Shown: in pieces, positions 1 through 64,000 of the stretch | How positions within the stretch are numbered: position 1 is the stretch's first letter | Layout of the letters: each line of letters opens with the position of its first letter | Assembly: GCA_040880005.1 (NCBI GenBank) | Contig: JBBDJG010000015.1 | Location: 61,588-125,587 of the forward strand | Length of the DNA stretch: 64,000 nt | Source of the DNA: Solirubrobacterales bacterium | GTDB lineage: Bacteria; Actinomycetota; Thermoleophilia; Solirubrobacterales; JBBDJG01 | Reading direction: 5' to 3' | Made by a program: the position numbers and the translations under genes | Notes under the pieces: generated by a model | Databases searched by the model: none | What the model saw: the letters and a program-made list of their open reading frames with translations, nothing else | Told to the model about the DNA's origin: nothing

Positions 1-1021
1 TCGTCCCCTCTCCCGGGACGGCGGCTACGCTGATCTCGACCGTGGACACGCCGTCGGTTGGAGGAGCCTTGCCCAGGGGGATCGACACCGTTGCCGTGTC
101 GCCCGCGGCAATCTGGGGGATCGCCGCGCTCGCTTCGATCTTCTGACTTCCCGCCGTCACGGTCACGCCGACGTCGACGGCCGTCTCGTCGGCGTCGCCT
201 TGGTTTTCCACCTGCACCTCGAATGTGACCGCCCCGGCAGCCGCGACGCGGTTGACCTCGCCCTCGGTCAACTCCGTGTCGCCCACGGCCGCAGAGCCGA
301 TCCCGGTGCCGTGCAGGCCGGGCGTGGCAGCTTCGGTCTCGGCCCCGCCGACCTTGTCGAGCTGCGTCTGAACGTACTTCGGGTCGAGCCACTGGAGTGT
401 CGGCAGGGCCTCGCTCTTGAGGAACTCGCGCTCTATTCCACGCTTCTCGAAAGCGCTCTGGAGGTCGGGGATCACTCGCGTCTGGTAGATGACGTCGCTT
501 GCCACCAGCCCCTGCATCTCCGCGGCGATTTGGTTGATCGCCGGGGTCCTGTCCTTCGTGCCCAGTGCCTGTGGCAGCGCATCCGCGATCTTCGAGATCG
601 ACTCCGAGCGAAACTCGAACGTCTCGACGAGCCATTCGTTGGCGGCCGCGACCTCACCGGGGTGGTCGGTGTCCTTGGCTCGCTTCACGAGCTGCTCGGC
701 GTCAACCCGTTTTGAGTTGACCTCGGTCTGCACGTCGAGCGTATCCGCGCTCTTCGGGGTCGAAAGTGCCTGGAAGAGAGCCTTGTCGATGGCGTTGGAG
801 TTTCCCACCAGCGAGTTGACGTCCGCTGCGTAGTCCTTGAATGCTTGGTCTTTGCGAGCTCCCAGGCAGCCCTTGATGCCAACGAACAGCAGAATCACCA
901 CGAGCAGCCCGACACCGCCGGCCACCAGTCGCCGGACGAGGATGGTCTGCTGGTCGGAGTCTTGGTGGTGGCCTCTGGGCCCGCTCCGCCGTACCGGCCG
1001 TTCGCCTTCTTGGAATGACAA
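1..1021 (-). CDS. membrane-anchored hypothetical protein; gene runs off the left edge; distal part CARDB/Ig-like
   Basis: Absent from ORF track because no stop lies in the window. Reverse frame is open from 1021 to 1 with strong G/C third-position bias. TTG at 1019-1021 follows an in-frame TAG and has AGGGAG 8 nt upstream. Translation ...DSDQQTILVRRLVAGGVGLLVVILLFVGIKGC (one TM helix) ... VTFEVQVENQGDADETAVDVGVTVTAGSQKIEASAAIPQIAAGDTATVSIPL (CARDB-like pattern). Confidence 0.6.
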   Translation of the reverse strand, partial: MSFQEGERPVRRSGPRGHHQDSDQQTILVRRLVAGGVGLLVVILLFVGIKGCLGARKDQAFKDYAADVNSLVGNSNAIDKALFQALSTPKSADTLDVQTEVNSKRVDAEQLVKRAKDTDHPGEVAAANEWLVETFEFRSESISKIADALPQALGTKDRTPAINQIAAEMQGLVASDVIYQTRVIPDLQSAFEKRGIEREFLKSEALPTLQWLDPKYVQTQLDKVGGAETEAATPGLHGTGIGSAAVGDTELTEGEVNRVAAAGAVTFEVQVENQGDADETAVDVGVTVTAGSQKIEASAAIPQIAAGDTATVSIPLGKAPPTDGVSTVEISVAAVPGEGT

Positions 1022-1241
1022 AAACGCCGCTCCCTATGCGCTTTCTGACCGCAAGAGTATGACTGCAAGGGCGGGTGTCTCGTCAAGTCTTGCCCGGCTG
1101 GCGGTCAGGGGCGTGCAGGGAGCGACCTGATCGGCACGAAAGCGGCTTGGCGAGGTCGGGGTTTGCCGTATGTAGGCTCTCGTAGCATTTCTGACGTAGA
1201 TCGGCGCTCAGGCGCCGCGACAGCGCAACGAGGAGCCGTTC

Positions 1242-2000
1242 GTGGGAGTCCTGCGCAGTATCGAGACCAAGCTTGAAGGCCTGCTCGAGGGAGGCTTCGG
1301 CCGTGCCTTCCGGGTGCGCGTGCAGCCACGCGAGCTGGCGCGCAGGCTTGCAAAGGAGATGGAGTCCTACAAGACCGTTTCGGTGTCGCGGGTCTACGTC
1401 CCGAACGAATACACGGTGTTCCTCTCGCGCGAGGATAGGCGTCAGTTCGAGGGCTATGAGCAAGCGCTGGTGGAGGAGCTGTCCTCGTATCTGCTCGATC
1501 ACGCGGCGCGGGAGAACCTGGCGCTGCTGACCAGGCCCAAGGTGGGGTTCGCGACCGACAAGCGATTGCGGATGGGGGAGTTTGGTATTCAGGCCCGGCT
1601 GGTCAAGCCACCCTCGGAGGAGGGCAAACAGGCATCGCAGGGCGACCTCGGCGCGACGATGGTCTATTCGGCCGCCGCGGTGCGGCGAGCCACGCAGGAG
1701 ACGCCGCCCGATCGCAAGCCGACGTCACGCGCGCTGCTGGTACGCGACGGACGCACCTTCGTTGTCGATCAGCCACACGCTGTCATCGGTCGCAGCCGCC
1801 GCTGCGATCTCGTCGTCGACGACGAAAACGTATCGAGGCGTCATTGCGAGTTGACGCTCAAGGGACGCGAGTGGTACGTCTCCGATCTCGAATCGACCAA
1901 CGGCGTGGCCGTGAATGGACGGCAGGTGTCCTCGGCGCGTCTTGCCCCCGGCGACGAGATCACGCTCGGCACTTCGAGACTGTGCTTCGACGTCGATTGA
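1242..2000 (+). CDS. fhaA: FHA-domain protein FhaA (DUF3662-type N-domain + C-terminal FHA)
   Basis: GTG-start 252-aa ORF. N-terminus MGVLRSIETKLEGLLEGGFGRAF is typical of the FhaA (Rv0020c) family. C-terminal FHA signature VIGRSRRCDLVVDDENVSRRHCEL...DLESTNGVAVNG. First gene of the conserved fhaA-fhaB-pstP-rodA-pbpA-pknB order. Confidence 0.9.
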   Translation: MGVLRSIETKLEGLLEGGFGRAFRVRVQPRELARRLAKEMESYKTVSVSRVYVPNEYTVFLSREDRRQFEGYEQALVEELSSYLLDHAARENLALLTRPKVGFATDKRLRMGEFGIQARLVKPPSEEGKQASQGDLGATMVYSAAAVRRATQETPPDRKPTSRALLVRDGRTFVVDQPHAVIGRSRRCDLVVDDENVSRRHCELTLKGREWYVSDLESTNGVAVNGRQVSSARLAPGDEITLGTSRLCFDVD

Positions 2001-2010
2001 GGCCCGCGTG

Positions 2011-2478
2011 ATGCTCGCCGCCGCGACCGACTCGCTCGAGGTTCTGCTCCAGTTTGCGTTCCTGGCGGTGCTGTACTTGTTCCTGCTGTGGATCGTGCGC
2101 AGTGCTCTTCGCGACATGCGCCGGCCGGCGACCGACCCCGGCGAGGAGCTGGCGCCGTTTCCAGGCGATGAGCGATCGAGGTCGAGCAAAGTGTGGCTGG
2201 TGGCAACCGCCGGCGGCGGGCTCGAGGTCGGGGACGCTTTCGAGATCGGCCAGGGGTTGACGATCGGGCGTTCGGTGGACAGCGCCTTGCGGATCGAGGA
2301 CTCGTACGCATCCGGCAAGCACGCCCGGGTATTCGAGCGCGCCGGCGCGGTCCACCTGGAGGATCTGCGCTCGACCAACGGCACTTACCTGAACGGGGAA
2401 CGCGTGGAGGGCGAGGTGGAGTTGCGCCCGCAGGACGTGATCCGCATCGGCGACACCGAGTTCCGCGTCGAGGAGTGA
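2011..2478 (+). CDS. fhaB: membrane-anchored FHA-domain protein FhaB/FipA
   Basis: Track ORF 1915..2478 trimmed to ATG 2011 (GTG 2008 also possible), just after the fhaA stop. N-terminal TM helix LLQFAFLAVLYLFLLWIV. FHA motif TIGRSVDSALRIEDSYASGKHARV...DLRSTNGTYLNG. Confidence 0.85.
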   Translation: MLAAATDSLEVLLQFAFLAVLYLFLLWIVRSALRDMRRPATDPGEELAPFPGDERSRSSKVWLVATAGGGLEVGDAFEIGQGLTIGRSVDSALRIEDSYASGKHARVFERAGAVHLEDLRSTNGTYLNGERVEGEVELRPQDVIRIGDTEFRVEE

Positions 2479-2480
2479 CC

Positions 2481-3656
2481 GTGCTGCGGATTGTCGAGGA
2501 GGCGGCGCGGACCGACACCGGCAGGCAGCGTCGCGCGAACGAGGACGCCTACTTTGCCCGCTCGCCCGTGTACGTGGTCGCGGATGGGATGGGCGGTGCG
2601 CAGGCCGGCGAGGTCGCTTCGAAGATCGCGACCGATGTCTTCGATCAAGGGCTTGCCGACGACGGTCCCGAACAGGCGCTGACGCAGCGCGTCCGGGAGG
2701 CCAACCGCCGCATCTTCGAGCTTGCGCGTGCGGACGAGTCACGCGCGGGCATGGGAACCACGTTGACCGGCGTGGCGCTGAGCGGCGACGAGGCCAGCAT
2801 CGTGCACGTCGGTGACAGCCGTGCCTATCTGTATCGCGATGGTGAGTTGCGTCAGTTGACCCGGGATCACTCGCTGGTCGAGGAGCTGCGACGTCAGGGG
2901 CAGCTGACGAGCGAGGAGGCAGAAGAGCACCCGCAGCGCTCGATAATCACACGCGCGCTCGGCCCCGAGCTCGATGTCGAGCTCGACGTCCACACTCATC
3001 AGGTCCGTTCGGGGGATGTGTTCCTGCTTTGCAGCGACGGCCTGACGAGCATGGTGCGCGAAGACGCCATCTGCGAAATCCTGGCGAGGCGAAGCTCGCT
3101 GGCCGAAGCGGTCGACCGGCTGATCGCCGAGGCAAACAGCAACGGGGGGCGCGACAACATCACGGTTGTCTGCTTTCAGATCGGCGGCGAGACCGAAAAT
3201 GGGTCCGAGTCGGCCGGATCGATCGGCGAAACGATCACCAACCTCAACGTGCGCGACCTACCGGCGGCCGAAGCGCCGGCCGAGGAGGCAGTCGAGGCCG
3301 GCAAGAAACGCCTGGTCGTCACACCTGCCACCGGCCGCAGGCGCTGGCCGCGCAGGGTCGCCGCGACGGTGGCTGCGTTGGCCGTGCTCGGCGGCGCTGC
3401 ATTCGGAGTCAACTACGCCCTTCACCACACCTGGTTCATCAGTCAGGACGACCACGGGTTGGTGGCGCTTTACCGGGGATTCCCGTATGAGCTGCCGGGC
3501 GACGTCAAGCTTTATTCCGAGCACTACGTCAGCTCGGTTCCATCTCGCAGTCTTTCGTCCACACAGCGCCGACGGCTGCTCGATCACCAGCTGCGCTCGC
3601 GCGAGGACGCAGCGGACGTGGTTCGAAGCCTGGAACTAGGAGAAAACCAAAGGTGA
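2481..3656 (+). CDS. pstP: PP2C-family Ser/Thr protein phosphatase with C-terminal TM anchor
   Basis: Track ORF 2193..3656 trimmed. GAGGAG at 2470-2475 lies 5 nt before GTG 2481 (GTG 2475 is an alternative). N-terminus VLRIVEEAARTDTGRQRRANEDAYF, then ADGMGG, LLCSDGL, GGRDNITVV motifs. TM segment AATVAALAVLGGAAFGV. Confidence 0.9.
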   Translation: MLRIVEEAARTDTGRQRRANEDAYFARSPVYVVADGMGGAQAGEVASKIATDVFDQGLADDGPEQALTQRVREANRRIFELARADESRAGMGTTLTGVALSGDEASIVHVGDSRAYLYRDGELRQLTRDHSLVEELRRQGQLTSEEAEEHPQRSIITRALGPELDVELDVHTHQVRSGDVFLLCSDGLTSMVREDAICEILARRSSLAEAVDRLIAEANSNGGRDNITVVCFQIGGETENGSESAGSIGETITNLNVRDLPAAEAPAEEAVEAGKKRLVVTPATGRRRWPRRVAATVAALAVLGGAAFGVNYALHHTWFISQDDHGLVALYRGFPYELPGDVKLYSEHYVSSVPSRSLSSTQRRRLLDHQLRSREDAADVVRSLELGENQR

Positions 3657-4969
3657 CCGCTCGCAACCGCGAGCTGCTGGGGCTGTTTCCGGTCGCGGTG
3701 CTGATCACGGCCGGCTTCACGGCCGTCTATATGACCCGCCAGACCGACCTCGACACGGCGACGCTGACCTACGGGGGCCTGTTCCTCGCGCTCTGCCTGG
3801 TCGTGCACCTGTTCATTCGTGCGACGCTGCCAAACGCCGACCCCTATCTGTTCCCACTCGCCGCACTGCTGGCGGCGTTCGGGCTCGTGATGATCTACCG
3901 CATCGACGCGACGCTGGCCCGCCAGCAGGCGGGGTGGTTCGTGGTCGGCATCGCCCTGTTCGGCCTGACCGTGCTGCTGCTGCGAGACGTGCGCGTGCTC
4001 GAGCGCTACCGCTATGTGATCGCGGTGGTGGGTATCGCGCTGCTCGCGCTGCCGCGCATGCCGGTGATCGGCAATCAGATCAACGGCGCCTACCTCAGCG
4101 TCGATCTCGGCTCGATCACCTTCCAGCCCACCGAGTTCGCGAAGATCTGCATCGTCGTCTTCCTCGCGAGCTATCTGGCCGAACGTGGCGAGTTGATGGT
4201 CACCGGCGCCCGGCGCGTCCTCGGTCTCACGATCCCGCCGCTGAAGTACATTGGTCCGTTGCTGGTGGTGTGGGGGCTGGCGATGCTGATGCTGGTCGTC
4301 ATCCGCGACCTCGGCAGCTCGTTGATGTTCTTCGGCGCGTTCCTCGCGTTGCTGTACGTATCGACGGGCCGTTTCTCGTTCGTGCTCGGCGGGCTCGTGA
4401 TGTTTGCGGTCGGCGCCTGGTTCTTCCAGCAACACATCGGTCATGTGCACGATCGAATCGAGATCTGGCTCGACCCGTGGCAGCATGCGCAGACAACGGG
4501 CTACCAGATCGTCCAGTCACTGTTCGCGCAGGCCGACGGCGGGGTCCTGGGTCGCGGGTTTGGTCAGTCGCTGATCCAGCTTCCCAGCGGCGCCGTCGTG
4601 CTACCGGCGCCCCAGACGGACTTGATCTATTCGGTGATCGTGAACGAGGTCGGCCTGTTCGGCGCGACGGCCGTCGTGGTCGTGTACCTGTTGCTGGCGG
4701 AGCGAGGCTTCCGCACCGCCGTGGTCGCACAGGACGATTTCTCGAAGCTGCTCGCAACCGGGCTGACGGCGGTGTTCGCGTTGCAGGCGTTCGTGATCGT
4801 GGGCGGAGTCACACGTGTGATTCCGCTGACAGGTGTCACGCTGCCGTTCATCAGCTATGGCGGCAGCTCTATCGTCGCCAACTTCGTGCTGCTCGCACTG
4901 CTGCTGATGGTGTCGCAGCGCGCTCGCGCGCCGCGCGCAGCCCACCGCAGCCCCGTGGTTTCCGAATGA
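3653..4969 (+). CDS. rodA: FtsW/RodA/SpoVE-family peptidoglycan glycosyltransferase
   Basis: 438 aa, multi-pass membrane protein. Conserved FQPTEFAKI and LTGVTLPFISYGGSS motifs. GTGA start/stop overlap with pstP. Confidence 0.9.
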   Translation: MTARNRELLGLFPVAVLITAGFTAVYMTRQTDLDTATLTYGGLFLALCLVVHLFIRATLPNADPYLFPLAALLAAFGLVMIYRIDATLARQQAGWFVVGIALFGLTVLLLRDVRVLERYRYVIAVVGIALLALPRMPVIGNQINGAYLSVDLGSITFQPTEFAKICIVVFLASYLAERGELMVTGARRVLGLTIPPLKYIGPLLVVWGLAMLMLVVIRDLGSSLMFFGAFLALLYVSTGRFSFVLGGLVMFAVGAWFFQQHIGHVHDRIEIWLDPWQHAQTTGYQIVQSLFAQADGGVLGRGFGQSLIQLPSGAVVLPAPQTDLIYSVIVNEVGLFGATAVVVVYLLLAERGFRTAVVAQDDFSKLLATGLTAVFALQAFVIVGGVTRVIPLTGVTLPFISYGGSSIVANFVLLALLLMVSQRARAPRAAHRSPVVSE

Positions 4970-4979
4970 GGCGCTCGGA

Positions 4980-6413
4980 GTGAACTCGCGCATTCGCTAC
5001 CTCTACGGGGTCTTCGTGCTGCTGCTGTTGCTGCTGATCGGCTTCACGTCGTACTGGTCCGTTTTCGACGCCGACTCGCTGCGCGCCAATCGCGACAACC
5101 GCCTGCCGCTGCTTCAGCAACAGCAGATCCGCCGCGGGGTGATCTATGCCGGCAACGAGACGATCGTGGCCCGCAACCGGGTTTCGGGCAGCGGCGGCGG
5201 ACGCTTCTACAGTCGTACCTACCCGACCGCATCGCTGTTCTCGCATCCAGTCGGATACAGCTTCGTGGACCAGGGCAGCGCAGGACTGGAGCGCTACTAC
5301 AACGACGAGCTGACCGGCGAGGGCGACGAGTTCGGGAACCTGCTCGACCGCCTGCGAGGCAAGCGACGCGAGGGCGACGATCTGATCACGGCGCTCGACG
5401 CTGACGCGCAACGAATCGCGCTGGCGGGCCTCGCCGGACGCGCCGGCGGTGTGGTCGCACTCGATCCGCGGACCGGGCGCGTGCTGGTGATGGCGAGTCT
5501 CCCCGGCTTCGACCCGAACGCCGTTCCGGAAGACCTCGCGAAGCTCAATCGCGACCCCGCCGCGCCGCTGCTGAACCGGGACACGCAGAGCGGCTACCCG
5601 CCCGGATCGACGTTCAAGGTGGTGACGGCGACTGCCGCCCTCGACAGCGGCAAGTTCACGGCCGACTCGGTCCTCAGCGGTCGCTCCCCACAGCGGTTCC
5701 AAAGCTTCCCGTTGAGCAACTTCAACAACCAGCAGTTCGGCGAGATAACCCTGACCCAGGCGTTGACGAATTCGGTCAACACCGTCTGGGCCCAGGTCGG
5801 CGAGGAGGTGGGCGCCGACACGCTCTACGAGTACATGAACCGGTACGGCTTCAATCGCAAGCCCCGCATCGACCTTCCACGCGACGAGCTGAGGGCGAGT
5901 GGGCTGTACGCGCCGAACGGCAAGCTGCTGTCGCCCTCGAACCCGATCGATGCCGCGCGCGTTGCGATCGGACAGGAGAGGCTTGCGGTCACGCCGTTGC
6001 AGATGGCCGAGGTCGTCGCCGCGATCGCCAACGACGGTCGGTTGATGCGCCCCTATATCGCCGAGAAGACGATCGACCGGGACGGTCGCACGGCACACGA
6101 GTACGAACCGAGCGAGCAGAGCAAGGTGATGAAGCCCACGACCGCCGCAACGCTGACTGACATGATGAAGCAGGTGGTAAGAGAGGGCACCGGCACGGCC
6201 GCTGCGTTGGCGGGAATCGACGTTGCGGGCAAGACCGGTACGGCGGAGAAGGGCGACGGCGTCAACCAGGCCTGGGTCATAGCCTTCGCGCCAGCGGATG
6301 CGCCGCGTGTGGCCATCGCGGTGACAGTCGAGCGCACGATCGGCACCGGCGGCGAGGTGGCGGCCCCGATCGCCAAGCAGGTGATGGAGACTTTGCTGGC
6401 GGAACAGGGTTGA
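4980..6413 (+). CDS. pbpA: class B penicillin-binding protein (transpeptidase)
   Basis: 477 aa. N-terminal TM anchor. Active-site motifs STFK (PPGSTFKVVTA), SVN (TNSVNT) and KTGT (AGKTGTAE). Confidence 0.9.
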   Translation: MNSRIRYLYGVFVLLLLLLIGFTSYWSVFDADSLRANRDNRLPLLQQQQIRRGVIYAGNETIVARNRVSGSGGGRFYSRTYPTASLFSHPVGYSFVDQGSAGLERYYNDELTGEGDEFGNLLDRLRGKRREGDDLITALDADAQRIALAGLAGRAGGVVALDPRTGRVLVMASLPGFDPNAVPEDLAKLNRDPAAPLLNRDTQSGYPPGSTFKVVTATAALDSGKFTADSVLSGRSPQRFQSFPLSNFNNQQFGEITLTQALTNSVNTVWAQVGEEVGADTLYEYMNRYGFNRKPRIDLPRDELRASGLYAPNGKLLSPSNPIDAARVAIGQERLAVTPLQMAEVVAAIANDGRLMRPYIAEKTIDRDGRTAHEYEPSEQSKVMKPTTAATLTDMMKQVVREGTGTAAALAGIDVAGKTGTAEKGDGVNQAWVIAFAPADAPRVAIAVTVERTIGTGGEVAAPIAKQVMETLLAEQG

Positions 6414-6444
6414 AGATGATGGATTTGATTCGAAACGAGAACAG

Positions 6445-8352
6445 ATGATGTCCGAGATAGCCGAGAACACGATCGTTGACGGGCGCTACCGCATAGTCGA
6501 GCGAGTCGGCTCCGGCGGGATGGCGGACGTCTATCTGGCCGAAGACACGCACCTGGGACGTCGCGTCGCACTCAAGCTCCTGCACTCGCGATTCGCTCAG
6601 GACAAGGAGTTCGTCGAGCGGTTTCGCCGCGAGGCGTCGGCCGCGGCGGGCCTTCAACATCCGAATGTGGTCGGCGTTTACGACCGCGGCGAGTTCGACG
6701 GCACCTACTACATCGCGATGGAGTACTGCGAGGGCGAGACGCTCAAGTCCGTCGTCGATCGCGAAGCGCCGCTCGACGCAGCACGCGCGATCCGGATCAC
6801 GAAGCAGATGCTGGTGGCGGCGCGCTTCGCACACAAGCGCGGCGTCATCCACCGTGACCTCAAGCCGCAGAACGTGGTCCTCGATTCGGAGGACAACGTC
6901 AAGGTGATGGACTTCGGTATCGCTCGACAGGGAACCTCGGACATCACCGAGGTCGGAGCGATCATGGGCACGGCGCAATACCTGTCGCCGGAGCAGGCGC
7001 AGGGAACCGAGGTGACGGCCGCCTCCGATCTCTACTCGATCGGCGTCGTCCTCTACGAGATGCTGACCGCTCACGCGCCGTTCGAAGGCGAAAGCGCGGT
7101 TGCCGTGGCGCTCAAGCACGTCAGCGAGATAGCTCGGCCCCCGCGCGACTACGTCCCCATCGCGCCGGCCGTCGAGGCGGTCGTGATGAAATCCCTCGCG
7201 AAGCTTCCGGCGGACCGTTACGGCGACGCCGACTCGTTCATCCGTGACCTCGATGCGGCGGCCCAGCGTCTGGAGGAGACGGTCTCGGGAGACACCGCAC
7301 GCTTCGCCGCCGTGCCCGTTCCGGTCCCGATCGCTGAAGCCGCGCAAGCGGCGACCACGCTGCCCGAACCCGAGCCGGTCGCCGGCGACGTGATCGACTA
7401 TCCGCCGCCCGTCGAGGAAACGCCGGAGGAGCGTGCGCGGCGTCGTCGTCGCAACGCGGCGATCTTCGCCGCCTGCGGAGGGCTCGCGGTGATCGCCGTT
7501 CTGCTCCTCCTGTTGCTGCGCTCGCCGGAGCAGCGCAAGGTGCCGCTGGTGATCGGCCAGACGCTTGCCGCGGCGCAGCAGGAGCTTCAATCGGCCGGCT
7601 TCGAGGTCGATATCACGCGTCGCGCCGATCCCCGTCCGGTCAACGTTGTGGCCGACCAGGTCCCGCGCGCGGACACCGAGGCGGACAAGGGCGCGACGGT
7701 TACGCTGATCGTCTCCAACGGGCCGGGAACCGTGAAGGTCCCCGATGTGATCGGGTTGAGCGAGTCGGTGGCACGCGATCGCATCAAGCGCGCCGGGCTC
7801 AAACCGGCCTTTCGCAAGGAAAGCTCGACCAAGGTGGCCGAAGGGCTCGTGATACGCACCGATCCCGGTGCCGACAACGCGATCGATCGCGACTCCGCCG
7901 TTGTGGTGTTCGTGTCGAGCGGAGCGAAGCTGGTGTCGGTTCCCGATGTGGTCGGGCTCGAATCCGGCGACGCCAAGCAACAGCTCTCGGCTGCGGGCTT
8001 CAACGTGGTTGTCGAGCAGAAGTCGTCGAACAAGCCCGACGGGACGGTGATAAGCCAGAGCCCCGCGGGCGGGCAGGAGGTCGATGAGCGTTCGACCGTC
8101 ACGATCACGGTGTCCAACGGCCAACTCGTGGAGGTTCCGGGCGTGGTTGGTCTCAGCGAGGGAGATGCCGCCTCGCAGATCGACGAAGCCGGCTTCAACG
8201 CGAGCGTGCGCACGAAGACCGTGACCGACCCCGACCAGGACGGGATCGTGCTGTCACAGTCGCCGTCGAGCGGATCGCAGCGCAGCAAGGGCTCAACCGT
8301 GACTCTGACGGTCGGGCAGTTCGAGCCCCCGGGGGGAGGAGGAACGCCCTGA
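6445..8352 (+). CDS. pknB: Ser/Thr protein kinase with four extracellular PASTA repeats
   Basis: 635 aa. Kinase motifs GSGGMADVY, VALK, HRDLKPQN, DFGIA. TM helix AIFAACGGLAVIAVLLLLLL. Four ~65-aa repeats of PASTA type (VP.V.G......A...L...GF). Confidence 0.92.
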   Translation: MMSEIAENTIVDGRYRIVERVGSGGMADVYLAEDTHLGRRVALKLLHSRFAQDKEFVERFRREASAAAGLQHPNVVGVYDRGEFDGTYYIAMEYCEGETLKSVVDREAPLDAARAIRITKQMLVAARFAHKRGVIHRDLKPQNVVLDSEDNVKVMDFGIARQGTSDITEVGAIMGTAQYLSPEQAQGTEVTAASDLYSIGVVLYEMLTAHAPFEGESAVAVALKHVSEIARPPRDYVPIAPAVEAVVMKSLAKLPADRYGDADSFIRDLDAAAQRLEETVSGDTARFAAVPVPVPIAEAAQAATTLPEPEPVAGDVIDYPPPVEETPEERARRRRRNAAIFAACGGLAVIAVLLLLLLRSPEQRKVPLVIGQTLAAAQQELQSAGFEVDITRRADPRPVNVVADQVPRADTEADKGATVTLIVSNGPGTVKVPDVIGLSESVARDRIKRAGLKPAFRKESSTKVAEGLVIRTDPGADNAIDRDSAVVVFVSSGAKLVSVPDVVGLESGDAKQQLSAAGFNVVVEQKSSNKPDGTVISQSPAGGQEVDERSTVTITVSNGQLVEVPGVVGLSEGDAASQIDEAGFNASVRTKTVTDPDQDGIVLSQSPSSGSQRSKGSTVTLTVGQFEPPGGGGTP

Positions 8353-9359
8353 GAGTCGCGGTCCTCGCCGGCGGCCGCTCGAGCGAGCACGAGATCTCGA
8401 TCGAGTCGGCCAAGTCCGTGCTCGACGGCCTCGAGGCGGGCGGGCACGAGGCGGTTTGCGTCCTGATCGATCGTGAAGGAGTGTGGCGCTGCGTCGATCC
8501 TCGCGGTGCGGAGAGCGCAGGCGATCCGATCGCGGTGACCCCCGGTCGCGGGCTGCTGGGGGCGAACGCGGTGTTCCCGGCGCTGCACGGTCCGTTCGGG
8601 GAGGACGGAAGCGTTCAGGGATTGCTCGAGCATCTCGACGTTCCCTATGTTGGCGCGGGCGTGCTCGGCTCGGCGCTCTGCATCGACAAGATCGCGTTCA
8701 AGCGTGCGATGGCGCAGGCCGGCATGCCGCAGGTGCGCTACGAGGCTTTCGGCGAGCGCGCGTGGTCTGCGAATCGCGAGGGCTGCGTTGAGCGAGCGGC
8801 AGCGCTCGGATTTCCGCAGTTCGTGAAGCCGGCGCGGCTCGGGTCGAGCGTCGGCATCTCCAGGGTCAGCGGCCCGCAGGAGCTGGAGCAGGCGCTGCAG
8901 CTCGCATTCGACCACGATCCGCGTGTGCTGAGCGAGGCTGCAGCGTCCGGCATCGAGGTGGAGATCTCGGTGATCGGCAACGACGAGCCGGTTGCCTCCG
9001 AGCCGGGACAGGTGGTCGCCAAAGGGGATTGGTACGACTTCGAGTCCAAGTACACGGACGGTGGCATGGACTTGGTGGTGCCCGCTCCGATCAGCGACGC
9101 GCAGCGTGAGCGGGTGCGCAACGTCGCCCGCAACGCGTTCGTCGAGTCAGGGGCCGCCGGGCTCGCGCGCGTTGACTTCTTCGTGACCGACGAAGGCCAG
9201 GTGCTGCTCAACGAGTTGAACACGATTCCCGGCTTCACCTCGACGAGCGTGTTCGCGCGTCTGTTCGAGACCGCGGGCATCGGCTACTCGGAGCTGCTCG
9301 ACCGCTTGCTGGACTACGCGATCGAGCGCCACCGGCGCGAGCGCGCGTTCAGGTTCTAG
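8349..9359 (+). CDS. ddl: D-alanine--D-alanine ligase, apparently CTG-initiated
   Basis: Track ORF starts at GTG 8418, but the frame is open upstream and encodes (L/M)RVAVLAGGRSSEHEISIESAKSV, the canonical Ddl N-terminus. The only plausible start is CTG 8349-8351, with AGGAGGA at 8337-8343 (5-nt spacing), overlapping the pknB TGA. ATP-grasp body FPALHGPFGEDGSVQGLLE ... NELNTIPGFT. Confidence 0.85.
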   Translation: MRVAVLAGGRSSEHEISIESAKSVLDGLEAGGHEAVCVLIDREGVWRCVDPRGAESAGDPIAVTPGRGLLGANAVFPALHGPFGEDGSVQGLLEHLDVPYVGAGVLGSALCIDKIAFKRAMAQAGMPQVRYEAFGERAWSANREGCVERAAALGFPQFVKPARLGSSVGISRVSGPQELEQALQLAFDHDPRVLSEAAASGIEVEISVIGNDEPVASEPGQVVAKGDWYDFESKYTDGGMDLVVPAPISDAQRERVRNVARNAFVESGAAGLARVDFFVTDEGQVLLNELNTIPGFTSTSVFARLFETAGIGYSELLDRLLDYAIERHRRERAFRF

Positions 9360-11158
9360 TCCGCCGCTCCCGAGCGGTGATGCGCCGGCCCGTGGTCGGC
9401 GAGGTTGTGGGCCGTGCCGACCAGGCCGACGTGCGTGAAGGCCTGTGGGAAGTTGCCCACCAGCCGCTTGGCCTGCGTGTCGTATTCCTCCGACAGCAGT
9501 CCGACGTCGTTGCGTACCGACAGCAGGCGATCGAAGACCTCCTGCGCTTCGTCCCGGCGCCCCATCAGGGTGAGCGCGTCCGCGAGCCAGAACGAGCAGG
9601 GCAGGAACGCTGCCTCGCCTGGAGGGAGGCCATCGACCCCCGCTGTGGCTCCGTCCATCGAGTAACGCATCACGAAACCATCGACCATCAGCTCGCGCTG
9701 GATCGCCCCGACGGTTCCGTGCACGCGTGGGTCGTCGGCGGGCAGGAAGCCGACCTGCGGTATCAGCAGGCAACTCGCGTCCAGCTCCTTGGATCCGTAG
9801 TACTGCGTGAACGTGTTGCGATCCGGGTCGAAGCCCTCGCGGCAAATCTGCTCGTGGATCTCCTTGCGCAGCCGCTTGAAGCGATCGACCGGGCCCTCGA
9901 TTCCGAAATGCTTCATACCGCGAATGGCCCGGTCGAACACGGCCCAGGCCATCACCTTGGAGTGCGTGAAGTTACGCCGCGGGCCACGGACCTCCCAGAT
10001 GCCGTCGTCGGGCTGCTTCCAGCTCGCCTCGAGGAACTCGATCACCTTCGCCTGGACGGACCATCCGTAGTCGTGCTGCTCCATACCCGCCTTCCTGGCG
10101 GCGAACAGCACGTCGGCCAGCTCTCCATACACGTCGAGCTGGAACTGCTCCGAGGCCTTGTTGCCGATTCGCACCGGCTTCGAGCCTTCGTAGCCGGGCA
10201 ACCAGTCCAGCTCGAACTCGGTCAGGCGCCGCTCGCCCGCCAGCCCGTACATGATCTGCATGTTGGCCGGGTCGCCGCTGACGGCCCGCAACAGCCAGTC
10301 GCGCCAGCGCCCGGCCTCCTCGACGTAGCCCGCCATCACCAGTGCGTACAGGGTCAGCGTCGCGTCGCGAACCCAGCAGTAGCGGTAGTCCCAGTTGCGC
10401 ACGCCGCCGAGCTGCTCGGGAAGCGACGTGGTGGGGGCGGCAACGATGCCGCCCGTGGGCTCGTAGATCAGGCCGCGCAGCACCAGCAACGATGTCATGA
10501 CGGCCTCGCTCGCGCCTCCCTCGAACTTGCAGCGGTCGCTCCACTTGCGCCACCACTTCTCGGTCGCGGCGACCTCGTGCACTCCGTCAAGCGCTTTCGG
10601 CGGTTGCTTGTGCGACTCGTACCAGCTCAACACGAACGGCACGCGGTCGCCCTGCTCGACAACGAAGTCGGAGACGGTCTTGAAGTCCTTGCCATGCGAG
10701 TGCACGGGCGTGCGAAGGCGCAGAGCGTTCGGCCCCGTGATTGCCAGCAAATCGCCGCCTTCACGGCGCACCCACGGAATGTTTGCGCCGTAGTCGAAGC
10801 GGATCACCAGTTGCATCGCCATCGGGACGCGGCCGCGTGTGCACTCAACAACGCGCACGATGTCGGGTGCTTCGCCGCGCGGCGGCATGAAGTCGGTGAG
10901 CAGGACCGTGCCGTCCTCGGTCTCAAACTCGGTCTCGAGGATCAGCGTTCCCTCACGGTAGCGTCGCGACACGTTCTTGATTCCGCCGGCCGGAGCCAGT
11001 TGCCAGTGTCCGTTGCGCTCGTCACCGAGCAGCGACGCGAAACAGGCTCCCGAGTCGAAGCGGGGCAGGCACAGCCAGTCGATCGAGCCGTTGTTGCCGA
11101 CCAGCGCCGCCGTGTGCAGGTCGCCGATCATTGCGTAGTCCTCGATTCTCATCGCCAT
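9356..11158 (-). CDS. glycoside hydrolase family 15 (glucoamylase/trehalase-like)
   Basis: Track ORF 9356..11329 trimmed to ATG 11158 (MAMRIEDYAMIGDLHTAALVGNNGSIDWLCLPRFDS, typical GH15 N-terminus). The longer version would overlap the upstream kinase gene. Conserved WVRDATLTLYAL and C-terminal FPQAFTHVGLV. Confidence 0.85.
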   Translation of the reverse strand: MAMRIEDYAMIGDLHTAALVGNNGSIDWLCLPRFDSGACFASLLGDERNGHWQLAPAGGIKNVSRRYREGTLILETEFETEDGTVLLTDFMPPRGEAPDIVRVVECTRGRVPMAMQLVIRFDYGANIPWVRREGGDLLAITGPNALRLRTPVHSHGKDFKTVSDFVVEQGDRVPFVLSWYESHKQPPKALDGVHEVAATEKWWRKWSDRCKFEGGASEAVMTSLLVLRGLIYEPTGGIVAAPTTSLPEQLGGVRNWDYRYCWVRDATLTLYALVMAGYVEEAGRWRDWLLRAVSGDPANMQIMYGLAGERRLTEFELDWLPGYEGSKPVRIGNKASEQFQLDVYGELADVLFAARKAGMEQHDYGWSVQAKVIEFLEASWKQPDDGIWEVRGPRRNFTHSKVMAWAVFDRAIRGMKHFGIEGPVDRFKRLRKEIHEQICREGFDPDRNTFTQYYGSKELDASCLLIPQVGFLPADDPRVHGTVGAIQRELMVDGFVMRYSMDGATAGVDGLPPGEAAFLPCSFWLADALTLMGRRDEAQEVFDRLLSVRNDVGLLSEEYDTQAKRLVGNFPQAFTHVGLVGTAHNLADHGPAHHRSGAAD

Positions 11159-11163
11159 TCCAC

Positions 11164-12651
11164 CTACCCGAGTAGCTGAAGCTCCGCAATCCCGGCGCTG
11201 CTGGCCCCGTTGGGCCCATCGGACAGTTTCGTTATCCAGACCAGGTAGTTCTGGAAAGGCTGGCCACCCGTGTCGAGCCCGAAGGTCTTGCGGGTGCTGT
11301 CGACCTCTCCGCCACCTATCTGGGTCCAATCGGAGACGCTCTTTGGCGCCGACCCGTTCGAGACGTACAGCTCCACGTTCCAGCCCGGTTTCGGCGTGAC
11401 GACGCGCAGCGCGCGCGCGACGACGGGCCGGTCCGCATCGAGGTACACGCCCGTTCCGTCCTTGATATTGGCGAACTCCGGCGTGTCATAGCGCTCGGTG
11501 GCCCAGAACGTGCTCGGATCGCGATCGAGCAGATTCGGGAGCTGATCGGTGCTTTCCTGTCCGTCTCCCGGTGACGGGTCGTAGTCGCGCGCGTCGCGCG
11601 GGCCGAGCCCGATCGGCGTGAGGTCCGCCGTAACCTCCGACTGCTTGCCGCTGTCGCGTGCGTTGAACACCAGCACGGCGGCGATCGTTACGCCCGCGGC
11701 GAGCAGCAGGTAGAGAACCAGGGCAGTCGCTCGCCGCCACCACCTCGCGTGCTCGACGCGGCGGGCCGGGAGCTGTTTGAGGACGGCGGTGGCTTCGCCT
11801 GTGGCGCCTCCCTCGCGCGCACTTTCATATGTGAGCACGTCTTCGAGGTCGCTGACCATGTCCTGCACCGACTCGTAACGGTTGCTCAACTCCTTCGCCG
11901 TGGCGCGTTCGATCACCGCGGCTAGCGCGGCGGACACCTCCGGCCGGCGGCGCTGGACATCCGGCAACCCTTCCTGAACGTGCTTCATCGCGACGCTCAC
12001 GCTGCTCGATCCCTTGAACGGCACCTGGCCCGTGAGCATCTCGTAGAGCACGATGCCCAGCGAGTAAACGTCCGACTGTCCCGCCACGTCGTGGCCGAGC
12101 GCCTGTTCGGGGGAAACATAGTCCGTCGTTCCGACCACCTTGCCCGCGGCGGTGAGCTGCCGGCCCTCGAGTCCGTGAGCGATGCCGAAGTCGGTCACCT
12201 TCGCTCGACCTTCCTCGTCGATCATCACATTCTGAGGTTTGATGTCGCGATGGACGAGCCCGCGCTCGTGGGCGGCCTCGAGCGCACGCCCGATTTCGAT
12301 CGCGTAAGCGACGGCTTCGCTGACCGGCAGCGGTCCATCCCGGCGAATGCGGTCCTTGAGCGTCTCGCCCGGTACGTACTCGAAGACGATGTAGGCGTCG
12401 CCGGAGTCCTCGCCCGCGTCGATCACCATCACGATGTGCGGGTGGGAGAGCTTCGCGACCGTGCGGGCCTCGCGGCTGAAGCGTTCGAGCGCGCTCGGGT
12501 CGCGCGATATGTCCGAGTGCAGCACCTTGACGGCGACCTCTCGCTCGAGTGTCTCGTCGAAGGCGCGATAGACGGTGGACATGCCTCCCGCGCCTATCTG
12601 GGCCTCGATTCGATAGCGGCCGTCGAGCCTGCTGCCCACCATGGCTGGCAC
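11164..12651 (-). CDS. Ser/Thr protein kinase with extracellular galactose-binding/discoidin-like domain
   Basis: 495 aa. Motifs GAGGMSTVY, VAVK, HRDIKPQN, DFGIA. TM helix LVLYLLLAAGVTIAAVLVF. C-terminal LLDRDPSTFWATERY...ALRVVTPKPGWNVELYVSN resembles an F5/8-type C (discoidin) fold. Confidence 0.88.
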   Translation of the reverse strand: MPAMVGSRLDGRYRIEAQIGAGGMSTVYRAFDETLEREVAVKVLHSDISRDPSALERFSREARTVAKLSHPHIVMVIDAGEDSGDAYIVFEYVPGETLKDRIRRDGPLPVSEAVAYAIEIGRALEAAHERGLVHRDIKPQNVMIDEEGRAKVTDFGIAHGLEGRQLTAAGKVVGTTDYVSPEQALGHDVAGQSDVYSLGIVLYEMLTGQVPFKGSSSVSVAMKHVQEGLPDVQRRRPEVSAALAAVIERATAKELSNRYESVQDMVSDLEDVLTYESAREGGATGEATAVLKQLPARRVEHARWWRRATALVLYLLLAAGVTIAAVLVFNARDSGKQSEVTADLTPIGLGPRDARDYDPSPGDGQESTDQLPNLLDRDPSTFWATERYDTPEFANIKDGTGVYLDADRPVVARALRVVTPKPGWNVELYVSNGSAPKSVSDWTQIGGGEVDSTRKTFGLDTGGQPFQNYLVWITKLSDGPNGASSAGIAELQLLG

Positions 12652-12742
12652 CGTCAGGTGCGCTCCTGCCCGGCGGAGGTGGCTGCTGTCACGGACGGTT
12701 GGGGGTTTGGGGTCATGGCGCTCAAACGGTATTTTGCGACCA

Positions 12743-13606
12743 ATGGTGACCGTTGGCTACTACACGGATCCGTATTGCCCTTGGTCGTGGGGGGCCGAGC
12801 CGGCGGTGCGCAAGCTGATGATGGAGTTCGGTGACTCCCTGCGCTGGACCTTCGTCATGGCAGGCCTCGAGCGTGACCTGACCGGCGGACGGCGAGCGGC
12901 GACGGTGCGGCTCGATCCGGTTGAACGGGACCGCCATCTGGAGGCATGGCTTCGGGCCGCCGCGGAGAGCGGCGCGCCGCTCGATCCGCTGATCTGGGCC
13001 GATTCGCCGCCCTCCTCGAGTCATCCCGCGTGTGCCGCGGTCAAGGCCGCAGCCGCTCAGGCAGACGACGGCGGTTATCGTTATCTGCGCGCGCTGCGCG
13101 AGGGCATCATGTGCCGCCGGCGCAAACTCGACCGCGCCGACGCGCTCGTCGAAGTGGCCGGCGAGGCCGGTTTGGAGACCGGGCGCTTCGGCGTCGATCT
13201 GCGCTCGCACGGGACGACCGAGGAGCTGGGCGGCGACTTGGAGCGCAGCGCGGCGCTTGCGGCCAAGGGCCCCAAGGCCAAGTTCGCCTCCGACGCGGCG
13301 GGCGCACCGCTCCCGGCGGTGATCTTCGTTGGCGACGACGAGCGCGATCACGGCGTCTTCGGCTTGGCGCCTTACGAGGGCTATCGGGACGCCGCGGTGG
13401 CGGCCGGCGCTCGCGCATCGGAGGCGAAGCCGCTGTCGGTCGAGGAGGCGTTGGCGCGCTTCGGGTCGCTCACGACCCCGGAGGTCGAGCTGCTATGCGA
13501 GCTGCCGGGACCGCGCGCGAACGCCGAGCTGTTCCGCCTCGCCGAGCAGTGGAAGGTTCGAGCGGAGCGGGTGCTGACGGGGTACTTGTGGACTCGACCG
13601 ACCTAG
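12743..13606 (+). CDS. DsbA-family thioredoxin-fold protein (CPWS active-site variant)
   Basis: Track ORF 12641..13606 trimmed to ATG 12743 (MVTVGYYTDPYCPWSWGAEP). DsbA/FrnE-like N-terminal beta-strand followed by a CxxS motif. Confidence 0.7.
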   Translation: MVTVGYYTDPYCPWSWGAEPAVRKLMMEFGDSLRWTFVMAGLERDLTGGRRAATVRLDPVERDRHLEAWLRAAAESGAPLDPLIWADSPPSSSHPACAAVKAAAAQADDGGYRYLRALREGIMCRRRKLDRADALVEVAGEAGLETGRFGVDLRSHGTTEELGGDLERSAALAAKGPKAKFASDAAGAPLPAVIFVGDDERDHGVFGLAPYEGYRDAAVAAGARASEAKPLSVEEALARFGSLTTPEVELLCELPGPRANAELFRLAEQWKVRAERVLTGYLWTRPT

Positions 13607-14097
13607 GGGAACGGTATGTCGTTCGAGAGATCTGCCGGGCAGTCGTAGATGTAGTTGAGCCCGGCCGGCTCGGGCCTTGGCTGCGAGCGTTGGTACACGC
13701 GCTTTCCCGTGCGCAGGTTCAGGGTGCGCGTGAGGTGGATGAGCTTTCCGGTGTTGTAGTTCTCCTGGGTCAGGAGCTCCGCCTCCAAGGTCGCCTTCAC
13801 GCCGCGCAGACTTACTGACTGCAGCTTGTACTCCGTGAATCCACCTTGGCCACAGCCCCACACGGAACGCAGCTGACCCACTCCCGCGGCGCATCCGTAG
13901 AGAACGATCCCGTCGAGGTGCCCCTTGCGCTTGAGCGTTTGGTTGAAGATCACAGCTTGGCGATTGCGCTTGTAGACCTTCGAGTGAGCCGGCTTCTCGC
14001 AGCCCTTGGCGCGAGCGTCAGAGGCCGGCGATTGAACACCCAGCAATGCTGCGGCCAGGCATGCGGACAAACAGAGCGAAACTGCTGCGAATTTCAT
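13603..14097 (-). CDS. secreted hypothetical protein
   Basis: Track ORF 13603..14211 trimmed to ATG 14097, preceded by AGGAGG. Signal peptide MKFAAVSLCLSACLAAALLGVQSPASDA. No recognisable family. Confidence 0.6.
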   Translation of the reverse strand: MKFAAVSLCLSACLAAALLGVQSPASDARAKGCEKPAHSKVYKRNRQAVIFNQTLKRKGHLDGIVLYGCAAGVGQLRSVWGCGQGGFTEYKLQSVSLRGVKATLEAELLTQENYNTGKLIHLTRTLNLRTGKRVYQRSQPRPEPAGLNYIYDCPADLSNDIPFP

Positions 14098-14230
14098 CGG
14101 TGGTGCCTCCTGTGGACGCTGTCGATACGGCGGCTGAAACACCCGCCGCTCGGGGAAGTTGCGGTGCGCGCCGCTCGGATAGAGTTGAGCGCGCCAATCT
14201 TGGCTGCGCAACCAATATGAGGAGGCACAA

Positions 14231-14506
14231 ATGTCACGGGCCTATGTGATGGATTTCTCCGGCGGAACGCTGGACCAGTACAACCAGGTGCTCGAGAAGA
14301 TGGATCTGGGCGGCAAGACGGCCCCGGGTGGCATCTTCCACTGGGTTGCAGAGACCGAGGACGGTTTCCGCGTGGTGGATGTCTGGGAGACATCAGAAGC
14401 CTACGATCAGTTTGCCCAAGAGAAGATCGGCCCGATAACGGCCGAGGTGGGCTTGGCACCACCCAAGGTGCAGGAATACGAGGTCCACAACACGCTCGCG
14501 AGCTAG
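14231..14506 (+). CDS. small hypothetical protein (possibly dimeric alpha/beta-barrel-like)
   Basis: 91-aa ORF. ATG preceded by GAGGAGG. Coding-like codon bias. No confident family assignment. Confidence 0.55.
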   Translation: MSRAYVMDFSGGTLDQYNQVLEKMDLGGKTAPGGIFHWVAETEDGFRVVDVWETSEAYDQFAQEKIGPITAEVGLAPPKVQEYEVHNTLAS

Positions 14507-14916
14507 TCGCGGCTCGACTTGCGCGCGCCGCCTGCGCGTAGCAGGACTGGATCGCCGTCTGCGCCTTCGAAGTAGGCGAGTCGACCAGCGACGCAGGAGA
14601 TCAGCGCCGGCTTTCCCTTGCCACAGATCTTCCTGAGCGCATCGTCGAGCTTCGACTCGCGCCCGTCGAGTGCGCTGTCGGCCGAGATCACGTGGCAGTC
14701 ATCCGGCCCGCCCAGCTTGCGCAGGCGCTCGGCGATCTGATTCGGCTTGCGCTCGTCGTCGGCGAACGGCGCCAATGCTGCCGGGTCGATGTCGCGGCCG
14801 GAGAGCAGGCGGTCGAGAAAGTGCCCGCGTCCCTTGACGTCGGACAGCAGCGCCAGGTAGAGCCCCTGGCGGGGGCGCACGATGAAAGCCCTGACGGTTG
14901 CCTGTTCGGGGTTCAT
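14503..14916 (-). CDS. hypothetical protein, last gene of the dedA-uppP-purM-like operon
   Basis: 137 aa. Its ATG overlaps the TGA of the upstream purM-like gene (ATGA at 14913-14916). No recognisable motifs. Confidence 0.55.
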   Translation of the reverse strand: MNPEQATVRAFIVRPRQGLYLALLSDVKGRGHFLDRLLSGRDIDPAALAPFADDERKPNQIAERLRKLGGPDDCHVISADSALDGRESKLDDALRKICGKGKPALISCVAGRLAYFEGADGDPVLLRAGGARKSSRD

Positions 14917-15962
14917 GAGAGATCGAAGCCGGCGACCCTCACGCTACCGGCTCGCTCGGTGACATGCCCGATCCGCTTCGCGTCGTGATAGTGGGAGCGC
15001 AACACGCCGAGCGCCGTCTGCTCGTCAGCGGCGGTCGTCACGCAGCAGAAGCCGGTGCCCATGTTGAAGACTTTGTACATCGCGGCGCTCGGCACTTCCC
15101 CGGCCGAGGCAATCAGGTCGAACACCGGCTGCGTCGGCAGGGGATCGTCGATCTCGAAGCCGACCTGAGCGTTGAGCCGCAGCAGATTCGCCAGCCCGTC
15201 ACCGGTGATGTGAGCGAGGCCGTGCACGTCGATGTGCGAGCCGAGCAGCTCTCGCACGGCTCGCACATATATCTCCGTCGGCTCGAGCAGCTCGTCGGCG
15301 ATTGGGCGCGTCAACGGCGGCGGGGCGTCGTCGAGCGAGTGGCCTCCGTGCTCGAGCAGCGCGCGGCGAGCCAGCGTGAAGCCGTTGGAGTGGATGCCGC
15401 TCGAAGGCAACCCGATCACGATGTCGCCCGGCTCGATCTTCTCTCCCGTGACGATCGAGTCCACCGCGACGGCCCCGAATCCCGCGCCGACGAGGTCTAG
15501 TCCGCCCGGAGAGGGATGACCGCGGATCACCTCCGGTAGCTGCGCAAGCTCTCCTCCGGGGATCTCGATTCCGGCGCGCTCGGCTCCGGCGCGCAGCCCC
15601 GCGCCGATCGCAGCAAGCACTTCGGGATCGGCGTGCTCGACCGCGATGTAGTCGACCATCGCCAGCGGCTCGGCGCCGACGCAGATCAGGTCGTTGACGC
15701 ACATCGCGACGCAGTCGATGCCGACGGTGTCGAGACGTCGTGCCTGCTCCGCGACGATCAACTTGGTCCCGACGCCGTCGGTGCAGATGGCGATGCCGGT
15801 GCGGCCGTCGAGATCGATAACGCTCGCGAAGTGGCCGGACCGCACGAGCGAGCGGGACGGCCTGCCAGGATCGATCGCGCCGAGTGCCGCTACCAGGCCG
15901 GTGAGCGCTTTGGAGGCCCGGCCTGTGTCGACGCCGGCTTGTGCGTAGGCATCGCCGGACAC
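14913..15962 (-). CDS. purM: phosphoribosylformylglycinamidine cyclo-ligase (AIR synthase) family protein
   Basis: Track ORF 14913..16319 trimmed to GTG 15962 (VSGDAYAQAGVD...), 5 nt after the uppP stop. PurM motifs TDGVGTKL, CVNDLICVGAEPL, LPSSGIHSNGFTL, HITGDG. Confidence 0.8.
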   Translation of the reverse strand: MSGDAYAQAGVDTGRASKALTGLVAALGAIDPGRPSRSLVRSGHFASVIDLDGRTGIAICTDGVGTKLIVAEQARRLDTVGIDCVAMCVNDLICVGAEPLAMVDYIAVEHADPEVLAAIGAGLRAGAERAGIEIPGGELAQLPEVIRGHPSPGGLDLVGAGFGAVAVDSIVTGEKIEPGDIVIGLPSSGIHSNGFTLARRALLEHGGHSLDDAPPPLTRPIADELLEPTEIYVRAVRELLGSHIDVHGLAHITGDGLANLLRLNAQVGFEIDDPLPTQPVFDLIASAGEVPSAAMYKVFNMGTGFCCVTTAADEQTALGVLRSHYHDAKRIGHVTERAGSVRVAGFDLS

Positions 15963-15967
15963 AGTGG

Positions 15968-16840
15968 CTATTGAATCGCACCTGCTGTTGACATGTCTTC
16001 CACCGCTTGCTTGCTCGCCTGCGCTTGCGTCGTGGCAAGCTGCCTGCCGGCGCCGGCGAGCGCCACGGCAGCCAGCCCCAGCCGGTAGAGCGCGTAGGGA
16101 CGCAACGAACGGCTGCGCTCCAGCGTCGAGATCAGGCGCATCGACGCGAGGGTCGATGCGAATGCCGCCGCGGTCCCGGCCGCCATTCCGGCAACCATGT
16201 CGCCGGACGGCCTGCGTCTGGCCAGCCGGAAGCCCTTCAGGATCGATGCCCCGACTATCACCGGCAACGCGATCTGGCGAGAGATCACGTTCGCGTCGGC
16301 GCGCTTGAAGCCCCGCCAACGCGCCGCCGTGAGCGTCGCTCCGTTGCGGGACACGCCCGGCGCGAGGGCGAAGGCCTGTGCCGCCCCTATCACCAGCGCA
16401 TCGACCGCCGTCGCTTCGGTGCGCCCACGTCGCTGGGGCCTTCCGTCGGCGAGCAGCATCGCGATCGAGCCGCCGATCAACCCCAGCGCGACCGGCACAG
16501 GCTCACCGAGGCGCTGTTCGATCACGCGCTCGTAGCGATAGGCGATCAGCGCGGTTGGGGTGAACGAGAGCGCCAGGGTAATGGCGTTGCGGGGGCCGAA
16601 GCCGCGGGCGTATTCCGCGACCTCTCCGCGCAGGCCGACCAGCAGCGCCAGCGCTGTGCCCGCATGCACCGCGACCTCGAACGACTTGCGCAACTCGGGG
16701 TCGAGCCGCGCGTAGTCCCAGCCGAGCAGGCGGGGGATGATCGCGAGGTGACCGGAGCTGGATATGGGCAACAGCTCGGCTGGTCCCTGAATTGCCCCGA
16801 GCGCGACCGCCTGCCGCAGCGGCAGCTCCTGCGAGCCCAT
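15968..16840 (-). CDS. uppP: undecaprenyl-diphosphate phosphatase
   Basis: Track ORF 15968..17416 trimmed to ATG 16840 (MGSQELPLRQAVALGAIQGPAELLPISSSGHL, the BacA/UppP signature). Later SRNGATL motif. Multi-pass membrane protein. Confidence 0.85.
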   Translation of the reverse strand: MGSQELPLRQAVALGAIQGPAELLPISSSGHLAIIPRLLGWDYARLDPELRKSFEVAVHAGTALALLVGLRGEVAEYARGFGPRNAITLALSFTPTALIAYRYERVIEQRLGEPVPVALGLIGGSIAMLLADGRPQRRGRTEATAVDALVIGAAQAFALAPGVSRNGATLTAARWRGFKRADANVISRQIALPVIVGASILKGFRLARRRPSGDMVAGMAAGTAAAFASTLASMRLISTLERSRSLRPYALYRLGLAAVALAGAGRQLATTQAQASKQAVEDMSTAGAIQ

Positions 16841-17520
16841 CAGGACGGTGTGTCTGGAGCGGGACGTTCGACGTTCGTCCGTGACTCGCCGGATGCGCCG
16901 GCATCGCCTGGACCGCGCCGGCGGCGGATCACCAGGTAGACGAGCCACGCGAGGATCGCGGCCACGATCGCGTAATCGAGGTAGTGGAGCTTCTCCTGAA
17001 ACGGCTCCCAGTTGTCGCCGAGCTCTTTGCCGGCGATCGCAAAGCCCGCCATCCATGGAATCAGGCCGGCAAGCGTGAGCCACGTGAACTTCCAGAAGGG
17101 CATGCGCGCGACACCGGCGGGGAGCGATATGAAAGTGCGGATGACGGGGATCATGCGCGTAAAGAACACCGTCGCGCCTCCGTGACGTTCGAACCAGCTG
17201 TCGGCCCAGGCCAGGTGCTTGGGGCTGATGTGGAGCCACTTGCCGTGCTTTTCGATCAGCTCCACCCGCCCGTAGTAGCCGACTCCGTAGGCGATCCACG
17301 AGCCGACGAGGTTGCCCGCAACTCCCGCGACGATCACCTCGAAGAGGCTGAAACGCCCGTCGGAGACCTCGAAGCCGGCGAACAGCATCACTGCCTCGCT
17401 GGAGGTGGGTATGCACGCCGCGTCGGCCACCATCAGGCCGAAGATCCCGGGCAGGCCGAGATCACCCACCACATCGGTGGCGAAGTTGATCACTGGCTCG
17501 CTGATAGAGGCGATGAACAT
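16840..17520 (-). CDS. DedA-family membrane protein
   Basis: Track ORF 16840..17784 trimmed to ATG 17520 (MFIASISEPV...). DedA core FFTRMIPVIRTFISLPAG. Its TGA overlaps the uppP ATG (ATGA at 16838-16842). Confidence 0.85.
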   Translation of the reverse strand: MFIASISEPVINFATDVVGDLGLPGIFGLMVADAACIPTSSEAVMLFAGFEVSDGRFSLFEVIVAGVAGNLVGSWIAYGVGYYGRVELIEKHGKWLHISPKHLAWADSWFERHGGATVFFTRMIPVIRTFISLPAGVARMPFWKFTWLTLAGLIPWMAGFAIAGKELGDNWEPFQEKLHYLDYAIVAAILAWLVYLVIRRRRGPGDAGASGESRTNVERPAPDTPS

Positions 17521-17607
17521 GCGTGGGCTGCCGGTGCCGCAGCGCGCGGGCATTCCCTGCATGCCCGCGCACTCGCAAGCGGCAGCGTACCGTGCCACGC
17601 GTCGCGA

Positions 17608-19626
17608 ATGGCCGGTCGGAAACAATCGAGAGAACGACCAGAGGCGGGCGTCCTTCCGCCTGCAGCGCGAAGTCAGGGGCGCCCGGAGGAGCCCGAAGCC
17701 CGTAAACTGCGGCAGATGCTCCAGGCACTGCCATCCCGGCTGCCGTCGCCCCGCGACCCCGTCTGGCGGCACCGTCTGTTCCAACTCCTGGTCGATGCCG
17801 GGCTGGTTGCCCTCGCCTACTTCCTGGCCTACCTGCTGCGCTTCGACGAGGGAATTCCGCGTCGCTACGGCGAGCTCCTCGGGGCGACGATCGTGTTCGT
17901 CGTCGTGGGCAAGATCGCGATCTTCTACGCATTCGGCCTTTACGACAAGTGGTGGCGCTACGCTGGGCTGCGCGACTTCGAGTCGATCCTGAAGGCCTGT
18001 GTCGTCGCGAGCCTGGTGCTGGTCGGCGTTCTCTTTGTGTGGTCCCCGACCGACAACGAGCTGCCGAGGTCGGTCGCGGCGATGGATCTGTTGCTGACCA
18101 TCGCGCTGATCACCGGCGCGAGGTTCATCGTGCGGGCGGTGATCGAGCGGCCGCCGCGTGGCGCGGTGATACCGAAAGGCCAGGAGGTCCTGATCATCGG
18201 TGCCGGCGAGGCCGGTCAGCTGATCGTGCGTGAGATGCGACGCAGCCCCGAGCTGCGTCAGACGCCGATCGGTTTCGTTGACGACGATCCACGCAAACGG
18301 GGCATGCGTATTTTCGGGTTGAAGGTGCTCGGCACGACGCGCGATCTAGAGCGGCTGCTGGACGAGGTCGAGCCGGACGAGGTGATCATCGCGATCCCTT
18401 CCGCTCCGGGAATCGTGCGCGAGCGGGTTGTGCGCTCCTGCAGGGAAAGGGACATCCTCGTACGGACGCTCCCGGGTGTGTTCGAGTTGATCTCGGGCTC
18501 GGTCAACCTGATGCGGCAGGTGCGGGAGGTCCAGGTCGAGGACATCCTGGGACGCCAGCCGATCAAAGTCGAGATCGGCGAGACGGGCTCGTATTTGAGC
18601 GAGCGGACCGTGCTCGTAACGGGTGCGGGAGGCTCGATCGGGGCCGAGCTGTGCCGGCAGATCGCGCACGTCAAGCCGCGCCTTCTGGTGATGGTCGATC
18701 ACGCCGAGGACAACCTGTTCGAGATCGAGCGTGAGCTGCTCTCGGACCGGCACTTCACGGGATGCGAGTCGATCCTGGCCGACTGCAAGGACACCGAGCG
18801 CATGGTCGAGGTGATGCAGCGGTTCCACCCGGATGTGATCTTCCACGCGGCTGCCTACAAGCACGTTGCGCTGACCGAGGACAACCCGCTCGAGGCCGTG
18901 CGCAACAACACGATTGGCACCCAGGTGGTGGCGACGGCTGCGGCGGATGCCGGCGCCGATCTGTTCGTGCTCGTGTCCACCGACAAGGCCGTCAGGCCGA
19001 TCACGGCGCTGGGAGGTTCGAAGGCGATTGCCGAGTGGATCGTGGATGCATGCGAGTATCGCTACCCGGATACGTCTTTTTGCTCGGTGCGGTTCGGCAA
19101 CGTGCTCGGGTCGAGTGGCAGCGTTGTGCCGCTGTTCCGGCGCCAGATCGAGAAGGGGGGACCGGTGACGGTCACACACCCCGACATGGCGCGTTATTTC
19201 ATGACGATTCCGGAGGCGGTGCAGCTGATCATCCGGTCCGGGAAGCTGAGCACGGGAGGCGAGGTGTTCGTGCTCGAGATGGGTGAGCAGGTACGGATCA
19301 TCGATCTGGCTCGCAACATGATCCGGCTTTCGGGACAGGAGGTCGATCGGGACATCCGCATCGAGATCGTCGGGCCGCGCCCGGGTGAGAAGCTGCGCGA
19401 GGAGCTGTTCAACGAGGACGAGCAGCCGGTCGCGACCGAGGCCGACCGGATCGTGAAGGTCGAGCGCGAGTCGCTCGACCCCGACCGGGTCGACGCGGTG
19501 ATCGATCAGGTGGGGAGGCTTGTCGAGCACGGTGACGAGGCGTTCCTGGCGCAGCGCATCGCGGAGCTGGCGAGACTTCCGCGGCAACAGGCGGTCAAGG
19601 ACCTCAACGCGCTGATCGAACGCTGA
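17608..19626 (+). CDS. CapD/PglF/WbpM-type membrane-bound nucleotide-sugar 4,6-dehydratase
   Basis: Track ORF 16984..19626 trimmed (the upstream part is antisense to dedA). ATG 17608 or ATG 17716 are candidate starts. N-terminal TM helices, then VLIIGAGEAGQ and VLVTGAGGSIGAEL Rossmann motifs and SDR catalytic region. Confidence 0.85.
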   Translation: MAGRKQSRERPEAGVLPPAARSQGRPEEPEARKLRQMLQALPSRLPSPRDPVWRHRLFQLLVDAGLVALAYFLAYLLRFDEGIPRRYGELLGATIVFVVVGKIAIFYAFGLYDKWWRYAGLRDFESILKACVVASLVLVGVLFVWSPTDNELPRSVAAMDLLLTIALITGARFIVRAVIERPPRGAVIPKGQEVLIIGAGEAGQLIVREMRRSPELRQTPIGFVDDDPRKRGMRIFGLKVLGTTRDLERLLDEVEPDEVIIAIPSAPGIVRERVVRSCRERDILVRTLPGVFELISGSVNLMRQVREVQVEDILGRQPIKVEIGETGSYLSERTVLVTGAGGSIGAELCRQIAHVKPRLLVMVDHAEDNLFEIERELLSDRHFTGCESILADCKDTERMVEVMQRFHPDVIFHAAAYKHVALTEDNPLEAVRNNTIGTQVVATAAADAGADLFVLVSTDKAVRPITALGGSKAIAEWIVDACEYRYPDTSFCSVRFGNVLGSSGSVVPLFRRQIEKGGPVTVTHPDMARYFMTIPEAVQLIIRSGKLSTGGEVFVLEMGEQVRIIDLARNMIRLSGQEVDRDIRIEIVGPRPGEKLREELFNEDEQPVATEADRIVKVERESLDPDRVDAVIDQVGRLVEHGDEAFLAQRIAELARLPRQQAVKDLNALIER

Positions 19627-20807
19627 TGGCAGACGCACTGGTCGTTGCGAGCATCGTCGAGCGCCTGGGAGCGTACGTCGGCTTTCTTGCGCTGGTCGGA
19701 CTGGCGATTCTGGCGCTGCTCTACTTCTCGCAGGCACGCGACGTGCGACGGTTGCGCGAGTGGGCCGGCCGGGCCCCCGAGCGGGCGGCCGAGGCCGAGC
19801 AACGCGCGGCTCAGGTGCTCGCGCAGCCCCAGCAGCAGGCCGTTGTGCGCCGCGCTGCCGCGCCGGCCGCGACCGCCGGCGCGGCGTCGGCCACCGCCAC
19901 CGCGGCTTCCCCGAGTGCTCCTGCGACGGCGGCGGGGCGGGCGGCCGTCGCCGGCACCACGCAAACTGCCGCCGGCCCCGGCCGGGTCGCGGAGGGGGAG
20001 CAGGCCGCTCCGCCCGAGCAGGCTGAAACGGAGGGGGAGAGCCTGGAGCAGGAGGAACTGGAGGCTGAGCCCGGGCACGAGCTGGAGGAGCAAGGGCAGG
20101 AGCAAGGGCAGGAACAGGAGATCGTCCCAGAGGCGGACGGCCTCGACTACGAAGAGGTCGAGCAGGACGAGGAAGCGATCGTGGCGGCGACCGGTGGCAA
20201 CGCTCACGCGGTTACGGACCAGCCGACCGTTGCGCAGGAGTCGTTGCAACCGCTGGCGCCCGAGCACTACCTTCCGGGCACCGCGTATCGCGACGCGAGC
20301 CCGCGCAGGCGCAAGCCTCTGCGCCGTCGCTTGCGCAACATCTACATCCCACAGTTGCGCTACATCGTCGCGGGCGTTGCCGTCGCAGCATTGTTCGTGC
20401 TGGGCGTCGGATCGATCGCGGGCGTGATCGATATCGGCGGCGGGTCGGACGAGAGTGGCGGCAAGTCCAAGAAGGCACAGGGTCCCCAGCAGAGCGGTCA
20501 GGCCGCGAACGTCGATCCTTCGCAGGTGACGGTGGCCGTGCTCAACGGCACGACGGTGACCGGCCTCGCCTATCGCGTCAGCCAGGAGGCGGAATCGAGC
20601 GGCTTCACACTCGGAAACGTGACCAACGCCGCCACCACCGACCAGCAGGGGTCGGAGGTTCTGTACGCGCCCGGTCAGAAAGGTGCCGCGCGTGCGGTGG
20701 CGGATCGCCTCGGAATATCGACGGTCACTCCGGTCGATTCGGTCAATGCGGAGATCGCCGGGTCGGCCGACGCGGTCGTGCTGGTCGGGGCAGACCGAAG
20801 CGAGTGA
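19626..20807 (+). CDS. membrane protein with acidic/Ala-rich low-complexity linker and LytR_C-type C-terminal domain
   Basis: 393 aa. ATG overlaps the capD-like TGA by 1 nt. Two TM segments. E/Q/A-rich region includes a 12-nt tandem GAGCAAGGGCAG x2 at 20088-20111. C-terminal VTVAVLNGTTVTGLAYRV...VLVGADR matches the LytR C-terminal domain pattern. Confidence 0.7.
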   Translation: MADALVVASIVERLGAYVGFLALVGLAILALLYFSQARDVRRLREWAGRAPERAAEAEQRAAQVLAQPQQQAVVRRAAAPAATAGAASATATAASPSAPATAAGRAAVAGTTQTAAGPGRVAEGEQAAPPEQAETEGESLEQEELEAEPGHELEEQGQEQGQEQEIVPEADGLDYEEVEQDEEAIVAATGGNAHAVTDQPTVAQESLQPLAPEHYLPGTAYRDASPRRRKPLRRRLRNIYIPQLRYIVAGVAVAALFVLGVGSIAGVIDIGGGSDESGGKSKKAQGPQQSGQAANVDPSQVTVAVLNGTTVTGLAYRVSQEAESSGFTLGNVTNAATTDQQGSEVLYAPGQKGAARAVADRLGISTVTPVDSVNAEIAGSADAVVLVGADRSE

Positions 20808-22597
20808 CGAAGCGGCGACCGGGCGCGCTGGCGATCCAGTGCGTGTTCGCGGCGCTCGTGGTCGCCACGTTTGCCGCGTTCTTCGCGACGACGCGCCTCA
20901 AACGATCGCCGCCGGTCGTCCAGGAGCTGGCGGTCCGGCGCCACTTCTCCCCCAATGTCGACGGGCGCCTCGATGTCGCGCCGGTGCGGTTCAGGCTGCG
21001 ACGCAGCGATGACGTGACGGTCTTGATCGTCTCGCGGGATGGCGAGCAGGTTGCAACGCTGGCGGACGACGTGAGGTTGGGAAAGGGCGGGCATCGCTTC
21101 GTCTGGAACGGGCGCGCCGACGACGATCGGATTGCGCCCGACGGCGTCTATTACGCGCGAGTCGTGCTGCGACATCAGGGGCGCGTCGTCACCTCGCCGC
21201 GCAAGCTGTTTCTCGACACGACCGGTCCCAGCTCGATCGTCCGCTACGTTTCGCCCGACGCGATCACGCCGGGCGTGCCGGGCGCAGAGCGAGCGCGCGT
21301 GCGTTTCACCGGCCCGACCAGAATCGCGCCGACGCTACTGGTCTATCGCACGAACGAACGGCCGGGTGTTCGACCGCTCCTGGTCGCACGCCGCGCAGGC
21401 AAGAGGGACGATCCCAACCTGAGCTGGGACGGCCGCGTCGGGCTCGGCCGCGATACGCGACTCGCCCCCGCAGGCAACTACTTGATGGTGGTTCGGACCC
21501 GCGATGCCGCTGGCAACGACGGCCCGGAAGGTCCGCCACGCACGGCCGCTGAGGTGCGCGGAAATCCGGGCGTGGTCGTGCGCTACCTGGCCGCTGTCGC
21601 GCCTCGCGACCGTGTGAACGCGGGTGGCGTCGCCCGGTTCGCGGTGCTTGCGGCTGGGCGGCGCTACCGCTGGAGCGTGAGCAGAGTTGGCTCGAGCCGC
21701 CCGCAGAAGCGTGGCCGCTCGAGCGATCGTACACTGCGGGTTGGCGTCCCGCGGCGCTCTCGTACCGGCGCCTACCTGCTCGAGCTGACGCTCGACGAAC
21801 ACCGTTACGCGACGCCGTTTGCGGTGCAGGGAAGGGGCCGCGAGCCCGTGCTGGTGGTGTTGCCGGTGGCGAGCTGGATCGCGCGGGACCCGATCGATTC
21901 CGACGGCGACGGCTATTCGGACACGCTGCCCCAAAGTGACAGCGTGCCGGCATCGCGCCCGATCGCCGGATCCGGGCTGCCAGGCGGTTTCGAAACGTCG
22001 CTCGTGCCCGCGCTCGAGTTCCTGGACAGGGCGAAGCTGCGCTACGACATCGCCAGCGACCTCGATCGGCGTTTTGCCCGGCTGCTCGATCGCCACCCGG
22101 GTGTGCTCTATGCGGCGTCGCCGCGTGTCGAGACGACCACCGCGCTCGGTTCCCTGCGATCGCACATGCGCGCGGGCGGTCAGCTCGCATGGCTTGGCAC
22201 GGGAGGCTTTGTAACGGACGCTCGAGTCGAGAAGGACGCGTTCGTGCGGGTGCCCTCACCGCCGGGCGCAAACTCGTTCGGCGAGCGGCTGCGGATCGAC
22301 CCGGCCGGTGGCCCACTGTCCGTGGGCGCGAATCGCAACGGCCTGTTTGAGAACGTGCCATCTCCGTTCGGCCCGTTCGCGTCGCTCGAGCTGGCGCAAT
22401 CGGTGCCGAAAGGGGCGCAACGGACGGCGGCGGCCGGCCCGCCGGACCAGGGACCCGCGATCGTGTCCTACCGCATGGGCGCCGGTGGCTTCACCCGCGT
22501 CGGCGCGGCAGACTTCGGGCAGTCGCTGCGGGCGGACGGCGGCCTGCCGTCAAGCGCCCAGATAATGCGCAACCTATGGAACCTGCTGCGTTCCTAG
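20804..22597 (+). CDS. membrane-anchored hypothetical protein with FlgD-Ig-like N-terminal domain
   Basis: 597 aa. GTGA overlap with the upstream gene. TM helix CVFAALVVATFAAFFA. VTVLIVSRDGEQVATL...GHRFVWNGRADDDRIAPDGVYYARVVL resembles the FlgD Ig-like fold. The rest is unassigned. Confidence 0.6.
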   Translation: MTKRRPGALAIQCVFAALVVATFAAFFATTRLKRSPPVVQELAVRRHFSPNVDGRLDVAPVRFRLRRSDDVTVLIVSRDGEQVATLADDVRLGKGGHRFVWNGRADDDRIAPDGVYYARVVLRHQGRVVTSPRKLFLDTTGPSSIVRYVSPDAITPGVPGAERARVRFTGPTRIAPTLLVYRTNERPGVRPLLVARRAGKRDDPNLSWDGRVGLGRDTRLAPAGNYLMVVRTRDAAGNDGPEGPPRTAAEVRGNPGVVVRYLAAVAPRDRVNAGGVARFAVLAAGRRYRWSVSRVGSSRPQKRGRSSDRTLRVGVPRRSRTGAYLLELTLDEHRYATPFAVQGRGREPVLVVLPVASWIARDPIDSDGDGYSDTLPQSDSVPASRPIAGSGLPGGFETSLVPALEFLDRAKLRYDIASDLDRRFARLLDRHPGVLYAASPRVETTTALGSLRSHMRAGGQLAWLGTGGFVTDARVEKDAFVRVPSPPGANSFGERLRIDPAGGPLSVGANRNGLFENVPSPFGPFASLELAQSVPKGAQRTAAAGPPDQGPAIVSYRMGAGGFTRVGAADFGQSLRADGGLPSSAQIMRNLWNLLRS

Positions 22598-24183
22598 CAT
22601 CCGCGCTGCCGGAGCTCGGCGTGCTGGCCGCCGCTGCGTGCGCGGCGATGGCGCTCGTTGCGCGCGACGATCGATGTCGCTCCGAGGCGATGGTTGCCGC
22701 CCTCGTGCTGGCCGCGGTCGTGCTGGTCGGGCACATACACGACACCGAGCAGTTCCGCGACATCAGCGGTAGCCCCTCTCGCTTGCTTGCGGCGATCGTG
22801 ATCGGCACCGGCGCCATCGTCGCGCTGGCAACGCTGTTCACACGCAGCTCGCATGCGTTTGCGCTGATCGCGATCGCGGTGCTGCCGTTTCGCGTTCCGG
22901 TCGCCGCGGCGGGGACCACGGCGAATTTGCTGGTGCCCCTGTACTTCGTGATCGCGGGCGGTTGCGCAGCCAGCCTGTGGGCGCGCATGCATCGGTCGGG
23001 CGAAGTGCAACGGCGCGAGCGCAGCGGTTTGGAGATCGCACTCGCGGCGTTCATCGTCGTCTACACGCTCCAGGCGCTGTACTCGCGCGACTTCGACGTC
23101 GCACTCGAGCAGGTCGTGTTCTTCCTGGTGCCGTTCGCCGTCCTGTTCCGACTGCTCACGCAGGTGACTTGGACGCGCACGCTGATCGTGCGGTGCCTGG
23201 CGGTGCTGGTCGTGGAGGCGCTCGTGTTCAGCGCGATCGGGTTCTGGGAGTACGACCGCCGCGAGCTTTTCTGGAACCCGAAGGTGATCGCCTCCAACCA
23301 GTTCGACTCGTTCTTCCGCGTCAACTCGGTCTTCTGGGATCCGAACATCTACGGGCGCTTCCTCGTGCTGACGATGTTGGGGCTGGTCGCGCTGATGCTC
23401 TGGAGCGGCCGCACAAGAGTCGCAATCGGCACGGCCGCCGCCTTGGCGGTGCTTTGGGGCGGTCTCGTGCTGACGTTCTCCCAGTCGAGCTTTGTCGCAC
23501 TGCTTGCCGGCCTCGCGGTGCTTGCGGCGTTGCGATGGAACGTGCGCAAGACGCTGCTCGCAGCCGGCGCTGCCCTGGCCACCGGGCTCGTTTTCGTGCT
23601 GGCCTTCCAAGGTGCGCTCAACATCGAGCTTGGCAGCTCGGCGGGCGTCGACAAGGTCACGAGCGGCCGCGGCACCTTGATCAGTGGCGGGCTGTCGCTG
23701 TTCGGCGATCGGCCCGTGTGGGGCTACGGCTCGGGCGCGTTCGGCCGTGCCTACCGGCAGGAGCAGCACGGCAATCAGCAGCAGTCGGTCTCGGCCTCGC
23801 ACACGCTGCCAGTCACGGTCGCGGCGGAGCAGGGACTGATCGGGTTGGCCGCCTACGCGCTGGTGATGATCTGCGCGCTCTTTGCGTTACTCGGCAACGA
23901 TCGCCACCGCAGCGCGGTAAGCGAGCGCGGCCCGCCCCAACCCTCGGCAGAGCGCTCCGACGCGGATGCGGCGGAGCCAGTTGTTCTTCTGCCCGCCCGC
24001 GCCGCGATCGCGGCTGCGTTCGTCGCACTGCTCGTGCACACAATGGCCTACGCGGCGTTCCTGGAGGACCCGTTCGCGTGGGTGCTGATGGCCGCCGGGC
24101 TTTCACTCGCGGCACTCGCAGGACAGAAGAACCGCGAGGCCGAGCCATCCCTCCACAAACCCGTCATTCCGCTTGCGGAATGA
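22576..24183 (+). CDS. O-antigen ligase/polymerase family (Wzy_C) membrane protein
   Basis: 535 aa, more than 10 predicted TM helices. Central loop TFSQSSFVALLAGLAVL...GRGTLISGGLSLFGDRPVWGYGSGAF...SASHTLPVTVAAEQGLIG is typical of the family. Confidence 0.8.
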   Translation: MEPAAFLASALPELGVLAAAACAAMALVARDDRCRSEAMVAALVLAAVVLVGHIHDTEQFRDISGSPSRLLAAIVIGTGAIVALATLFTRSSHAFALIAIAVLPFRVPVAAAGTTANLLVPLYFVIAGGCAASLWARMHRSGEVQRRERSGLEIALAAFIVVYTLQALYSRDFDVALEQVVFFLVPFAVLFRLLTQVTWTRTLIVRCLAVLVVEALVFSAIGFWEYDRRELFWNPKVIASNQFDSFFRVNSVFWDPNIYGRFLVLTMLGLVALMLWSGRTRVAIGTAAALAVLWGGLVLTFSQSSFVALLAGLAVLAALRWNVRKTLLAAGAALATGLVFVLAFQGALNIELGSSAGVDKVTSGRGTLISGGLSLFGDRPVWGYGSGAFGRAYRQEQHGNQQQSVSASHTLPVTVAAEQGLIGLAAYALVMICALFALLGNDRHRSAVSERGPPQPSAERSDADAAEPVVLLPARAAIAAAFVALLVHTMAYAAFLEDPFAWVLMAAGLSLAALAGQKNREAEPSLHKPVIPLAE

Positions 24184-24210
24184 CGGCCTTTCTCCGAATC
24201 GTGAATTCCG

Positions 24211-25743
24211 ATGTTTGAATACCTGAGACGCCTGGCAACGACCGGCGCGTCCTACAGCGCGTCGAGCGTCATATCGAAGCTGTTCGCGGTCGCGTTGCTG
24301 CCGGTCTATACGCGCCACCTGACGACGGCCGACTACGGAGCGGCCGAGGTGCTGCTCTCGGCGGCGGTCGCGTTCAGCATCCTGTTCAGGCTCGGAATCG
24401 TGGAAGCGCTGCTGCGTTACTACTATCGCTTCGACGAGCCTGAGCAGCGCGATCGCGTGGTGCGGACCTCGTTCGCGTTCCTGCTCGCCACCACGACCGT
24501 GGGTGCGTTGCTCATCGCCGCGTTCGCGGGCCCGCTGTCGGAGTTCCTGTTGCGCGATCGCGACACGCAGCTGATGCTGATCGCGGTCTTCGGTCTGTGG
24601 GTCTTCACGCTCTACGAGATGCTGATGGCGCTGTTCAGGCTCGACGAACGGGCTCGCGACTACTTCCTGGCGAGCATCGCGAACGTGGCGCTGACGATCG
24701 CCTTGACGGTGTGGCTGGTCGTGTTCCGCGACGAGGGTGCCAGAGGGCTGCTGTTGGGGAACTTCTGCGGCAGCGCCGTGATCGGGATCGCGTTGGGAGT
24801 AATCCACCGTCGCAGGCTCGCGCTGGTGCCCTCGGGTGACCTGCTGCGCCCGATGCTGCGCTTTGGCCTGCCGACGATGCCGGCCGAACTGTCGCTGTAC
24901 GCGCTCAACTTCGTCGATCGCATCGCGCTGACGCGCTACGTGGGGCTCGCCGAGGCCGGCCTGTACGCGCTGGCGGTCAAGTTCAGCCAGGTCGTGACCG
25001 TGTTCGCGCGGGCGTTCAATCTGGCCTGGCCGCCACTCGCCTACTCGATCGAAGACGACGAACGCGCAAGACGCGCCTACTCGCTGATCGTCACCTACTT
25101 CCTGCTGCTGGCCGCGACCGTGACGCTCGCCCTCTCGCTGGAGGCGCGCTGGGTCGTGCGCCTGCTTGCGGCACCCGAGTTCTTCGACGCCTGGAAGGCG
25201 ATCCCACTCGTCTCGACCGGCGTGACGCTGTACGCATTGTTCCTCGTGCTGTCGGTGACCGTGGGCAGGATCGGCCGCACCGAGTTCAACTTCCCCGTCA
25301 CCGCTGCTGCACTCGCCGTCAACGTTGCGCTGAACGTGGCGCTCGTGCCGTCCCACGGCATTGTCGGCGCCGGGTTGGCGCTGGTCGGCGCGTACGTGGT
25401 GATGCTCACGCTGATGTATGGGGTCACGCGCCGCCTTTTCCCGCTGCCGCTCGAATGGGGGCGGCTGGCCCGCATCGTCGTTCTCGCAGGCGCGCTGTAC
25501 GGGCTGGCCGAGGCGCTGTTGCCGACCGCCAGCGCTGTCGGACTGCTCGAGCGCGCCGCGCTCGTCCCCGCGTTCTGGGCGCTGCTCTACGTGAGCGGCT
25601 TCCTGCACGCGGTGGAAGTGGAGCGACTGCGGTCGCTCGGCGGGCGGCTGCGCGGGCGCGAGCCGGAGTTAGAGGCGGCGGAGGACCTCGAAGCCCTGAG
25701 CAGCAGCACGGACCTGATGGACGAGATGCACGATCCCCAGTAA
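24211..25743 (+). CDS. Wzx-type oligosaccharide flippase (MOP/polysaccharide biosynthesis protein family)
   Basis: 510 aa, ~14 TM helices. N-terminus ...ASYSASSVISKLFAVALLPVYTRHLTTADYGAAEV is typical of Wzx/MOP exporters. Confidence 0.8.
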   Translation: MFEYLRRLATTGASYSASSVISKLFAVALLPVYTRHLTTADYGAAEVLLSAAVAFSILFRLGIVEALLRYYYRFDEPEQRDRVVRTSFAFLLATTTVGALLIAAFAGPLSEFLLRDRDTQLMLIAVFGLWVFTLYEMLMALFRLDERARDYFLASIANVALTIALTVWLVVFRDEGARGLLLGNFCGSAVIGIALGVIHRRRLALVPSGDLLRPMLRFGLPTMPAELSLYALNFVDRIALTRYVGLAEAGLYALAVKFSQVVTVFARAFNLAWPPLAYSIEDDERARRAYSLIVTYFLLLAATVTLALSLEARWVVRLLAAPEFFDAWKAIPLVSTGVTLYALFLVLSVTVGRIGRTEFNFPVTAAALAVNVALNVALVPSHGIVGAGLALVGAYVVMLTLMYGVTRRLFPLPLEWGRLARIVVLAGALYGLAEALLPTASAVGLLERAALVPAFWALLYVSGFLHAVEVERLRSLGGRLRGREPELEAAEDLEALSSSTDLMDEMHDPQ

Positions 25744-26556
25744 CGCGACCAGCACGCTGCGCGCAACCGTTGCGGTGACCGACGGATAGTTGCCATCGGC
25801 GCAGCTCACGAGCAGGTCGATCGCGACGGCGAGCGTCAGCAGGTTGACGAAGCCGGGGAACACGAGCAGCTGCCCGAGGTTGGTGAAGCGCTTCCAGAGC
25901 ACGCCCGATCCCCGCGCCCCCTCGCGGCGCTGCTCGTACTCGGCCTCCAGATCGAGCTGCTCTGGGTCGCCGCCCTGGCGCGCCAGCACGGCGCGCAGGA
26001 ACCCGTCCGAGTCGCGCAGTCCGGGCCGGTCCCGGTAGAGGCCGAGCAGCACGTGGTCGCGCGCCGAGTAGGCGATGCGCACCGTGCTGAGGATCGCGAC
26101 CAGTGCGGCCGCCAGCAGCCACTCGTGACCGCTCTGATGGAATGCGCCGTAGGCCAGCGCCGCGATCGCGATCGCCGGCACGTAGTAGTGACCGATCCAA
26201 TCGAGATAGGCGCCGCCGGCGTTGGTCTCCCGCTGTTCGACCTGCGCCCGGTAACGCGCGACTTCCCCGTCCGAGTAGTCGATCACGAACGAGAGCTGGA
26301 GCAGGGCAAGCGCCGCAATCAGAGGCCAGAAGGAATTCCAGGCGAGCAGGAACGCGCCGCAGATGCCGAGCCCGACCCCCAGCATCGTGACCTGGTTGGC
26401 GCTGACGCGGGTGTGCAGCAACAGCCAGGTGAGGCGAATCGAGACCTTGCGCAGGATCACCGCGTAGGCGATGCGCAGGTTTCGCCTGGCCACGGGATCA
26501 CGCCCTTCTCCGCCGCAGATCCGCTCCAGCTCGCTGACTCCGGGCACTGCCATCAT
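25669..26556 (-). CDS. CDP-alcohol phosphotransferase family membrane protein (variant motif)
   Basis: Track ORF 25669..26772 trimmed to ATGATG at 26551-26556 (MMAVPGVSEL...). Motif DYSDGEVAR-x12-GAYLDWIGH equals DxxDGxxAR...GxxxDxxxH, so the last Asp of the canonical motif is His and the spacer is longer than usual. Confidence 0.75.
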   Translation of the reverse strand: MMAVPGVSELERICGGEGRDPVARRNLRIAYAVILRKVSIRLTWLLLHTRVSANQVTMLGVGLGICGAFLLAWNSFWPLIAALALLQLSFVIDYSDGEVARYRAQVEQRETNAGGAYLDWIGHYYVPAIAIAALAYGAFHQSGHEWLLAAALVAILSTVRIAYSARDHVLLGLYRDRPGLRDSDGFLRAVLARQGGDPEQLDLEAEYEQRREGARGSGVLWKRFTNLGQLLVFPGFVNLLTLAVAIDLLVSCADGNYPSVTATVARSVLVALLGIVHLVHQVRAAAQGFEVLRRL

Positions 26557-26585
26557 GTTGGGGCGGCCACCGTAGGTGGACGCTC

Positions 26586-27353
26586 GTGACTGAGGTGTTC
26601 GGCGAAGCCGACCATGCTTTAAGCCTATTGTTCCCTTCCGTGACGCAAATCCTTCCTGCCATATATCTGGCCGCCGGCGAAGGCAGACGACTGCGCCCAC
26701 TGACTGACGAGCAACCCAAGGCGATGCTCGAGATCGGCGGCGCCACGCTTGCCGAACGCGCACTGCGCGCACTGCGCGGGGCCGGTGTCGAGCGGGTCGT
26801 GGCCGTCACCGGGCACGCTCGTGAAAAGCTTGACGAGGTCGATGGCCTGCTCTCCGAGCAGGTCTTCAATCCGCACTTCGCCGATGCCAACAACGTCTAT
26901 TCGCTGTGGTGCGCACGCGACGTCGTGAGCGGCGGTTGCTACATCATCAACTCCGACGTGCTGTTCGAGCGGGCGATTGCGGACCGGCTCGTGAGCGCGT
27001 CCGGCAGCGCCGTGCTGTGCGCGTCAGATCACGGCGCCGATCACGAGTCGATGAAGGCCGTTTCGCGCGACGGTCGCCTGGTCCAGCTGTCGAAGGCGGC
27101 GCCGTCGGAGGGCAACCCCGAGTACATCGGCCTGACGCGCATCGATCCGAGCGAGGGCCCGCCGCTCGTGTCGATCCTGGAGCGGATCGTCGCCGACGAG
27201 CTGACCGACGTGTACTACGAAGACGCGCTCAACGACCTCGCGGCGGAGGCGGCCGTCGGCATCGTGCCGGTGGACGGTCTGGCGTGGATCGAGATCGACG
27301 ACACTGACGACCTCACGCGCGCCCGCGGGGAGATACTGGAGCGCGTCGGATGA
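26586..27353 (+). CDS. nucleotidyltransferase (NTP_transf_3 / cytidylyltransferase-like)
   Basis: 255 aa (alternative GTG start 26640). Signature AIYLAAGEGRRLRPLTDEQPKAMLEIGG. C-terminal WIEIDDTDDL. The fold family includes IPCT/LicC-type cytidylyltransferases. Confidence 0.75.
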   Translation: MTEVFGEADHALSLLFPSVTQILPAIYLAAGEGRRLRPLTDEQPKAMLEIGGATLAERALRALRGAGVERVVAVTGHAREKLDEVDGLLSEQVFNPHFADANNVYSLWCARDVVSGGCYIINSDVLFERAIADRLVSASGSAVLCASDHGADHESMKAVSRDGRLVQLSKAAPSEGNPEYIGLTRIDPSEGPPLVSILERIVADELTDVYYEDALNDLAAEAAVGIVPVDGLAWIEIDDTDDLTRARGEILERVG

Positions 27354-28438
27354 AGCCGCAGTCCGCGGCGGCATCGGCCGCAGTATCGCGCCGTTACATG
27401 GAGTTGCCCCGCTACCTGCGAGTGGTGACGGGTCAGGCGGAGCTGGCCGAGACCTTGACCGCGGTCGCTCGCGATCTCGGGTTTGCGAACCTTTGCGTGG
27501 TCAGCGGCGCGGGCGCCACCGCCGGAGTGGCCGAAGGCCTGGCGAGCGGGCTGGCGCAGCTCGCGGTCTCACACGTGCAAGCGACCGGCGACGGCCGCGA
27601 CGTAGCCGAGTCATTGGCAGCCGCGGACGAGCTGCGCGACGCCGACGTCGTCGTGGCGGTGGGTGGCGGCAAGACGATCGACGTGACCAAGCTCGCCTGC
27701 GAGTTGGCCGACGTCCCGGTGGTCACGGTCCCCACGCAGCTCACTGCCGATGGCATCGCCTCGCCGATCAGCGTCGTTCGGGACTCGGCCGGTCACACCC
27801 AGAGCATGCGCGCGAGGATGCCGATCGCGGTGCTGGCCGACCTGGACGTGATCGCGGCCTCGCCGGTGGCGAGCATGCGTGCCGGGCTCGGCGACCTGGT
27901 CGCCAACCCATGCGCAATCCGCGACTGGCGATTGGCGGCAAACGCGGATCGCGAGTCGGTCGACGACTTCGCCGCGCTGCTTGCGCAGACCGCGACCGAC
28001 CTGGTGTACGCGACCGGCGTCGCGCAGCTGGGGGCCGAACAGCCGGATCGCGACTTCCTCAGGCGTTTGTTGGAGGGGCTGGTATTGAGCGGGCTGGCGA
28101 TGGAAATCGCGGGGTCGTCGCGCCCCTGCTCGGGATCGGAGCACCTGTTCAGCCATGCGCTCGATCGGCTGCGGCCGGGAACCGCGGCGCACGGCGAGCA
28201 GGTCGCGTTCGGTTCGCTGCTGGCGGCGAGGCTGCACGGCGCCGACTGGCGCAGCCTTCAATCCTTCTTGCGCTCGGCCGGCATGGAGCGCGCCGCGAGC
28301 GGCTTCGGGCTTTCGGAGAATGAACTGATCGAGGTGCTCGAAGTGGCGCCCTCGACTCGCCCCGACCGCTACACGGTGCTCGACGAGGTCGATGAGCCCG
28401 AGCTGGGCGCCGCCGTGCGAGACGTTCTCACTGCTTAG
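27350..28438 (+). CDS. sn-glycerol-1-phosphate dehydrogenase-like (EgsA/AraM branch of the Fe/Zn alcohol dehydrogenase superfamily)
   Basis: 362 aa. ATGA overlap with the nucleotidyltransferase gene. Motifs VVAVGGGKTIDVTK, VPTQLTADGIASP, GSEHLFSHALD, HGEQVAFGS (Asp/His/His metal ligands as in G1P dehydrogenases). Confidence 0.7.
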   Translation: MKPQSAAASAAVSRRYMELPRYLRVVTGQAELAETLTAVARDLGFANLCVVSGAGATAGVAEGLASGLAQLAVSHVQATGDGRDVAESLAAADELRDADVVVAVGGGKTIDVTKLACELADVPVVTVPTQLTADGIASPISVVRDSAGHTQSMRARMPIAVLADLDVIAASPVASMRAGLGDLVANPCAIRDWRLAANADRESVDDFAALLAQTATDLVYATGVAQLGAEQPDRDFLRRLLEGLVLSGLAMEIAGSSRPCSGSEHLFSHALDRLRPGTAAHGEQVAFGSLLAARLHGADWRSLQSFLRSAGMERAASGFGLSENELIEVLEVAPSTRPDRYTVLDEVDEPELGAAVRDVLTA

Positions 28439-28447
28439 ACGACCGGG

Positions 28448-28909
28448 CTACTCGCCGATCACCTTGATCACCAGCCGCTTGTTGCGCCGCCCGTCGAACT
28501 CGGCGTAGAAGACCTCCTGCCAGGGGCCGAGGTCGAGCTTACCCTCGGTGATCGGCAGCACGACCTGCTGGTGCACGAGCAGGTTCTTGAAGTGGGCGTC
28601 ACCGTTGTCCTCGCCGCCGCGGTGGTGGCGGTAGTCGCCGCCTTCCGGCAGTAGTGCCTCGGCGACTGGGTTGGCGGCGGGCTTCCAGCTCGGCGGCGCC
28701 AGCTTGTCGAGCCATTCGAGCGTGTCCTCGAGGATTCCGGGCTCGTTGTCGTTGACCCACACGCCGGCGGTGATGTGCATCGCCGACACGAGCACCATCC
28801 CTTCCGCCACTTCTGAATCGTCAACGGCGCCTTGCACGTCGTCCGTGATGTGTACGAACTCACGCCGCTCCTTCGTCTTGAACGTGTGGTGAACGGTGTG
28901 TGATTTCAA
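28448..28909 (-). CDS. yjbQ: YjbQ/UPF0047-family protein (secondary thiamine-phosphate synthase type)
   Basis: 153 aa. TTG start overlapping the GT2 stop (TTGA). FVHITDDV...[20 protein letters not shown]...DAHFKNLL pattern of the family. Confidence 0.8.
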
Positions 28910-29883
28910 GATTCGGCCTCCTGTTGTTCCTGTCGTTGCTCTCGTAATCCTTCGCCACTGCCTGGAAACAGCGAGTAGCGTGCGTGCATCGCGTAGCGGC
29001 TCGCGTCTTTGCCCGGCAACACCAGCGCGCCCACTGCTCGCAGCGAGTACGCCCAGGCGCTGAGGACGCGCACGACCAGCGCCGCCGGTTGCCCGTGGTG
29101 CTTCTTCATATACAGATCGCGGTTGCGCGAGAACTCGACGATTCGCCGCCGCGCCGATGCGCCGTGTGAGAGCTGCTCGCGGTGGTAGATCCTTGCCGCA
29201 GGGACGAACAGCGTCTTCCAGCCGGCGTCGTTCGCCCGCTTCTGCCAGTCGACCTCATCCGAATAGACGAAGAACGCCGGGTCCATCGGGCCGACCTCGT
29301 CGAAGGCGCGCTTGCGCACGAGCATGCCGGCGGACTGCACCCAGTCAACCGTGCGTGTTTCGTTCCCCCGGCTCTGCACGGTGTGGCGGTTGTGCAGCAG
29401 CAGCGCGCCGGCGAGAGCGGTGCGCACGCCGGGAAACCGCCACGCGCACGGCTGGGGAGTTCCTTCCGCGTTCAGCAACCGTGCGCCTGCCACCGCCGCA
29501 GCGGGCTCGGACTCGAGCGCCGCGACGAGCGCGTCGGCAGCACCGGGTGTCAGCTCGGAGTCCTCGTTCAAGAGCAGGCAGAAATCGCCACGAGCACGAC
29601 TCATGAGGTCGGAATCGTTCTCGGCCTTGCCGCGGCGCGTGCTCAACTCGATCAGCTCAACTTGCGGGAAGGCCTCGCGGACTGCGCCGGCCGATCCGTC
29701 GCGTGAGGCGTTGTCGAGCACGAGGATCTCGTGTGGGCGCGACGGGGGGTTGGCGGCTATCGACCGCAGGCAGGCGAGCAGCAGATCGCGGCCGTCGGTG
29801 TTGACTATGCAGACCGATATCTGTGGCGGGTCGGGCACGGCGTCATGTTGACGATAATGCGCTGCGATGCGCGTCACGGTCAT
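28906..29883 (-). CDS. family 2 glycosyltransferase
   Basis: 325 aa from ATG 29883. In-frame GTG 29838 gives the more typical short N-terminus (V)[15 protein letters not shown]. Motifs [10 protein letters not shown] and LLNEDSE (DxD-like). Confidence 0.8.
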
Positions 29884-30970
29884 CGACCCACCTGCCTACA
29901 CGCCTCCCTACGACCACTGCCTGTGCGAGGCGCTGGCGGCGCGAGGGCTGGAAGTGGAACTGGCCACCAGCCGCTTCCGTTATGCGGCGACGCCACGGCC
30001 GCTCGGCTACACGCGCACGGAGTGCTTCTATCGCCGCGGCGGCAGCAGCTCGACCCTCAAGGCCTTGCAGCATCCGCTCGACATGGCGCGGCTTGCTCGC
30101 CATGCGCGCGGCTCGATCGCGCACTTCCAGTGGCTGCCGATCCCGTCGCTGGACCGCCGGCTCGTGCGCAGGTTCGAACGGCCGCGTGTCTTGACCGCGC
30201 ACGACATCCTTCCCCGCGAGGCCGGCGCGCGACGGCGCAACGCCGCTCGCAGGCTGTTCGATGAGATGGACGCGGTCGTCGTGCACTCGCGTTCGGGTCG
30301 CGAGCGACTGGTGGACGACCTCGGTGTCGATCCGGCGCTCGTGCACGTGATCCCGCATGGATCGTTCGAGCATCTCGCCAGGGGAAACGCGACGCAGCCG
30401 ATCGACCCCGTCGCCGGCGACCTCGACGGGCACGAGGTGGTGCTGTTTTTCGGCTTGATCCGCCCCTACAAGGGACTCGACGTCCTGATCGAGGCGTTCG
30501 GCCAGCTACCCGGCGATGCGGTCCTGCTCGTGGCCGGGATGCCGCGCGTTCCGATCGAGCCGCTGCGCCGACGGGTGGAAGAGCTCGGCCTCACCGATCG
30601 AGTCCGCTTCGTGCCCCGCTTCATCTCCGACCCGGAGATCCCGGCCTACTTCGAGCGCGCCGACGTGGTTGCGCTGCCGTATCGCGAGACGGAGCAGTCC
30701 GGCGTCCTGTTCACGGCGCTGGCGTTCGGCAAGCCTGTCGTCGCGAGCGACATCGGAGGCTTCAGCGAGGTCGGCCGCGACCACGCAGCGATACGGCTGG
30801 TGGCGCCGGATGACCCCGGCGCGCTCGCCGGCGCGCTCGGCGAGCTGTTGCGCGACGAAGATCAGCGCGAGCGCTTGTCCCAGGCCGCCCGCGCAGCCGC
30901 CAGCGGACCGTACTCGTGGGCCCGGGCCGCGGAGTTGACCGAGGCCCTCTACCGCGGGCTGCTGCCATGA
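29867..30970 (+). CDS. family 4 (GT-B) glycosyltransferase
   Basis: 367 aa. [15 protein letters not shown]...; C-terminal half VVLFFGLIRPYKGLD...ADVVALPYRETEQSGVLFTALAFGKPVVASDIGG (EX7E-type region). Confidence 0.85.
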   Translation: MRVTVIDPPAYTPPYDHCLCEALAARGLEVELATSRFRYAATPRPLGYTRTECFYRRGGSSSTLKALQHPLDMARLARHARGSIAHFQWLPIPSLDRRLVRRFERPRVLTAHDILPREAGARRRNAARRLFDEMDAVVVHSRSGRERLVDDLGVDPALVHVIPHGSFEHLARGNATQPIDPVAGDLDGHEVVLFFGLIRPYKGLDVLIEAFGQLPGDAVLLVAGMPRVPIEPLRRRVEELGLTDRVRFVPRFISDPEIPAYFERADVVALPYRETEQSGVLFTALAFGKPVVASDIGGFSEVGRDHAAIRLVAPDDPGALAGALGELLRDEDQRERLSQAARAAASGPYSWARAAELTEALYRGLLP

Positions 30971-32106
30971 CGGCGCTTGCAGTCGTCTTCTGGGTATCGG
31001 CGGCCGCGATTGTCTATACGCACGCCGGTTACCCGCTGTTGCTGCGCGTGATCGGCCGTCGCGCCCGGCACAGGAAACCCGCCGAAAGCGATCTGCCCAG
31101 CGTCACGCTGATCGTCGCCGCCCACGACGAGCAGACGGTGATCGAGCGCAAGCTGCGCAACTCGCTGGAGCTGGACTATCCGCGCGGGCTGCTCGAAGTG
31201 ATCGTCGCCTCCGACGGCTCCGGCGATCGCACGGTCGAGATCGCGCGCTCGCTGGCCGCCGGCGACGATCGCGTGAAGGTGCTCGACCTCGAGCGAGCCG
31301 GCAAGGTGCGCGCCCAAGACGTGGCCGCCGACGTCGCGACGGGCGACGTGCTCGCGTTCTCCGACGCCAACGCGTACTGGGAGGCCGACGCGCTGCGCAA
31401 GTTGGTCGCGCCGTTCGCGGACGAAGAGGTCGGCTACGTTTGCGGCGAGCTGCGCTACGAGTCGGTCGACGGGTCCAATCAGGAGGGCGCGTACTGGCGC
31501 TTCGAGACCGCCAACCGCGACTACGAAAGCCGCCTGCATTCGGTCACGGCCGGCAACGGCGCGATCTATGCGGTCAGGGATGAGGCCTACCTGCGCCTCG
31601 ACCCTCGCACCAGCCACGACCTCTCGTTGCCCTTCAACCTCGTCAAGCGCGGCTGGCTGGCGCTGTCGGAGCCGTCGGCGGTCGCGGTCGAGCGGCCGCT
31701 CGCCACCAACGAGGGCGAGTTCGCGCGCAAGCGGCGCATGATGAGCCACGCTTGGCCGGCGATCCTAGGCGGCGGGATGCTCGACCCGCGTGGCTACGGA
31801 CCCGTTTACGCATTCGAGATCTTCTCCCACCGGGCACTGCGTTACGCGACGCCCTTTCTGCACGTGATCGCGTTCGTCGCGAACTTGGCGCTCGTCGGGG
31901 AGGGCTTGGTGTACGTCGTAACGCTGGCGATCCAACTCGCATTCGTGATGGCCGCGATAGCCGGACGGCTCACGCGCGGCCGGCCGCGCGTGCTCGCGCT
32001 GTGCCAGTACTACTTGCTGACGACCGCTTCGATCGCGGCCGGCCTTTGGGATTGGCTGCGGCGCGGAACGCCCACCACCTGGGAGAAGGCGCAGGGCCGC
32101 GCGTGA
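30967..32106 (+). CDS. family 2 glycosyltransferase (membrane-associated, synthase-like)
   Basis: Track ORF 30916..32106 trimmed to ATG 30967 (ATGA overlap with the GT4 stop). PSVTLIVAAHDEQ, VASDGSGDRT, AFSDANA motifs. N- and C-terminal TM helices. Confidence 0.85.
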   Translation: MTALAVVFWVSAAAIVYTHAGYPLLLRVIGRRARHRKPAESDLPSVTLIVAAHDEQTVIERKLRNSLELDYPRGLLEVIVASDGSGDRTVEIARSLAAGDDRVKVLDLERAGKVRAQDVAADVATGDVLAFSDANAYWEADALRKLVAPFADEEVGYVCGELRYESVDGSNQEGAYWRFETANRDYESRLHSVTAGNGAIYAVRDEAYLRLDPRTSHDLSLPFNLVKRGWLALSEPSAVAVERPLATNEGEFARKRRMMSHAWPAILGGGMLDPRGYGPVYAFEIFSHRALRYATPFLHVIAFVANLALVGEGLVYVVTLAIQLAFVMAAIAGRLTRGRPRVLALCQYYLLTTASIAAGLWDWLRRGTPTTWEKAQGRA

Positions 32107-32753
32107 AGCCGCAAGCAAGGCCGGCCGTGCCTGCCGATCCGAGGCCGCGGGTCATCCGCGCGATCAAGCGCGCGCTCGACCTCGTCGGGGCCGCGGTCCT
32201 GCTCGTGCTCAGCTCGCCGCTGCTTGCGCTCGCGTGTGGGGCGATCCGGATCGGGTCGCGCGGCTCGCCGATCTACCGGCAGCGCCGTGTCGGTAAGCGC
32301 GGCCGCGACTTCGAGCTGCTGAAGCTGCGCACGATGGTCGAGGGTGCCGAGGGCAGCGGCAAGGGGCTCGCGGTTGACGAAGACGATCCGCGCATCACGC
32401 GCATCGGTGCGCTGCTGCGCCGCTTCTCGCTCGACGAGCTGCCCAACCTGTTGAACGTCGTGCGTGGTGAGATGAGCCTGGTCGGGCCACGCCCGACCGT
32501 GCGGGTTCAGGTCGATCAGTACACGCAGCGCCAGCTCGGCCGGCTCGCGGTCGAGCCCGGCATCAGCGGCTGGGCGCAGGTGCAGGGCCGGGCGTCCTTA
32601 CCGTGGCACGAGCGCATCGAGTTGGACCTTTGGTACGTGGAGAACTGGTCGCTGCGGCTCGACGCGCGCATCGCGTGGATGACGCTGCGGCTGCTGATCA
32701 GCGGCAGGGGACTCTACCGCGGCTCGACTGGCGGCTGGCGCCCGCCGGAATAG
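32103..32753 (+). CDS. initiating phosphoglycosyl transferase (small bacterial sugar transferase, PglC/WbaP C-domain type)
   Basis: Track ORF 31752..32753 trimmed to GTG 32103 (GTGA overlap with the GT2 stop). KRALDLVGAAVLLVLSSPLL re-entrant helix. FELLKLRTM, DELPNLLNVVRGEMSLVGPRP signature. Confidence 0.85.
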   Translation: MKPQARPAVPADPRPRVIRAIKRALDLVGAAVLLVLSSPLLALACGAIRIGSRGSPIYRQRRVGKRGRDFELLKLRTMVEGAEGSGKGLAVDEDDPRITRIGALLRRFSLDELPNLLNVVRGEMSLVGPRPTVRVQVDQYTQRQLGRLAVEPGISGWAQVQGRASLPWHERIELDLWYVENWSLRLDARIAWMTLRLLISGRGLYRGSTGGWRPPE

Positions 32754-32886
32754 GGGCACGATGCAACGCTCGTCACGCAGTACCAGCTTGCTGCACGAGT
32801 TGGCACGTCCCAGCCGGCGCTCGCCTGTTAGGAGACAGCCGCAGCTCTACCAACCTTCCCGACGCTCGAGCGCCCGCCTCGATCCA

Positions 32887-32936
32887 GTGTTGTGAGGCGG
32901 TTTGAGTTGCGCTGAGTTGCTCCGACCTTCGCTCAT
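32887..32936. repeat. degenerate 10-bp-periodic ...TGAG repeat, related to the 95-bp repeats at 59794 and 60793
   Basis: GTGTTGTGAG GCGGTTTGAG TTGCGCTGAG TTGCTCCGAC CTTCGCTCAT read in 10-nt register. Same unit type (xxxCGCTGAG) as the 59.8/60.8 kb repeats. Lies about 100 nt 3' of the minus-strand DUF4143 ATPase gene. Confidence 0.5.
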
Positions 32937-33037
32937 GTTGATGCCAAAAAGATGCTCGAGCTAGTGAGACCGCACCATCCGGCTGCTTGCTCATCGGATC
33001 GTGCCGATCGCGTCTCTTGATCTGATCGGGCTCCCGT

Positions 33038-34291
33038 CTACGGCCCGAGCGCGCCAACTGGAACAACGCTGATGCCGTCATCACGGACGTAGCCGTAGCC
33101 GGATCCCGTGATCACGACCAAGGCGCTGGGCGCACCGGTCTTCGACGAATCAACGCGCTTCGCGAGCTTCAACAGGTTCCGGGCACCTTCATCAATCCAG
33201 TTCTGGCCGAGCTTGATCTCGAACGCTGCCCAGCGCCCGTCCACGGCCTGAACGACGGCGTCGACTTCGAGGTCCTGGTCCTTGTACTGGAGGACCTCAG
33301 CGTCGGCCGCCTGTGCATAGATCCTCAAGTCGCGCACTACCAACGACTCGAACAGAAAGCCAAGGAAGCTGAGGTCGTCTAGGGTCGTCTGCGGAGACCC
33401 GCGAAGCGCCGCGACCGCGAGCGAGGGACATACGAAGTGGCGCTTCGCCTGCGATCGCAGCGCGTGCCTCGAGCGAAGATGCGGCGCCCACGCCGGCTGA
33501 TCCTCGCGGACTTTCAGCCGGCGCAAGGCGTCGAGGTAGTCTCCGACGGTGTCGCGCTTTAACGGGTCATCGCCCCCGCCGGTGTCTGCCGCGAGGGTTG
33601 AAACGCTGGCATACGTTGCCACGTTGCGGGCCAGGCTGCGAAGCAGCACGGCGACACGCTCGGGGTCACGGCGGGCAGTCCCGACGCGGTTGATGTCCAC
33701 GCGGCGGACCTCGTCGAGATAGCTGCGATTCGCGTGCAGAGCTTCGCCTTGCTCGAGCCCCTGAATCGCCGGCCACCCTCCAACAGCGATCCGCGCTGCC
33801 AGGTCGCCGAGCGTCACTCCTGTATCGGGGGAGCGAACCGGCCGACCATCCAGGAGCGACTCCAACGAGATCGAGCCATCGCTGTGGCTCGTCTCGAGCA
33901 GGCTCATCGGCCGCATCTGGATGCGGGTAATGCGCCCCGCGCCGGTATGACGACTCTCATCCTCCGCTGGCACCGCTGATCCGGTGAGAATGAATTGCCC
34001 CGGCTGGGCGCGGCGATCCACTTCCCGGCGAACGTGGTTCCAAAGCTCAGGGACCAGCTGCCACTCGTCGATCAGCCTTGGCGTTTCGCCCTCCAAGACG
34101 AGCGAGGGATCGATGGAGGCGGCCTCTCTCGCCTGGAGGTCGATGTCGAGCAGCACCTCGCTGCGGGCGATCTGGCGCGCCGTTTCGGTCTTGCCCGAGG
34201 CCTTTGGACCCTCGATCAGGACGGCGCCGAGCGCTTCCAGGCGCCGCCGCAGCTCGCTATCTAGTATTCGGGGAAAATACACAGCGGGCAA
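33038..34291 (-). CDS. AAA-type ATP-binding protein with DUF4143-like C-terminal domain
   Basis: 417 aa. Walker A GPKASGKT. ...RLIDEWQLVPELWNHVRREVD...FILTGS and C-terminal ...GFLFESLVVRDL...LQYKDQDLEVDAVV pattern of the AAA_14/DUF4143 family. Flanked by AT-richer DNA. Confidence 0.85.
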   Translation of the reverse strand: MPAVYFPRILDSELRRRLEALGAVLIEGPKASGKTETARQIARSEVLLDIDLQAREAASIDPSLVLEGETPRLIDEWQLVPELWNHVRREVDRRAQPGQFILTGSAVPAEDESRHTGAGRITRIQMRPMSLLETSHSDGSISLESLLDGRPVRSPDTGVTLGDLAARIAVGGWPAIQGLEQGEALHANRSYLDEVRRVDINRVGTARRDPERVAVLLRSLARNVATYASVSTLAADTGGGDDPLKRDTVGDYLDALRRLKVREDQPAWAPHLRSRHALRSQAKRHFVCPSLAVAALRGSPQTTLDDLSFLGFLFESLVVRDLRIYAQAADAEVLQYKDQDLEVDAVVQAVDGRWAAFEIKLGQNWIDEGARNLLKLAKRVDSSKTGAPSALVVITGSGYGYVRDDGISVVPVGALGP

Positions 34292-34377
34292 ATTATAGAG
34301 ACATTAGCGGGCAATAAATAAAGGGTACGCAGGGCACCCTATAAGCACCAAGCCGCCGCGACGGCGGCCGGATGGGA

Positions 34378-34485
34378 TCAGTCGATCGGGGTGGCGTCGA
34401 CCGGGACGACGTCGTCGGGCTTCGCGCGCAGGGCGAAGCCCTCGTAGATCAGATAAGCGGGGGGGGGGAACCCGCGACCTTCGGG
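34378..34485 (-). pseudogene. coding-like 35-codon extension in frame behind the TAA stop of the DUF3105 gene (nonsense-truncated tail or orphan C-terminal fragment)
   Basis: Directly after TAA (34486-34488) the same frame continues PEGRGFPPPAYLIYEGFALRAKPDDVVPVDATPID then TGA (34378-34380). 31 of 35 third positions are G/C. Confidence 0.35.
34459..34468. repeat. homopolymeric G10 (C10 on the coding strand of the tail above)
   Basis: aagcGGGGGGGGGGaaccc read directly. Followed by hairpin AACCCG-cgacctt-CGGGTT (34469-34487), which overlaps the TAA stop of the DUF3105 gene. Confidence 0.9.
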
Positions 34486-35262
34486 TTATGAACCCGGGAT
34501 CGCGCCGCTCTGGTGGAACGGTGGGATCTCGCCCGGCCAGCCGGGTGCGCCGACCGACGGTTGGTGTCCCGATGCGCCCTCCGGGGCCTGGTCCACGTAG
34601 CGGTCGTAGAAGTCCCTGATCACGTCGAAGGTCGCATCGGTGATCTTCTTGCAGCCGGCCAGGTGACCCCAGGAGCTGATCGCGACGTCGTATGGCATCG
34701 AGCTGTTGGGGAACAGCAGCAGGAACTGCTTGTTCTGGTTGAAGAATCCGCCGAGCTGGTCTAGGCGCCGGGCGGGGATGTCGGGCTTGTAGTGGATCTC
34801 GACGCGGCCGCCCTCTAGCGCATGGATGAGGTGGCGAGGCTGCGGCTCTTTCGTATAGACGCCGTCGGGTTGTGCCAGAGCATCGTGGTCGCCGGACGTG
34901 GGCGGGTTGGTCTTGTAAACGACCTTCTTGCTCGAGGGCACGTGGCTGCGGCCCGCGATCGGCGGATTCTCGAGCTTGCAGCCGGCCGCCTCGGCGGCCG
35001 AGAAGAGGTCCTGGTCGTCCAGCGGCGGCGGATCGACGGCTCCGTCGAACTGCGCGTGCGGCCCGCCCGAGTCGTCTTTCTTGCCGGACGAGCCGCCGCT
35101 CGCCGCCACGATCGCGATCACCGCGCCGATCACCGCCAGCACCAGCACCGCGCCGATGACGATCCCGTAGGTGCGTCGCTGCTTCGATTGCTGGTCGGCT
35201 GCCTGCTCAGCCGCCTGCCGCTCCTGCCTGCGGCGCTCCTTCTCTTCCTTGCGGCTTGCCAT
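34486..35262 (-). CDS. DUF3105-domain membrane-anchored protein
   Basis: 258 aa. Basic N-terminus plus TM helix YGIVIGAVLVLAVIGAVIAIVAA. Family motifs NPPTSGDH, LIHALEGGRVEIHY, AISSWGHLAGC. Confidence 0.8.
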   Translation of the reverse strand: MASRKEEKERRRQERQAAEQAADQQSKQRRTYGIVIGAVLVLAVIGAVIAIVAASGGSSGKKDDSGGPHAQFDGAVDPPPLDDQDLFSAAEAAGCKLENPPIAGRSHVPSSKKVVYKTNPPTSGDHDALAQPDGVYTKEPQPRHLIHALEGGRVEIHYKPDIPARRLDQLGGFFNQNKQFLLLFPNSSMPYDVAISSWGHLAGCKKITDATFDVIRDFYDRYVDQAPEGASGHQPSVGAPGWPGEIPPFHQSGAIPGS

Positions 35263-35340
35263 CTCAAAAATGAGACTACTTCATCGGCGGCCGTGTTCCT
35301 GCCGTTGGCGACACCCGCCGCAATCTCGTAGGCTCAACGC

Positions 35341-36756
35341 GTGCAGACCAATGTAGAGAGGGTCCACGAGGCCGACGTGATCGTCGTCGGGGCCGGCATG
35401 GCCGGCCTCGCCGCGGCGCGTGCGGTCGAGCAGATGGGGGGCAGCGCGGTCGTGCTCGAGGCGCGCGATCGCTGCGGCGGCAGGCTCGAATCGATCGAGC
35501 CCGACGACGGCCTGTTCTTCGACGTCGGCGGTCAGTGGATCGGGCCAACCCAGGACCGCGTCGCCGCTTTGGCGCGCGAATTCGGCGCAGAGACGTTCCC
35601 GACCTACGTCAACGGCGAAAACGTGGTCGAGTTCGAGAACCGCCTCGTGCGCTACCGGGGCACGATTCCGAAGTTGGGCCCGCACGTGCTGGCGGACGTC
35701 GGCCAGGCGATGCTCAAGCTCGACCGGATGCGCAAACAGGTCCCTCGCGAGGCTCCATGGCGCGCGCGCAAGGCACAGCGATGGGACAGCGAGACCGTCT
35801 CCACTTGGATGCGCCGCAACATGGTGACTCGCGGCGGGCGCAGGATGATGGAGATCGCAGTCGAGGCGGTCTGGGCCGCGATGCCCGCAGACGTATCGTT
35901 GCTGCACCTGCTCTTCTACGTATCCTCGGCCGGGGACTTCGATTTGCTGCTGGACACCGAGGGAGGTGCGCAGCAGGATCGCTTCGTGCAGGGCGCCGGA
36001 ACCCTGGCCGCCCGTGTCGGCGAGTCGCTGGGCGAGCGCGTCGTACTGTCCGCGCCGGTTCGCGCGATCGAACATTCGCAGGGGGGCGTGACCGTGCTCG
36101 CGGACGGCGCCGTTGCCCGCGGTGCTCGCGTGATCGTCGCGCTTCCGCCAACGTTGGCCGGGCGCATCGCCTACGATCCACCGCTGCCCGGATACCGCGA
36201 CCAGCTAACGCAGCGCATGCCGATGGGAACGGTGACGAAGTGCCTCGCTTTCTACGACGAACCGTTCTGGCGCGGCGATGGGCTCAGCGGCGAGGCGGTC
36301 AGCGCACAGGGTCCGCTGACGATGATCTTCGACAACTCGCCCCCCGACGCATCGTGTGGCGTGCTGGTCGGCTTCCTCGAGGGTCACTGGGCACGCGAGC
36401 TGGGGCGTGTCTCGGCCGAGGAGCGGCGCAATCAGGTCATCGGCAACCTCGCACGGGTGTTCGGACCGCGGGCCGCCAAGCCCGAGCGCTACATCGACAA
36501 GTCGTGGGCCGATGAGCCCTACAGCCGCGGTTGTTATGTCGGCTACACGTCTCCCGGCGTGCTGACCGCGTACGGGCCGGCGCTGCGCGAGCCGATCGGA
36601 GCGATCCACTGGGCCGGCACCGAGACCGCGACGGTCTGGAACGGCTACATGGATGGCGCGATCGAGTCCGGCGAGCGCGCTGCGCGCGAGGCGATGCGGT
36701 CGCTCGGCGCGGGAGAGCCCGTCGCTGCGGCCGCGGCGATCACGCAGCCCGCGTAG
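35341..36756 (+). CDS. flavin-containing amine oxidase (MAO/putrescine oxidase-like)
   Basis: 471 aa, GTG start. FAD motif DVIVVGAGMAGLAAA...VLEARDRCGGR. C-terminal IHWAGTETATVWNGYMDGAIESG. Confidence 0.85.
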   Translation: MQTNVERVHEADVIVVGAGMAGLAAARAVEQMGGSAVVLEARDRCGGRLESIEPDDGLFFDVGGQWIGPTQDRVAALAREFGAETFPTYVNGENVVEFENRLVRYRGTIPKLGPHVLADVGQAMLKLDRMRKQVPREAPWRARKAQRWDSETVSTWMRRNMVTRGGRRMMEIAVEAVWAAMPADVSLLHLLFYVSSAGDFDLLLDTEGGAQQDRFVQGAGTLAARVGESLGERVVLSAPVRAIEHSQGGVTVLADGAVARGARVIVALPPTLAGRIAYDPPLPGYRDQLTQRMPMGTVTKCLAFYDEPFWRGDGLSGEAVSAQGPLTMIFDNSPPDASCGVLVGFLEGHWARELGRVSAEERRNQVIGNLARVFGPRAAKPERYIDKSWADEPYSRGCYVGYTSPGVLTAYGPALREPIGAIHWAGTETATVWNGYMDGAIESGERAAREAMRSLGAGEPVAAAAAITQPA

Positions 36757-36762
36757 CTTTCG

Positions 36763-37596
36763 TCAGGCGGAGCGCCGCTCTGTGTTGTGCCGCGCCTGCT
36801 TGGGCTTCCAGCAGTCGTCCACGAAGCGCGCGATCTCGGCAGTCAGGCGCTGCGGCTGAAGGCGCAGCTCGAACATCGAGTTGGCCGAGATCAGCTCTGC
36901 GTTGGGCATCTCGTCGACGAGCATCTGAGCGTCCGAGAACGGATGAATGCCGTCGCGGGTGTGACCGATCACTACTGCCGGCTGCTCGAGCGTTTTGCGC
37001 TCCTCGCGCGGCGGCGCGATGCGACCGAAGAACAGCCCTTGAAGCACCGCTGCCGAAGGCGCGGGGTCCTGGCTGATCCAGTCGAGCCCGACGTTCGGGT
37101 AGTGACCGAAAATGCGAGGCACACGTCGCATCACCGCTGCGAACACGCGCGAGATCGGCTCACCTATCGTGAGCGCTCCGAGCAGCGGCGTGAACGCGAA
37201 TGCGGACGCGAGCAGTCCGTTGTCGAGCACCGGCATCTCGATCACCATGCCGCGCACTCTCGAAGGTGCCAGCGAGGCAACCTCCAGCGTCACGTTGGCT
37301 CCCAGCGACGTTCCGCCAATCACGGCCTCGTCGATCTCGAGATGGTCGAGCAACCCGACGACTTGGCGGCCGAAAATCGGCATCGAGTAGCGCGACATGT
37401 CGCGCGGGCGATCGGAGTCGCCGTGTCCAAGCAGGTCGAACGTCACGACCCTGCTGCCGCTCTCGTCGAGCGCGTTCGCAAGCGGCTCGTGCATGCGGCT
37501 GGGCAGCAACAGCCCGGGCAGCAGCACGACGGTGCGATTGCCGGATCCGCGCAGCTCGTAGGCGAGCTTCTGGCCAGCGTGCTCGAAAGTCGGCAT
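36763..37596 (-). CDS. alpha/beta-fold hydrolase
   Basis: 277 aa. VVLLPGLL...GHGDSD and nucleophile elbow GGTSLGA. Convergent with the amine oxidase gene (6-nt gap). Confidence 0.8.
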   Translation of the reverse strand: MPTFEHAGQKLAYELRGSGNRTVVLLPGLLLPSRMHEPLANALDESGSRVVTFDLLGHGDSDRPRDMSRYSMPIFGRQVVGLLDHLEIDEAVIGGTSLGANVTLEVASLAPSRVRGMVIEMPVLDNGLLASAFAFTPLLGALTIGEPISRVFAAVMRRVPRIFGHYPNVGLDWISQDPAPSAAVLQGLFFGRIAPPREERKTLEQPAVVIGHTRDGIHPFSDAQMLVDEMPNAELISANSMFELRLQPQRLTAEIARFVDDCWKPKQARHNTERRSA

Positions 37597-37613
37597 CGAA
37601 GGGCATTCTAGTG

Positions 37614-37640
37614 GTCAACCTGGCGTCGCGTTAAGCGTTT
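37614..37640 (+). promoter_or_regulatory. candidate ECF-type promoter (AAC-N16-CGTT) upstream of the sigma gene
   Basis: GGTCAAC (AAC at 37617-37619), 16-nt spacer, CGTT at 37636-37639. About 60 nt upstream of ATG 37698. Pattern match only. Confidence 0.3.
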
Positions 37641-37697
37641 ATTGAGTGACATGTCCAGTCATCTCATGGACCCCGCCCGAGAGTCGATAATTCAGCT

Positions 37698-39188
37698 ATG
37701 GAGGCTGCACGCAGCCACATCGGCGCTGCCGGCGTATCCGAGCCGGCGGCCGCAACCGGCGACCCTCCGGGTCGCTTCGCCGGGCTGGCCTCGGACGAGC
37801 GGCTCATCGCCCGCGTCCGTCGCGGCGACGAGGCCGCGTTCACCGTCATCTACAAGCGCTACCAGCCACGGTTGCTGTCCTTCTGCCGCCACATGCTCAG
37901 CTCCCAGGCCGAGGCGGAGGACGCCGTCCAGCAGACCTTCGTCAACGCCTATCGCGATATCTCCGGCAGCGACAAGCAGCTCCAGCTTCGCCCCTGGCTC
38001 TATCGCATCGCGCGCAACCAGTGCCTCACGATGCTGCGCGCACGCAAGCAGACTGTCGAGCTGTCCGGTCAGGAGCCGTCGCTTGCAGGACTGTCGCAGC
38101 AGGTGCAAGAGCGTGGCGACTTGCGCAGCATGCTCGCCGACCTGGCCGCACTCCCGTACGAGCAACGCGAAGCGTTGGTGCTGGTCGAGCTGCACGACAA
38201 CTCGCATTCGGAGGTAGCAGACGTGCTCGGGTGCGATCGCGAAAAGGTGAAGTCGCTCGTCTTTCAGGCGCGCAGCTCGCTGATGAAGAGCCGCCAGTCA
38301 CGCGACGTTTCGTGCACGGAGATCCAGCAGCAGCTCAGCGTGCTTCGCGGCGGGGCGCTGCGGCGAACGGTGATCCGGCGCCACCTCGAGCACTGCGAGG
38401 GATGCCGCGCATTCCGCTCAGAGGTGAAGCGCCAGCGAGCCGCTATGGCGGCGGTGCTTCCGGTCGTGCCGGCCGTGACGCTCAAGTTCGGAGCCGCCAG
38501 CGCGCTGGCGGCGGGCAAGGCGGCCGTGGCAAGTGCGGGCGCAGGTGCGGCTGCAGGAGGCTCATCCGGCGCCGCGGCGGTCGCCGGAACCGCGGCAGCC
38601 ACGAGCGCGTCTGCCGGCACGGGCGCCGTGGGCGGCGGATTCGCGTCGTCGGTTGCCGCCAAGCTGGGTATCTCCGCGGCAGCCGTCAAGGGTGCGGCGA
38701 CGGCCGCGGCCGTCACGGTCGCCGCTGGAGGAGGGGTTGCCGGTGTCGAGGTAGCTCAGCATGCGCGCCACGACTCGGCGCGGCAGGGCATCCACCAGCA
38801 GGCGGACCGGACCAAGGAGGCCGGTCGTGATGCGGGCTCGAGCGGGCTTGCCCGTGACGGCTCGCGCAAGCGCAGCGCCACGGCCTCCGACAAGCGTTTG
38901 CGCGACGGCAAGCGGAACGGGGAGCGGCTCCCCAGGTCGGCGCGTGGCGTCGATCGCGACCGGTTCGCCCCGCTTCCCGGCCTGGGGCCCGGCGAGCAGA
39001 CGGGCAAGGGCCGCGCCGGACGGGCCGCCCCCGGCGCGCAAAAGCCGGCAACGCGGTCACCGGAGCGGCGCCCGCCGCCCAAACGGCCTCCGCGCCAAAA
39101 GCCAAAGCAGCCATCGGCTCCGAAGCATGTGTCGCCCACGAAGCCTCCGCCGCCGGGCAACGGCTCGCAGTTGCCATCCCCGAAGTAG
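37698..39188 (+). CDS. ECF sigma-70 family factor fused to a zf-HC2 anti-sigma-like segment, Ala/Gly-rich hydrophobic region and basic Pro-rich tail
   Basis: 496 aa. Region 2 (YKRYQPRLLSFCRHML...DAVQQTFVNAY...PWLYRIARNQCLTMLR). Region 4 (LPYEQREALVLVELHDNSHSEVADVLGCDREKVKSLVFQARSSL). Then SCTEIQQQLSVL...RRHLEHCEGCRAF (HxxxCxxC), then AAVLPVVPAVTLKFGAASALAAG..., then K/R/P-rich tail. Confidence 0.8.
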   Translation: MEAARSHIGAAGVSEPAAATGDPPGRFAGLASDERLIARVRRGDEAAFTVIYKRYQPRLLSFCRHMLSSQAEAEDAVQQTFVNAYRDISGSDKQLQLRPWLYRIARNQCLTMLRARKQTVELSGQEPSLAGLSQQVQERGDLRSMLADLAALPYEQREALVLVELHDNSHSEVADVLGCDREKVKSLVFQARSSLMKSRQSRDVSCTEIQQQLSVLRGGALRRTVIRRHLEHCEGCRAFRSEVKRQRAAMAAVLPVVPAVTLKFGAASALAAGKAAVASAGAGAAAGGSSGAAAVAGTAAATSASAGTGAVGGGFASSVAAKLGISAAAVKGAATAAAVTVAAGGGVAGVEVAQHARHDSARQGIHQQADRTKEAGRDAGSSGLARDGSRKRSATASDKRLRDGKRNGERLPRSARGVDRDRFAPLPGLGPGEQTGKGRAGRAAPGAQKPATRSPERRPPPKRPPRQKPKQPSAPKHVSPTKPPPPGNGSQLPSPK

Positions 39189-39276
39189 GCGGGCTTGGCC
39201 CCACGGTAGCGGGTTTCTGTAGAGTCCAGCGCGCGAATCGCGGCTCTTGCGGGCCGCTTGCTCTCACACGCTCAAT

Positions 39277-40446
39277 GTGAAGGTCTGCGTTCCGAAAGAG
39301 AACACGCCCGGCGAGCGCCGGACCGCCCTGATTCCTGAAGTGGCGGCGAAGCTGGTCGAGGCCGGCTTCGAGGTGCTGGTCGAATCGGGAGCGGGCGCCG
39401 CCGCCTATCTCCCCGACTCGAGCTATGAGGACGTGGGCGCGAAGATCGGCGGCGACGTGATCGCGACCGGCGACGTGATCGCCAAGGTGCGCGCACCTTC
39501 GCAGGACGAGCTTGCGAAGCTGCGTCAGGGATCCGTTCTGATCGGTTTCCTCTCTCCCCTCAACAGCCCGGAGCTGGTCAAGTCACTGGTGTCAGGCGGC
39601 GTGACCAGCTTCGCAATGGACGCGATGCCGCGCACGACGCGCGCGCAGTCGATGGACGCGTTGTCGTCGCAGGCGCTCTGCGCCGGCTACAGGGCCGGGC
39701 TCGCTGCCGCACGGCTGCTGGGCAAGTTCTTCCCGATGAACATCACTGCGGCTGGCACCGCCAAGCCGGCCCGTGTCGTGGTGCTCGGCGCCGGAGTCGC
39801 CGGCTTGCAGGCGATCGCCACAGCCAAGCGCCTCGGCGCCGTGGTCGAGGCCTACGATCTGCGCCCGGCCGTCAAAGAGGAGGTCGAGAGCCTCGGTGCC
39901 AAGTTCATCCAGATCAACTTCGCCGGCGACGAGGCCGAGGGTGGGGGTTCGGGGCAGTACGCGCGCGAGCTGACTCCCGAGCAGCAGCGCCAGCAGCAGG
40001 AGCTGCTGGCCGAGCGTGTGGCGGCAGCGGACTGCGCGATCTCGACCGCCGCTGTGCCCGGCCGCCCCGCGCCCAAGATCGTCAGCCGCGCGATGGTCGA
40101 GTCGATGAGCGCCGGCTCGGTGGTCGTGGACCTGGCCGCCGAGACAGGTGGCAACTGTGAGCTGACGCAGATGGGCGAGATCATCGAGCACAACGGCGTG
40201 ACGATCGACGGCACCTGCGACCTGCCGAGCCAGATGCCGTTTCACGCCAGCCTGCTGTATTCGAACAACGTTGCGAACCTGCTCAAGCTGCTCGCGCCGG
40301 AGGCTCAGCTCAACTTGGACTTCGAGGACGAGGTCATCGCGGGCGCCTGCATCACCCACGACGGCAAGATCGTCAACGATCGCGTGAAACAGGCGGTCGA
40401 TCCACAAGTGGATCGACCGGTCACCGGCGGGACGGTGAACGCGTGA
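39277..40446 (+). CDS. pntAA: NAD(P) transhydrogenase subunit alpha, part 1
   Basis: Track ORF 39247..40446. GTG 39277 gives the typical N-terminus (V)KVCVPKENTPGERRTALIPE. NAD-binding VVVLGAGVAGLQAI. Confidence 0.88.
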   Translation: MKVCVPKENTPGERRTALIPEVAAKLVEAGFEVLVESGAGAAAYLPDSSYEDVGAKIGGDVIATGDVIAKVRAPSQDELAKLRQGSVLIGFLSPLNSPELVKSLVSGGVTSFAMDAMPRTTRAQSMDALSSQALCAGYRAGLAAARLLGKFFPMNITAAGTAKPARVVVLGAGVAGLQAIATAKRLGAVVEAYDLRPAVKEEVESLGAKFIQINFAGDEAEGGGSGQYARELTPEQQRQQQELLAERVAAADCAISTAAVPGRPAPKIVSRAMVESMSAGSVVVDLAAETGGNCELTQMGEIIEHNGVTIDGTCDLPSQMPFHASLLYSNNVANLLKLLAPEAQLNLDFEDEVIAGACITHDGKIVNDRVKQAVDPQVDRPVTGGTVNA

Positions 40447-40754
40447 GCGGCGACCTGATCACTGAGATAACGATCTTCGTGCTGGCCGTGTTCATCGGCT
40501 TCGAGGTGATCTCGAAGGTGCCGACGATGCTGCACACGCCGCTGATGTCGGGGACCAACGCGATCCACGGCATCGTCCTGCTTGGCGGGCTGCTGGTCGT
40601 TGGCGCGCCCGACGCCGACACGCTGGAGAAGGTCGCCGGAACGATCGCGGTGATCTTCGGCACGATCAACATCGTCGGTGGCTTCCTGGTGACCGAGCGC
40701 ATGCTGGAGATGTTCAAAGGCCGACGCAAACCCGAGGAAAAAGAAAAACCGTGA
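40443..40754 (+). CDS. pntAB: NAD(P) transhydrogenase subunit alpha, part 2 (membrane)
   Basis: 103 aa, three TM helices. TPLMSGTNAIHGIVLLG signature. GTGA overlap with pntAA. Confidence 0.88.
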   Translation: MSGDLITEITIFVLAVFIGFEVISKVPTMLHTPLMSGTNAIHGIVLLGGLLVVGAPDADTLEKVAGTIAVIFGTINIVGGFLVTERMLEMFKGRRKPEEKEKP

Positions 40755-40797
40755 TTCCGCGAGCGGAATCACGGGCGGGTGGCGGAATGGTGAGCGC

Positions 40798-42210
40798 TTG
40801 ACCTTGGGTTCGTTCTCGCTGCGCGACCCCGACTTCATCAGGGTTTGTTACCTGGTGGCGTCGATCCTGTTCATCCTCGGCATTCGCCAGCTCAGCCACC
40901 CGCGCACCGCTCGTACCGGCAACCTGACGGCAGCGCTCGGCATGGCGATCGCGGTGGCCGCAACGCTGCTCGATAGCGAAATCGACAACTACCTGTGGAT
41001 CGTGATCGGGATCGCGATCGGCACGGCGATCGGAGTCGTCTCCGCGCGCGCGGTGAAGATGACCGCGATGCCGCAGATGGTGGCGCTGTTCAACGGGGTC
41101 GGCGGCGGCGCCGTCGCGCTGGTCGCGCTGTCCGAGTATCACGAGGGCATCAAGGCGCTCTCCGACATCCCGATGGACATCCTGGTGCCGGTCGTGGTGA
41201 GCTGCGTGATCGGTGCGATCAGCTTTTCCGGCTCGTTGATCGCCTTCGGGAAGCTCCAGGAGCTGATCACCGGGCGGCCGATCGTCTTCCCCGGCCAACA
41301 GGTGGTCAACTCCGCGCTTGCGGCGGGAATCCTGTTCCTGGTCGTCTATCTGATGGCGGGGCCGGAGTCGCAACCGCTGTTCGAGTTGATGCTGGCCGGT
41401 GCGCTGGTGTTCGGGGTCCTGCTGATCATTCCGATCGGCGGCGCCGACATGCCGGTCGTGATCTCTATGCTGAACGCGTTCACCGGTCTGTCCGCGGCCG
41501 CCGCCGGCTTCGCGCTCGACAACACCGCGCTGATCATCGCCGGCTCGTTGGTCGGCTCGTCGGGAACTCTGCTGACGGTCCTGATGGGACGGGCGATGAA
41601 CCGCTCGCTCGCCAACGTGCTGTTTGGTGCCTTCGGTTCGCACGTCGCCGGCCCGGCGGCTGCGAGCGCGGAGGGCAAGACCTACCGTCAGGCGACCGTG
41701 ACCGACGTCGCGACGATGCTCGCCTACGCCGACAAGGTGATCGTGGTGCCAGGGTATGGGCTCGCTGTAGCGCAGGCCCAGCACGCCGTGCGCGAGCTGG
41801 CCGACATCCTCGAGACCAAGGGCGTTGACGTGAGCTACGCGATCCACCCGGTGGCCGGTCGCATGCCGGGTCACATGAACGTGCTGCTGGCCGAGGCCGA
41901 CGTCCCCTACCCGCAGCTCAAGGAGATGGACGAGATCAACCCCGAGTTCTCGCAGACCGACGTCGCGCTGGTGATCGGCGCGAACGACGTCACCAACCCG
42001 GCCGCACGCGAGGACAAGGCGAGCCCGATCTACGGCATGCCGATCCTCGAGGTCGACAAGGCCCAGAACGTCGTCGTGCTCAAGCGTTCGATGAACCCGG
42101 GCTTCGCCGGGATCGACAATCACCTCTACTACGAGCCGCAGACCGTGATGCTGTTCGGGGACGCCAAGGACTCGGTCACCAAGCTCGTGCAGGAGACGAA
42201 GACCGCCTGA
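40798..42210 (+). CDS. pntB: NAD(P) transhydrogenase subunit beta
   Basis: 470 aa, TTG start. Membrane domain plus C-terminal NADP(H) domain VIVVPGYGLAVAQAQH...HPVAGRMPGHMNVLLAEA...ANDVTNPAA. Confidence 0.9.
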   Translation: MTLGSFSLRDPDFIRVCYLVASILFILGIRQLSHPRTARTGNLTAALGMAIAVAATLLDSEIDNYLWIVIGIAIGTAIGVVSARAVKMTAMPQMVALFNGVGGGAVALVALSEYHEGIKALSDIPMDILVPVVVSCVIGAISFSGSLIAFGKLQELITGRPIVFPGQQVVNSALAAGILFLVVYLMAGPESQPLFELMLAGALVFGVLLIIPIGGADMPVVISMLNAFTGLSAAAAGFALDNTALIIAGSLVGSSGTLLTVLMGRAMNRSLANVLFGAFGSHVAGPAAASAEGKTYRQATVTDVATMLAYADKVIVVPGYGLAVAQAQHAVRELADILETKGVDVSYAIHPVAGRMPGHMNVLLAEADVPYPQLKEMDEINPEFSQTDVALVIGANDVTNPAAREDKASPIYGMPILEVDKAQNVVVLKRSMNPGFAGIDNHLYYEPQTVMLFGDAKDSVTKLVQETKTA

Positions 42211-42261
42211 TACAAGATCTCAACCTGAGGCCAACTTCGTCGTTTCAGTGATCAGACAGGG

Positions 42262-43548
42262 ATGTCGATGACACGGTCCATGAAGAGCCTTGTGGGGCTG
42301 GGTGCGCTAGTAATCGCCGCTACGGCGGCTCCGGCGGCCCACGCCGACCCGGTCGGCCCAATCGGCCCGCCCCCGCCCGCGCCCAACCAGCTGATCGTCG
42401 GCTTCAAGAAGGGGACATCCACGGAAACCCAAAAACGCGTGATCGAGGACGCTTCGGGAGACCGCGTCCAGCGACTCGGCAACATTCGCGGCCAGGTCGT
42501 CAAGCCGCGCGGCCGCCTCGGGCTCACGAACCTGCGCAAGCGCCTGCTGCGCGACGTCGACGTCGAGTTCGTCGAGCGTGACCAGACCGTCAGCCTGCTC
42601 AAGACCCCCAACGACCCGCTGTTCGTGTCGCAGTACTCGGAGAACGGCAAGATCGGCACGCAAACCACCGACGCGTGGAACACGAAGACGAGCTGCTCAA
42701 AGGTCGCCGTGCTCGACACGGGCATCGACACCGATCACCCGGACCTCAAGGACAACATCTGGAAGAACAGCAAGGAGACCTCCGGCAACGGCAAGGACGA
42801 CGACAAGAACGGATACGTCGATGACTACTACGGCATCAACCTCGTCAAGGGCAAGGGCAGCGGCACCGACGACAACGGACACGGGACTCACGTGGCGGGG
42901 ATCGTCGGCGGTCGCGGCAACAACTCGATGGGAGTGTCCGGCGTGTGCTGGTCCACCAAGTTGATGGCGGTCAAGTTCATGAACTCCCAGGGGTACGGCT
43001 CGATGTCGAAGGCGATCGCGGGCATCGAGTACGCGGCTGACAAGGGCGCCAAGATCATCAACGCGTCGTTCGGCAGCTCCACGTCGTCCGAGGCGCTCAA
43101 GGATCAGATCTCCGAGGCCAAGGACGACGGCGTGCTGATCGTGGTTGCCGCCGGAAACGACGGCAAGGACATCGATTCGAGCCCGACCTACCCGGCGAGC
43201 TACACCAACGGCAACCTGCTGGTCGCGGCCGCTTCGACCTCCACCGACACGCTGGCCAGCTTCTCCAACTACGGCAAGACGAGCGTCGACCTCGCCGCGC
43301 CCGGGCAGGACATCATGTCCACGTACCTGAGCGGCAGCTACCGCACCCTTGACGGGACCTCGATGGCGGCACCGATGGTCGCCGGCGTCGCGGCGCTTTG
43401 CCGGGCCCGCAACTCCGACGCGACCTACTCCGAGCTGCGCAAGTCGGTCCGCAAGACCGTCGATACCAAGTCGGCCTTCTCGGGCACGACCTACAGCGGT
43501 GGCCGGGTCAACACCAAGCGGGCGCTGGATAAGGTGGTCGATTACTGA
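42262..43548 (+). CDS. secreted subtilisin-like (S8) serine protease with I9-type propeptide
   Basis: 428 aa. Signal peptide. Catalytic triad motifs VAVLDTGID, GHGTHVAGIV, GTSMAAPMVAG. Confidence 0.88.
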   Translation: MSMTRSMKSLVGLGALVIAATAAPAAHADPVGPIGPPPPAPNQLIVGFKKGTSTETQKRVIEDASGDRVQRLGNIRGQVVKPRGRLGLTNLRKRLLRDVDVEFVERDQTVSLLKTPNDPLFVSQYSENGKIGTQTTDAWNTKTSCSKVAVLDTGIDTDHPDLKDNIWKNSKETSGNGKDDDKNGYVDDYYGINLVKGKGSGTDDNGHGTHVAGIVGGRGNNSMGVSGVCWSTKLMAVKFMNSQGYGSMSKAIAGIEYAADKGAKIINASFGSSTSSEALKDQISEAKDDGVLIVVAAGNDGKDIDSSPTYPASYTNGNLLVAAASTSTDTLASFSNYGKTSVDLAAPGQDIMSTYLSGSYRTLDGTSMAAPMVAGVAALCRARNSDATYSELRKSVRKTVDTKSAFSGTTYSGGRVNTKRALDKVVDY

Positions 43549-43599
43549 GGCTGTAACGTGTAGTCGGCAATTCCCCCTCCGAAAGGCAGGCTCAGCCAG

Positions 43600-44208
43600 A
43601 TGGTCGTCTTGATCGTCGTAATCGTCCTAGTCGCGCTGATCGTCCTCTACGGCGTCGTCACCTTCAACCGCCTGATCAGCCTGCGCAACCGGGCTGAGGA
43701 GGGCTTCTCCGACATCGACGTGCAGCTCAAGCGCAGGCACGACCTGATCCCCAACCTCGTCGAGACGGTCAAGGGATACGCGGCGCACGAGCGGACGGTG
43801 TTCGAGAATGTCACCGCAGCCCGTAGCAACGCCGTCGCGGCCCACGGCCCCGAGGCTCAGGGGCAGGCCGAGAACGTCCTAACCGGAGCGCTGCGCCAGC
43901 TTTTCGCCGTGGCCGAGAACTACCCCGATCTGAAGGCGAGCCAGAACTTCCTCGAGCTACAGAACGAGCTGACCGACACCGAGGACAAGATCCAGGCCGC
44001 GCGCCGGTTCTACAACATGACCGTGCGCGACCTCAACATCAAGATCCAGCAGTTCCCGTCGAGCGTCATCGCGGGAATGAAGAAGATCACCGAGCGCGAG
44101 TTCTTCGAGGTCGAGGATCCGACCGATCGCGAAGTCCCGGCTGTTTCGTTCGCCGGTGGCGGAGGGGCTGCCGCCCCACCCGGTGGAGCGGCGCCTCCCG
44201 CCGGATAG
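43600..44208 (+). CDS. lemA: LemA-family protein
   Basis: 202 aa. N-terminal TM helix, then YNRL-type region FNRLISLRNRAEEGFSDIDVQLKRRHDLIPNLV...ARRFYN. Confidence 0.88.
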   Translation: MVVLIVVIVLVALIVLYGVVTFNRLISLRNRAEEGFSDIDVQLKRRHDLIPNLVETVKGYAAHERTVFENVTAARSNAVAAHGPEAQGQAENVLTGALRQLFAVAENYPDLKASQNFLELQNELTDTEDKIQAARRFYNMTVRDLNIKIQQFPSSVIAGMKKITEREFFEVEDPTDREVPAVSFAGGGGAAAPPGGAAPPAG

Positions 44209-44220
44209 CGCGCGGCGCGC

Positions 44221-45180
44221 ATGTACAAGCAGATCACGTCGAACAAGCGCAAGTCGATCGCGCTGATGTTCGGCTTCATCTTCTTCTACGCCGGCCTTGG
44301 ATTTGTCGCGTCGCTGTGGGTCGGCAACGCGGCGATCTTCATCGCGATCGGCGTCGCGGTGATGATGGTGATCTTCAACCTCTACATGGGCGACGACCTC
44401 GTCGTGCTGGTCAGTGGCGCACGTCAGCTCACGCGCAAGGAAGAGGCCCCCGAGCTGTGGCGGATGGTGGAGAACCTCGCGATCACGTCCGGCCTGCCAA
44501 TGCCGCGGCTGTACGTGATTCAGGACGCCTCGCCGAACGCGTTCGCCGCCGGCCGCAACCCGAAGCAGGCGATCGTGTGCTGCACGACCGGCCTGCTCGA
44601 GCGTCTCGACGAGGAGGAGCTGGAGGGAGTGCTGGCGCACGAGATGAGCCACGTGCGCAACTACGACGTGCGGCTGATGACCTGGGCGGCGGTGCTGGCC
44701 GGATCGATCGCGCTGCTGGCCGACATCCTGTTGCGCATGTTGTTCTTCAGCGACAATCGCGGCAGCAACCCGCTGGTGCTGGTGGCGGTGATCGTGTCGG
44801 CGATCCTGGCGCCGATCGCGGCGATCCTGATCCAGATGGCGATCAGCCGCAAGCGCGAGTTCGTCGCCGACGCATCGGGTGCCGAGCTGACTCGCTATCC
44901 CCAGGGCCTTGCATCTGCTCTCGAAACGATCGCGGCCGACCAGGAGCCCTCGCCGAAGCTGGCCAACAACGCGATCGCGCATCTGATGATCTCGCCCGCG
45001 CTCAAGCGCAAAGGCAACGTGTCGAAGATGTTTTCCACGCACCCGCCGACGGAGGAGCGCGTCGCGCGCCTGATGGAGATGGCCGGTGGCGTTCCGCACC
45101 AACACGAGAGTCAGACCGAAGGCCGGGCCTACGCAGGTTTGAACCTCGCCGAACCGGCCGACACGGCCCCGATCGCCTAG
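44221..45180 (+). CDS. htpX: M48-family zinc metalloprotease HtpX homologue
   Basis: 319 aa. TM helices. HEMSHVRNYD (HExxH). Sits directly downstream of lemA, a frequently conserved pairing. Confidence 0.88.
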   Translation: MYKQITSNKRKSIALMFGFIFFYAGLGFVASLWVGNAAIFIAIGVAVMMVIFNLYMGDDLVVLVSGARQLTRKEEAPELWRMVENLAITSGLPMPRLYVIQDASPNAFAAGRNPKQAIVCCTTGLLERLDEEELEGVLAHEMSHVRNYDVRLMTWAAVLAGSIALLADILLRMLFFSDNRGSNPLVLVAVIVSAILAPIAAILIQMAISRKREFVADASGAELTRYPQGLASALETIAADQEPSPKLANNAIAHLMISPALKRKGNVSKMFSTHPPTEERVARLMEMAGGVPHQHESQTEGRAYAGLNLAEPADTAPIA

Positions 45181-45217
45181 GGCCAATCCGCTCAGGCCCA
45201 GAGGCCGCCCGCGGTTC

Positions 45218-46858
45218 TCAGCGCTTGACCCGCACCCGCAGGGTCTTGGCGACTCTGTTGCCGGCCGCGTCGCGGACGACGACTCTGATCCTGGCGGTTG
45301 CCTTTCGGCTGCGCCGCAGGGCGCCCGCGAGTTGACGTCGCGACCTGCTCGAGAGCTTCAGCTTGAGGGTGCGCTTTTTCCCCTTCTTCAGCGCCCGCCG
45401 AGCGCGTTTGAGCTTGATGCGTTTCACGGCCGCCGAGGCCTGCTTCGAGAGGCCGATCGAGCCGGTCGCCGTGGCCGTGCAGGCGACGTCCGCGCACTTG
45501 ACCGAGACCGTGACGCCCCGCCGGCGCAGTGCGGATTGGTTTTTTCGCGCGCTCGTTTGGACCGTGATGTTGGGGGTCGTGAAGCTGCCGGTGTCGGCGG
45601 CGGTCGGCTTGCCGTTGCGCAGCACGCTTTGTCCGGTGAACACGACCTGGGTGGACGTGCCCTCGTTGTCGGTGACCGTCAGTGTCGCGGTGTGCTTGCC
45701 CTTGCGGGCGTAGACGTGAGCGGGGGTGGCCCCGCCGTCGGGCAGCGTGGCGCCGTCACCGAAATTCCAATCGAAGCGCGTCACGGTTCCGTCGGGACTG
45801 CTCGACGCCGAGCCGTCGAAGCGAGTCGTGGCCCCCGCGGCGGCGACCTTCGTGGTGAAGCTGGCGGTGGGCGCCTGGTCTGGCGTGATCGCGAGCGCTT
45901 CGGGGTTCGACTGGAGCGTCACGAACCCCTGCGAGCTCGCCGCCGAAGCGTCGAACGCGGTCACCCGTCCGTCGGTGCCGACGCTGTCGGAGACATAGAG
46001 GCGCGCGCCGTCGGGTGTGAACGCGATGCGCGACGACCCTGTCGGCGACGAGATCGTCGGCGACGTCAGTGACTCGCTCGCCACGTCGATCGCGCTGACG
46101 GTGCCGCCCAGCGAGGCGACGAAGGCCTTCTGCCCGTCGGGAGCCACGGCGATGCCGCGAGGATCGCCCCCGATTGGGATTGTCTTGGTGGCCGTGCCCG
46201 CCGCTGTCGAGATCACGGTCACGGTCGATGCGCCGACGTTCGAGACGAACAGCTTCGAGCCGTCGGGCGTGATCGTGAGCCGGGTCGGATCGGCGCCGGC
46301 GGGAATCGGAGAGCCGATCACGGTGTTGGAAGCGGTGTCGATCACCGAGACGGTGTTGGGTGTGTCGCTTCCCACGTACAGGCGGGAGCCGTCCGGGGTC
46401 AGCGCCATGCCGGCCGGCTGCGCGGGTACGACAATCGGAGAGCCGACGACGGCGTTCGATGACGTGTCGATCACCGACACCGTGCCCGAATCGAAGTTCG
46501 AGACGTAGCCCCTCGATGCAGTCGGGGAGATCGCGACGGTGTCGGGGTTGTTGCCGACGGGTACGGTGGCCACCACCGTCTGGCTGGAGGCGTCGATCAC
46601 CGACACACTGTCGCCGGTTGCGTTGGCGACGTAGGCGCGGGCGCCATCCGGCGTCAAAGCGATCGATACCGGTTCCAGCCCGACCACGATCGACGATCCC
46701 ACCAGCGAGTTGCTGGTGGTTTCGATCACGCTCACGCTGGAGTTGCCCGCCTGCGCAACGAACAGCTTGCGCGCATCGGCGGCCGGTGCTACGAGCAAAG
46801 CGAAGGTGACTGAAACAGGGAGGACGCGTTTGAGGATGTTGGCGTTCGACGCGACCAT
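45218..46858 (-). CDS. secreted YVTN-type beta-propeller repeat protein with PKD domain and K/R-rich C-terminal module
   Basis: 546 aa. Signal peptide. About 7 repeats of ...VSVIDTSSN.VVG.PI.VG..P.G.A.TPDG.R.YV... PKD-like FDWNFGDG...TLTVTDNEG. C-terminal 110 aa are very basic (KRIKLKRARRALKKGKKRTLKLKLS...RIRVVVRDAAGNRVAKTLRVRVKR). Confidence 0.8.
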   Translation of the reverse strand: MVASNANILKRVLPVSVTFALLVAPAADARKLFVAQAGNSSVSVIETTSNSLVGSSIVVGLEPVSIALTPDGARAYVANATGDSVSVIDASSQTVVATVPVGNNPDTVAISPTASRGYVSNFDSGTVSVIDTSSNAVVGSPIVVPAQPAGMALTPDGSRLYVGSDTPNTVSVIDTASNTVIGSPIPAGADPTRLTITPDGSKLFVSNVGASTVTVISTAAGTATKTIPIGGDPRGIAVAPDGQKAFVASLGGTVSAIDVASESLTSPTISSPTGSSRIAFTPDGARLYVSDSVGTDGRVTAFDASAASSQGFVTLQSNPEALAITPDQAPTASFTTKVAAAGATTRFDGSASSSPDGTVTRFDWNFGDGATLPDGGATPAHVYARKGKHTATLTVTDNEGTSTQVVFTGQSVLRNGKPTAADTGSFTTPNITVQTSARKNQSALRRRGVTVSVKCADVACTATATGSIGLSKQASAAVKRIKLKRARRALKKGKKRTLKLKLSSRSRRQLAGALRRSRKATARIRVVVRDAAGNRVAKTLRVRVKR

Positions 46859-46878
46859 CTCGTACTACGGTAGTTGAC

Positions 46879-47682
46879 TCAGGCGACGGCGGCTGCAGTT
46901 CGCCGGGCGCGCGTGGCCCCGGGGCGCTCCTGCGCGTACATGCGAAGCGCAAAGCGCCCCGCCGGATGATCCCGGAACTCGAGCACGCGTGAGCGCATCG
47001 GCTCGGGTAGCAGATGCGGTTGCGGCAACGGAACCCCGTACTGCTCGGGAACGGTCACGGCAGCCGAGAGCGCGGCGAACGAGAGATCTGCCGCGGTGAA
47101 GCGCTCGCCGACAAGGAAACGCCGGCCGTCGGCGAGACGCTCGCCGACTTCGTCGAAGACCTCCTGGGTGCGGCTCAACGACGCGGCGGCCGTTTCGTCG
47201 TCGATGTCCAGGACCCGGTTGATCACCGGCGCGGCTGTGCGCCACAGGACCGGAAGCAGGCGTCTCTGCCAACCGGGAATCCCGGTGGCTCCGTACTCGC
47301 GCACCAGCTTCTTCTGGTCGGAGATGTTGTGGTACATCCACCGTCGAGCGTGGGGGCCGAGCACCTCGTCGAAGTGGTCTTCGAGCGTGCGCACCTCCCC
47401 GCCGGCCTGCTGATCCTCCAGGTAGAGCGAGGCGCCCGCATGGTCGGCGTATTCGAGGATCTCGGTCGAGTCCGCGAACACGCCGAGCGGGCAGACGAGC
47501 ACCGGTACCGTCAGCCCGCCCCCGGCCCGCCTTGCGGCGATCCTGTGGAGAACCTGCAGGTGGGCCTTTTCCCGGTAGGAGATACCGGCACGCTCGAGCG
47601 CCCAGCGAGCTTTCTCGCAGTAGTGGCTGATCGGGATGGTGATCAGCTCATGGGCCGGACTCTGCGTGCCGGCTGCGTTCAA
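46879..47682 (-). CDS. glutathione S-transferase-like protein
   Basis: 267 aa. N-terminal thioredoxin-like segment LITIPISHYCEKARWALERAGISYREK...VPVLV. Assignment by pattern only. Confidence 0.6.
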   Translation of the reverse strand: MNAAGTQSPAHELITIPISHYCEKARWALERAGISYREKAHLQVLHRIAARRAGGGLTVPVLVCPLGVFADSTEILEYADHAGASLYLEDQQAGGEVRTLEDHFDEVLGPHARRWMYHNISDQKKLVREYGATGIPGWQRRLLPVLWRTAAPVINRVLDIDDETAAASLSRTQEVFDEVGERLADGRRFLVGERFTAADLSFAALSAAVTVPEQYGVPLPQPHLLPEPMRSRVLEFRDHPAGRFALRMYAQERPGATRARRTAAAVA

Positions 47683-47717
47683 GGCGCCGGCCTTCGCCGA
47701 CGTTGGCAGACGCGGTA

Positions 47718-47921
47718 CTAGAGCGCCCGGACGTTGACTGCCTTCGGTCCCTTGTCGCCCTGCTCGGTGTCGAACTCGACCTTCTGTCCCTCTTTCAGGG
47801 ACTTGAAGCCCTCGCCCTGGATCTCGCTGTGATGAACGAAGAGATCCTTGGATCCCTCGTCCGAGGTCACGAAACCGAACCCCTTGTCGTCACTGAACCA
47901 CTTGACAGTTCCTGTTGCCAT
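47718..47921 (-). CDS. cspA: cold-shock protein (CspA family)
   Basis: Track ORF 47718..48386 trimmed to ATG 47921 with GGAGG 8 nt upstream. [34 protein letters not shown] contains the RNP1/RNP2 motifs. 67 aa. Confidence 0.92.
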
Positions 47922-47929
47922 GTTTTTTG

Positions 47930-47960
47930 CCTCCACGGCTATGTGCGAGGTACGCGGAGG
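47930..47960 (-). promoter_or_regulatory. possible SD-sequestering hairpin in the csp 5' leader
   Basis: On the csp sense strand, CCUCCGCG (complement of 47953-47960) can pair with CGUGGAGG (complement of 47930-47937, which contains the GGAGG Shine-Dalgarno). 8 bp including one G.U, with a 15-nt loop. Confidence 0.35.
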
Positions 47961-48137
47961 TGCACTAAGGCAACACACTGCGACACTGCACTGATTTGGC
48001 CGGATGACCCGGCTAGACGCTGGCACCATAGCATCACGGGCCCCGCGACCGGATCCGCTGGCCCTGCCCGCTTGCCGACCGACTATTCTGTGGCCGTGGC
48101 GCTGGATTCTCCCTCCGCAACCCGCGAGGAACCGAAA

Positions 48138-49100
48138 GTGGCCCGCGAGGCACCTACGGCGGCCCCTAGGGAGCCCAGGGCCAGCGACGTTCAGCCCGTG
48201 GCCCATGAGACCCGTGATCGTGCGATCACGGCCACCGTAACCATCGTGCCTTTTGTTGCGATCGGAATCGTGGTCTGGCAGGCATGGCAGAGCATGTTGC
48301 ACTGGCATGACTTGGTGGTCTTCGGGATCGTTTATGCGGCGACCGGCCTCGGGATAACCGTCGGCTTCCACCGCTATCTGACACATCGCAGCTTCTCCAC
48401 CTACCGGCCGATCCGGGCGACTCTGGCGATACTGGGCTCGGCGGCGATCGAGGGCCCGGTGATCTCCTGGGTTTCAGATCATCGCAAGCATCACGCCTTC
48501 TCCGATCGCCACGGCGATCCGCACAGTCCTCATGTCGATCACGGCGTCGGCTTCAGGGGAGCCCTCAAGGGGTTGGCGCACGCGCACCTGGGATGGCTGT
48601 TCATTCACACGCAGCGCGCTGCCAAGGATCGCTACGCGCCCGACCTCCAGCAGGATCCGGTGATCCGCTTCGTCGACCGCACCTTCGTGCTTTGGGTGAC
48701 GATCGGCCTGGTCGTTCCGTTCGGCCTCGGATGGGCGATCGGGGGGACGCTCGTTGCCGGCCTCACCGGCCTGCTCTGGGGTGGATTGATGCGCATTTTC
48801 GTTCTGCACCACGTCACCTACAGCATCAACTCGCTCTGCCATTTCTTCGGCCGCCAGCGTTTCGAGACTCACGATCACTCGAAGAATCTGCTGTGGCTCG
48901 CACTTCCATCGTTCGGCGAGGCGTGGCACAACAACCACCACGCGTTTCCGACATCCTCGGCGCATGGACTGAAGCGATGGGAGCGGATGCTCGATCCGGG
49001 CGCGCACGTGATCCGCGCGCTCGAGATGGCGGGACTGGCCTGGGACGTCGTTCGCGTCAGCCCCGAACGCGCCGCGGCCAAGACGATCCGCTCCATGTAG
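48138..49100 (+). CDS. membrane fatty-acid (acyl-CoA/acyl-lipid delta-9 type) desaturase
   Basis: Track ORF 47703..49100 trimmed to GTG 48138 (GAGGA 7 nt upstream). Histidine boxes HRYLTH, HRKHH, HNNHH. Four TM helices. Confidence 0.85.
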
Positions 49101-49140
49101 GCCTGGCCCGCAAGCGACGCGAGGGCCGCCCGGCAGGAGA

Positions 49141-49920
49141 GTGACATGCAGCAGCGAATTGGCTCGCGTGTCCAGCGTCCGGCACCGCCTGGGTCCGCTT
49201 CCCTCGAACGGGATCTCCGAGGGCGCGCTGCTACAGGAGGTCTCCGATCTCGCGGGGCCGGCGCTCGAGCGGGTGCGCGCTCGCGGGCGATTCGATCGAG
49301 AGGTCGAGTCGAGCGTCGAAGCGATCGCACACGCGATCGACGCGCGCGACTCCTATACCTCGCGACATTCCGACGAAGTGGTTGAACTGGCGACGATCGT
49401 AGGAGGACGGCTCGGGCTGGATCGAGAGACGCTCGGGGAGTTGCAGACCGGTGCGCGCCTGCACGACGTCGGCAAGATCGCGATCCCAGATTCGATCCTC
49501 CAGAAGCAGGCATCGCTGGACACTGCCGAATGGGAGGTGATGAAGCAGCATCCGGTGGTCGGGTCCGATTTGCTGGAGCGAGTGTCCGGCCTCGAGCGGG
49601 TTGCCCGGATCGTTCGTTCCGAGCACGAGCGATGGGACGGAACCGGATACCCGGACGGGCTGCGGGCCGACCAGATCCCGCTGGCCAGCCGCATCATCTT
49701 CGTCTGCGACGCGTACCACGCCATGACCTCCGATCGTCCCTATCGGGAGGCGCTGCGGCCTTCGACGGCGGTCAGCGAGTTGCGTAGGTACGCCGGGCTG
49801 CAGTTCGATCCGAACGTCGTCGAGACCTTGATCCTCGAATTGCGCAGCCGTTCAGTGTCGACCCGCGTACCTGGCGGTCGTCCCGTGGCAGGACTGGTGG
49901 ATGGGGAAAGGGCGGGCTAG
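49141..49920 (+). CDS. HD-GYP domain protein (putative c-di-GMP phosphodiesterase), no receiver domain
   Basis: 259 aa (start uncertain). DSYTSRHSDEV, LHDVGKIAIP, HERWDGTGYPDGL motifs. Confidence 0.8.
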   Translation: MTCSSELARVSSVRHRLGPLPSNGISEGALLQEVSDLAGPALERVRARGRFDREVESSVEAIAHAIDARDSYTSRHSDEVVELATIVGGRLGLDRETLGELQTGARLHDVGKIAIPDSILQKQASLDTAEWEVMKQHPVVGSDLLERVSGLERVARIVRSEHERWDGTGYPDGLRADQIPLASRIIFVCDAYHAMTSDRPYREALRPSTAVSELRRYAGLQFDPNVVETLILELRSRSVSTRVPGGRPVAGLVDGERAG

Positions 49921-50274
49921 CTGGAGCGATGCTCCGGGTCTTGCTCACAGCGCCCCGTCCCCGGTTGCGCCCGGTCGCACAACCCCGGCTGGCAGGCTGG
50001 CCTGGAGCTGACGGCGCCTGGGCCGCAAGAGTCAAGATAGGGCGGCCGGCGGACGCGCTGGAGGAACTAAAAAAGCAACCGGGGGCGACGGTCTGGCCTG
50101 CCTCGCACATAGCCTGTGCGCGAATAAGCTCTTCCCGCCACCTATCGAGGGCGTGTCCCCGCTTGGCTTTCGCGAGTCCACACGCTCTCCCGGTCGCACG
50201 CGTGAACATATTCACGGGGCATCGGCGTTGCAAGCTCTGACCGGCCACGATCCCGCAATCTCCGACAAAATTAC

Positions 50275-51900
50275 TTGGCTACTGACGCCAATTCAGTCGA
50301 TGTCAACGCGGTCATGGGCCGCGTCGGCCTTCCCGCTCCGATCGAGGAGCTTGCCGCGCGCCAGTGGGATGCGATCGTCGTCGGCGGCGGCCACAACGGG
50401 CTGACCACGGCCGCTTACCTGGCGCGAGCGGGCAAGTCGGTCCTGGTGCTCGAAGCGCGTGAGCGCCTCGGCGGCGCGTGCACGCTGGAACGACCATTCC
50501 CCGACGACCGATATCTGGTCAGCCCCTGCGCGTACGTGGTCGGGCTGCTGGACGATCTCGTGGTGCGCGAGTTGAGCCTCGCAAAATATGGCTACCGCGT
50601 CTTTCCCGCCGACCCGAATCTCTGGTGTCCGTTCGAGGACGGGACCTCGTTTGCCGAGTTCATCGACTCCGATCGGACCGCGGCGCACATGCGCGCGAAC
50701 GGATTCTCCGAACGTGACGTCGCCGGCCTGTTCGCCTACGAGGACCTCTTCGATCGCATCCGGCTGGCGCTGCGACACGGCGCGCGAGGCGATACCTGGC
50801 TTGGATCGTCGCCGAGTCGCGCGCAGATCGAGCAGGCGCTGGGCGAAGACGAGGAGATGATCTCGGTCGTGTTCGAGCAGTCGATCGCCGACACGCTCGC
50901 GCGCTACGTCAGTGACGAACGCCTCGAGCACGCCCTGTTCGGCCAGGGCATCATCGGCGCGTTCGCCGGGCCGCGCGATCCGGGCACCGCCTCGGTCAAG
51001 CTGATGCACCATCAGGGCGACCTGCTCGGGCTTGGTTCGATCTGGGGCTACGTCGATGGAGGAATGGGCACGGTTTCGTTCGCGATCGCGCAGGCCGCGC
51101 ACGACGCCGGAGCGTCGCTTGCGGCGGGCGTGCCGGTCGCGCGAATCGTTCCCGGACAGGGCGTGGAGATCGAGAGCGGCGAGGCGATTCGCGCTCGCGT
51201 CGTGATCTCCAACGCCGACCCGAAGCGAACGCTGGCGATGCTCAGCGGCGCCGGACTACCGCAGGACTTTCGTGCGCGGCTCGAGAGCTGGCGGGTGCGC
51301 TCGCCGGTCGTCAAGCTCAACGCGGGGTTGCGCAAGTTGCCGACGTTCGACGCCGCCGGCGCGATCGAGCCGCATCGTGCGATGGTCACGATCGCATCGG
51401 GGCTCGACGCGGCTCAGGATGCGTTCGAGGCCTGCAAGCGCGGCGAGCCACGGATCGGCTTCGCCGAGCTGTACTTCCACAGTGCCTACGATGCGTCGGT
51501 CGCTCCGCCGGATCGCCATACGATGAGCGTGTTCGCGCAGTACGCGCCCTACGAGTTGGCTGACGGCGACTGGGACTCGCGGCGCGACGAGATCGAAGGC
51601 GCGATTCTGGGCGCGATCGGCGTCTACGCGCCCGACATCCGCGAGTGCGTCGAGCACAGCGAGCTGCTCGGCCCGCCGGACATCGAGCAGCGCGTTGGGC
51701 TCACCGGCGGCCAGATCTTCCAGGGCGAGGTTCTGCCGGACCAGATGTGGGAGCGCCGCTTCGATCATCGCACCCCAGTCGAAGGTCTCTACATGTGTGG
51801 CGCCGCGACGCACCCGGCCGGTTCTGTGATCGCCCTCAACGGGCGAAACGCGGCGATGGCGGTGCTGCAGGACTGCGGCGCGGCCGGCCCGGATCCCTGA
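50275..51900 (+). CDS. phytoene-desaturase-family NAD(P)/FAD-dependent oxidoreductase
   Basis: 541 aa (TTG 50275; ATG 50314 alternative). DAIVVGGGHNGLTTAAYLARAGKSVLVLEARERLGG dinucleotide motif. C-terminal GLYMCGAATHPAGSV. Confidence 0.8.
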   Translation: MATDANSVDVNAVMGRVGLPAPIEELAARQWDAIVVGGGHNGLTTAAYLARAGKSVLVLEARERLGGACTLERPFPDDRYLVSPCAYVVGLLDDLVVRELSLAKYGYRVFPADPNLWCPFEDGTSFAEFIDSDRTAAHMRANGFSERDVAGLFAYEDLFDRIRLALRHGARGDTWLGSSPSRAQIEQALGEDEEMISVVFEQSIADTLARYVSDERLEHALFGQGIIGAFAGPRDPGTASVKLMHHQGDLLGLGSIWGYVDGGMGTVSFAIAQAAHDAGASLAAGVPVARIVPGQGVEIESGEAIRARVVISNADPKRTLAMLSGAGLPQDFRARLESWRVRSPVVKLNAGLRKLPTFDAAGAIEPHRAMVTIASGLDAAQDAFEACKRGEPRIGFAELYFHSAYDASVAPPDRHTMSVFAQYAPYELADGDWDSRRDEIEGAILGAIGVYAPDIRECVEHSELLGPPDIEQRVGLTGGQIFQGEVLPDQMWERRFDHRTPVEGLYMCGAATHPAGSVIALNGRNAAMAVLQDCGAAGPDP

Positions 51901-52000
51901 GGCCGAGCGACCATGCGGCACGGCGTGCTTTCTCGAGTGGATGCCGATATGCTCAAGCGCTCCAACGTCACATGGACCGTTCAAACGGGGAGGGTTTGCC

Positions 52001-52429
52001 GTGCACTCGAGAAGCTTTCGTCGCGTACTGATCCCGATCGCGCTCGCGGGCGCGACCGCGCTCTTGGGTCCGGCTGCCGCGCAGGCTGCTTCGTACCCAA
52101 CCACGGTCGCGATCACGGGGGGTGGGCCGACCGGCGCTCAGGGAACGGTCTCCAGCGCCAAGCCGGCATGCCGCAAGGGCCGCACGGTGCATCTGCTCAG
52201 AAACGGCACCGAGGTCGGGACGGCAGTAACCATGACCGGCGGCGCCTGGTCGGTCAGCGCGTCGCTGCTCGCGGGCGTCTATCAGGCAAAGGTGGACGCG
52301 AAGACGGTGAGCGCCAGCAGCAGCTCGAGCGACAAGGCCGACACGAGCAAGAGGAAGAAAAAGAAGAAGAAGCGGAAGAGGCGACGGCACAGCTGCCTGA
52401 GTGGCGAGTCGTCCCCTACTCCGCTGTAG
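52001..52429 (+). CDS. small secreted protein with Ig/CarboxypepD_reg-like core and poly-Lys/Arg C-terminus
   Basis: Track ORF 51941..52429 trimmed to GTG 52001 (GGGGAGGG 7 nt upstream). Signal peptide VHSRSFRRVLIPIALAGATALLGPAAAQA. C-terminus ...SKRKKKKKKRKRRRHSCLSGESSPTPL. Confidence 0.6.
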   Translation: MHSRSFRRVLIPIALAGATALLGPAAAQAASYPTTVAITGGGPTGAQGTVSSAKPACRKGRTVHLLRNGTEVGTAVTMTGGAWSVSASLLAGVYQAKVDAKTVSASSSSSDKADTSKRKKKKKKRKRRRHSCLSGESSPTPL

Positions 52430-52629
52430 GCCGGGGAGCGGCCTGCCGATCGCGGTGAGGACCGCGAGGGCGAGCAGAGGGTAAACCGACGCCAAGCGCC
52501 TCGAGCGCTTGGCCATGGCGCTGCTGGACATCCTGCGGGCGCAGAGCGAAAAACTTCAGGGCGCCGCAACTTGTGTCGATTGGCGTCCGTATGCCTGCCT
52601 TTTCAAGCCAGAAAGCAAGGAGATCTCCC

Positions 52630-54048
52630 GTGTCAGTACGTATCCGACGGTTTGCAACTCGTAGCGCTGCGCTCGCGGCGGGATCGTGCGGCTTACTGGC
52701 GCTGTCGGTAGCCTCGGCCGGGGCCGTCGCCGTCCCAGACGGGATGCCCACGCAGGCGCAGACCGATCTCTCTTCCAGCGACCCGGGCAGTCCTGGTTCG
52801 GGCTGGGGCGATATGGCCGGCGGAAACGCCGCCCGTCCTTACGTCCTGTCGCTCACCGTCATCAACGGCGGCGTATCGACTCCAGTCGTCACCAACGGCA
52901 CCACCACCCCCGGAGTGGTCCCAAGCGGCGGTGTCACGACCGTGGTGTCGCCGTTCAACCTCTGCCCGGCCGGCCAAACGCCGGACGGCTCCTGCTACTC
53001 GACCCCGAACCGCGTCGGGCTGACGGTTGGCTACGGCGCGACCGACACGACTGGCTACAACTTCGGTGAGCCGAGCGTTCCGGTCAGTCCGACCGTTGAC
53101 GCAAACACGATCTTCGACATCACCGTCGCGCTCAACACGCTCGGCAAGAGCCTTCGCTGGGCCTGGGCAAACGGCGATCTGCTGTATTGGAAGACGACCA
53201 ACCTCGGCCAGGACAACGCAACCGTTCGGATCAAGTTCAAGCCGGCTCCACAACCGTTCGTGAACTCCTATCCGCCGGGCGCCGGCTGCACGGCGACGCC
53301 GATCATGAACTGCTCGATTCAGAGCGCCGATGCCGACGTGCTGGCGGCGAACATGTTCTTCAGCCTCGACGACACACTCGACCCCGCATTGACCGGAGCG
53401 ATATTCGCGACCAAGAACGCGATATCGGGCTACCTGGAGCCGGGCGGCACCGCACAGGCGCCTTCGCTCGACATGCAGGTCGCATCGACCCACACGAAGG
53501 CGGGCGGCGCGGCGCAGATCGGCACGCTCCAGGCGTTGATCCCGGCCGCGGCGCTGCTCAACCTCTACGGGATCCTGCCAGGCGACGCGTCGACAGCTTT
53601 CAGCACGACCCGCTCGGGAGCCTCGGGGACCAACGACGCGCCGACCTATGAGCAGTGGACCGAAGCGGCCGAAGGCTCCGACGGGCTGCTTGTCAACGTC
53701 GAGGGGATCACGTTCAGCGTTCCCGCCTACCGCGTCGCCGGCAAGCTCAAGCGAGTCGCGGTGCGGGCCAAGGTGCGGGGCGCCAAGACGAACATCACCG
53801 CATCGATCTCCAAGTGCAGCAAGCGCAGCAAGTGCCTGGCGACGGTCTATAGATTGGGCAAGGACCCCGCCAAGCAGTACATCGCCACCAAGAAGCTCGT
53901 GTTGAAGAACAACAGCGTCAAGGCCAAGAAGCTGTCGCTCAACGCGCCGGCCTCCAAGCTGAAGAAGGGCGACCGGCTGCTGCTTGTCGTCCACTCCGCG
54001 AAAAAGAAGAAGAAGCTGCTCGCGTCGAGCATCGCCACCGTTCGCTGA
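52630..54048 (+). CDS. secreted hypothetical protein with K-rich C-terminal module
   Basis: Track ORF 52573..54048 trimmed to GTG 52630 (AAGGAG upstream). Signal peptide ...LLALSVASAGAVA. C-terminal ~110 aa are basic (KLKRVAVRAKVRGAK...KKLVLKNNSVKAKKLSLNAPASKLKKGDRLLLVVHSAKKKKKLL). Confidence 0.65.
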   Translation: MSVRIRRFATRSAALAAGSCGLLALSVASAGAVAVPDGMPTQAQTDLSSSDPGSPGSGWGDMAGGNAARPYVLSLTVINGGVSTPVVTNGTTTPGVVPSGGVTTVVSPFNLCPAGQTPDGSCYSTPNRVGLTVGYGATDTTGYNFGEPSVPVSPTVDANTIFDITVALNTLGKSLRWAWANGDLLYWKTTNLGQDNATVRIKFKPAPQPFVNSYPPGAGCTATPIMNCSIQSADADVLAANMFFSLDDTLDPALTGAIFATKNAISGYLEPGGTAQAPSLDMQVASTHTKAGGAAQIGTLQALIPAAALLNLYGILPGDASTAFSTTRSGASGTNDAPTYEQWTEAAEGSDGLLVNVEGITFSVPAYRVAGKLKRVAVRAKVRGAKTNITASISKCSKRSKCLATVYRLGKDPAKQYIATKKLVLKNNSVKAKKLSLNAPASKLKKGDRLLLVVHSAKKKKKLLASSIATVR

Positions 54049-54066
54049 CGGCAATAGAATCGCGCG

Positions 54067-54327
54067 ATGGCGGTTCTGAGGCTTCGCGCTCCTCTCAGGG
54101 GGCTCGCCGGTGGCCACCGGGAGCAACCGATCGAAGGTGATACCGTGGCCGGATCGCTGCGCGAGCTGGAACACAAGTACCCTGAATTGGCGGGGTGGAT
54201 CCTCGACGAGCGTGGCCGGATCCGCCGGCACATCAATGTGTTCGTGAACGGCGAGCGGGCAGCGGAAGACACGCCGATTGGCACCGACGATCGAGTCGAT
54301 GTGCTCCCGGCTATCTCAGGAGGGTGA
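54067..54327 (+). CDS. MoaD/ThiS-family ubiquitin-like protein ending in Gly-Gly
   Basis: 86 aa. ...HINVFVNGERAAEDTPIGTDDRVDVLPAISGG followed by the stop. Beta-grasp sulfur-carrier pattern. Confidence 0.75.
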   Translation: MAVLRLRAPLRGLAGGHREQPIEGDTVAGSLRELEHKYPELAGWILDERGRIRRHINVFVNGERAAEDTPIGTDDRVDVLPAISGG

Positions 54328-54334
54328 TGCGTAG

Positions 54335-55399
54335 ATGACCGAGCTGCTCGTTGGCACCAGCAAGGGCCTGTTCGTTCTGGAGGGCGAGCCTGGCTCGAAA
54401 TTCGAGTTGAAGACTCGTGCTTTCGTCGGCGAGCCGGTCGAGTACGCGATGCGCGACGATCGCAGCGGCCGTCTGCTTGCTTCCGTGACCTCTCCGTTCT
54501 ACGGGCCGAAGATCTTCCACACGGACGATCCATCGGGCGAGTGGGAGCAGGCGACGGGGGTGGTAGTGCCCGAGGGCGAAGATGTTGCGCTCGAGCGCAT
54601 ATGGTCAATTGCGGCCGGCGAACGTGACGGCGCGCTGTATGCGGGAGGAGATCCGGGCGTGCTGTTCAAAAGCGTTGACGGTGGTGCCGCCTGGCAGCTG
54701 AACGAACCGCTCTGGAAGCATCCGACCCGCCCGCATTGGCAGCCCGGAGCCGGTGGGCTGTGCCTTCACTCGATCGTTCCCTGGCCGGGCGAGCCGGACC
54801 GGCTGGCGCTTGGCATCTCGGCCGCCGGGGTGTGGCTGACCGAGGACGGCGGCGAGACATGGCGACAGGGCAACGAGGGCCTCGTTGCTCGTTACGGGCC
54901 CGAGGACGCAGACGAGAACACGATTGCATTGTGTGTGCACGACCTCAAGCGCGCGGCCAAGCGGCCGGAGCGGATGTTCATGCAGTTCCACGGCGGCGTC
55001 TATCGCTCCGACAACGGCGGTGAGGTGTGGACTGACATCTCGGCCGGACTGCCGTCGGACTTCGGCTTCCCGATCGTGCTCGACCCGGGCGATCCCGACA
55101 GCGCCTACGTGATCCCGCTGTCGGAGGACGATCGCACCTCTCCCGGCGGTCGCGTATGCGTGTACGAGACTCGCGATGCCGGGGCGAGCTGGACCGCGCG
55201 TGGCGACGGGCTTCCCGACGAGGACGCCTATCTGACAGTCCTGCGCCAGGCGTTCGGGCGAGCCGGCGAGGACTCGGCGCTCGAGCTCTACTTCGGCGCC
55301 AAATCAGGCGACGTATTCGGCTCCAGCGATGCCGGAGAGAGCTGGTTCACGGCAAGCACGCGGCTGCCACCGGTGCTGTCGGTGACCGTCAGCGGCTGA
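54335..55399 (+). CDS. BNR/sialidase-like beta-propeller protein (WD40/YVTN/BNR-like repeat family)
   Basis: 354 aa. Repeated S-x-D-x-G-x-x-W type motifs (KSVDGGAAWQ, LTEDGGETWR, RSDNGGEVWT, ETRDAGASWT, SSDAGESWF). No signal peptide. Confidence 0.7.
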   Translation: MTELLVGTSKGLFVLEGEPGSKFELKTRAFVGEPVEYAMRDDRSGRLLASVTSPFYGPKIFHTDDPSGEWEQATGVVVPEGEDVALERIWSIAAGERDGALYAGGDPGVLFKSVDGGAAWQLNEPLWKHPTRPHWQPGAGGLCLHSIVPWPGEPDRLALGISAAGVWLTEDGGETWRQGNEGLVARYGPEDADENTIALCVHDLKRAAKRPERMFMQFHGGVYRSDNGGEVWTDISAGLPSDFGFPIVLDPGDPDSAYVIPLSEDDRTSPGGRVCVYETRDAGASWTARGDGLPDEDAYLTVLRQAFGRAGEDSALELYFGAKSGDVFGSSDAGESWFTASTRLPPVLSVTVSG

Positions 55400-55408
55400 A
55401 CTCGGGAA

Positions 55409-55561
55409 TCAGGTCATCACCGTGCCGGCCGGCCGCGGCGCGTCCTCCGTGTAGTGGGTGACGTTGACGATGCGCGAGTTCTTGAAGATGGAGGTGTAGA
55501 AGTCCGCGGCCTCTTCGGCCTCGGTGTCGAACCACAGGTTCGGGGTGATCTTCTGTTGCAT
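55409..55561 (-). pseudogene. N-terminal fragment of a PhnB/VOC-type (3-demethylubiquinone-9 3-methyltransferase-domain) protein
   Basis: 50-codon ORF below the track cutoff. GAGGAGG upstream of ATG 55561. MQQKITPNLWFDTEAEEAADFYTSIFKNSRIVNVTHYTEDAPRPAGTVMT then stop. Family members are ~150 aa and continue after ...GSVMTV. The rest is missing and the remnant abuts the end of the BNR gene. Confidence 0.6.
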
Positions 55562-55586
55562 GGCTTGCCTCCTCTCGTACGGCCAG

Positions 55587-56204
55587 CTAGCCCAGTCGCC
55601 AGTGCCGCCCGACGCTCGCCGCCCAGATGTCGCCGTGCGGTATCAGCCAGAAGCGGCTGATAAAACGCTGCAATCCCTCCTCGTCTGAGTAGAGCAGGTC
55701 GACGAACAGGTGCTTGTCGCTCTGGAGAGCTTGGCCGACCTCACCGTGTAGCTGGTCCTCGGCATCGCGGACCGCGCCCTGCCAGAAGCCGACATCGCCG
55801 GCCGCTATGTAGTTGTCGCGCACGGGCCGTCGAAAATCGTCGGGGTCGCCGTGCTCGCCGCCGCCCTCGGTCAGGTGTCCGTAGTTCACCTGCCAACCAC
55901 GCAGCACGGCCAGTCCCGAGCCGACGTTGCGCAGCGTGATGGCCATCAGCAGACGGTCGTCCCTGTGCGTGACAACCGCCGAGCCGGGCGGGACGTGCAG
56001 TATCTCGTCACTCGCGAATCGGACGTCCTCCGGCGGGTCCTCGGGTCGCGACGGAACCAACGTTGGGCGCATCCCGATCAGCATCGCCCGCTCCGCTATT
56101 CGCGCCCGCCGATCGGCGGCGCGCACTGATGCGAACGTGGCCAGCGCCAGAATCAACGTGCCGCCTGCGGTGCCGAGTTCGGCGATTGTCGTGATCTCAG
56201 GCAA
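55587..56204 (-). CDS. hypothetical protein with N-terminal TM helix
   Basis: 205 aa. MPEITTIAELGTAGGTLILALATFASV. Coding-like codon bias. No recognisable family. Confidence 0.5.
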   Translation of the reverse strand: MPEITTIAELGTAGGTLILALATFASVRAADRRARIAERAMLIGMRPTLVPSRPEDPPEDVRFASDEILHVPPGSAVVTHRDDRLLMAITLRNVGSGLAVLRGWQVNYGHLTEGGGEHGDPDDFRRPVRDNYIAAGDVGFWQGAVRDAEDQLHGEVGQALQSDKHLFVDLLYSDEEGLQRFISRFWLIPHGDIWAASVGRHWRLG

Positions 56205-56564
56205 GGTCGCGCGATTCTATTCATGAGCCTGACGACGAGCGCAGCGGTGCCCACGCGGGGCATCCAAGTGTCGCATAGCGCCACCAAGGTCGCCGGCGTG
56301 CACCTTCCAGATGGTCGCTCACATTCGTTCGCCGGGCAATTGGCTGGCCTGCTTCTCCCAACCGGTGAATTGGGCTTCGTCGAGCTGGTCGTTTCGTGGA
56401 TGTCGAGGTAGCGCACTTCCTCGTGCTTGGACTCGCCGAGTGGGACAGGGCGCAGCGACGTGGCGAGGAAGAAAGCCACCGTGACGTACGCATAGCGCTA
56501 CCAGAGGCGCCCACCTCGCTCTCTTGACACCGCCGCGGCCCCCCTTCCGGGTGACCACGACAGC

Positions 56565-56666
56565 GATGGAGCTAGCCGGACTCGGCTGTCAAGAAACCTG
56601 GGTAGCCTCCCTGCCGGGTGCGCTTGGATAGCACCTCCTACCCACCGGCGACCTGCTGGGTGCGAT
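56565..56666 (-). repeat. degenerate copies of the tRNA-Ala 3' half (outermost att-like footprint)
   Basis: GATGGAGCTAGCCGGACTCG (1 mismatch to 63113-63132). Then CCTGCCGGGTGCGCT and GCGACCTGCTGGGTGCGAT, both resembling GACGACCTCCTGGGTGCGAT of the tRNA. Confidence 0.5.
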
Positions 56667-56774
56667 GGCGGCCATGCCTATCACCGGCAGCGCCACAGAT
56701 CACCCAGGAGAGCAGTACAGGGGGTGGATTGATTACTCTCCGCAGTTCTTGGATCCCACGAGGAGGAGGCCGTC

Positions 56775-57104
56775 TTGCCGTTGACTCAGTCGCAATTTGC
56801 CAGCGCCATCGCCGACCGTGCCGAGATCAGCAAGGTCGAGGCCAAGCGCGTGCTCGACGCGCTCGAGGAAGTCGTGCTCGATGAGATCGAAAACGCAGAG
56901 AAGGTGAAGATCGGCAGCCTCGTGCAGCTGACGGTGCGCGTGAGGCCCGCCTCGAAGGCACGCCCGGGACGCAATCCCGCAACCGGCGAGGAGATCACGA
57001 TCGCCGCGAAACCCGCGAGTGTCGTTTTACGCGCGCGAGCGCTTACGAAGGCCAAGAGCGTGCTGCCGTCGGTGCAAACAGCGCGTCGGCGACTTGGCGG
57101 CTAG
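56775..57104 (+). CDS. HU/IHF-family DNA-binding protein with basic C-terminal extension
   Basis: 109 aa. TTG start with GAGGAGGAGG upstream. ...FASAIADRAEISKVEAKRVLDALEEVV...RPGRNPATGEEITIAAKPA (HU signature). Confidence 0.85.
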   Translation: MPLTQSQFASAIADRAEISKVEAKRVLDALEEVVLDEIENAEKVKIGSLVQLTVRVRPASKARPGRNPATGEEITIAAKPASVVLRARALTKAKSVLPSVQTARRRLGG

Positions 57105-57201
57105 CGCATGCTGGCGGCTGGACGAAGCGGCGGTTGAGCGCTGTCGGCTTCGTTCGGACAGCGGAGCCGTTTGGGTCGGCGAGTCGAGGCTACCTTCGTG
57201 A

Positions 57202-57432
57202 CTACAACAGGCGCTGAAACTCGGCTCGGCTGATGCCTGCCGTCTTAAGGATGTTGAGCAGCAATCCTGGCTTGATGTTCCGGTTGCCGTGGATGGGTAC
57301 CGAAATCGCGTCGGGGATGGTCGGATGGCGCATGATGTGGTGGCTGCCCTTCGTGCGCTTGAGATACCAGCCCTCGGCTTCAAGGACCTTGAGGCGCTGC
57401 TTGCCTCTTACCGAGGGGAGCTTGTGGCTCAC
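57202..57432 (-). CDS. hicA: HicA-family toxin (mRNA interferase)
   Basis: 76 aa. ...LKVLEAEGWYLKRTKGSHHIMRHP...SVPIHGNRNIKPGLLLNILKTAGIS. 4-nt overlap with the upstream hicB. Confidence 0.85.
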   Translation of the reverse strand: MSHKLPSVRGKQRLKVLEAEGWYLKRTKGSHHIMRHPTIPDAISVPIHGNRNIKPGLLLNILKTAGISRAEFQRLL

Positions 57433-57650
57433 GCGTGGACCGCTACCTGGTCACGCTCGACCGAGGGGATTGGCAGGCCGTCCTCGCGCATGACCTCGAG
57501 GTAGCCCTCAATTGCCTCTTTGGCCATCGCCAGGGCTTGCTCGCGGGTCTCACCCTGGATGGCCACGCTGGGCAACTCCGGAACGAAAACGCTGTAGCCG
57601 CCTTCTTCCTCGAGCTGAAGCACTACCTCGTATTCGCGCACGTTGTCCAT
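57429..57650 (-). CDS. hicB: HicB-family antitoxin (UPF0150 N-domain only)
   Basis: 73 aa. YEVVLQLEEEGGYSVFVPELPSVAIQGETREQALAMAKEAIEGYLE. Confidence 0.8.
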   Translation of the reverse strand: MDNVREYEVVLQLEEEGGYSVFVPELPSVAIQGETREQALAMAKEAIEGYLEVMREDGLPIPSVERDQVAVHA

Positions 57651-58000
57651 GAATTCCTCTTGGAATAGCTTACGACAGGATCACCATGTCCGGGCGGTTG
57701 CTGCTGAGCTTTCTTCACGGCTTCCTGGATCGCATTCTTGTTTTCGATCAACTCGTCAAGGTCGGGCTCGATCATCGCGGTGATGCCGGGTAGCGGGCTC
57801 GTTCCCAGATCGCCGATGCCGCCTCCCCTGTAGTTCAGGGCGGGCCGGTCGAGAAACGGCGCGAACGCCGTCAGCGCACCATCACCGTTGAGGTCGAGCG
57901 CCAACTGTCCCAAAATCACGCCGTCGCAGTTCCAGTCGAGCGGGCCGGCGAGCAGGCGCGCGCCGGCGACCGCGCCGTTCGGGCATTGGTAGGCGGTCAT
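57623..58000 (-). pseudogene. probable gene fragment (secreted-protease-like DWNCDG/DLNGDG segment without N-terminus)
   Basis: 125-aa ORF that starts mid-domain (no signal peptide) with ...LDWNCDGVILGQLALDLNGDGALTAFAPFLDRPALNY. Its tail overlaps the hicB start by 28 nt. Confidence 0.3.
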
Positions 58001-58184
58001 GAAGGGAGATCAGTTCTTCCCCGGACAGCCGGAGACCGTGTTCGGCTGGTTGCGCGGGCAAAAGCGGCTGATCCGCTTCACCGCCGCCGAGGGCGCGCAG
58101 TTCCACTGCGAGCCGATGGCGCCGCAACTCCGCAACGAGCGCGTCTTCGACTGGCTCGAGTGCAACCTCGAGCCGACGCGCTGA
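57999..58184 (+). pseudogene. probable C-terminal gene fragment (alpha/beta-hydrolase-like tail)
   Basis: 61-aa ORF with strong G/C third-position bias. ...IRFTAAEGAQFHCEPMAPQLRNERVFDWLE resembles the ...GAGHF.q.E.P..v...l..fL end of alpha/beta hydrolases. Abuts the previous fragment head to head. Confidence 0.3.
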
Positions 58185-58217
58185 CGTAGGCGGCCCAGCC
58201 GGCCTGGTTCAGCCCGG

Positions 58218-59405
58218 ATGCCCGTTGCCAGTGCCGAGCCGCGCTGGTATGTTGCCGCTGTTGTGACTCGCAGGCGCCTCAAGAGCATAGGGCTGGCGCT
58301 AATGGCGGCGGCGGCGCTGTCGATGCTGGCCGTGCCGGTCAGCGCGGACGCCAAGCGCAAGCGCGCGGCCAAGCCGACGCTGAGGATGAAGGCCAAGTTT
58401 CCCAAGGCAGGCAAGATGAGCTTCTCGGTCGGAGCGTTCAAGGTCACGGCACAGCGCAGCAAGCGCAGCCGGTCCGCACGGCACTCCGCCAAGAAGCGCA
58501 AGCGCGCGCTCAAGGTCAAGGCCCGGATTCGCAACCGCGCACGCGTTCCCTCCAACGCGCTGGTGTTTCTGCGCGTCGCCAAGGTGAAGAAGAAGCGCAA
58601 CAACTTCGTGGCCAGCGCGATCGTGGTGAACAGTCGCAAGACATCGAAGTCCGCGACCACTGCGGACGACGACGATCTCCAGCCCGGCGACGAGGTCGAG
58701 ATCGAGATGGAACTGACACTCGCCGACGGAACGGTCCTGCGCGGCAAGTTCATCGGCACGGTGGTCGAGGATGATGACGTTGAAGACAACGATCCCGACA
58801 ACCGGAATGTATGCGGGCCGTCCGGTCTGCTGAACAGCGAGGATGATGGCGCCGCCTTTTCGGTGCGCACGCTGTACAACCAGATCCTCAACAGGCTGTC
58901 CGACCAGACCCTCAACCGGCTGTTCGAGCTCACCGGCGATCTCAACTGCGACAGCGTCGTTGACGCTGCCGACTACGCTTTTTATAGGAGCCTGCTGGGA
59001 ATCGACGGTGGCGCCGTTCCCGGTGCTCCCCCGTCACCCCTCTGTCCCGGCGCTCTGCAGGCCGCGCCACTTCCGTTCGCGGCCACCGAGTTCGAGATCT
59101 TCTTCAACTGCAACCAGTCGGCCTCCAGCCTCGGCTTCCTGGTGCCCGGAGCGCGGTCGATCCCGCCCGGCTTGTTCATCCCGCCCGTGAACCTGCCCAA
59201 CTGTCAGATCCAGAGCGCCGAGGGCGGCACCGACAACTTCCTGCTGTGTCAGGGCGGAACGCTGCCCGCCGGTGTGCAGAACATCGTCCGGATCCATCCC
59301 AGCGTGCAGCTCGGCAACTGCGACAAGGCCAAGCTCTACTTCAACCCGCTCGGCACCTCGTCGCCGGCGGTGACCGATACGGACGCGTTCGCGACCTGTC
59401 CATAG
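58218..59405 (+). CDS. secreted protein: K/R-rich N-terminal module, acidic linker, dockerin-like motif, Cys-containing C-terminal domain
   Basis: 395 aa (alternative GTG start 58263). Signal peptide LKSIGLALMAAAALSMLAVPVSADA. Basic stretch KRKRAAKPTLRMKAKFPKAGK...KKRKRALKVKARIRNRARV...VKKKRNN. DLNCDSVVDAADYAFYRSLLG is dockerin-like. Confidence 0.65.
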   Translation: MPVASAEPRWYVAAVVTRRRLKSIGLALMAAAALSMLAVPVSADAKRKRAAKPTLRMKAKFPKAGKMSFSVGAFKVTAQRSKRSRSARHSAKKRKRALKVKARIRNRARVPSNALVFLRVAKVKKKRNNFVASAIVVNSRKTSKSATTADDDDLQPGDEVEIEMELTLADGTVLRGKFIGTVVEDDDVEDNDPDNRNVCGPSGLLNSEDDGAAFSVRTLYNQILNRLSDQTLNRLFELTGDLNCDSVVDAADYAFYRSLLGIDGGAVPGAPPSPLCPGALQAAPLPFAATEFEIFFNCNQSASSLGFLVPGARSIPPGLFIPPVNLPNCQIQSAEGGTDNFLLCQGGTLPAGVQNIVRIHPSVQLGNCDKAKLYFNPLGTSSPAVTDTDAFATCP

Positions 59406-59734
59406 CTCCTTCCGGTCTGCGCCCCCGATCTCGGCTACATGCGGGCGTGTCGCAGTAGCACGCGTCGAGCCGACGATCGACGCACTGGTCGACGCGCTCG
59501 AACGCGATATGGACGCCGCCGGGCTTGAACGGCGCACCTCGCCGGCAACCGGCTCGGTGGCTGGCTGGCGGTGGAGCTGGCGCGGCGAGGACGCCGCGTA
59601 CGGATTTCGGGCATTCGTCGAGTGCCCGATCTACTTCGGGTTGATGGAGGCGACCACCCCAGCTGGACCGCCGCGCGACTTCAAAGGGGTTCACTGTCCT
59701 GTGTTGCTCGCGAACGAGAGACCAAGCAATCAAG

Positions 59735-59780
59735 CGGATGGAGCTAGTCGGACTCGAACCGACGACCTCCTGGGTGCGAT
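59735..59780 (-). repeat. exact 46-nt duplicate of the tRNA-Ala(CGC) 3' half (att-type direct repeat)
   Basis: CGGATGGAGCTAGTCGGACTCGAACCGACGACCTCCTGGGTGCGAT is identical to 63111-63156. This covers tRNA positions 32-73 plus 4 nt downstream. Similarity decays after the anticodon loop. Confidence 0.9.
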
Positions 59781-59793
59781 AACGGCGCTACGA

Positions 59794-59888
59794 GTTCTGT
59801 GAGGTGCGCTGAGCTGCTGTGAAGTGCGCTGAGGTGCTCTCAGGTTCTCTGAGTTTCGCTCAGTTTGAGACCACGGTTGAGTCCACGG
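59794..59888. repeat. 95-bp repeat copy 1, built from 10-bp units (consensus about GTKCKCTGAG)
   Basis: GTTCTGTGAG GTGCGCTGAG CTGCTGTGAA GTGCGCTGAG GTGCTCTCAG GTTCTCTGAG TTTCGCTCAG TTTGAGACCA CGGTTGAGTC CACGG. 21 nt 3' of the methyltransferase stop and 13 nt from the tRNA fragment. Confidence 0.9.
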
Positions 59889-59909
59889 GGGAAAAGCCTA
59901 AGCACTTCG

Positions 59910-60737
59910 TCACGCCCGTTTGCCCACGGCGAGCAGATACTCCTTCTCGAAACGTGCTGCGTCGGGCGTGCCAAGGTTCCACTCGTCGCAGAACTGGTCC
60001 AGCGCCTCGTTGAACTCCGCTTCGCGCTCGTTGTTTCGCGCGTTTGTCAAGGCGGCGATGGTCGGACCGTACCGTGTCTTGAAGTGCTCCCCGTAGTCGC
60101 GTGGATGCTCGAAGGCAGTGATCTCCAGCATTTCACGCTTCAGCGTCAGAAAGTTGACGCGGGCGCCAAACAACTCGTCCAAGTGCTCCTCGCTACCCCA
60201 CAGCGGCGGAGGTTGTGCGCCCGGTGGAGGTGGCGGGGCGAACGGCCCCATCGTCCGGAACAGCGCGCCGATCATGCCTTCGGGAGTCCAGCTCAAGAGT
60301 CCGATCGTGCCGCCCGGACGGCACACGCGGACCAGCTCGTTGGCGACGTCTTGGTGGTGGGGCGCGAACATCGCGCCGATCGACGACATCACGACGTCGA
60401 AAGACTCATCTTCGAACGGAAGGTGCTCTGCGTCGGCTTCGACCCATTCGAGCGCGACTCCCTCCGCCTCGGCGCGGCGACGTCCCGCCTCGAACAGCTC
60501 GGGCGTCAGGTCGCTGGCGGTGACGTCCGCCCCGGCCCGCGCCGCGGGTATCGAGGCGTTGCCAGTGCCGGCGGCGACGTCGAGCACGCGCATCCCCGAG
60601 GCGACACCGCACCCCTCGACGAGTCTCGGGCCCAGCGGCAACAGGAATGTCTCGACCATGGACGGGTAGTCGCCCGAGGCCCACATCGCTCGATGGCGGG
60701 CCTTAAGTTCAGAATCCGGTGTGGTGGCAGACGGCAA
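59910..60737 (-). CDS. class I SAM-dependent methyltransferase
   Basis: Track ORF 59910..61049 trimmed to TTG 60737 (AAGGGAG 7 nt upstream). The longer version runs through the repeat and the next gene. WASGDYPSMV..., motif I VLDVAAGTGNASI, DVVMSSIGAMF. Confidence 0.85.
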   Translation of the reverse strand: MPSATTPDSELKARHRAMWASGDYPSMVETFLLPLGPRLVEGCGVASGMRVLDVAAGTGNASIPAARAGADVTASDLTPELFEAGRRRAEAEGVALEWVEADAEHLPFEDESFDVVMSSIGAMFAPHHQDVANELVRVCRPGGTIGLLSWTPEGMIGALFRTMGPFAPPPPPGAQPPPLWGSEEHLDELFGARVNFLTLKREMLEITAFEHPRDYGEHFKTRYGPTIAALTNARNNEREAEFNEALDQFCDEWNLGTPDAARFEKEYLLAVGKRA

Positions 60738-60792
60738 GGCGCTCTCCCTTCTGGTTGGCCTGTGGACAGTACCGCGCCTCGGCCTCAAGCGT

Positions 60793-60887
60793 GTTCTGTG
60801 GGGTGCTCTGAGCTGCGCTGAAGTGCTCTGAGGTGTTCTCAGGTTCTCTGAGTTTCGCTCAGTTTGAGACCACGGTTGAGTCCACGG
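60793..60887. repeat. 95-bp repeat copy 2 (6 mismatches to copy 1; last 50 nt identical)
   Basis: GTTCTGTGGG GTGCTCTGAG CTGCGCTGAA GTGCTCTGAG GTGTTCTCAG GTTCTCTGAG TTTCGCTCAG TTTGAGACCA CGGTTGAGTC CACGG. Exactly 999 bp from copy 1 and 28 nt 3' of the SnoaL-like gene stop. Confidence 0.9.
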
Positions 60888-60915
60888 AAGAAATTGTCGC
60901 CGCCGCCATCCACTT

Positions 60916-61311
60916 TCATTCCCGCAGCCCCACGGTTTCGAGGGCCTCCGCGTGGTCCCAGAAGAACTCCAGGTAGAAGATCCTGCCCTTGCGCACCGTG
61001 TAGACGCCCGTGAACTCCATGCTCGACTCAGGGCCATGGCCTGCGGCACGCCAGATCATCCTCAGAACAACTCGGTCGCCGGCGCCGACCAAGTCGCTGA
61101 TCGGTTCCAATGCGTCGGCGTCCCAGGTCTCGCGATTCTGCTCGTACTGGCGCATGACCGCCTCCCGCCCCACGAAGGGCCCCGGCTCCGGCCAACCCTC
61201 CGGGGGCCGCATGATGACGTCGGGGTCGTACAACTCACGAAGGGCATCCATGTCACCCGCGTTCCACGCCTCCAAGGCGGCCTGCATCACCTCAACGTTT
61301 TCCTGGGACAT
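60916..61311 (-). CDS. SnoaL-like / NTF2-fold protein
   Basis: 131 aa. MSQENVEVMQAALEAWNAGDMDALRELYDPDVIM... is the typical ketosteroid-isomerase/SnoaL-like N-terminus. Confidence 0.8.
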   Translation of the reverse strand: MSQENVEVMQAALEAWNAGDMDALRELYDPDVIMRPPEGWPEPGPFVGREAVMRQYEQNRETWDADALEPISDLVGAGDRVVLRMIWRAAGHGPESSMEFTGVYTVRKGRIFYLEFFWDHAEALETVGLRE

Positions 61312-61400
61312 CGTCGGCGCAGTATCTCGCTTCTGCCCTATGGACCGCTGGATCTTCTAACCGTCAGTGGCCAGAACGGTCGTGCGAAGCGACCAGAGAA

Positions 61401-61439
61401 TGGAGCTAGTCGGACAACTCTCGAACCCTCAACTCCAGC
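61401..61439 (-). repeat. degenerate tRNA-Ala 3'-end fragment
   Basis: TGGAGCTAGTCGGAC-aactc-TCGAACC... matches 63115-63136 apart from a 5-nt insertion, and similarity is lost thereafter. Confidence 0.45.
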
Positions 61440-61584
61440 TTCAGCTTCGAAGGGCTAGCAAGTCTCCGGCCTGAAATGGGCTTGGGATCGAACCGTAGAG
61501 TCGAGGACACTTCGCCGATGACTGTCGAACTCCCAATCACGATGGGTGGCGAGGCCGGATACGACGCCCCTATACTTGGTTGGT

Positions 61585-61827
61585 ATGACCGCCAAGGAGA
61601 AGCTTGTTCATGCAATTGATGGGCTGTCCGAGTCCGAGGCTCGCGACACCCTTCACTATCTTGCAGAGCGTCATCATCAGGACGCGCTGGTGGAGTTTCT
61701 CAAGGGCGTTCCCGAGGGTGAGGATCCAACCACACCCGAGGAGGAGGAGGGTCTCCGCGAAGCGAGAGCCGAGGTCGAGCGTGGTGAGACGGTGGTACTC
61801 GAAGACCTCAAGCGCGAACTGACTTGA
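61585..61827 (+). CDS. type II antitoxin (partner of the RelE/ParE toxin)
   Basis: Track ORF 61546..61827 trimmed to ATG 61585 (MTAKEKLVHAIDGLSESEARDTLHYL...). Acidic C-terminus. Its stop overlaps the toxin TTG start (TTGA). Confidence 0.65.
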   Translation: MTAKEKLVHAIDGLSESEARDTLHYLAERHHQDALVEFLKGVPEGEDPTTPEEEEGLREARAEVERGETVVLEDLKRELT

Positions 61828-62090
61828 GCGCGCGCAAATCGTGGCGCGTCGAGTTCTCGGCTCGCGCGGCACGTGACGTGCGCCGCCTGGACCCACCCGT
61901 CCGCCGACGAGTGCTCGACGCGCTTGAACAGCTGAGAGGCGACGGTCCGCGTGGCGACGTAATCCGGCTCAAGGGCGGCGACGATTTCCGCTTGCGCGTA
62001 GGTGACTGGCGCGTGCGCTTCCAGCACGATCACGCGGCCCGCACGATCTACGTGCTGCGTGTCTTGCCCCGCGGTCGCGCGTACCGGTGA
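61824..62090 (+). CDS. RelE/ParE-family toxin
   Basis: 88 aa. WRVEFSARAARDVRRLDPPVRRRVLDALEQL...LKGGDDFRLRVGDWRVRFQHDHAARTIYVLRVLPRGRAY is the classic RelE/ParE pattern. Confidence 0.8.
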   Translation: MSARKSWRVEFSARAARDVRRLDPPVRRRVLDALEQLRGDGPRGDVIRLKGGDDFRLRVGDWRVRFQHDHAARTIYVLRVLPRGRAYR

Positions 62091-62257
62091 ACTGACAAGC
62101 CTTCAGGTCTAGCGAAGCCGTTTGCGACTTGTTCGAGCCGAAGCCATTCCCGGTTGGCCTTCGCCCGAAGGCCGCCCTTTACGCGTTGGTGCTTGTTGGG
62201 CTTGCATTGAAGGCAACCGGCTCGTGTGCTCTTGGGTCCTTTGCGCCGATGAGTCAT
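62048..62257 (-). CDS. possible small basic CxxC protein
   Basis: Track ORF 62048..62347 trimmed to ATG 62257. MTHRRKGPKSTRAGCLQCKPNKHQRVKGG... Weak RBS. 3' end overlaps the relE/parE 3' end by 43 nt. Confidence 0.35.
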   Translation of the reverse strand: MTHRRKGPKSTRAGCLQCKPNKHQRVKGGLRAKANREWLRLEQVANGFARPEGLSVHRYARPRGKTRST

Positions 62258-62354
62258 CTCTTTGGAGTATGAAGCAACCGCACGGAGTTGACCGGCCGGC
62301 GCTCGAGCCGATCCCTTAAGCTCGGTCTTGCGGTCGCTCGTGATCACGTTGAAA

Positions 62355-63059
62355 TCAGTCTGGCCGTCGGTCGCGTCGTTCGGTGCTGTGTGCCGTGTCG
62401 ACGTCCAAACCCTCCCGGTACAGTCGAACGCTGAAAGCGCCGAGGAGCAGCACTGCCGGTAGGAACATGAGCAGGACCGCGGGCGTCAGCATCGCTAGCG
62501 CGACAAACAGCGCAAGCCAGGCGCCCCACTGTGGTAGCACCCGTCCCGTCCGAAGAGCAACTAACGCGGTGGGCGCAGCCACCGCAGCGATCGCGACCCC
62601 GAACGACGGAGCGCCGAACGCATAGGACACATCGAAGTAGATCTGGGCGGTATCGCTCGTGAGCTCGCCGTCATCGGCCCTCATGGCTCCAGCCATGTTG
62701 ATCGTTTCAGCCCCGAGCGCGACCACGGCTGTGAGGACCGTGCCACCGAAGGCCATAAGCGGCAATCCGCTCCGCCCTGGGCCCTCAGCGGCGGCGAGGC
62801 GCTCCCGTAACACGGCCCCAAACCAGACGAAGAACGGTAGCGAAACGATGCTGGTCGTTCCTCCGATGCGAATCTCAGTCGAAGTGCTCTTGTAGAAGGA
62901 GACGATCTCCTCGGCCCCAGCACCTTGCGGGGGCTGCTCGAAACCCCAGATCAGATTGCCGATGGCGACCAGGACCGCAGTAGCCAGACCGGAGAGGGGT
63001 GCGAGGTGAGAAAGTCGATCCACCGGCGTGAGCTTAATTCCGCGACGTGCCGGGCACAA
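62355..63059 (-). CDS. hypothetical integral membrane protein
   Basis: 234 aa (start uncertain). About 6 hydrophobic segments (LATAVLVAIGNLIW, IVSLPFFVWFGAVL, LMAFGGTVLTAVVALGA, FGVAIAAVAAPTALVAL, WLALFVALAMLTPAVLLMFLPAVLLLGAF). Confidence 0.6.
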   Translation of the reverse strand: MCPARRGIKLTPVDRLSHLAPLSGLATAVLVAIGNLIWGFEQPPQGAGAEEIVSFYKSTSTEIRIGGTTSIVSLPFFVWFGAVLRERLAAAEGPGRSGLPLMAFGGTVLTAVVALGAETINMAGAMRADDGELTSDTAQIYFDVSYAFGAPSFGVAIAAVAAPTALVALRTGRVLPQWGAWLALFVALAMLTPAVLLMFLPAVLLLGAFSVRLYREGLDVDTAHSTERRDRRPD

Positions 63060-63114
63060 GTCGACGGGAAGAGCTCAACCATGTGCGATCCGTCCAGCAA
63101 AGCAACCAACCGGA

Positions 63115-63187
63115 TGGAGCTAGTCGGACTCGAACCGACGACCTCCTGGGTGCGATCCAGGCGCTCTCCCAACTGAGCTATAGCCCC
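63115..63187 (-). tRNA. tRNA-Ala (anticodon CGC)
   Basis: Reverse complement GGGGCTA TA GCTC AGTTGGGA GAGC G CCTGG ATCGCAC CCAGG AGGTC GTCGG TTCGAGT CCGAC TAGCTCC A folds as a 73-nt cloverleaf. Anticodon loop is A-T-CGC-A-C. G3:U70 alanine identity pair is present. CCA is not encoded. Confidence 0.92.
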
Positions 63188-63293
63188 GTGCGTGGCGGGG
63201 AAACCCGCCAACATGGCGATTATATGGGCGCCTGATCGGGCCACTCGCCCGTCTCACCGCTGACGGCGCCGCTGCACTACCCTACGGGCTGTA

Positions 63294-63884
63294 ATGGGAC
63301 CGTTGGATGACGCAATTCGCGAGCATCTCGAGCTGAAACGCCAGCACGGGACGACGGAGGACGAGCTAAAACGCCAGGAGGATGAGGCGTTTGGTCGTGG
63401 CATCGTCGCGCCCGCGCCCGAGCCCGAACAACACGAACCGATTGTCGAACAGCAGGTCGTGCAGGCCGAGTCCGAGCCGATCGCTGAGTCCGAGCCTATC
63501 GCCGCACCGGAACCTATCGCCGCGCTGGAGCCCTTGCCCGAGCCGGTTACTCAACACGAGCCAGTCGTGCCTCCCGAGCCGGTCGGCGAACGCGAGCCGC
63601 TGCCGGACGAGCCGATCCCGCTGTCTCCCGAGCCCGAACCGTTGCCGGATCCGTTCCCCGAGCCGGAGCCCGATTTCGAACCGCTGCCGATGCCCGAACG
63701 GGAGCCCGACCTGGAGCCGGTGGCGGCTGCACAGCCGACCGAGCTTGCCGATCCTGCTTCGGAGGAAGAGATGGCCGGCGGAGAGGAAATCCTCGAGGAG
63801 ACGCCCGAATTCCTGGAGGAGAGCCCCGACAGCGACCGCCTCTGGTTCGAGCATCAGGGCCCGAAAGACTTCGAATTCGACTGA
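63294..63884 (+). CDS. acidic Pro/Glu-rich repeat protein with conserved-looking termini
   Basis: 196 aa. N-terminus MGPLDDAIREHLELKRQHGTTEDELKRQEDEAFGRG. Central (E/A)(S/P)EPIA and EPxP repeats. C-terminus ETPEFLEESPDSDRLWFEHQGPKDFEFD. Good codon bias. Confidence 0.7.
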   Translation: MGPLDDAIREHLELKRQHGTTEDELKRQEDEAFGRGIVAPAPEPEQHEPIVEQQVVQAESEPIAESEPIAAPEPIAALEPLPEPVTQHEPVVPPEPVGEREPLPDEPIPLSPEPEPLPDPFPEPEPDFEPLPMPEREPDLEPVAAAQPTELADPASEEEMAGGEEILEETPEFLEESPDSDRLWFEHQGPKDFEFD

Positions 63885-64000
63885 GAATTCGACTGAGTGC
63901 CACCGGACAGGCGTCCAGATAGCCGGACCCACCTTCACCAGGGCTCGCGATATACCGACACAAGTTGCATCGGAAACGGATTTCCGGTCCTCGTGGTACG

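Follow-up and report, generated by a model that had tools for sequence, protein, structure and literature searches.

Three adjacent genes in the 64,000-nt stretch of Solirubrobacterales DNA analysed here (the window) may form a head-group cassette, in which dihydroxyacetone phosphate (DHAP) would be reduced to sn-glycerol-1-phosphate (G1P), G1P activated to CDP-sn-1-glycerol and glycerophosphate placed on a lipid-linked glycan. This reading is given a probability of about one half. Observed here are the families of the three enzymes, their conserved motifs, the order of the genes and their joint conservation; substrates, stereochemistry, nucleotide, acceptor and topology are predicted from these. 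As the sequence-only reading had supposed, no characterised system combining a G1P dehydrogenase (G1PDH), a LicC-like nucleotidyltransferase and a His-variant CDP-alcohol phosphotransferase was found in the literature searched.

Layout of the locus

The transferase gene (25669–26556, minus strand) encodes a CDP-alcohol phosphotransferase-like membrane protein of 295 aa, a His variant with matches to PF01066 and AF2299. The other two genes lie on the plus strand and encode a LicC/PntC/IPCT-like nucleotidyltransferase of ∼237 aa (26640–27353) and a G1PDH homologue of 362 aa (27350–28438); the stop codon of the former and the ATG of the latter at 27350 overlap by 4 nt (ATGA). Direct reading of the sequence places a short divergent intergenic region (26557–26639) between the transferase and this pair. 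It is presumed to be their shared promoter region, an assignment that stays presumptive because a consensus scan of 25500–29000 gave no sigma-70-like site; the same scan gave no terminator.

Upstream, all on the plus strand, are a PglF-like UDP-sugar 4,6-dehydratase (Polysacc_synt_2, E 5e-108) inside ORF 16984–19626, whose approximate start at ∼17700 is deduced from the VTT/DedA gene at 16849–17517 and from orthologue lengths, a LytR_C-domain protein (19626–20807, E 7e-13), a DMFA2_C/FlgD_ig protein (20804–22597, DMFA2_C E 1e-11), a Wzy_C-family polymerase or ligase (22576–24183, E 1e-15) and a Wzx-type flippase (24211–25743, Polysacc_synt E 7e-20). Downstream, Pfam matches identify a GT2 (28906–29883, minus strand), a GT4 (29867–30970, plus), a second GT2 (30916–32106, plus) and a Bac_transf initiating phosphoglycosyl transferase (PGT; 31752–32753, plus). 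A YjbQ/UPF0047 gene (28448–28909, minus) separates the dehydrogenase from the first glycosyltransferase. The Pfam matches bear out the earlier placement of the trio between the Wzx and Wzy_C genes and three glycosyltransferases plus the PGT, and the glycan export and assembly genes (22576–25743) are the surroundings into which the cassette is embedded. Only one Wzy_C protein is encoded in the locus, and the ORFs scanned lack an LCP catalytic domain. A domain search of these ORFs also found no CTP_transf_like or Glyphos_transf domain, in line with the reported absence of the TagD and TagF families.

Enzyme families of the trio

The dehydrogenase carries GGGKTIDVTK, TADGIASP, GSEHLFSHALD and HGEQVAFGS, as first read from its translation. 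It scores 267.5 bits (E 1.5e-79) on the G1PDH profile NF002022, below the NCBI equivalog cut-off of 413 bits, versus 82.4 bits on the GldA (glycerol dehydrogenase) profile and 16.5 on AroB. Among PDB entries, G1PDHs match at 2e-45 to 9e-37 and glycerol dehydrogenases at 1e-16 or weaker. Its SSRPCSGSEHLFSHALD is near-identical to the corresponding stretch of the Methanocaldococcus (M. jannaschii) and P. calidifontis G1PDHs, and SSRPxSGSEHLFSHALD is common to the window enzyme and M. jannaschii G1PDH. In a tree, the dehydrogenase and four crystallised G1PDHs form one clade with 100% bootstrap, with E. coli GldA, AroB and a classical Fe-ADH outside it, so the proposed G1PDH (EgsA/AraM) branch is upheld over ordinary Fe-ADHs. 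The archaeal structures score 130–159 bits and the 414-aa G1PDH 9h4x 75 bits, and a neighbour-joining tree does not separate which of them is closer (36% bootstrap). Homology thus supports assignment of 27350–28438 to the sn-glycerol-1-phosphate dehydrogenase family. EgsA and B. subtilis AraM belong to the same family and share the presumed reaction (DHAP + NAD(P)H → sn-G1P); AraM documents that bacteria are able to make G1P (PMC4244643). In archaea and Bacillus, G1P is known to be channelled into ether lipids by GGGPS and PcrB, respectively, whereas the window dehydrogenase adjoins a cytidylyltransferase-like gene and a CDP-alcohol transferase-like gene.

The nucleotidyltransferase lies in ORF 26586–27353 (plus strand), which contains LAAGEGRRLRPLT...PKAML. 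Translation likely starts at 26640 (GTG; alternatively 26628, TTG) rather than at 26586, judging from the GTG codon itself and orthologue lengths of 236–237 aa. Its match to NTP_transf_3 (E 8e-15) agrees with the family first proposed, as does the ATGA coupling to the dehydrogenase. The top NCBIfam match is the IPCT half of IPCT/DIPPS, and full-length PDB matches are to LicC (1jyk, 4e-19), the PntC fusion (6pd1, 1e-16) and IPCT (2xme, 8.5e-6). The earlier comparison with IPCT therefore holds as cytidylyltransferase kinship, but LicC and PntC are closer. Full-length solved relatives are only cytidylyltransferases for small phospho-alcohols or phosphonates; sugar-1-phosphate enzymes mostly align to just the N-terminal 50–110 residues, except for one dual sugar-1-phosphate transferase that aligns over most of the protein at only E 1.5e-4. 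Enzymes from G1PDH and phosphonate contexts are equally similar to the window protein (phmmer, 98–117 bits for both), so the substrate is not readable from sequence. It is proposed, from homology and context, that 26640–27353 encodes a CTP:sn-glycerol-1-phosphate cytidylyltransferase.

The transferase contains DYSDGEVAR-x13-GAYLDWIGH, numbered D93xxD96GxxAR...G115xxxD119xxxH123. The motif reported earlier is present, with His for the last Asp, but the spacer from AR to G is 13 residues, not 12. The family assignment is confirmed by CDP-OH_P_transf (PF01066; E 5e-5, 24.2 bits, Pfam cut-off 22) and by AF2299 (4o6m, E 9e-11); the top NCBIfam match is the DIPPS half of IPCT/DIPPS. In Foldseek, the top 17 PDB matches to a weak structural model (pLDDT 63) are all CDP-alcohol phosphotransferases, and in the same low-confidence model ∼55 cytoplasmic residues appear to be inserted between the predicted helices TM4 and TM5. 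The three Asp, the Gly and the Ala-Arg of the catalytic core are retained, and H123 stands where AF2299 and DIPPS have their last motif Asp, at the proposed base or Mg-ligand position. This His is invariant among close relatives, occurs in 99 of the 107 distant representatives that have the motif (∼93%) and is conserved in 120/120 Nocardiopsaceae-type homologues together with D93, D96, G97, R101 and D119, a pattern that fits a working active site, not decay. The His variant is the hallmark of a large unnamed family in bacteria and archaea, not a local oddity. Canonical enzymes lose part or all of their activity when the last Asp is substituted (D66N in MjPSS), so catalysis by the His variant is only putative. 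AF2299, the closest solved relative, was crystallised with CDP-glycerol bound (PMC8633023), and 25669–26556 is proposed, on homology, to encode a glycerophosphate transferase.

Conservation of the trio and its wider family

The trio occupies an identical position in 8/8 Solirubrobacterales loci examined (transferase identity 57–79%), with unchanged Wzy_C–Wzx order and with the YjbQ, glycosyltransferase and PGT genes (28448–32753) syntenic throughout; the upstream order of dehydratase, LytR_C and DMFA2_C genes is kept in two of them. In nine Nocardiopsis or Actinoallomurus loci and in Thermobifida fusca the three genes are colinear, as an operon. The window nucleotidyltransferase is 34% identical to its Nocardiopsis orthologue, and the G1PDHs of these trios group with the window enzyme (83% bootstrap). 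The three genes are thus co-conserved across these lineages, with glycan or teichoic-acid genes alongside in Solirubrobacterales and T. fusca. [quoted passage not shown]

More widely, the His-variant transferase lies within 3 kb of an activating nucleotidyltransferase gene in 29/74 loci. In other phyla, the pair of this transferase and a LicC-like enzyme adjoins PEP mutase, phosphonopyruvate decarboxylase and Fe-ADH genes (locus L015), an AEP aminotransferase above its equivalog cut-off (L021) or inositol-1-phosphate synthase. Gene neighbourhood suggests that the gene beside the pair sets the head group: G1PDH, PEP mutase/AEP aminotransferase or inositol-1-phosphate synthase. The pairs are often in glycan loci: in a census of 21 diverse loci (132 neighbouring ORFs), Wzx occurs in five, GT4 in six and GT2 in five. 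A GT4 gene lies ≤3 kb from the transferase in 14/74 loci, immediately downstream in, for example, L015, L016 and L030.

Proposed pathway, alternatives and known systems

On grounds of homology and gene order, the dehydrogenase would reduce DHAP to G1P, the archaeal-type enantiomer, and the LicC/PntC-like enzyme would convert G1P and CTP to CDP-glycerol of sn-1 configuration. At the cytoplasmic face, the His-variant transferase would then attach glycerophosphate to a hydroxyl group on a membrane-bound acceptor and release CMP. The likeliest acceptor would be the undecaprenyl-diphosphate-linked oligosaccharide made by the PGT and three glycosyltransferases of the locus, which Wzx would flip and the Wzy_C protein polymerise or ligate, giving a teichoic-acid-like surface glycan bearing glycerophosphate. 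The order of steps from DHAP to transfer, proposed in the sequence-only reading, is supported in silico by families, motifs, gene order and co-conservation. We know of no CDP-alcohol phosphotransferase with a lipid-linked glycan as acceptor.

In pneumococcal Wzx/Wzy-type teichoic acid, polyol-phosphate repeat units are built on undecaprenyl diphosphate from CDP-polyol donors and a 4,6-dehydratase-derived first sugar; a Wzx-type protein flips them before a Wzy-type protein joins them into the polymer. Gtp1/Gtp2/Gtp3 of the pneumococcal capsule form a CDP-2-glycerol route that reduces dihydroxyacetone to glycerol. Capsule loci there hold their own glycerol-phosphate activation genes, gtp1–3 (Bentley et al. 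2006, PMC1391919). The likeness to the window would be Wzx/Wzy assembly of CDP-polyol-derived repeats; the pneumococcal systems differ in having LicD- or TagF-like transferases and ribitol-5-phosphate or glycerol-2-phosphate as polyol. In LicC/LicD and PntC systems (S. pneumoniae LicC; Treponema PntC fusion; Rice et al. 2019, PMC6697681), a LicC-fold enzyme activates a small phospho(no)-head group with CTP that ends on a cell-surface glycan, and relatives of the window transferase occur in genuine phosphonate clusters. That paper does not discuss a CDP-alcohol-type partner (‘phosphatidyltransferase’, 0 occurrences). LicC works with a LicD-type transferase, the window with a membrane CDP-alcohol phosphotransferase variant, and the window's head-group gene is a G1PDH instead. 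At the cytoplasmic face, TagD/TagF and TagF-like capsule polymerases likewise add glycerophosphate from CDP-glycerol to lipid-linked envelope polymers, but use sn-glycerol-3-phosphate and differ from the trio in all three enzyme families. In the literature searched, CDP-1-glycerol appears solely as an artificial substrate.

Rather unlikely, yet deserving weight, is transfer from the same CDP-sn-1-glycerol donor to diacylglycerol or a GT4-made glycolipid. The product may be a phosphatidylglycerol-like lipid or a glycerophospho-glycolipid, which might anchor the glycan in the membrane or prime its synthesis, so that the whole would resemble lipoteichoic acid or a lipoglycan. By repeated action, the transferase of ABC-transporter loci could even be a poly(glycerophosphate) polymerase. 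Characterised CDP-alcohol phosphotransferases all make lipids or small phosphodiesters, and the 14/74 loci with a nearby GT4 gene fit this. That the natural head group of phosphatidylglycerol is sn-1'-glycerophosphate would fit too, by our own reasoning. The T. fusca trio is surrounded by a TagG/TagH-type exporter, two LCP ligases and a GDPD, with no TagF-type polymerase within 20 kb; this organism produces poly(glycerophosphate) lipoteichoic acid, and actinobacteria lack LtaS (PMC3196553). Against it, the window cassette is flanked by Wzx and the glycosyltransferases, in a Wzx/Wzy-type locus that also encodes a polyprenol-phosphate PGT of its own, and no sequence feature points to a lipid acceptor.

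More doubtful is a cassette that activates a different head group from G1P. Its dehydrogenase might act on a different ketone (e.g. dihydroxyacetone, giving glycerol), or its nucleotidyltransferase might take inositol-1-phosphate, phosphoethanolamine, phosphocholine or a phosphonate with a source outside the cassette. The sub-cut-off G1PDH score (267 versus 413 bits), the IPCT, LicC and PntC matches and the several head groups of the wider family favour such a substrate; countering it are the 100%-bootstrap clade and shared SSRPxSGSEHLFSHALD motif, the absence of a kinase, PEP mutase, inositol-1-phosphate synthase and choline kinase among ∼49 window ORFs scanned, and the translational coupling of dehydrogenase and nucleotidyltransferase, a pair co-conserved across orders.

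It is improbable that the cassette yields a compatible solute, a soluble phosphodiester resembling diglycerol phosphate or glycerophospho-inositol, and lies in a glycan locus by coincidence. IPCT/DIPPS makes di-myo-inositol phosphate, and Archaeoglobus, source of AF2299, accumulates phosphodiester solutes. The two halves of IPCT/DIPPS are the best NCBIfam matches of nucleotidyltransferase and transferase, AF2299 is the closest structure to the latter, and IPCT/DIPPS (AF0263, 4mnd) and AF2299 (4o6m/4q7c) of A. fulgidus likewise pair a cytidylyltransferase with a 6-TM CDP-alcohol phosphotransferase. There, the IPCT/DIPPS domains are fused and serve solute synthesis, and the last motif residue is Asp; in the window, the genes are separate and divergent, the residue is His, a TM4–TM5 insertion is apparent in the model, and inositol-1-phosphate synthase is absent. 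Moreover, the IPCT/DIPPS scores are 53 and 70 bits against an equivalog cut-off of 580, the trio is fixed within envelope-glycopolymer loci of two assembly systems (Wzx/Wzy in Solirubrobacterales, TagGH/LCP in Thermobifida), it has no neighbouring phosphatase gene that could process a solute-phosphate intermediate, and metagenome sources indicate mesophilic soil bacteria. Least probable is an inactive, scaffold or sensor transferase with another enzyme using CDP-glycerol, which the role of the last Asp in canonical enzymes and the marginal Pfam score would allow but the conserved His with its accompanying residues and the persistent pairing with an activating nucleotidyltransferase (29/74 loci) oppose.

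If the cassette reading is true, the trio would be an undescribed route for making mirror-image (archaeal-type) glycerol phosphate, activating it with CTP and attaching it to a membrane-bound acceptor. As its genes lie in teichoic-acid loci of cultured actinomycetes, the route is testable there.

Enzymes of the trio

Translation of the three ORFs reproduces every motif quoted in the sequence-only reading, which placed the dehydrogenase (27350-28438, + strand) in the EgsA/AraM branch, that of the sn-glycerol-1-phosphate dehydrogenases (G1PDHs), rather than among ordinary Fe-ADHs. Profile scores bear out this placement. The family is represented by NF002022 in NCBIfam and by PF13685 in Pfam. With the NF002022 profile, a model of NAD(P)-dependent G1PDH, the protein reaches 267.5 bits (E 1.5e-79) and aligns end to end over residues 13-347, against 82.4 bits for the glycerol dehydrogenase GldA and 16.5 bits for AroB. 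This score lies under the NCBI equivalog cut-off of NF002022 (413 bits); thus, the window dehydrogenase belongs to a divergent bacterial branch and is not an automatic equivalog. Its Nocardiopsis orthologue scores 241.9 bits on the G1PDH profile. The four best distinct PDB matches, at 2e-45 to 9e-37, are either G1PDHs or, from the same branch, a structural-genomics protein, with GldA-type glycerol dehydrogenases following from 1e-16 or weaker and dehydroquinate synthase at ∼1e-3. The motifs TADGIASP, GSEH and HGEQ are all present, and the same residues align in 5fb3, 3ce9, 4rgq, 9h4x and the Nocardiopsis orthologue; they contain what we take to be the metal ligands of the G1PDH family (Asp of DG[IF][AS]SP, His of SGxEH and His of HGE). 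Further, the stretch SSRPCSGSEHLFSHALD is nearly identical to SSRPASGSEHLFSHALD of the Methanocaldococcus (M. jannaschii) G1PDH.

Possible clustering with glycerol dehydrogenase or dehydroquinate synthase, considered in the sequence-only reading, was checked in a bootstrapped neighbour-joining tree of 240 columns that combined the window protein, two Solirubrobacterales orthologues, those of Nocardiopsis, Thermobifida and Actinoallomurus, four solved G1PDHs and, for comparison, Escherichia coli GldA and AroB and a classical Fe-ADH. The window and actinobacterial dehydrogenases join the four solved G1PDHs in a clade with 100% bootstrap, outside which GldA, AroB and the Fe-ADH fall; the actinobacterial proteins, the window's included, cluster at 83%. 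Profile scores, PDB matches and tree together rule out a glycerol dehydrogenase or a dehydroquinate synthase. Actinobacterial G1PDHs have long been visible in phylogenies (PMC5059525), and the only known bacterial use of sn-glycerol-1-phosphate (G1P) is the AraM/PcrB ether lipid (PMC4244643).

The nucleotidyltransferase (26640-27353, + strand) is coupled to the dehydrogenase through an ATGA, as had been noticed in the sequence: ORFs 26586-27353 and 27350-28438 overlap by 4 nt in the ORF table. Since the orthologues have 236-237 aa, its start is most likely the GTG at 26640 and not position 26586. The protein carries the N-terminal nucleotide-binding signature G-x-G-x-R-L-x-P-x-T...PK (LAAGEGRRLRPLT...PKAML), matches NTP_transf_3 and NTP_transferase in Pfam and finds its top NCBIfam match in the cytidylyltransferase half of IPCT/DIPPS. 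Among solved structures, strong matches over the full length are confined to LicC, the CTP:phosphocholine cytidylyltransferase (residues 6-233, E 4e-19), and a Treponema PntC-type fusion (residues 5-229, E 1e-16); IPCT aligns more weakly over residues 3-229 (E 8.5e-6). A sugar-1-phosphate nucleotidyltransferase was rejected, as GlmU, GalU, RmlA and the mannose-1-phosphate enzymes align with the N-terminal 50-110 residues only and the sole near-full-length match of this kind, the dual sugar-1-phosphate nucleotidylyltransferase 5z09 (residues 7-218), is weak (E 1.5e-4). The extent of these alignments argues for a small phospho-alcohol cytidylyltransferase. CTP and G1P are its putative substrates, as judged by the ATGA coupling to the G1PDH gene and by the wider pattern in which a neighbouring gene sets the head group.

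The membrane transferase (25669-26556, - strand) passes the PF01066 (CDP-OH_P_transf) threshold marginally (24.2 bits, cut-off 22). Its best NCBIfam matches, the DIPPS half of IPCT/DIPPS and archaetidylinositol-phosphate synthase, all stay far under their cut-offs, and canonical PgsA, PssA and PIPS identities were discarded at 17-39 bits against cut-offs of 107-180. AF2299 from Archaeoglobus is the best solved relative (E 9e-11), followed by DIPPS (E 3e-4). Alignment of DYSDGEVAR...GAYLDWIGH on DGCDGEIAR...GAWLDGVLD of AF2299 places His123 at the position of the fourth motif Asp, with D93, D96, G97, A100, R101, G115 and D119 of the CDP-alcohol phosphotransferase signature kept. The canonical form of this signature, D-x2-D-G-x2-A-R-x(7-12)-G-x3-D-x3-D, is not matched owing to His123 and a 13-residue spacer. 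Thus, the motif and the terminal His first reported from the sequence stand, while the long spacer between AR and G, given there as 12 residues, counts 13. AF2299 was crystallised with CDP-glycerol, and the fourth Asp is a proposed base or Mg2+ ligand whose mutation cripples a canonical enzyme (PMC8633023). An AlphaFold2 model of the transferase, built from an alignment of 11 close homologues, is of low confidence (pLDDT 63, pTM 0.64) and predicts an all-helical protein with six membrane-length helices; the top 17 Foldseek matches of this model in the PDB are all CDP-alcohol phosphotransferases (TM-scores ∼0.42, best E 1.7e-3).

The His is invariant across the 11 close homologues. In a set of 24 sequences that reaches down to 23% identity, it is at least 90% conserved, and only D93, D96, G97 and R101 are strictly invariant. 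It occurs in 99 of 107 motif-bearing representatives, with Asp in a single one, and in all 120 Nocardiopsaceae-type homologues. With His as the family norm, the transferase represents a variant branch and not a canonical PF01066 member. This conservation pattern indicates a probably working active site with a changed residue, and not decay.

The host glycan locus

In the window, G+C content is 64-70% and the composition is unbroken at the glycan locus. There, Pfam profiles recognise Bac_transf (199 bits), Polysacc_synt (72), Wzy_C (58) and a PglF-like dehydratase (361), together with GT2, GT4 and GT2 glycosyltransferases. One cluster therefore holds the ingredients of a Wzx/Wzy-dependent pathway: an initiating polyprenol-phosphate phosphoglycosyl transferase (PGT), glycosyltransferases, a MOP-family flippase and a Wzy_C polymerase/ligase. 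The position claimed for the trio, between the Wzx/Wzy_C side and three glycosyltransferases plus the PGT, is confirmed by Pfam, with the precision that a YjbQ/UPF0047 gene intervenes between the dehydrogenase and the first glycosyltransferase. A consensus scan of 25500-29000 found neither a sigma-70-like promoter nor a terminator.

On long contigs of relatives (L001 and L002), the whole locus is syntenic and the transferase is 66-69% identical. The order in relatives is DegT, PglF-like dehydratase, LytR_C protein, DMFA2_C/FlgD_ig protein, Wzy_C, Wzx, transferase, nucleotidyltransferase, G1PDH, YjbQ, GT2, GT4, GT2 and Bac_transf PGT, and the same gene order is found in each of the eight Solirubrobacterales loci examined. 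In the window, tblastn detects no DegT aminotransferase near the PglF-like dehydratase (about 16000-17700), where relatives carry one, and an AAA_14/DUF4143 ATPase (33038-34291, - strand) replaces the Amidase_2/Rv3811_N protein of L001 and L002. For the strain of the window, this could mean a different first sugar of the glycan.

Other genes of the region deserve mention. The YjbQ/UPF0047 gene (28448-28909, - strand), of the ‘secondary thiamine-phosphate synthase’ family, overlaps the end of the GT2 gene (28906-29883, - strand) by 4 nt, keeps its place beside the G1PDH gene across the eight Solirubrobacterales loci and possibly contributes to the glycan pathway. Two further proteins recur in each Solirubrobacterales copy of the locus, a LytR_C-only protein without the LCP catalytic domain (19626-20807, + strand) and a DMFA2_C/FlgD_ig protein (20804-22597, + strand). 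Upstream of the glycan locus, a cell-wall and division cluster conserved in actinobacteria (2193-9359, + strand) encodes a PP2C phosphatase, FtsW/RodA, a class B PBP, a PknB-type kinase with four PASTA domains and a D-Ala-D-Ala ligase (Ddl).

The trio and its transferase family in other genomes

Co-conservation of the three genes, on which the sequence-only reading depended, extends from the eight Solirubrobacterales loci to operons in Nocardiopsis, Actinoallomurus and Thermobifida. When one genome per species was scanned, the trio proved to be colinear, on a single strand, in six loci of Nocardiopsis and three of Actinoallomurus. The Nocardiopsis orthologues are 39% (G1PDH), 34% (nucleotidyltransferase) and 38% (transferase, over the motif region) identical to the window proteins, and their operon reads ABC ATPase, unknown, DUF5941, nucleotidyltransferase, G1PDH, transferase, GT2. 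In Thermobifida fusca, a locus found with a TM51-type sequence (L083/L084, 213-20106) comprises LCP, GT2, GDPD, an IspD-like protein, a TagG-type permease, a TagH-type ATPase, an unknown protein and DUF5941, then the nucleotidyltransferase, G1PDH and transferase, and finally GT2, UDP-glucose dehydrogenase, GT4 and a second LCP. It is of teichoic-acid type, with its TagG/TagH-like ABC exporter, two LCP-LytR_C ligases, GDPD phosphodiesterase and IspD-like cytidylyltransferase; two of its proteins have no Pfam match, and no TagF-type gene is called within 20 kb of the trio. [quoted passage not shown] In Intrasporangiaceae (Terrabacter tumescens L025, 8058-10780, and also L050, L064 and L076), a 639-aa protein joins a canonical CDP-OH_P_transf domain to DUF5941. 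Its gene follows that of an ABC ATPase and directly precedes that of a His-variant transferase; neither a G1PDH nor a LicC-like gene was detected near it. No mention of DUF5941 was found in the searchable full-text literature.

In an exhaustive search of 1.84 billion representatives, 2382 relatives of the transferase pass E < 1e-3 and 325 pass E < 1e-10; a single 50% cluster takes in the close family from Solirubrobacterales. His-variant CDP-alcohol transferases form a large unnamed family (at least 325 representative clusters at E < 1e-10), and their modules are frequent in polysaccharide loci. In other phyla too, the transferase is paired with a LicC-like nucleotidyltransferase, which 29 of 74 loci have within 3 kb, several of the others being truncated contigs. 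The third gene beside this pair varies by locus, as seen in Pfam and NCBIfam scans of chosen loci. The Dehalococcoidales locus (L015, 5548-12844) has a nucleotidyltransferase domain in fusion with a PEP mutase that scores at the equivalog cut-off, followed by a split phosphonopyruvate decarboxylase (Ppd), a classical Fe-ADH, nucleotidyltransferase, transferase, GT4 and methyltransferase. In the Methanosarcinales locus (L021, 52-3671), the neighbour is an aminoethylphosphonate aminotransferase (PhnW/AepZ) well above its cut-off, and in the WOR-3 locus (L009, 339-6978) the pair accompanies Wzy_C, a PMT_2 glycosyltransferase and a B12-radical SAM enzyme. Across 21 diverse loci, 132 neighbouring ORFs were classified with Pfam; among them are 18 nucleotidyltransferases, ∼10 class I methyltransferases, six GT4, five each of Wzx, GT2, sugar epimerases/dehydratases and radical SAM proteins, and three myo-inositol-1-phosphate synthases.

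The simplest reading is a modular system: the head group would come from the product of a neighbouring gene, be converted by the LicC-like enzyme to its CMP/CDP derivative and be passed by the His-variant membrane enzyme to an acceptor associated with the membrane. The window's head-group gene would be that of the G1PDH. The occurrence of His-variant transferases and LicC/PntC-like enzymes in genuine phosphonate clusters suggests that an as yet undescribed class of transferases decorates surfaces with phosphonates. The PntC paper treats LicD-like transferases and does not discuss a CDP-alcohol-type partner (PMC6697681). More generally, in numerous phyla of both bacteria and archaea, the family appears to couple CMP-activated head groups, phosphonates included, to the cell surface. 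A phosphonate pathway in the window itself was dismissed, with neither PEP mutase nor decarboxylase among the ∼49 ORFs scanned and a dehydrogenase of G1PDH and not PhpC type.

Proposed pathway, acceptor and significance

As far as sequence analysis reaches, the interpretation proposed at the outset is supported. DHAP would be converted to sn-G1P by the dehydrogenase, and sn-G1P to CDP-sn-1-glycerol by the nucleotidyltransferase; the transferase would then move glycerophosphate from CDP-sn-1-glycerol to an acceptor hydroxyl, with release of CMP. We put the probability of this full mechanism at about one half. In solved CDP-alcohol phosphotransferases the active site faces the cytoplasm at the membrane surface, and that of the window transferase would, by analogy, be placed likewise. 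Such a position fits an undecaprenyl-diphosphate-linked repeat unit, made by the PGT and three glycosyltransferases, as the acceptor ahead of Wzx flipping. The nearest known analogue is the teichoic acid of pneumococci, also of Wzx/Wzy type, where a CDP-polyol enters a repeat unit whose first residue is an amino sugar derived through a 4,6-dehydratase. The acceptor might instead be a lipid, which would yield a glycolipid anchor or a PG-like lipid; this alternative is a serious one, above all where a TagGH-type locus is without TagF.

Transfer of glycerophosphate from CDP-sn-1-glycerol to a glycan would differ from known systems. The membrane transferase and the nucleotidyltransferase match IPCT/DIPPS at 53 and 70 bits against a cut-off of 580, far from equivalog level. 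Among the ∼49 window ORFs scanned with Pfam, there is no Inos-1-P_synth domain as a linked source of inositol-1-phosphate, and no TagD (PF01467), TagF (PF04464), LicD, LtaS or PEP mutase domain. The absence of TagD/TagF, the enzymes of CDP-sn-3-glycerol, had been anticipated for this locus; PF01467 and PF04464 are also missing from the called genes of L001, L002 and the T. fusca locus. The sequence-only reading knew of no characterised system with this gene combination in such a context, and none was found in the full-text literature searched (mostly non-subscription journals), in which a natural CDP-sn-1-glycerol pathway and a G1P cytidylyltransferase are likewise undescribed and CDP-sn-1-glycerol figures only as an enzymatically made artificial substrate. 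Judged by homology, the component enzymes are all from known superfamilies.

Known routes to glycerophosphate polymers are TagD/TagF, using CDP-sn-3-glycerol, and LtaS, using phosphatidylglycerol-derived sn-1-glycerophosphate. The stereochemistry of glycerophosphate separates wall from lipoteichoic acids and decides recognition by hydrolases and antibodies. Tentatively, and with the odds against it, the trio might constitute a third, undescribed route to glycerophosphate envelope polymers. Bacteria might then produce CDP-sn-1-glycerol naturally, the His-variant enzymes might form a new class of membrane-bound transferases, or even polymerases, for glycerophosphate, phosphonates and inositol phosphate, and the trio might be the missing machinery for LtaS-free poly(glycerophosphate) lipoteichoic (LTA) or teichoic acids in Thermobifida, Nocardiopsis and Streptomyces. 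T. fusca and Streptomyces make poly(glycerophosphate) LTA by a pathway that is unresolved in Actinobacteria, which are without a clear LtaS orthologue (PMC3196553). With its place in a T. fusca locus of TagGH/LCP/GDPD type, in the very species for which such an LTA was reported, the trio is a concrete candidate for LtaS-free LTA synthesis that can be tested in a cultivable organism. If true, the proposal would give a function to actinobacterial G1PDH homologues and a natural source to CDP-sn-1-glycerol.

Follow-up and report, generated by a model that had tools for sequence, protein, structure and literature searches.

Gene content of the tRNA-Ala(CGC) locus

The window (the whole stretch of DNA that was analysed, 64,000 nt of a Solirubrobacterales bacterium, a soil actinobacterium) originates from a metagenome-assembled genome. 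The features of the locus are listed below, from the upstream flank of the tRNA gene outwards (coordinates, strand, description and evidence).

63294..63884, +, gene of a Glu/Pro-rich 196-aa protein, conserved host flank upstream of the tRNA (tblastn)
63115..63187, -, intact tRNA-Ala(CGC), taken to act as attB, its 3' part being the reconstituted att copy (ARAGORN; Rfam RF00005 at 67 bits)
62355..63059, -, membrane protein, tRNA-proximal cargo, start uncertain (222 aa in a public contig; ORF)
61546..62090, +, putative antitoxin ORF (61546-61827) and ParE/RelE-type toxin (61824-62090; PF05016, E = 4.7e-7)
61383..61439, +, degenerate att copy: 18 nt of tRNA-trailer-like sequence and tRNA positions 73 to ~50, with a 5-nt insertion
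60916..61311, -, SnoaL-like protein, upstream motif GATACT-N9-ATG (PF12680, SnoaL_2, E = 3e-17)
60790..60893, +, second copy of arm module A, no adjoining tRNA fragment (91% identical to 59791-59894; TRF periods 10 and 12)
59910..60737, -, class I SAM-dependent methyltransferase, starting at either 60737 or 60686 (Pfam; 258-aa product also listed for L129, an independent contig)
59781..59894, +, arm module A, contiguous with the exact att copy (TRF periods 10 and 12)
59735..59780, +, exact 46-nt att copy: tRNA positions 73 to 32 and 4 nt of trailer
58218..59405, +, secreted Lys/Arg-rich 395-aa protein, cargo, no family
57623..58184, both strands, two divergent ORFs of 125 aa (-) and 61 aa (+), no family
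57202..57650, -, toxin-antitoxin pair hicA (57202-57432; PF07927, E = 4e-20) and hicB (57429-57650; PF15919, E = 1e-9)
56775..57104, +, HU-family DNA-binding protein (PF00216, Bac_DNA_binding, E = 1.5e-18)
56565..56666, +, composite, degenerate att copy, the outermost that can be recognised: 20 nt, a 59-nt insert and 23 nt
55409..56490, -, older debris past the last att copy (truncated PhnB-like gene, orphan ORF, DUF1801 remnant)

Much of the typical island cargo proposed by the first-pass annotation was recovered by Pfam (HU, HicA, HicB, class I methyltransferase, SnoaL_2 and ParE toxin). The HU gene carries the signature of the HU/IHF family, and the adjacent small genes with family signatures that characterise type II toxin-antitoxin modules were found for HicA with HicB and for the ParE toxin. 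No Pfam match was obtained for the antitoxin ORF next to the ParE toxin or for the membrane protein, the latter being ~67-71% identical in amino acids to a gene in the sister locus L125. The proposed small CxxC protein (ORF 62048-62347) belonged to no family and was missing from the codon-composition-filtered ORF list, and the two supposed head-to-head gene fragments are ORFs of coding-like composition with no family match. Among 136 island ORFs found elsewhere at the hotspot, the top cargo consisted of SnoaL and methyltransferase genes, SnoaL-like proteins being the commonest type (7/136).

Gene debris left of 56565 had been overlooked at first reading: a PhnB-like gene truncated to 50 aa (55409-55561; 161 aa in relatives), an orphan ORF of 205 aa (55587-56204) and the C-terminal remnant of a DUF1801 gene (at ~56310-56490).

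The visibly lower G+C of some patches was upheld by a computed profile: mean G+C was 0.640 in the island against 0.670 in the rest of the window, and 10 of the 14 lowest-G+C 400-nt segments fell inside the island. Third-codon-position G+C of the island genes equalled that of the core genome.

Displaced copies of the tRNA 3' part

The intact tRNA-Ala(CGC) was called by both ARAGORN and Rfam. Its 46-nt exact repeat (59735-59780 = 63111-63156) spans the anticodon loop to the tRNA 3' end, and the boundary of the identity block lies between tRNA positions 31 and 32. The 16-mer ATGGAGCTAGTCGGAC occurred four times with up to two mismatches, against 0.02 expected. The copy at 61401-61439 was as first described, with its 5-nt insertion: it stops in the T arm and is preceded by ~18 nt of trailer-like sequence, from 61383. 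The degenerate tRNA match at 56565-56666 also stood, but what had been taken for a cluster of copies is really two pieces (56565-56584, 19/20 matching; 56644-56666, 21/23 matching) split by the 59-nt insert. Motifs GCTGTCAAG and CTTGGATAGCA.CCTCCT in this insert are shared with a ~70-nt filler that breaks up tRNA fragments in the related array L127. Every copy in the window has the same orientation and lies on the 3' side of the tRNA, as the earlier reading had it.

Arm modules

Arm module A contains approximately seven 10-bp phased units ending CTGAG/CTCAG (59797-59862), followed by two 12-bp repeats, TTGAGACCACGG / TTGAGTCCACGG (59865-59888). The phased units are candidate sites for accessory proteins and the 12-bp repeats putative arm-type integrase sites. 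A 104-nt direct repeat (59791-59894 / 60790-60893, 999 bp apart, 91% identical, with an identical 36-mer in common) brackets the methyltransferase gene; it is absent from the first-pass annotation.

The arms adjoining tRNA fragments sort into conserved families across sister loci. Arm module A of the window matched L109 6594-6744 at 81% identity and five L127 copies at 85-98%, and the motif GCTCAGTTCGGTAGCAC-N4-GGTAGNAC was located 76-77 nt from the core in 11 sister-locus fragments, the same position as in the window. Family D (L074) instead carries two tandem ACTYRCCAA repeats ~105 nt from the core, in common with integrase-less units in L070 and L073. Together, the att-plus-arm repeats measured ~150-220 nt with 70-88% identity within and between genomes; core-less partial arm modules occurred in L127 and L079, and an alignment of arm B gave no covariation support for a hairpin. 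In the reading favoured below, the 104-nt module would be the retained attP arm, whose phased 10-bp sites and two tandem arm-type sites keep a constant spacing to the core.

Recurrence across Thermoleophilia

The 42-nt tRNA segment was present in at least 119 Thermoleophilia genome tiles, and displaced fragments were found in 40 of these, all downstream of tRNA-Ala(CGC) and always in the orientation of the tRNA. Sister fragments mostly start at tRNA position 32 or 27, and the N-terminus of the Glu/Pro-rich protein adjoined the tRNA in ~40 tiles (tblastn). Spacing between copies was 0.17-7.5 kb (median 2.2 kb; 48 kb between fragment and tRNA in OY970397.1), and 11 of 41 inter-copy intervals were below 1.2 kb, too short for an integrase gene plus cargo.

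Many of the units are single-gene cassettes of 0.6-1.1 kb. L109 and L127 are tidy arrays in which single intact genes lie between att copies with conserved arms; at the other end of the range, a unit of 7.4 kb flanked by family-A att sites on both sides held only transporters, a kinase and similar genes. Several cassettes have their own promoter-like GATACT-N9-ATG motif and are found in either orientation; the SnoaL and methyltransferase genes of the window point opposite to the L109 and L127 cassettes. One cassette, 94.5% identical in two genomes, starts exactly at the att copy and has different neighbours in each. SnoaL paralogues within one array were only 27-36% identical (one pair undetected), and most att copies were 100% identical. 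Window positions 56734-57129, which include the HU gene, were 87% identical to an 842-bp single-gene cassette of L127 (between fragments at 9076 and 9918), and on this homology the window HU gene is most probably the remnant of an att-plus-arm-A single-gene cassette.

Search for integrases

No integrase was detected in the window by a Pfam search of the island ORFs (no PF00589), by a motif scan combined with tblastn using three Pfam-verified sister-locus integrases, or by Pfam searches of intergenic and pseudogene regions translated in all six frames. Across ~170 kb of sister islands, PF00589 matched only 3 of the 136 ORFs, a count made on 8-kb tiles, so that integrases farther along large islands fall outside it. 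The 11.5-kb L127 array contained no recombinase, and no integrase linked to arm families A or B was found in the sister-locus tiles.

The exceptions were few. The L074 locus has an Xis-Int pair (an excisionase-like HTH_17 gene and a tyrosine integrase of 381 aa) right after a fragment with a family D arm; a 134-aa integrase fragment was present in L008 and a weak integrase match in L059. Large islands with an integrase include L074 and the 48-kb island of OY970397.1. For three proteins homologous to the L074 integrase (66-72% identity), no tRNA-Ala fragment was present within 10 kb.

Origin of the tandem units

The observed pattern is that of an integration hotspot at a tRNA gene which grew by tandem accretion, a type of structure already known. 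Successive insertion at this tRNA, the core of the first-pass annotation, is corroborated by the displaced fragments in 40/119 tiles, the anticodon-loop crossover and the L074 Xis-Int pair. Its figure of at least three integrations is reasonable; the exact count is uncertain, the methyltransferase unit being bounded by arm repeats and not by tRNA fragments. Decay in the window is also real, as seen in the degenerate att copies at 61401 and 56565, the DUF1801 remnant and the truncated PhnB-like gene.

The reading we favour, at about an even chance, is a hotspot of cargo-only, att-flanked cassettes that most likely arrived integrase-less. The 3' part of tRNA-Ala(CGC) would then serve as attB, with the region ~55.4-63.1 kb as its variable flank. 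Recombination would take place in the anticodon loop through a tyrosine integrase aided by an excisionase-type protein, and every insertion would rebuild the tRNA from element-borne sequence, pushing the earlier 3' fragment and older units outward. At least three or four units would be present in the window (HU, hicAB and the secreted protein; methyltransferase; SnoaL; ParE pair and membrane protein), comparable to cis-mobilizable elements, with the enzyme supplied in trans or the units carried along by an autonomous element next to them; those farther out would have decayed after arrival. Several points count against this reading: no integrase was found linked to arm families A or B, the SnoaL and methyltransferase genes of the window are turned the other way from the L109 and L127 cassettes, the outer units, with their pseudogenes and scrambled att copies, also fit plain decay, and the arm-repeat edges of the methyltransferase unit are left unexplained.

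The first-pass annotation had instead proposed that at least three autonomous elements, each with an integrase, inserted in turn, and that integrases and backbones were later deleted, so that only addiction modules and some cargo genes remain. We consider this rather doubtful. The visible decay favours it, toxin-antitoxin pairs tend to outlast deletion, integrase fragments exist elsewhere at the hotspot (L008, L059) and large integrase-bearing islands are known. However, even the six-frame Pfam scans found no integrase remnant in the window, integrases were very rare across the 40 arrays, more than a quarter of the intervals were below 1.2 kb, many units are too small and tidy (single intact genes, 100% identical att copies, conserved arms, as in L109 and L127) and the HU gene is a discrete 842-bp cassette elsewhere; units are therefore more likely to have entered without an integrase.

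It is less probable still that the att copies date from a small number of old integrations and that present turnover proceeds by homologous recombination after DNA uptake or conjugation, with the tRNA, the Glu/Pro-rich gene and the att-plus-arm repeats as homology anchors and no site-specific enzyme now needed. The length and identity of the att-plus-arm repeats would be enough among close relatives, and the 104-nt repeats around the methyltransferase unit, the core-less partial modules and a third-position G+C no different from the core genome (which exchange within the lineage would produce) would all suit such exchange. Yet it is at the att copy itself that shared cassettes give way to unshared ones, the cargo has diverged strongly between fragments that still match the tRNA at 100%, and the fixed core-arm geometry across families points to a protein-DNA complex. 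Very improbable, finally, is a misassembled metagenome bin, or a tandem duplication of the tRNA region with unequal crossing-over. Independent short-read contigs do end inside the repeats, and a circle or tandem copy might account for the 999-bp methyltransferase unit in the assembly graph of such a bin; but three independent contigs were collinear with the window between repeats (the order across repeats rests on the window assembly), the same architecture recurs in many independent assemblies, complete chromosomes included, and the segments between copies are unrelated in sequence, which speaks against duplication.

As a more speculative extension of the cassette reading, tRNA-Ala(CGC) of Thermoleophilia may possibly serve as an integron-like gene-capture platform: a shared pool of recombinase-less cassettes (a 42-nt core plus one of a few arms, often one gene with its own promoter-like motif) would be moved by dedicated Int/Xis pairs whose genes lie at other genomic sites or on elements present only transiently. 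The four units of the window would then be one such array, in which Int/Xis pairs insert, excise and shuffle cassettes.

Comparison with known systems

Tyrosine recombinases reportedly integrate into tRNA genes at the anticodon-loop sublocation (a description attributed to Williams, 2002). The window resembles the tRNA-targeted islands of Islander in its intact tRNA with displaced same-orientation 3'-side fragments, in a 42-47-nt identity block from the anticodon loop to the 3' end and in the restoration of the tRNA by the element, and in L074 an Xis-Int pair adjoins the fragment. The crossover at positions 31/32 (sister fragments mostly 32 or 27) corresponds to the Islander type A sublocation in the anticodon loop, typical of tyrosine integrases (PMC4383910). 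Islander requires one integrase per island, and in its set of 3919 islands just 4 arrays had three or more in tandem (PMC4383910); by contrast, no window unit has an integrase (no PF00589 or tblastn match) and sister arrays have almost none.

Integron arrays are alike in stacking one-gene, recombinase-less cassettes at one site, each with a conserved recombination-site module, and in a newest-nearest-site order, which is probable here. Unlike integrons, the array has no intI-type integrase or attI beside it and no attC hairpins: no integrase adjoins the tRNA, the repeat combines a tRNA 3' segment with a linear direct-repeat arm, and arm B shows no hairpin covariation. Several cassettes also carry their own promoter-like motif and occur in either orientation. 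The locus is not an integron.

Lineage-wide hotspots at one small-RNA gene, with multiple direct repeats of its 3' end, are found in the ssrA genomic islands of Dehalococcoides (PMC3146451) and the tycheposons of Prochlorococcus (bioRxiv 10.1101/2020.12.28.424599). Both share with the present locus tandem islands, some without integration modules, and older remnants farther from the gene. The Dehalococcoides recombinase differs from this tRNA-Ala system, being the serine recombinase DsiB (PMC3146451). Tycheposons usually carry an integrase and replication genes, with fragmented integrases common (bioRxiv 10.1101/2020.12.28.424599), whereas integrases are nearly absent here and the units far smaller; a tycheposon identity was rejected, as no recombinase with a replication module (helicase/primase) was found in the island of the window, nor in the ten most frequent multi-member families of the 136 sister ORFs.

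A further parallel to the cassettes is given by cis-mobilizable elements and tandem accretion in the ICESt1/ICESt3 family (concept in ICEberg and PMC3146451). The site differs (tRNA-Ala(CGC) of Thermoleophilia versus the streptococcal fda locus), many units here are single-gene (0.6-1.1 kb) and no autonomous partner was found for arm family A, to which the arm of the window belongs, or for family B. Arm repeats in common with an integrase-bearing element were seen for family D, between the integrase-less units of L070 and L073 and L074. As in those elements, att-flanked units without integration or transfer genes lie in tandem at one attB, in the window and in sister units.

Displaced copies of tRNA-Ala(CGC) in the window

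The window derives from a metagenome-assembled Solirubrobacterales genome, and its BNR-repeat protein is identical to the NCBI protein of locus tag WDZ37_04265. ARAGORN and Rfam located the same single tRNA in it, the tRNA-Ala(CGC) gene of the first-pass annotation, and Rfam returned no other match over 55-64 kb. Displaced 3' segments of this gene (att copies) were placed as follows:

tRNA-Ala(CGC) and its att copies
63115-63187, minus strand: tRNA-Ala(CGC) gene (ARAGORN, Rfam)
59735-59780: exact att copy, 46-nt identity to 63111-63156
61401-61439: degenerate att copy with a 5-nt insertion
56565-56666: outermost degenerate att copy (20 nt + 59-nt insert + 23 nt)

The exact copy was confirmed as the longest exact repeat; it comprises four trailer bases and tRNA positions 73 back to 32, and identity ends at the 5' edge of the anticodon loop. 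The copy with the 5-nt insertion is as first described, stops in the T arm and is preceded by 18 trailer-like bases. The outermost locus had been described as a cluster of degenerate copies: the degenerate tRNA sequence is present, but it consists of two pieces separated by the insert. A 16-mer of the tRNA 3' end occurred four times at up to two mismatches (0.02 expected).

Recurrence of the hotspot in Thermoleophilia

The 42-nt tRNA part of the att copies (core) was used to scan one genome per species, and at least 119 stretches were returned as fixed 8-kb tiles. All core-bearing stretches belonged to Thermoleophilia-type MAGs, labelled Solirubrobacterales, Thermoleophilaceae, Gaiellales and the like. 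Displaced fragments were always downstream of the gene and in the tRNA orientation, and most began at tRNA position 32 or 27. Their recurrence downstream of the same tRNA in 40 Thermoleophilia tiles supports well the initial proposal of a hotspot with successive insertions. Intervals between successive copies (n = 41) ranged from 171 to 7460 nt (median 2186), and 11 were shorter than 1.2 kb. Joining tiles of the same contig gives longer arrays, for example six fragments spread across 18 kb of CAVWIN010000002.1 and at least eight across 29 kb of CAWCRN010000022.1.

The gene at 63294-63884, encoding a Glu/Pro-rich protein of 196 aa, was a conserved upstream neighbour of the tRNA in about 40 Thermoleophilia tiles; this side of the tRNA is stable host DNA, and the downstream side is variable. 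The N-terminal part of the protein is conserved over about 35 residues, and the protein belongs to no Pfam family.

A tRNA-Ala(UGC) gene was found on the opposite strand, 1-5 kb from tRNA-Ala(CGC), in at least 12 relatives (including loci L011, L017, L018, L020, L023, L026, L034 and L045); the window ends short of that position. Some displaced att fragments were labelled as tRNA genes by ARAGORN (tRNA-Ile(aat) in L094, a tRNA of undetermined type in L066), and such calls could inflate tRNA counts in these genomes.

Arm modules

A 104-nt direct repeat (59791-59894 and 60790-60893; 91% identical, with an identical 36-mer in common) had been overlooked in the first-pass annotation. The first copy of this repeat, termed module A, directly abuts the exact att copy. 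The pair flanks the methyltransferase gene (999 bp start to start), and this unit carries arm repeats at both ends without a second tRNA core. In module A, about seven units of 10 bp, each with CTGAG or CTCAG at its end, precede two 12-bp repeats (TTGAGACCACGG and TTGAGTCCACGG).

The element-side sequences adjoining the fragments (arms) were grouped into families. Family A, which includes module A, carries GCTCAGTTCGGTAGCAC-N4-GGTAGNAC at 76-77 nt from the core in 11 sister-locus fragments, with the same spacing whatever the cargo; the window module is 81% identical to the copy of L109, a locus from a complete chromosome. In family B (at least 15 aligned copies), an arm of about 150 nt comes after the fragment and contains four GGATG repeats of 10 bp each, together with an inverted repeat that is conserved. 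The family D arm is marked by a tandem pair of ACTYRCCAA repeats at about 105 nt from the core, and the arm of one locus (L074) recurs in L070 and L073, followed there by unrelated genes.

Because this layout is common to the arm families, the 12-bp repeats of the window were read as putative integrase sites of the arm type, and the phased units of 10 bp were taken for putative accessory-protein sites. We take the layout to resemble that of attP in lambda and mycobacteriophage L5. For arm B, a reading as structured RNA or folded DNA was rejected: the predicted hairpin pairs had few two-sided changes and the covariation term was small. The 3' motif of module A was also considered as a tRNA remnant (D-arm or T-arm), which was unsupported, ARAGORN finding nothing. 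Neither the arm-module motif nor the 42-nt core was found in IMG/VR viral contigs, and searches of phage and plasmid collections matched only the tRNA and generic methyltransferase similarity.

Arrays and cassettes at sister loci

In L109, the tRNA gene is followed by five fragments 600-1100 bp apart with one intact gene per interval, and in four of the five att copies the whole core, or nearly all of it, matches the tRNA. The SnoaL paralogues of this array are 27-36% identical (one pair was undetected), and on this ground a recent tandem duplication of these genes was rejected. At L109 5597-5647, a SnoaL C-terminal relic (..DAVGLSE, stop) lies after a non-SnoaL gene and just before an att copy, so a SnoaL gene 3' end seems to be the source of the right arm of the cassettes.

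L127 (11.5 kb) was the only metagenome contig with the 36-mer of the window. It carries five copies of module A, 85-98% identical to those of the window and three of them with tRNA fragments, and its cargo runs in one direction: two SnoaL-like proteins, a glycosyltransferase, a PD40 propeller protein, a CN hydrolase and HU. No recombinase was found in this 11.5-kb array. The HU cassette spans 842 bp from one fragment to the next and has 87% identity with window positions 56734-57129; the L127 fragments are interrupted by a filler of about 70 nt, two motifs of which recur in the window insert (56585-56643). The outermost unit of the window is thus a worn form of a cassette made up of an att copy, arm A and HU. 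The filler (L127 reverse strand 5265-5335, 9110-9180 and 9952-10022) is conserved, contains three short hairpins and splits the tRNA fragments between half of the anticodon stem and the loop; ARAGORN called no tRNA there.

Two species-level genomes (L037 and L066) have one cassette in common, 94.5% identical over 1955 nt; it begins at most 7 nt from the att copy in both, and the adjacent cassettes differ. A unit of 7.4 kb between two family A att sites encodes a histidine kinase, transporters and an ATP-grasp enzyme, and recombinase genes are absent from it.

Cargo, composition and older debris

Pfam agreed with the cargo first proposed for HU, HicA, HicB, the class I methyltransferase, the SnoaL-like protein and the ParE toxin. 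The ORF described as a small CxxC protein had no family and was missing from the codon-composition-filtered ORF list. Among 136 ORFs of sister islands, the commonest families were those of SnoaL-like proteins and of methyltransferases, which are also cargo of the window. The SnoaL and methyltransferase genes of the window are inverted relative to the L109 and L127 cassettes. Four relatives (L020, L021, L059 and L086) have methyltransferase homologues (53-60% aa identity) on the host side of the tRNA, which suggests that the island gene (59910-60737) may be a paralogue, captured or displaced, of a core gene nearby.

A GATACT-N9-ATG motif is common to SnoaL cassettes (window 61311-61335, minus strand; L109 4110 and 6750; L125 at about 6590; L037; L066) and resembles a -10 box for a leaderless mRNA. 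Secreted proteins with long Lys/Arg-rich segments or tails, which belong to no family, recur in and beside these islands (window 52573-54048 and 58218-59405; L127 reverse strand 5792-7330).

The lower G+C noted initially was borne out (0.640 in the island, 0.670 in the rest of the window), and 10 of the 14 lowest-G+C 400-nt windows fall in the island; third-position G+C of island genes equals that of core genes. Older gene debris, overlooked earlier, lies left of 56565: a PhnB-like gene shortened to 50 residues (161 aa in relatives) and what is left of the C-terminal end of a DUF1801 gene (about 56310-56490). In L125, the closest sister locus found, the counterpart of the DUF1801 gene is intact and sits two genes away from the tRNA. 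For the BNR-repeat protein of the left flank (54335-55399), identity to the nearest homologues is about 79%. An empty-site comparison by left-flank synteny was impossible, since only the ThiS-BNR pair is conserved.

Positions 1-54 kb of the window contain housekeeping genes. An ordinary conserved actinobacterial cell-wall signalling cluster (FhaA/FHA, FtsW/RodA, transpeptidase/penicillin-binding protein, PknB(PASTA)) lies at 1242-9356.

Assembly support

Exact-protein look-ups of window genes returned only short same-sample contigs, broken at repeats, and no alternative arrangement was seen. Independent short-read contigs cover the island up to 59764, then 59860-60866 and 60858-63140; since they end inside repeats, the original assembly is the sole basis for the order across these.

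Search for integrases

As first reported, no integrase was found in the window: island ORFs had no PF00589 match, and neither a catalytic-motif scan nor tblastn with three Pfam-verified sister-locus integrases gave a match anywhere in the 64 kb. Pfam searches of six-frame translations of non-genic stretches, with stops masked, gave nothing at E up to 1. At sister loci, PF00589 matched 3 of the 136 ORFs in about 170 kb of island sequence, a count that covers 8-kb tiles, and thus only the nearer parts of large islands.

In L074, the family D arm leads directly into an HTH_17 excisionase-like gene and a gene for a 381-aa tyrosine integrase. A link between this integrase family and arms A or B was rejected: three long-contig homologues (L130, L131 and L132), each with an upstream HTH_17 (Xis) gene, had no tRNA-Ala fragment within 10 kb. 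No integrase partner for arms A or B was found among the L074-integrase homologues examined. DNA methyltransferases and genes of the defence type (SIR2, HipA, PIN, SNF2, NACHT) abound in the L130-L132 islands.

Origin of the units and significance

The first-pass annotation had explained the units as complete elements that later lost their integrase genes. The comparative data do not point to this: there are hardly any integrases or integrase remnants, many units fall below the size needed to have contained one, and the att and arm modules are conserved while the cargo diverges. These three observations favour units that would have arrived as cargo-only cassettes, moved by an integrase acting in trans or by co-mobilisation with a neighbour; the older units would then have undergone ordinary decay after arrival.

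The approximately 8 kb beside tRNA-Ala(CGC) is recently exchanged accessory DNA, not core genome, and contains two toxin-antitoxin pairs, an extra HU, a methyltransferase and a SnoaL-like protein. Across a class of soil Actinomycetota that is little studied and for the most part uncultured, this tRNA is a persistent hotspot; most of the hotspot content has no integrase and would be missed by island finders that require one. If the cassettes truly move in trans, they would represent a simple tRNA-anchored counterpart of integron gene capture, and genetic tools for these bacteria would gain an attB/attP pair that is already available.

A hotspot with successive insertions is a known kind of structure: the type A tRNA sites of Islander (PMC4383910), tandem accretion with cis-mobilizable elements (PMC3146451) and tycheposon islands (bioRxiv 10.1101/2020.12.28.424599) are of the same kind.

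Follow-up and report, generated by a model that had tools for sequence, protein, structure and literature searches.

A 10-bp-phased repeat beside a tRNA-Ala gene in soil Actinomycetota: probable attP arms left behind by tRNA-targeting tyrosine integrases

Why should the same ladder of ten-nucleotide units stand twice, one kilobase apart, behind two unrelated genes? The question is raised by the window, the term used here for the whole 64-kb stretch of DNA that was analyzed, which carries a 104-nt direct repeat at 59791–59894 and again at 60790–60893 (start-to-start spacing 999). Outside these 104 nt, no similarity between the two copies was found on either side, and the flanks and intervening genes are unrelated. 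A preliminary description had recognized two 95-bp repeats 999 bp apart with six differences and an identical end, and this is confirmed: within 59794–59888 the copies mismatch at six positions (59802, 59808, 59818, 59819, 59828, and 59837), and the last 51 nt of the 95-bp element are the same in both. The distances given there to the neighboring genes also hold, with copy 1 ending 21 nt from the methyltransferase stop (59910–59912) and copy 2 ending 28 nt from the SnoaL-like stop (60916).

The greater part of each copy is a ladder of seven 10-nt units, in keeping with the approximately seven related decamers read previously. Tandem Repeats Finder reports period 10 (5.1–5.4 copies) and period 20 in both copies, as well as a 12-nt unit repeated twice at the far end of each (59865–59888 and 60864–60887). 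Self-identity at lag 10 is 0.70 and 0.72 for the two copies, a level reached by 0 of 10,000 shuffles (p < 1e-4), and four phased CTSAG-N5 units occur twice in the 64-kb window against an expectation of 0.00. A third, more degenerate ladder that had been noted near the DUF4143 gene is real and weak (nhmmer E = 0.0017 with a two-copy profile, and 4e-4 at 32880–32941 with a 44-sequence family profile); it lies approximately 100 nt from the stop of that AAA_14/DUF4143 gene. By profile search, the 64 kb thus hold two copies of the element and this weak one. The repeat features are as follows, with L numbers denoting loci outside the window.

59791–59894, plus strand: copy 1 of the putative P arm, defined by repeat comparison and matched by the family profile at E = 1e-19; homologous to the integrase 3' ends of L125, L133, L139, and L163
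59794–59863, plus strand: ladder of seven 10-nt units (..CTGAG / ..CTCAG) with periods 10 and 20, between the candidate arm-type sites and the putative core
59865–59888, plus strand: two tandem 12-mers, TTGAGACCACGG and TTGAGTCCACGG, candidate arm-type integrase sites (period 12; co-variation in relatives)
60790–60893, plus strand: copy 2, a solitary putative P arm, with its ladder at 60793–60862 and its 12-mers at 60864–60887
32880–32946, plus strand: decayed third relative of the arm (nhmmer matches), with no tRNA fragment detected alongside

What lies to the left of copy 1 gives the first indication of function. An exact 46-nt duplicate of the 3' part of a tRNA-Ala gene, 13 nt from position 59794, had been reported and is found at 59735–59780. 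The full duplicate is 66 nt long and ends at 59789, while copy 1 begins at 59791, hence the tRNA-derived segment abuts the repeat. The intact tRNA-Ala gene stands 3.3 kb to the right of copy 1, and core repeats therefore flank the region at both ends (59724–59789 and 63100–63165), with a full putative P arm at the attR side. The preliminary description registered the adjacent tRNA duplicate, not its likely role as the att core that would explain the element. Left of copy 2, no recognizable tRNA-derived core was found. The tRNA features and the genes between them are listed below.

59724–59789, minus strand: duplicate of the tRNA-Ala(CGC) 3' part, covering everything from the anticodon loop through the 3' end and a further 15 nt downstream; 92% identical to 63100–63165 and read as the attR core
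63115–63187, minus strand: intact tRNA-Ala(CGC) (ARAGORN; Rfam tRNA, 67 bits), the presumed attL side and integration target
61395–61415, minus strand: short degenerate second tRNA-Ala 3'-end fragment, 90% identical, read as an internal att core of a tandem array
59910–60737, minus strand: class I SAM-dependent methyltransferase (275 aa; TTG start; GGGAG ribosome-binding site; Pfam Methyltransf_25/11), putative cargo between the two arms
60916–61311, minus strand: SnoaL-like protein (131 aa; Pfam SnoaL_2, E = 3e-17), putative cargo right of copy 2
61546–62090, plus strand: ParE-type toxin (61824–62090; Pfam ParE_toxin) preceded by an ORF of antitoxin size, in the islet nearest the tRNA
62355–63059, minus strand: predicted membrane protein (234 aa; no Pfam match), in the islet nearest the tRNA

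A second tRNA-Ala locus, L143, repeats this arrangement. The same tRNA-Ala fragment adjoins the ladder there, the intact tRNA and its upstream gene are syntenic with the window, and SnoaL-like genes again fill the islet. The methyltransferase behaves differently in that its orthologues (94% and 88% identity) lie in surroundings with neither ladder nor tRNA-Ala fragment, on which ground its reading as a travelling cassette was rejected. No database record of the exact protein with its TTG start was found, and the methyltransferase of L169, only 31% identical to that of the window, is uninformative.

Besides the window, the element is known from about 50 loci. A scan with a degenerate ladder pattern found homologues in 42 soil-metagenome contigs, and among the genome-collection matches listed there are homologues in at least one Solirubrobacterales MAG and at least one Actinomycetes MAG (two Actinomycetota MAGs); the hosts are probably Solirubrobacterales-like soil bacteria. 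The pattern used on the genome collection, four CTSAG-N5 units, is its own reverse complement and too loose, and the matches listed are mostly chance (many fall in a Rikenellaceae MAG, for example), with only L011, L039, and L082 among them homologous after nhmmer filtering. The pattern used on the metagenomes forced several conserved columns, a bias of which the seven loci found through their proteins (L164–L170) are free. One Logan short-read contig, L001, terminates inside the element. Viral contigs, scanned twice with ladder patterns, gave no match, and a phage origin was set aside for that reason. The element is tied to tRNA-derived cores throughout this family: a reverse-complement T-loop motif lies 60–67 or 79–89 nt from the anchor in 34 of the 46 copies, compared with 4% of control segments, and at least four kinds of tRNA are represented among the fragments beside family copies.

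The commonest neighbor of the element is a tyrosine integrase of 400–445 aa (PF00589, E = 7e-32), so that the co-occurring recombinase that was to be looked for is recurrent in relatives. It is contiguous with the element in L125, L133, L139, L163, and L164–L168 (PF00589). The element is, moreover, homologous to the 3' ends of these integrase genes: in L125, L133, L139, L163, and L137, the integrase ORF enters it, giving a C-terminal tail that reads AAFA-RGSNRGSN-LSES.., a particular case of the family pattern ..AAFA-RGxN-xGxN-LSES... Read on the minus strand in the integrase frame, the window copies still give ..RGLNRGLKLSETQRT*, and the integrase cognate to the window arms would be expected to end ..RGLNRGLKLSETQ. 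The absence of a recombinase from the window, as previously described, holds for this integrase family, of which tblastn finds tail remnants only in the 64 kb. Homologues at E ≤ 1e-40 number 5,895. In the 83 tails that could be parsed among the 120 closest of these, the third residue is equal in both tail tetrapeptides in 78, against 35 expected, while the residue between the two tetrapeptides varies freely (R/P/S/Q/G/A/W/L). Co-variation of the tetrapeptides around a variable linker fits constraint on a DNA site rather than on a protein. Stop-codon positions range from +4 to −116 while the DNA block stays recognizable.

All of the contiguous integrases belong to T-loop (tRNA-Pro-like) types, and none of the recovered elements of the tRNA-Ala or tRNA-Met type carries an integrase. 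In L130, L140, L147, L148, and L158 (tRNA-Met-type and related), the ORF translations to the right of the arm read as apparently metabolic, transporter, or TIR-type genes, not integrases.

Three complete elements at tRNA-Pro (L164, L165, and L167) reveal both sides of the attachment site. The 12-mer motif occurs twice in the integrase tail and twice again 50–60 nt beyond the intact tRNA, and between elements the two pairs differ in step. In L165, AGGTAGCAAT is found on the P and P' arms; in L164, the 12-mers are GG(T/G)ACCAAT and GGGACCAA(T/A); in L167, the P arm has GTGGTACCAAT twice and the P' arm has GTGGTACCAAC and GTGGTACTGAT. These tandem pairs, co-varying on both arms of complete elements, mark the 12-mers as probable arm-type integrase sites; recombinase arm sites had been among the options suggested by the phasing of the window repeat. 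The ladder lies between arm sites and core in these three elements and in L168 as well. The complete elements are approximately 8–9 kb long and carry terminase-like or DnaB-like genes. L164 and L167 contain genes of the HTH_17 excisionase type, and L168 has one immediately upstream of its integrase, making the HTH_17 protein an excisionase candidate for the family.

From these comparisons of sequence, the 95–104-bp element is probably the P arm of attP of small tRNA-integrating elements that use a lambda-type tyrosine integrase in soil Actinomycetota, and the window copies would be its integrase-less remnants. The target would be the 3' part of tRNA genes and the enzyme a heterobivalent tyrosine integrase, whose gene would read towards attP so that the final 20–45 codons after the conserved ..AAFA traverse the arm. 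Two tandem 12-bp arm-type sites would occupy the far end of the arm, with approximately 70 bp of 10-bp-phased CTSAG units between them and the crossover core. The 12-mers may be bound by the N-terminal domain of the integrase, and the ladder may support polymerization of an HTH_17 excisionase (Xis/RDF) with one protomer per helical turn, or some other DNA bending that unites arm and core. Integration would place the arm beside the displaced tRNA 3' fragment to create attR. Copy 1 together with 59724–59789 is thus predicted to be attR and the intact tRNA-Ala at 63115–63187 the other end, and the 3.3 kb between them would be a decayed tandem array of integrase-less islets with the methyltransferase, the SnoaL-like protein, the ParE-type toxin-antitoxin pair, and the membrane protein. 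Copy 2 would then be a second arm, from a related element whose core has been lost; a core-less copy 2 is a counterpoint, as the simple version of this model does not predict it. Neither is there a cognate P' arm in the window, where the 12-mer motif is exact only at four sites inside the two copies. The window copies are presumably inert now, or at best movable by an integrase supplied from elsewhere.

How the integrase-less copies arose is constrained by their outer edge, since unrelated DNA invariably meets the element within a few nucleotides of the CCACGG end. So constant a junction calls either for selection that keeps the arm whole or for a conserved slot for cargo that separates integrase and arm; a random loss of the integrase by deletion was rejected as their origin because the junctions all fall at the same place. 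The same observation weighs on the possibility that the element is a fragment of a pseudogene, namely the final codons of an integrase gene since deleted, conserved by descent without any function at the DNA level. Homology to integrase 3' ends and a still open RGxNxGxNLSE frame speak for such a fragment, yet complete elements have the 12-mers on the P' arm too, where there is no ORF and where they co-vary with the tail, the DNA block outlasts the shifting stop, the repeats stay matched while the linker residue changes radically, and no integrase-less copy retains further integrase codons. We regard this explanation as improbable. It is still harder to credit that the two copies are a transcription terminator, a small RNA, or an integron-type attC 3' of accessory genes, a very improbable reading that has in its favor the position of both behind minus-strand stops. 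A stable fold is absent on both strands; Rfam searches of the window segments around the elements match tRNA only, with no match to the element and nothing at 32500–33100; the element is upstream of the adjacent gene in L143 and overlaps an ORF elsewhere; and neither an IntI-type integrase nor an attI-type site was noticed among the neighbors.

A dispersed intergenic repeat of the REP or MITE kind, unrelated to its neighbors, would be short, repeated, and non-coding, as the element is in the window, and might account for a contig that ends within it. This we find scarcely credible: the small hairpins once proposed from the alternation of CTGAG and CTCAG leave no structural signal (fold z-scores of +0.65 on the plus strand and +1.19 on the minus strand), the repeat search found no inverted or terminal inverted repeats in the element, 64 kb hold so few copies, and the distance to a tRNA fragment is fixed in most of the family, with an integrase as the top neighbor. 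That a local stretch of approximately 1 kb was recently duplicated in tandem, with the copies as its ends, is suggested by their shared orientation, their spacing, and their identical ends; its probability is next to nil. Only 104 nt are common to them, many other loci carry the element, and over 95 nt a metagenome contig from another sample (L147) differs from copy 1 at seven positions and from copy 2 at five, compared with six between the copies themselves. The two copies thus differ from one another about as much as from L147, and the pair does not represent a recent local duplication. Neither replication-origin iterons nor nucleoid-protein sites, both entertained earlier for the ladder, find any support, as the recurrent associates of the element are tRNA cores and integrases, and no recurrent replication gene stands beside it.

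If the element is a P arm, it may be asked whether the integrase-less copies still move. Arrays without an integrase recur: L127 has, within 7.2 kb and uninterrupted by an integrase, five arms that point the same way, each with its own core; L123 has three integrase-less units; and the window has two arms. The units measure 0.6–3 kb and hold one or two genes. It is possible, if doubtful, that a core and an arm, together with one or two accessory genes, form a live integrase-less mini-element, moved by a family integrase encoded elsewhere and accumulating in arrays at tRNA genes. The recurrence of the arrays and the core at each L127 arm are in line with this, as is a TacA + GNAT toxin-antitoxin unit that L127 and L123 share, with one arm type flanking it in both and different sequence following it. 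So are the near-identical arms of L140 and L158, which adjoin different tRNA-Met variants and different cargo, and the sharp junction at the outer edge of the arm in more than 20 independent contexts. Tandem integrase-less ssrA islands have, furthermore, been proposed to be cis-mobilizable (PMC3146451; definition in PMC5704250). Against such mobility, there was no sign of a circular form, an empty site, or polymorphism in excision, copy 2 and the window lack a core and a cognate P' arm, respectively, and the methyltransferase orthologues (94% and 88% identity) stand in ladder-free contexts. In L127 units 2–5, the core is a variant whose 8-nt insertion would prevent it from restoring a tRNA, and P' arm sites are no more frequent in integrase-less units than chance predicts (L127 has 16 matches to GGAACCAC at up to one mismatch, 10 of them inside arms, and the remainder is close to the chance number of 5).

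The wider notion that soil Solirubrobacterales-type bacteria possess a cassette system, with minimal units of accessory, toxin-antitoxin, or defence-type genes moved in trans by tRNA-targeting lambda-type integrases, appears rather unlikely. If it were true, it would be a functional parallel to integron cassette arrays in which arm-bearing attachment sites replace attC hairpins, and the methyltransferase and SnoaL units of the window would be two such cassettes. The preliminary description had likened the locus to gene cassettes with a 3' recombination site. The likeness stands in so far as integrase-less arrays recur in L127 and L123, and fails in that a 3' position is not the rule: the element is 5' of the adjacent SnoaL gene in L143, and the neighbor in intact relatives is the integrase. 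Integron cassettes, too, form arrays of single accessory genes, each with a recombination-site module and no recombinase of its own. They differ in that the sites described here have no attC hairpin and consist of tRNA cores and integrase arms, the orientation of genes to the site is variable, and the arrays start at tRNA-derived cores with a lambda-type integrase gene reading into the site. Because the units are bounded by tRNA-derived cores, they resemble CIME-type tandem accretion at a tRNA gene rather than integron-type cassettes.

Such CIMEs and tandem accretion at tRNA-like genes are known from the ICESt1 family of Streptococcus and the ssrA islands of Dehalococcoides (PMC5704250; PMC3146451), 15 of the latter being without an integration module (PMC3146451). 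Tandem islands bounded by repeats of the target-gene 3' end, some of them integrase-less, fit the window, L143, L127, and L123 alike, and the window has no integrase of the family, with the methyltransferase, SnoaL-like, ParE, and membrane protein genes between its cores. The units described here are, in contrast, very small, each with a complete conserved 95-bp arm, and the recombinase in Dehalococcoides is a serine integrase. A parallel for the arm itself comes from ICEMlSymR7A, whose attP has five arm-type IntS sites and whose RDF, RdfS, forms filaments (PMC11963761). Winged-helix RDFs and BldC are reported to form head-to-tail filaments, with one DNA turn between molecules in the case of BldC (PMC11963761). 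Several arm-type repeats of approximately 10 bp surround the core in both systems and are required in ICEMlSymR7A, where the winged-helix RDF oligomerizes along the arm; that element is, however, a proteobacterial ICE of 502 kb, and RdfS has no consensus site, unlike the clear CTSAG repeat found here. In SSV-type archaeal integrases, the attP lies inside the integrase ORF itself (PMC7253208). The overlap of attachment site and integrase coding sequence is shared, whereas only the arm overlaps a dispensable C-terminal tail here and the core lies outside the ORF, so that integration would leave the gene unsplit.

The integrase and its arm can also be compared with those of phage lambda and of actinobacterial elements. 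The P arm of lambda attP contains the arm-type sites P1 and P2, the Xis sites X1, X1.5, and X2, and sites for bending proteins. Common to both are a tyrosine integrase, short direct repeats on both sides of the core that are bound by the integrase (candidate sites in the present family), and phased tandem sites that separate the outer arm sites from the core, in the position at which the accessory proteins of lambda bind and bend DNA. The sequences are unrelated, and the present family differs further in its tRNA target, in an arm inside the 3' end of the integrase ORF, and in having up to seven 10-bp units compared with the three Xis sites of lambda. Actinobacterial tRNA-integrating elements such as L5 and those of the pSAM2 type encode an integrase together with an HTH-type Xis. 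Ms6 integrates in the T-loop of tRNA-Ala (PMC1762012). With L5, Ms6, and pSAM2-type elements, the family shares the host phylum, a tRNA 3' part as core, crossover at the anticodon loop or T-loop, an integrase gene that adjoins attP, and an excisionase-type gene upstream; it differs in its distinct, very large soil integrase clade (the 5,895 matches), in its unrelated arm sequences, and in the size of its elements and their terminase-like or DnaB-like genes.

The window thus probably holds a known kind of mobile-DNA scar, and the integrase clade to which it leads is very large and undescribed. A puzzling phased-repeat motif becomes something concrete and testable, the probable integrase-docking arm of that clade in abundant soil Actinomycetota. 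The combination of a core, a ladder of approximately 70 bp, and two 12-mers offers an annotation marker for island ends and remnants in MAGs, where integrases are often missing. Integrase tails and arm sites, which co-vary in hundreds of pairs, provide a clean natural data set on the evolution of arm-site specificity, with the sites lying inside the integrase gene. Ultimately, the recurrence of arrays without an integrase raises the possibility of very small gene units being moved in trans at tRNA genes, and if this is true, it would bear on the spread of accessory and defence genes among soil bacteria.

A repeat search of the window returned one direct repeat of 104 nt (59791-59894 and 60790-60893, 999 nt from start to start), and the likeness of its two copies ends sharply at both edges. 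The copies differ at 6 positions in 95 nt and are identical over the final 51 nt, which bears out the spacing, mismatches and identical tail given in the preliminary description. Tandem Repeats Finder detects a 12-nt unit, present twice, at the right end and periods of 10 and 20 throughout the 70 nt to its left; the lag-10 self-identity of the copies (0.70 and 0.72) was reached by 0 of 10,000 shuffles, and the proposed 10-nt ladder is thereby upheld. The third, degenerate ladder (32880-32946) is a weak but probably genuine copy (nhmmer profile scores of E = 0.0017 and E = 4e-4). The small hairpins have no meaning, as neither strand folded better than shuffled sequence, and the tRNA was the sole Rfam match. 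A recent local duplication of the two copies is ruled out because they differ from each other at 6/95 positions and from L147, a locus in another sample, at 7/95 and 5/95, respectively. Two Logan short-read contigs of the same organism (L001:2248-2283 and the 1,007-nt P0121 contig) end within the identical 51 nt, and the locus can therefore be expected to be fragmented in short-read assemblies.

The pattern used to scan the genome collection (CTSAG-N5) was too loose, and its matches arose mostly by chance. Many contigs of Rikenellaceae MAG332 (JBCQUE01..., L002-L114) match it, often in 40-nt-spaced runs (L005: 2537, 2577, 2617), and represent a different repeat, abundant and either tandem or dispersed, that is unrelated to the element. 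Filtering of the listed matches with nhmmer left true homologues in one Solirubrobacterales MAG and one Actinomycetes MAG, both with tRNA-like fragments just upstream of the element. A sharper pattern recovered 42 soil-metagenome contigs; with these aligned in one orientation, most copies have a tRNA 3' fragment, in reverse complement, at a fixed distance. A T-loop motif occurs at 60-67 or 79-89 nt in 34 of 46 copies (control rate 4%). At least four kinds of fragment are represented, tRNA-Met-like and tRNA-Ala fragments starting at the anticodon loop and two more starting in the T-loop. In four contigs (L131, L142, L146, L155), an ORF ending in ..HGEWNYTIQPAA* stands upstream of the ladder in place of the tRNA-derived core; it looks like an IS transposase C-terminus, from a copy that would have inserted beside the arm. 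In L147, a ~70-nt insert with hairpin-like repeats (CCTCCGTAACGGAGG, GCTGCTTGGATAGCAGC) splits the tRNA-Ala fragment ~60-170 nt upstream of the ladder, and a 22-nt inverted copy of the fragment lies ~370-390 nt into the island.

When the ORFs of all loci were clustered, one neighbour dominated: a protein of 400-445 aa that is encoded on the other strand, with the 3' end of its gene extending into the element. This protein is a tyrosine integrase (PF00589, E = 7e-32). After the catalytic ..RYADY.., its tail reads ..AAFA-RGSN-RGSN-LSESEV.., with the two 12-mers encoding the RGxN repeats and the ladder start encoding LSES; in the same frame, the window copies read RGLNRGLKLSETQRT*. With 5,895 proteins at E ≤ 1e-40, the family is very large; Solirubrobacterales are among its named sources, and most of the best 120 of these homologues carry the tail.

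The element could be either a coding remnant of the integrase gene or a DNA site. Three complete elements (L164, L165, L167) bear on this question, and they are free of pattern bias because they were recovered via the integrase protein. Each spans ~8-9 kb, with an intact tRNA-Pro at one end and a repeat of the tRNA T arm at the other. The 12-mer motif of the integrase tail is found again in all three, as two tandem copies that lie 50-60 nt past the intact tRNA and belong to no integrase ORF. It changes in step on both arms from one element to another.

Tandem 12-mers on the two arms of the complete elements
L165: P arm (integrase tail), AGGTAGCAAT x2; P' arm (beyond the intact tRNA), AGGTAGCAAT x2
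L164: P arm, GGTACCAAT and GGGACCAAT; P' arm, GGGACCAAT and GGGACCAAA(T)
L167: P arm, GTGGTACCAAT x2; P' arm, GTGGTACCAAC and GTGGTACTGAT

Matching, element-specific repeats on both arms indicate that the 12-mers are arm-type integrase sites, which supports the early suggestion of recombinase arm sites. The variable residue is equal in both tail tetrapeptides in 78 of 83 parsed tails (35 expected), a count over related sequences that is not to be read as a probability, while the residue between the tetrapeptides varies freely (R, P, S, Q, G, A, W, L). Such tails are what a DNA site present twice around a spacer would give, and they do not fit a protein constraint. In addition, the position of the stop codon ranges between +4 and -116, counted from the anchor point of the element, yet the DNA block stays recognisable. 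Taken together, the paired 12-mers, the co-variation of the tails and the shifting stops point to a DNA site.

On the integrase side of all complete elements, the arm-type pair is separated from the core by ~70-80 bp of 10-bp-phased CTSAG units, and the ladder of L168, a further locus of the family, is close to that of the window. In lambda, the same position is occupied by tandem Xis sites and bending-protein sites. Excisionase-type HTH_17 proteins are encoded in the complete elements L164 and L167, and in L168 such a gene immediately precedes that of the integrase. Head-to-tail filaments are reported for winged-helix RDFs and for the related BldC, whose bound molecules sit one DNA turn apart (PMC11963761). 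On these grounds, the likeliest role of the ladder, at about even odds, is that of an excisionase or bending array of the arm; intrinsic curvature and extra integrase sites are also possible readings.

Site-specific integration into a tRNA gene classically leaves the target gene at one end of the insert and a second copy of the gene's 3' part at the opposite end. The window has the following layout.

Features of the tRNA-Ala locus in the window
left of 59724: chromosomal flank
59724-59789: core, tRNA-Ala 3' part from anticodon loop to 3' end plus 15 nt of flank
59791-59894: arm 1
between arms 1 and 2: methyltransferase gene
60790-60893: arm 2, without core
right of arm 2: SnoaL-like gene
61395-61415: degenerate core, a shorter tRNA-Ala fragment
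between 61415 and tRNA-Ala: ParE-type toxin pair and membrane protein
63115-63187, minus strand: intact tRNA-Ala(CGC)

The tRNA-Ala 3' duplicate stops 2 nt short of copy 1, and the distances first reported are all correct: 21 and 28 nt from the repeat to the methyltransferase and SnoaL-like stop codons, and 13 nt from copy 1 to the exact 46-nt tRNA duplicate. Between the 59724 core and tRNA-Ala lie the methyltransferase, SnoaL-like, ParE-type and membrane protein genes, and no integrase. Across the window, tblastn with family integrases matched only the two tail remnants, in agreement, for this integrase family, with the earlier statement that no recombinase is present. The 12-mer motif does not recur in the 64 kb outside the two copies, and no cognate second arm survives beside tRNA-Ala. 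The locus is thus a series of small islets in tandem, now decayed. A related organism has the same tRNA-Ala locus in L143, with the order intact tRNA, three SnoaL-like genes, internal tRNA fragment, element and terminal tRNA fragment. Directly upstream of the window's tRNA-Ala lies a gene for a 196-aa protein rich in EP/PE repeats (63294-63884), and L143 has a counterpart of its 5' end in the matching place (74% identity in DNA); the tRNA side is therefore syntenic. Just outside the att core, 59400-59720 resembles by eye a frameshifted alpha/beta hydrolase piece (..GNRLGGWLAVELARRG.. across frames) and is probably a pseudogene. A HicA/HicB toxin-antitoxin pair (57202-57650) and an HU-type DNA-binding protein (56775-57104) also lie just outside the island, and G+C falls from ~67% to ~64% from 56 kb onward.

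More than 20 copies lack an integrase; they join unrelated DNA at, or a few nt from, the CCACGG that marks the outer edge of the arm, with no extra integrase codons beyond it. Where an integrase lies 0.7-3 kb from the arm, ..AAF(A/G/S/P) is kept before the sequences diverge, which places one to three genes precisely at the boundary of integrase body and arm. This is most simply read as a slot for cargo with a constrained block on either side. In L127:601-7204 (JGI soil contig Ga0058697_10001868), five same-orientation core-and-arm copies occupy 7.2 kb with no integrase between them, separated by a TacA/GNAT toxin-antitoxin pair, a DUF4062 protein, a 694-aa peptidase-like protein and small ORFs; L123 is an integrase-less array of three arms. 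The arm type beside the TacA/GNAT unit is shared by the two arrays, and the right-hand neighbours differ. A variant core, (A/G)AGGCGCCC..ATCC.ACCATTTGAACGC, found in L127 units 2-5, at L123:1322-1350 and upstream of the ladder in L082 and L150, contains 8 inserted nt when compared with the tRNA T-arm fragment TCGGGGCGCCCGGATTTGAACGC and could not rebuild a tRNA. Separately, L164:16605-20984, ~5 kb past the tRNA-Pro element, holds a tRNA-Arg, after which come an AAA_14/DUF4143 gene and a TacA/GNAT pair, and may be another island because these gene types match those beside ladders, the third copy in the window among them.

Streptococcal ICEs (PMC5704250) and Dehalococcoides ssrA islands (PMC3146451) are described cases of accretion in tandem that includes cis-mobilizable remnants, and the L127 and L123 arrays fit the same pattern. 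It is also possible that the mini-units are moved in trans, although no direct sign of mobility was found and close methyltransferase orthologues are not flanked by a ladder. The resemblance to gene cassettes drawn in the preliminary description stands as an account of how the locus is laid out. The mechanism, however, is not that of an integron: elements integrate at a tRNA site and accrete there. The element family seems to be undescribed, though of a well-known kind. Its interest lies mainly in the annotation of soil MAGs and in the possibility of trans-mobilised mini-cassettes.
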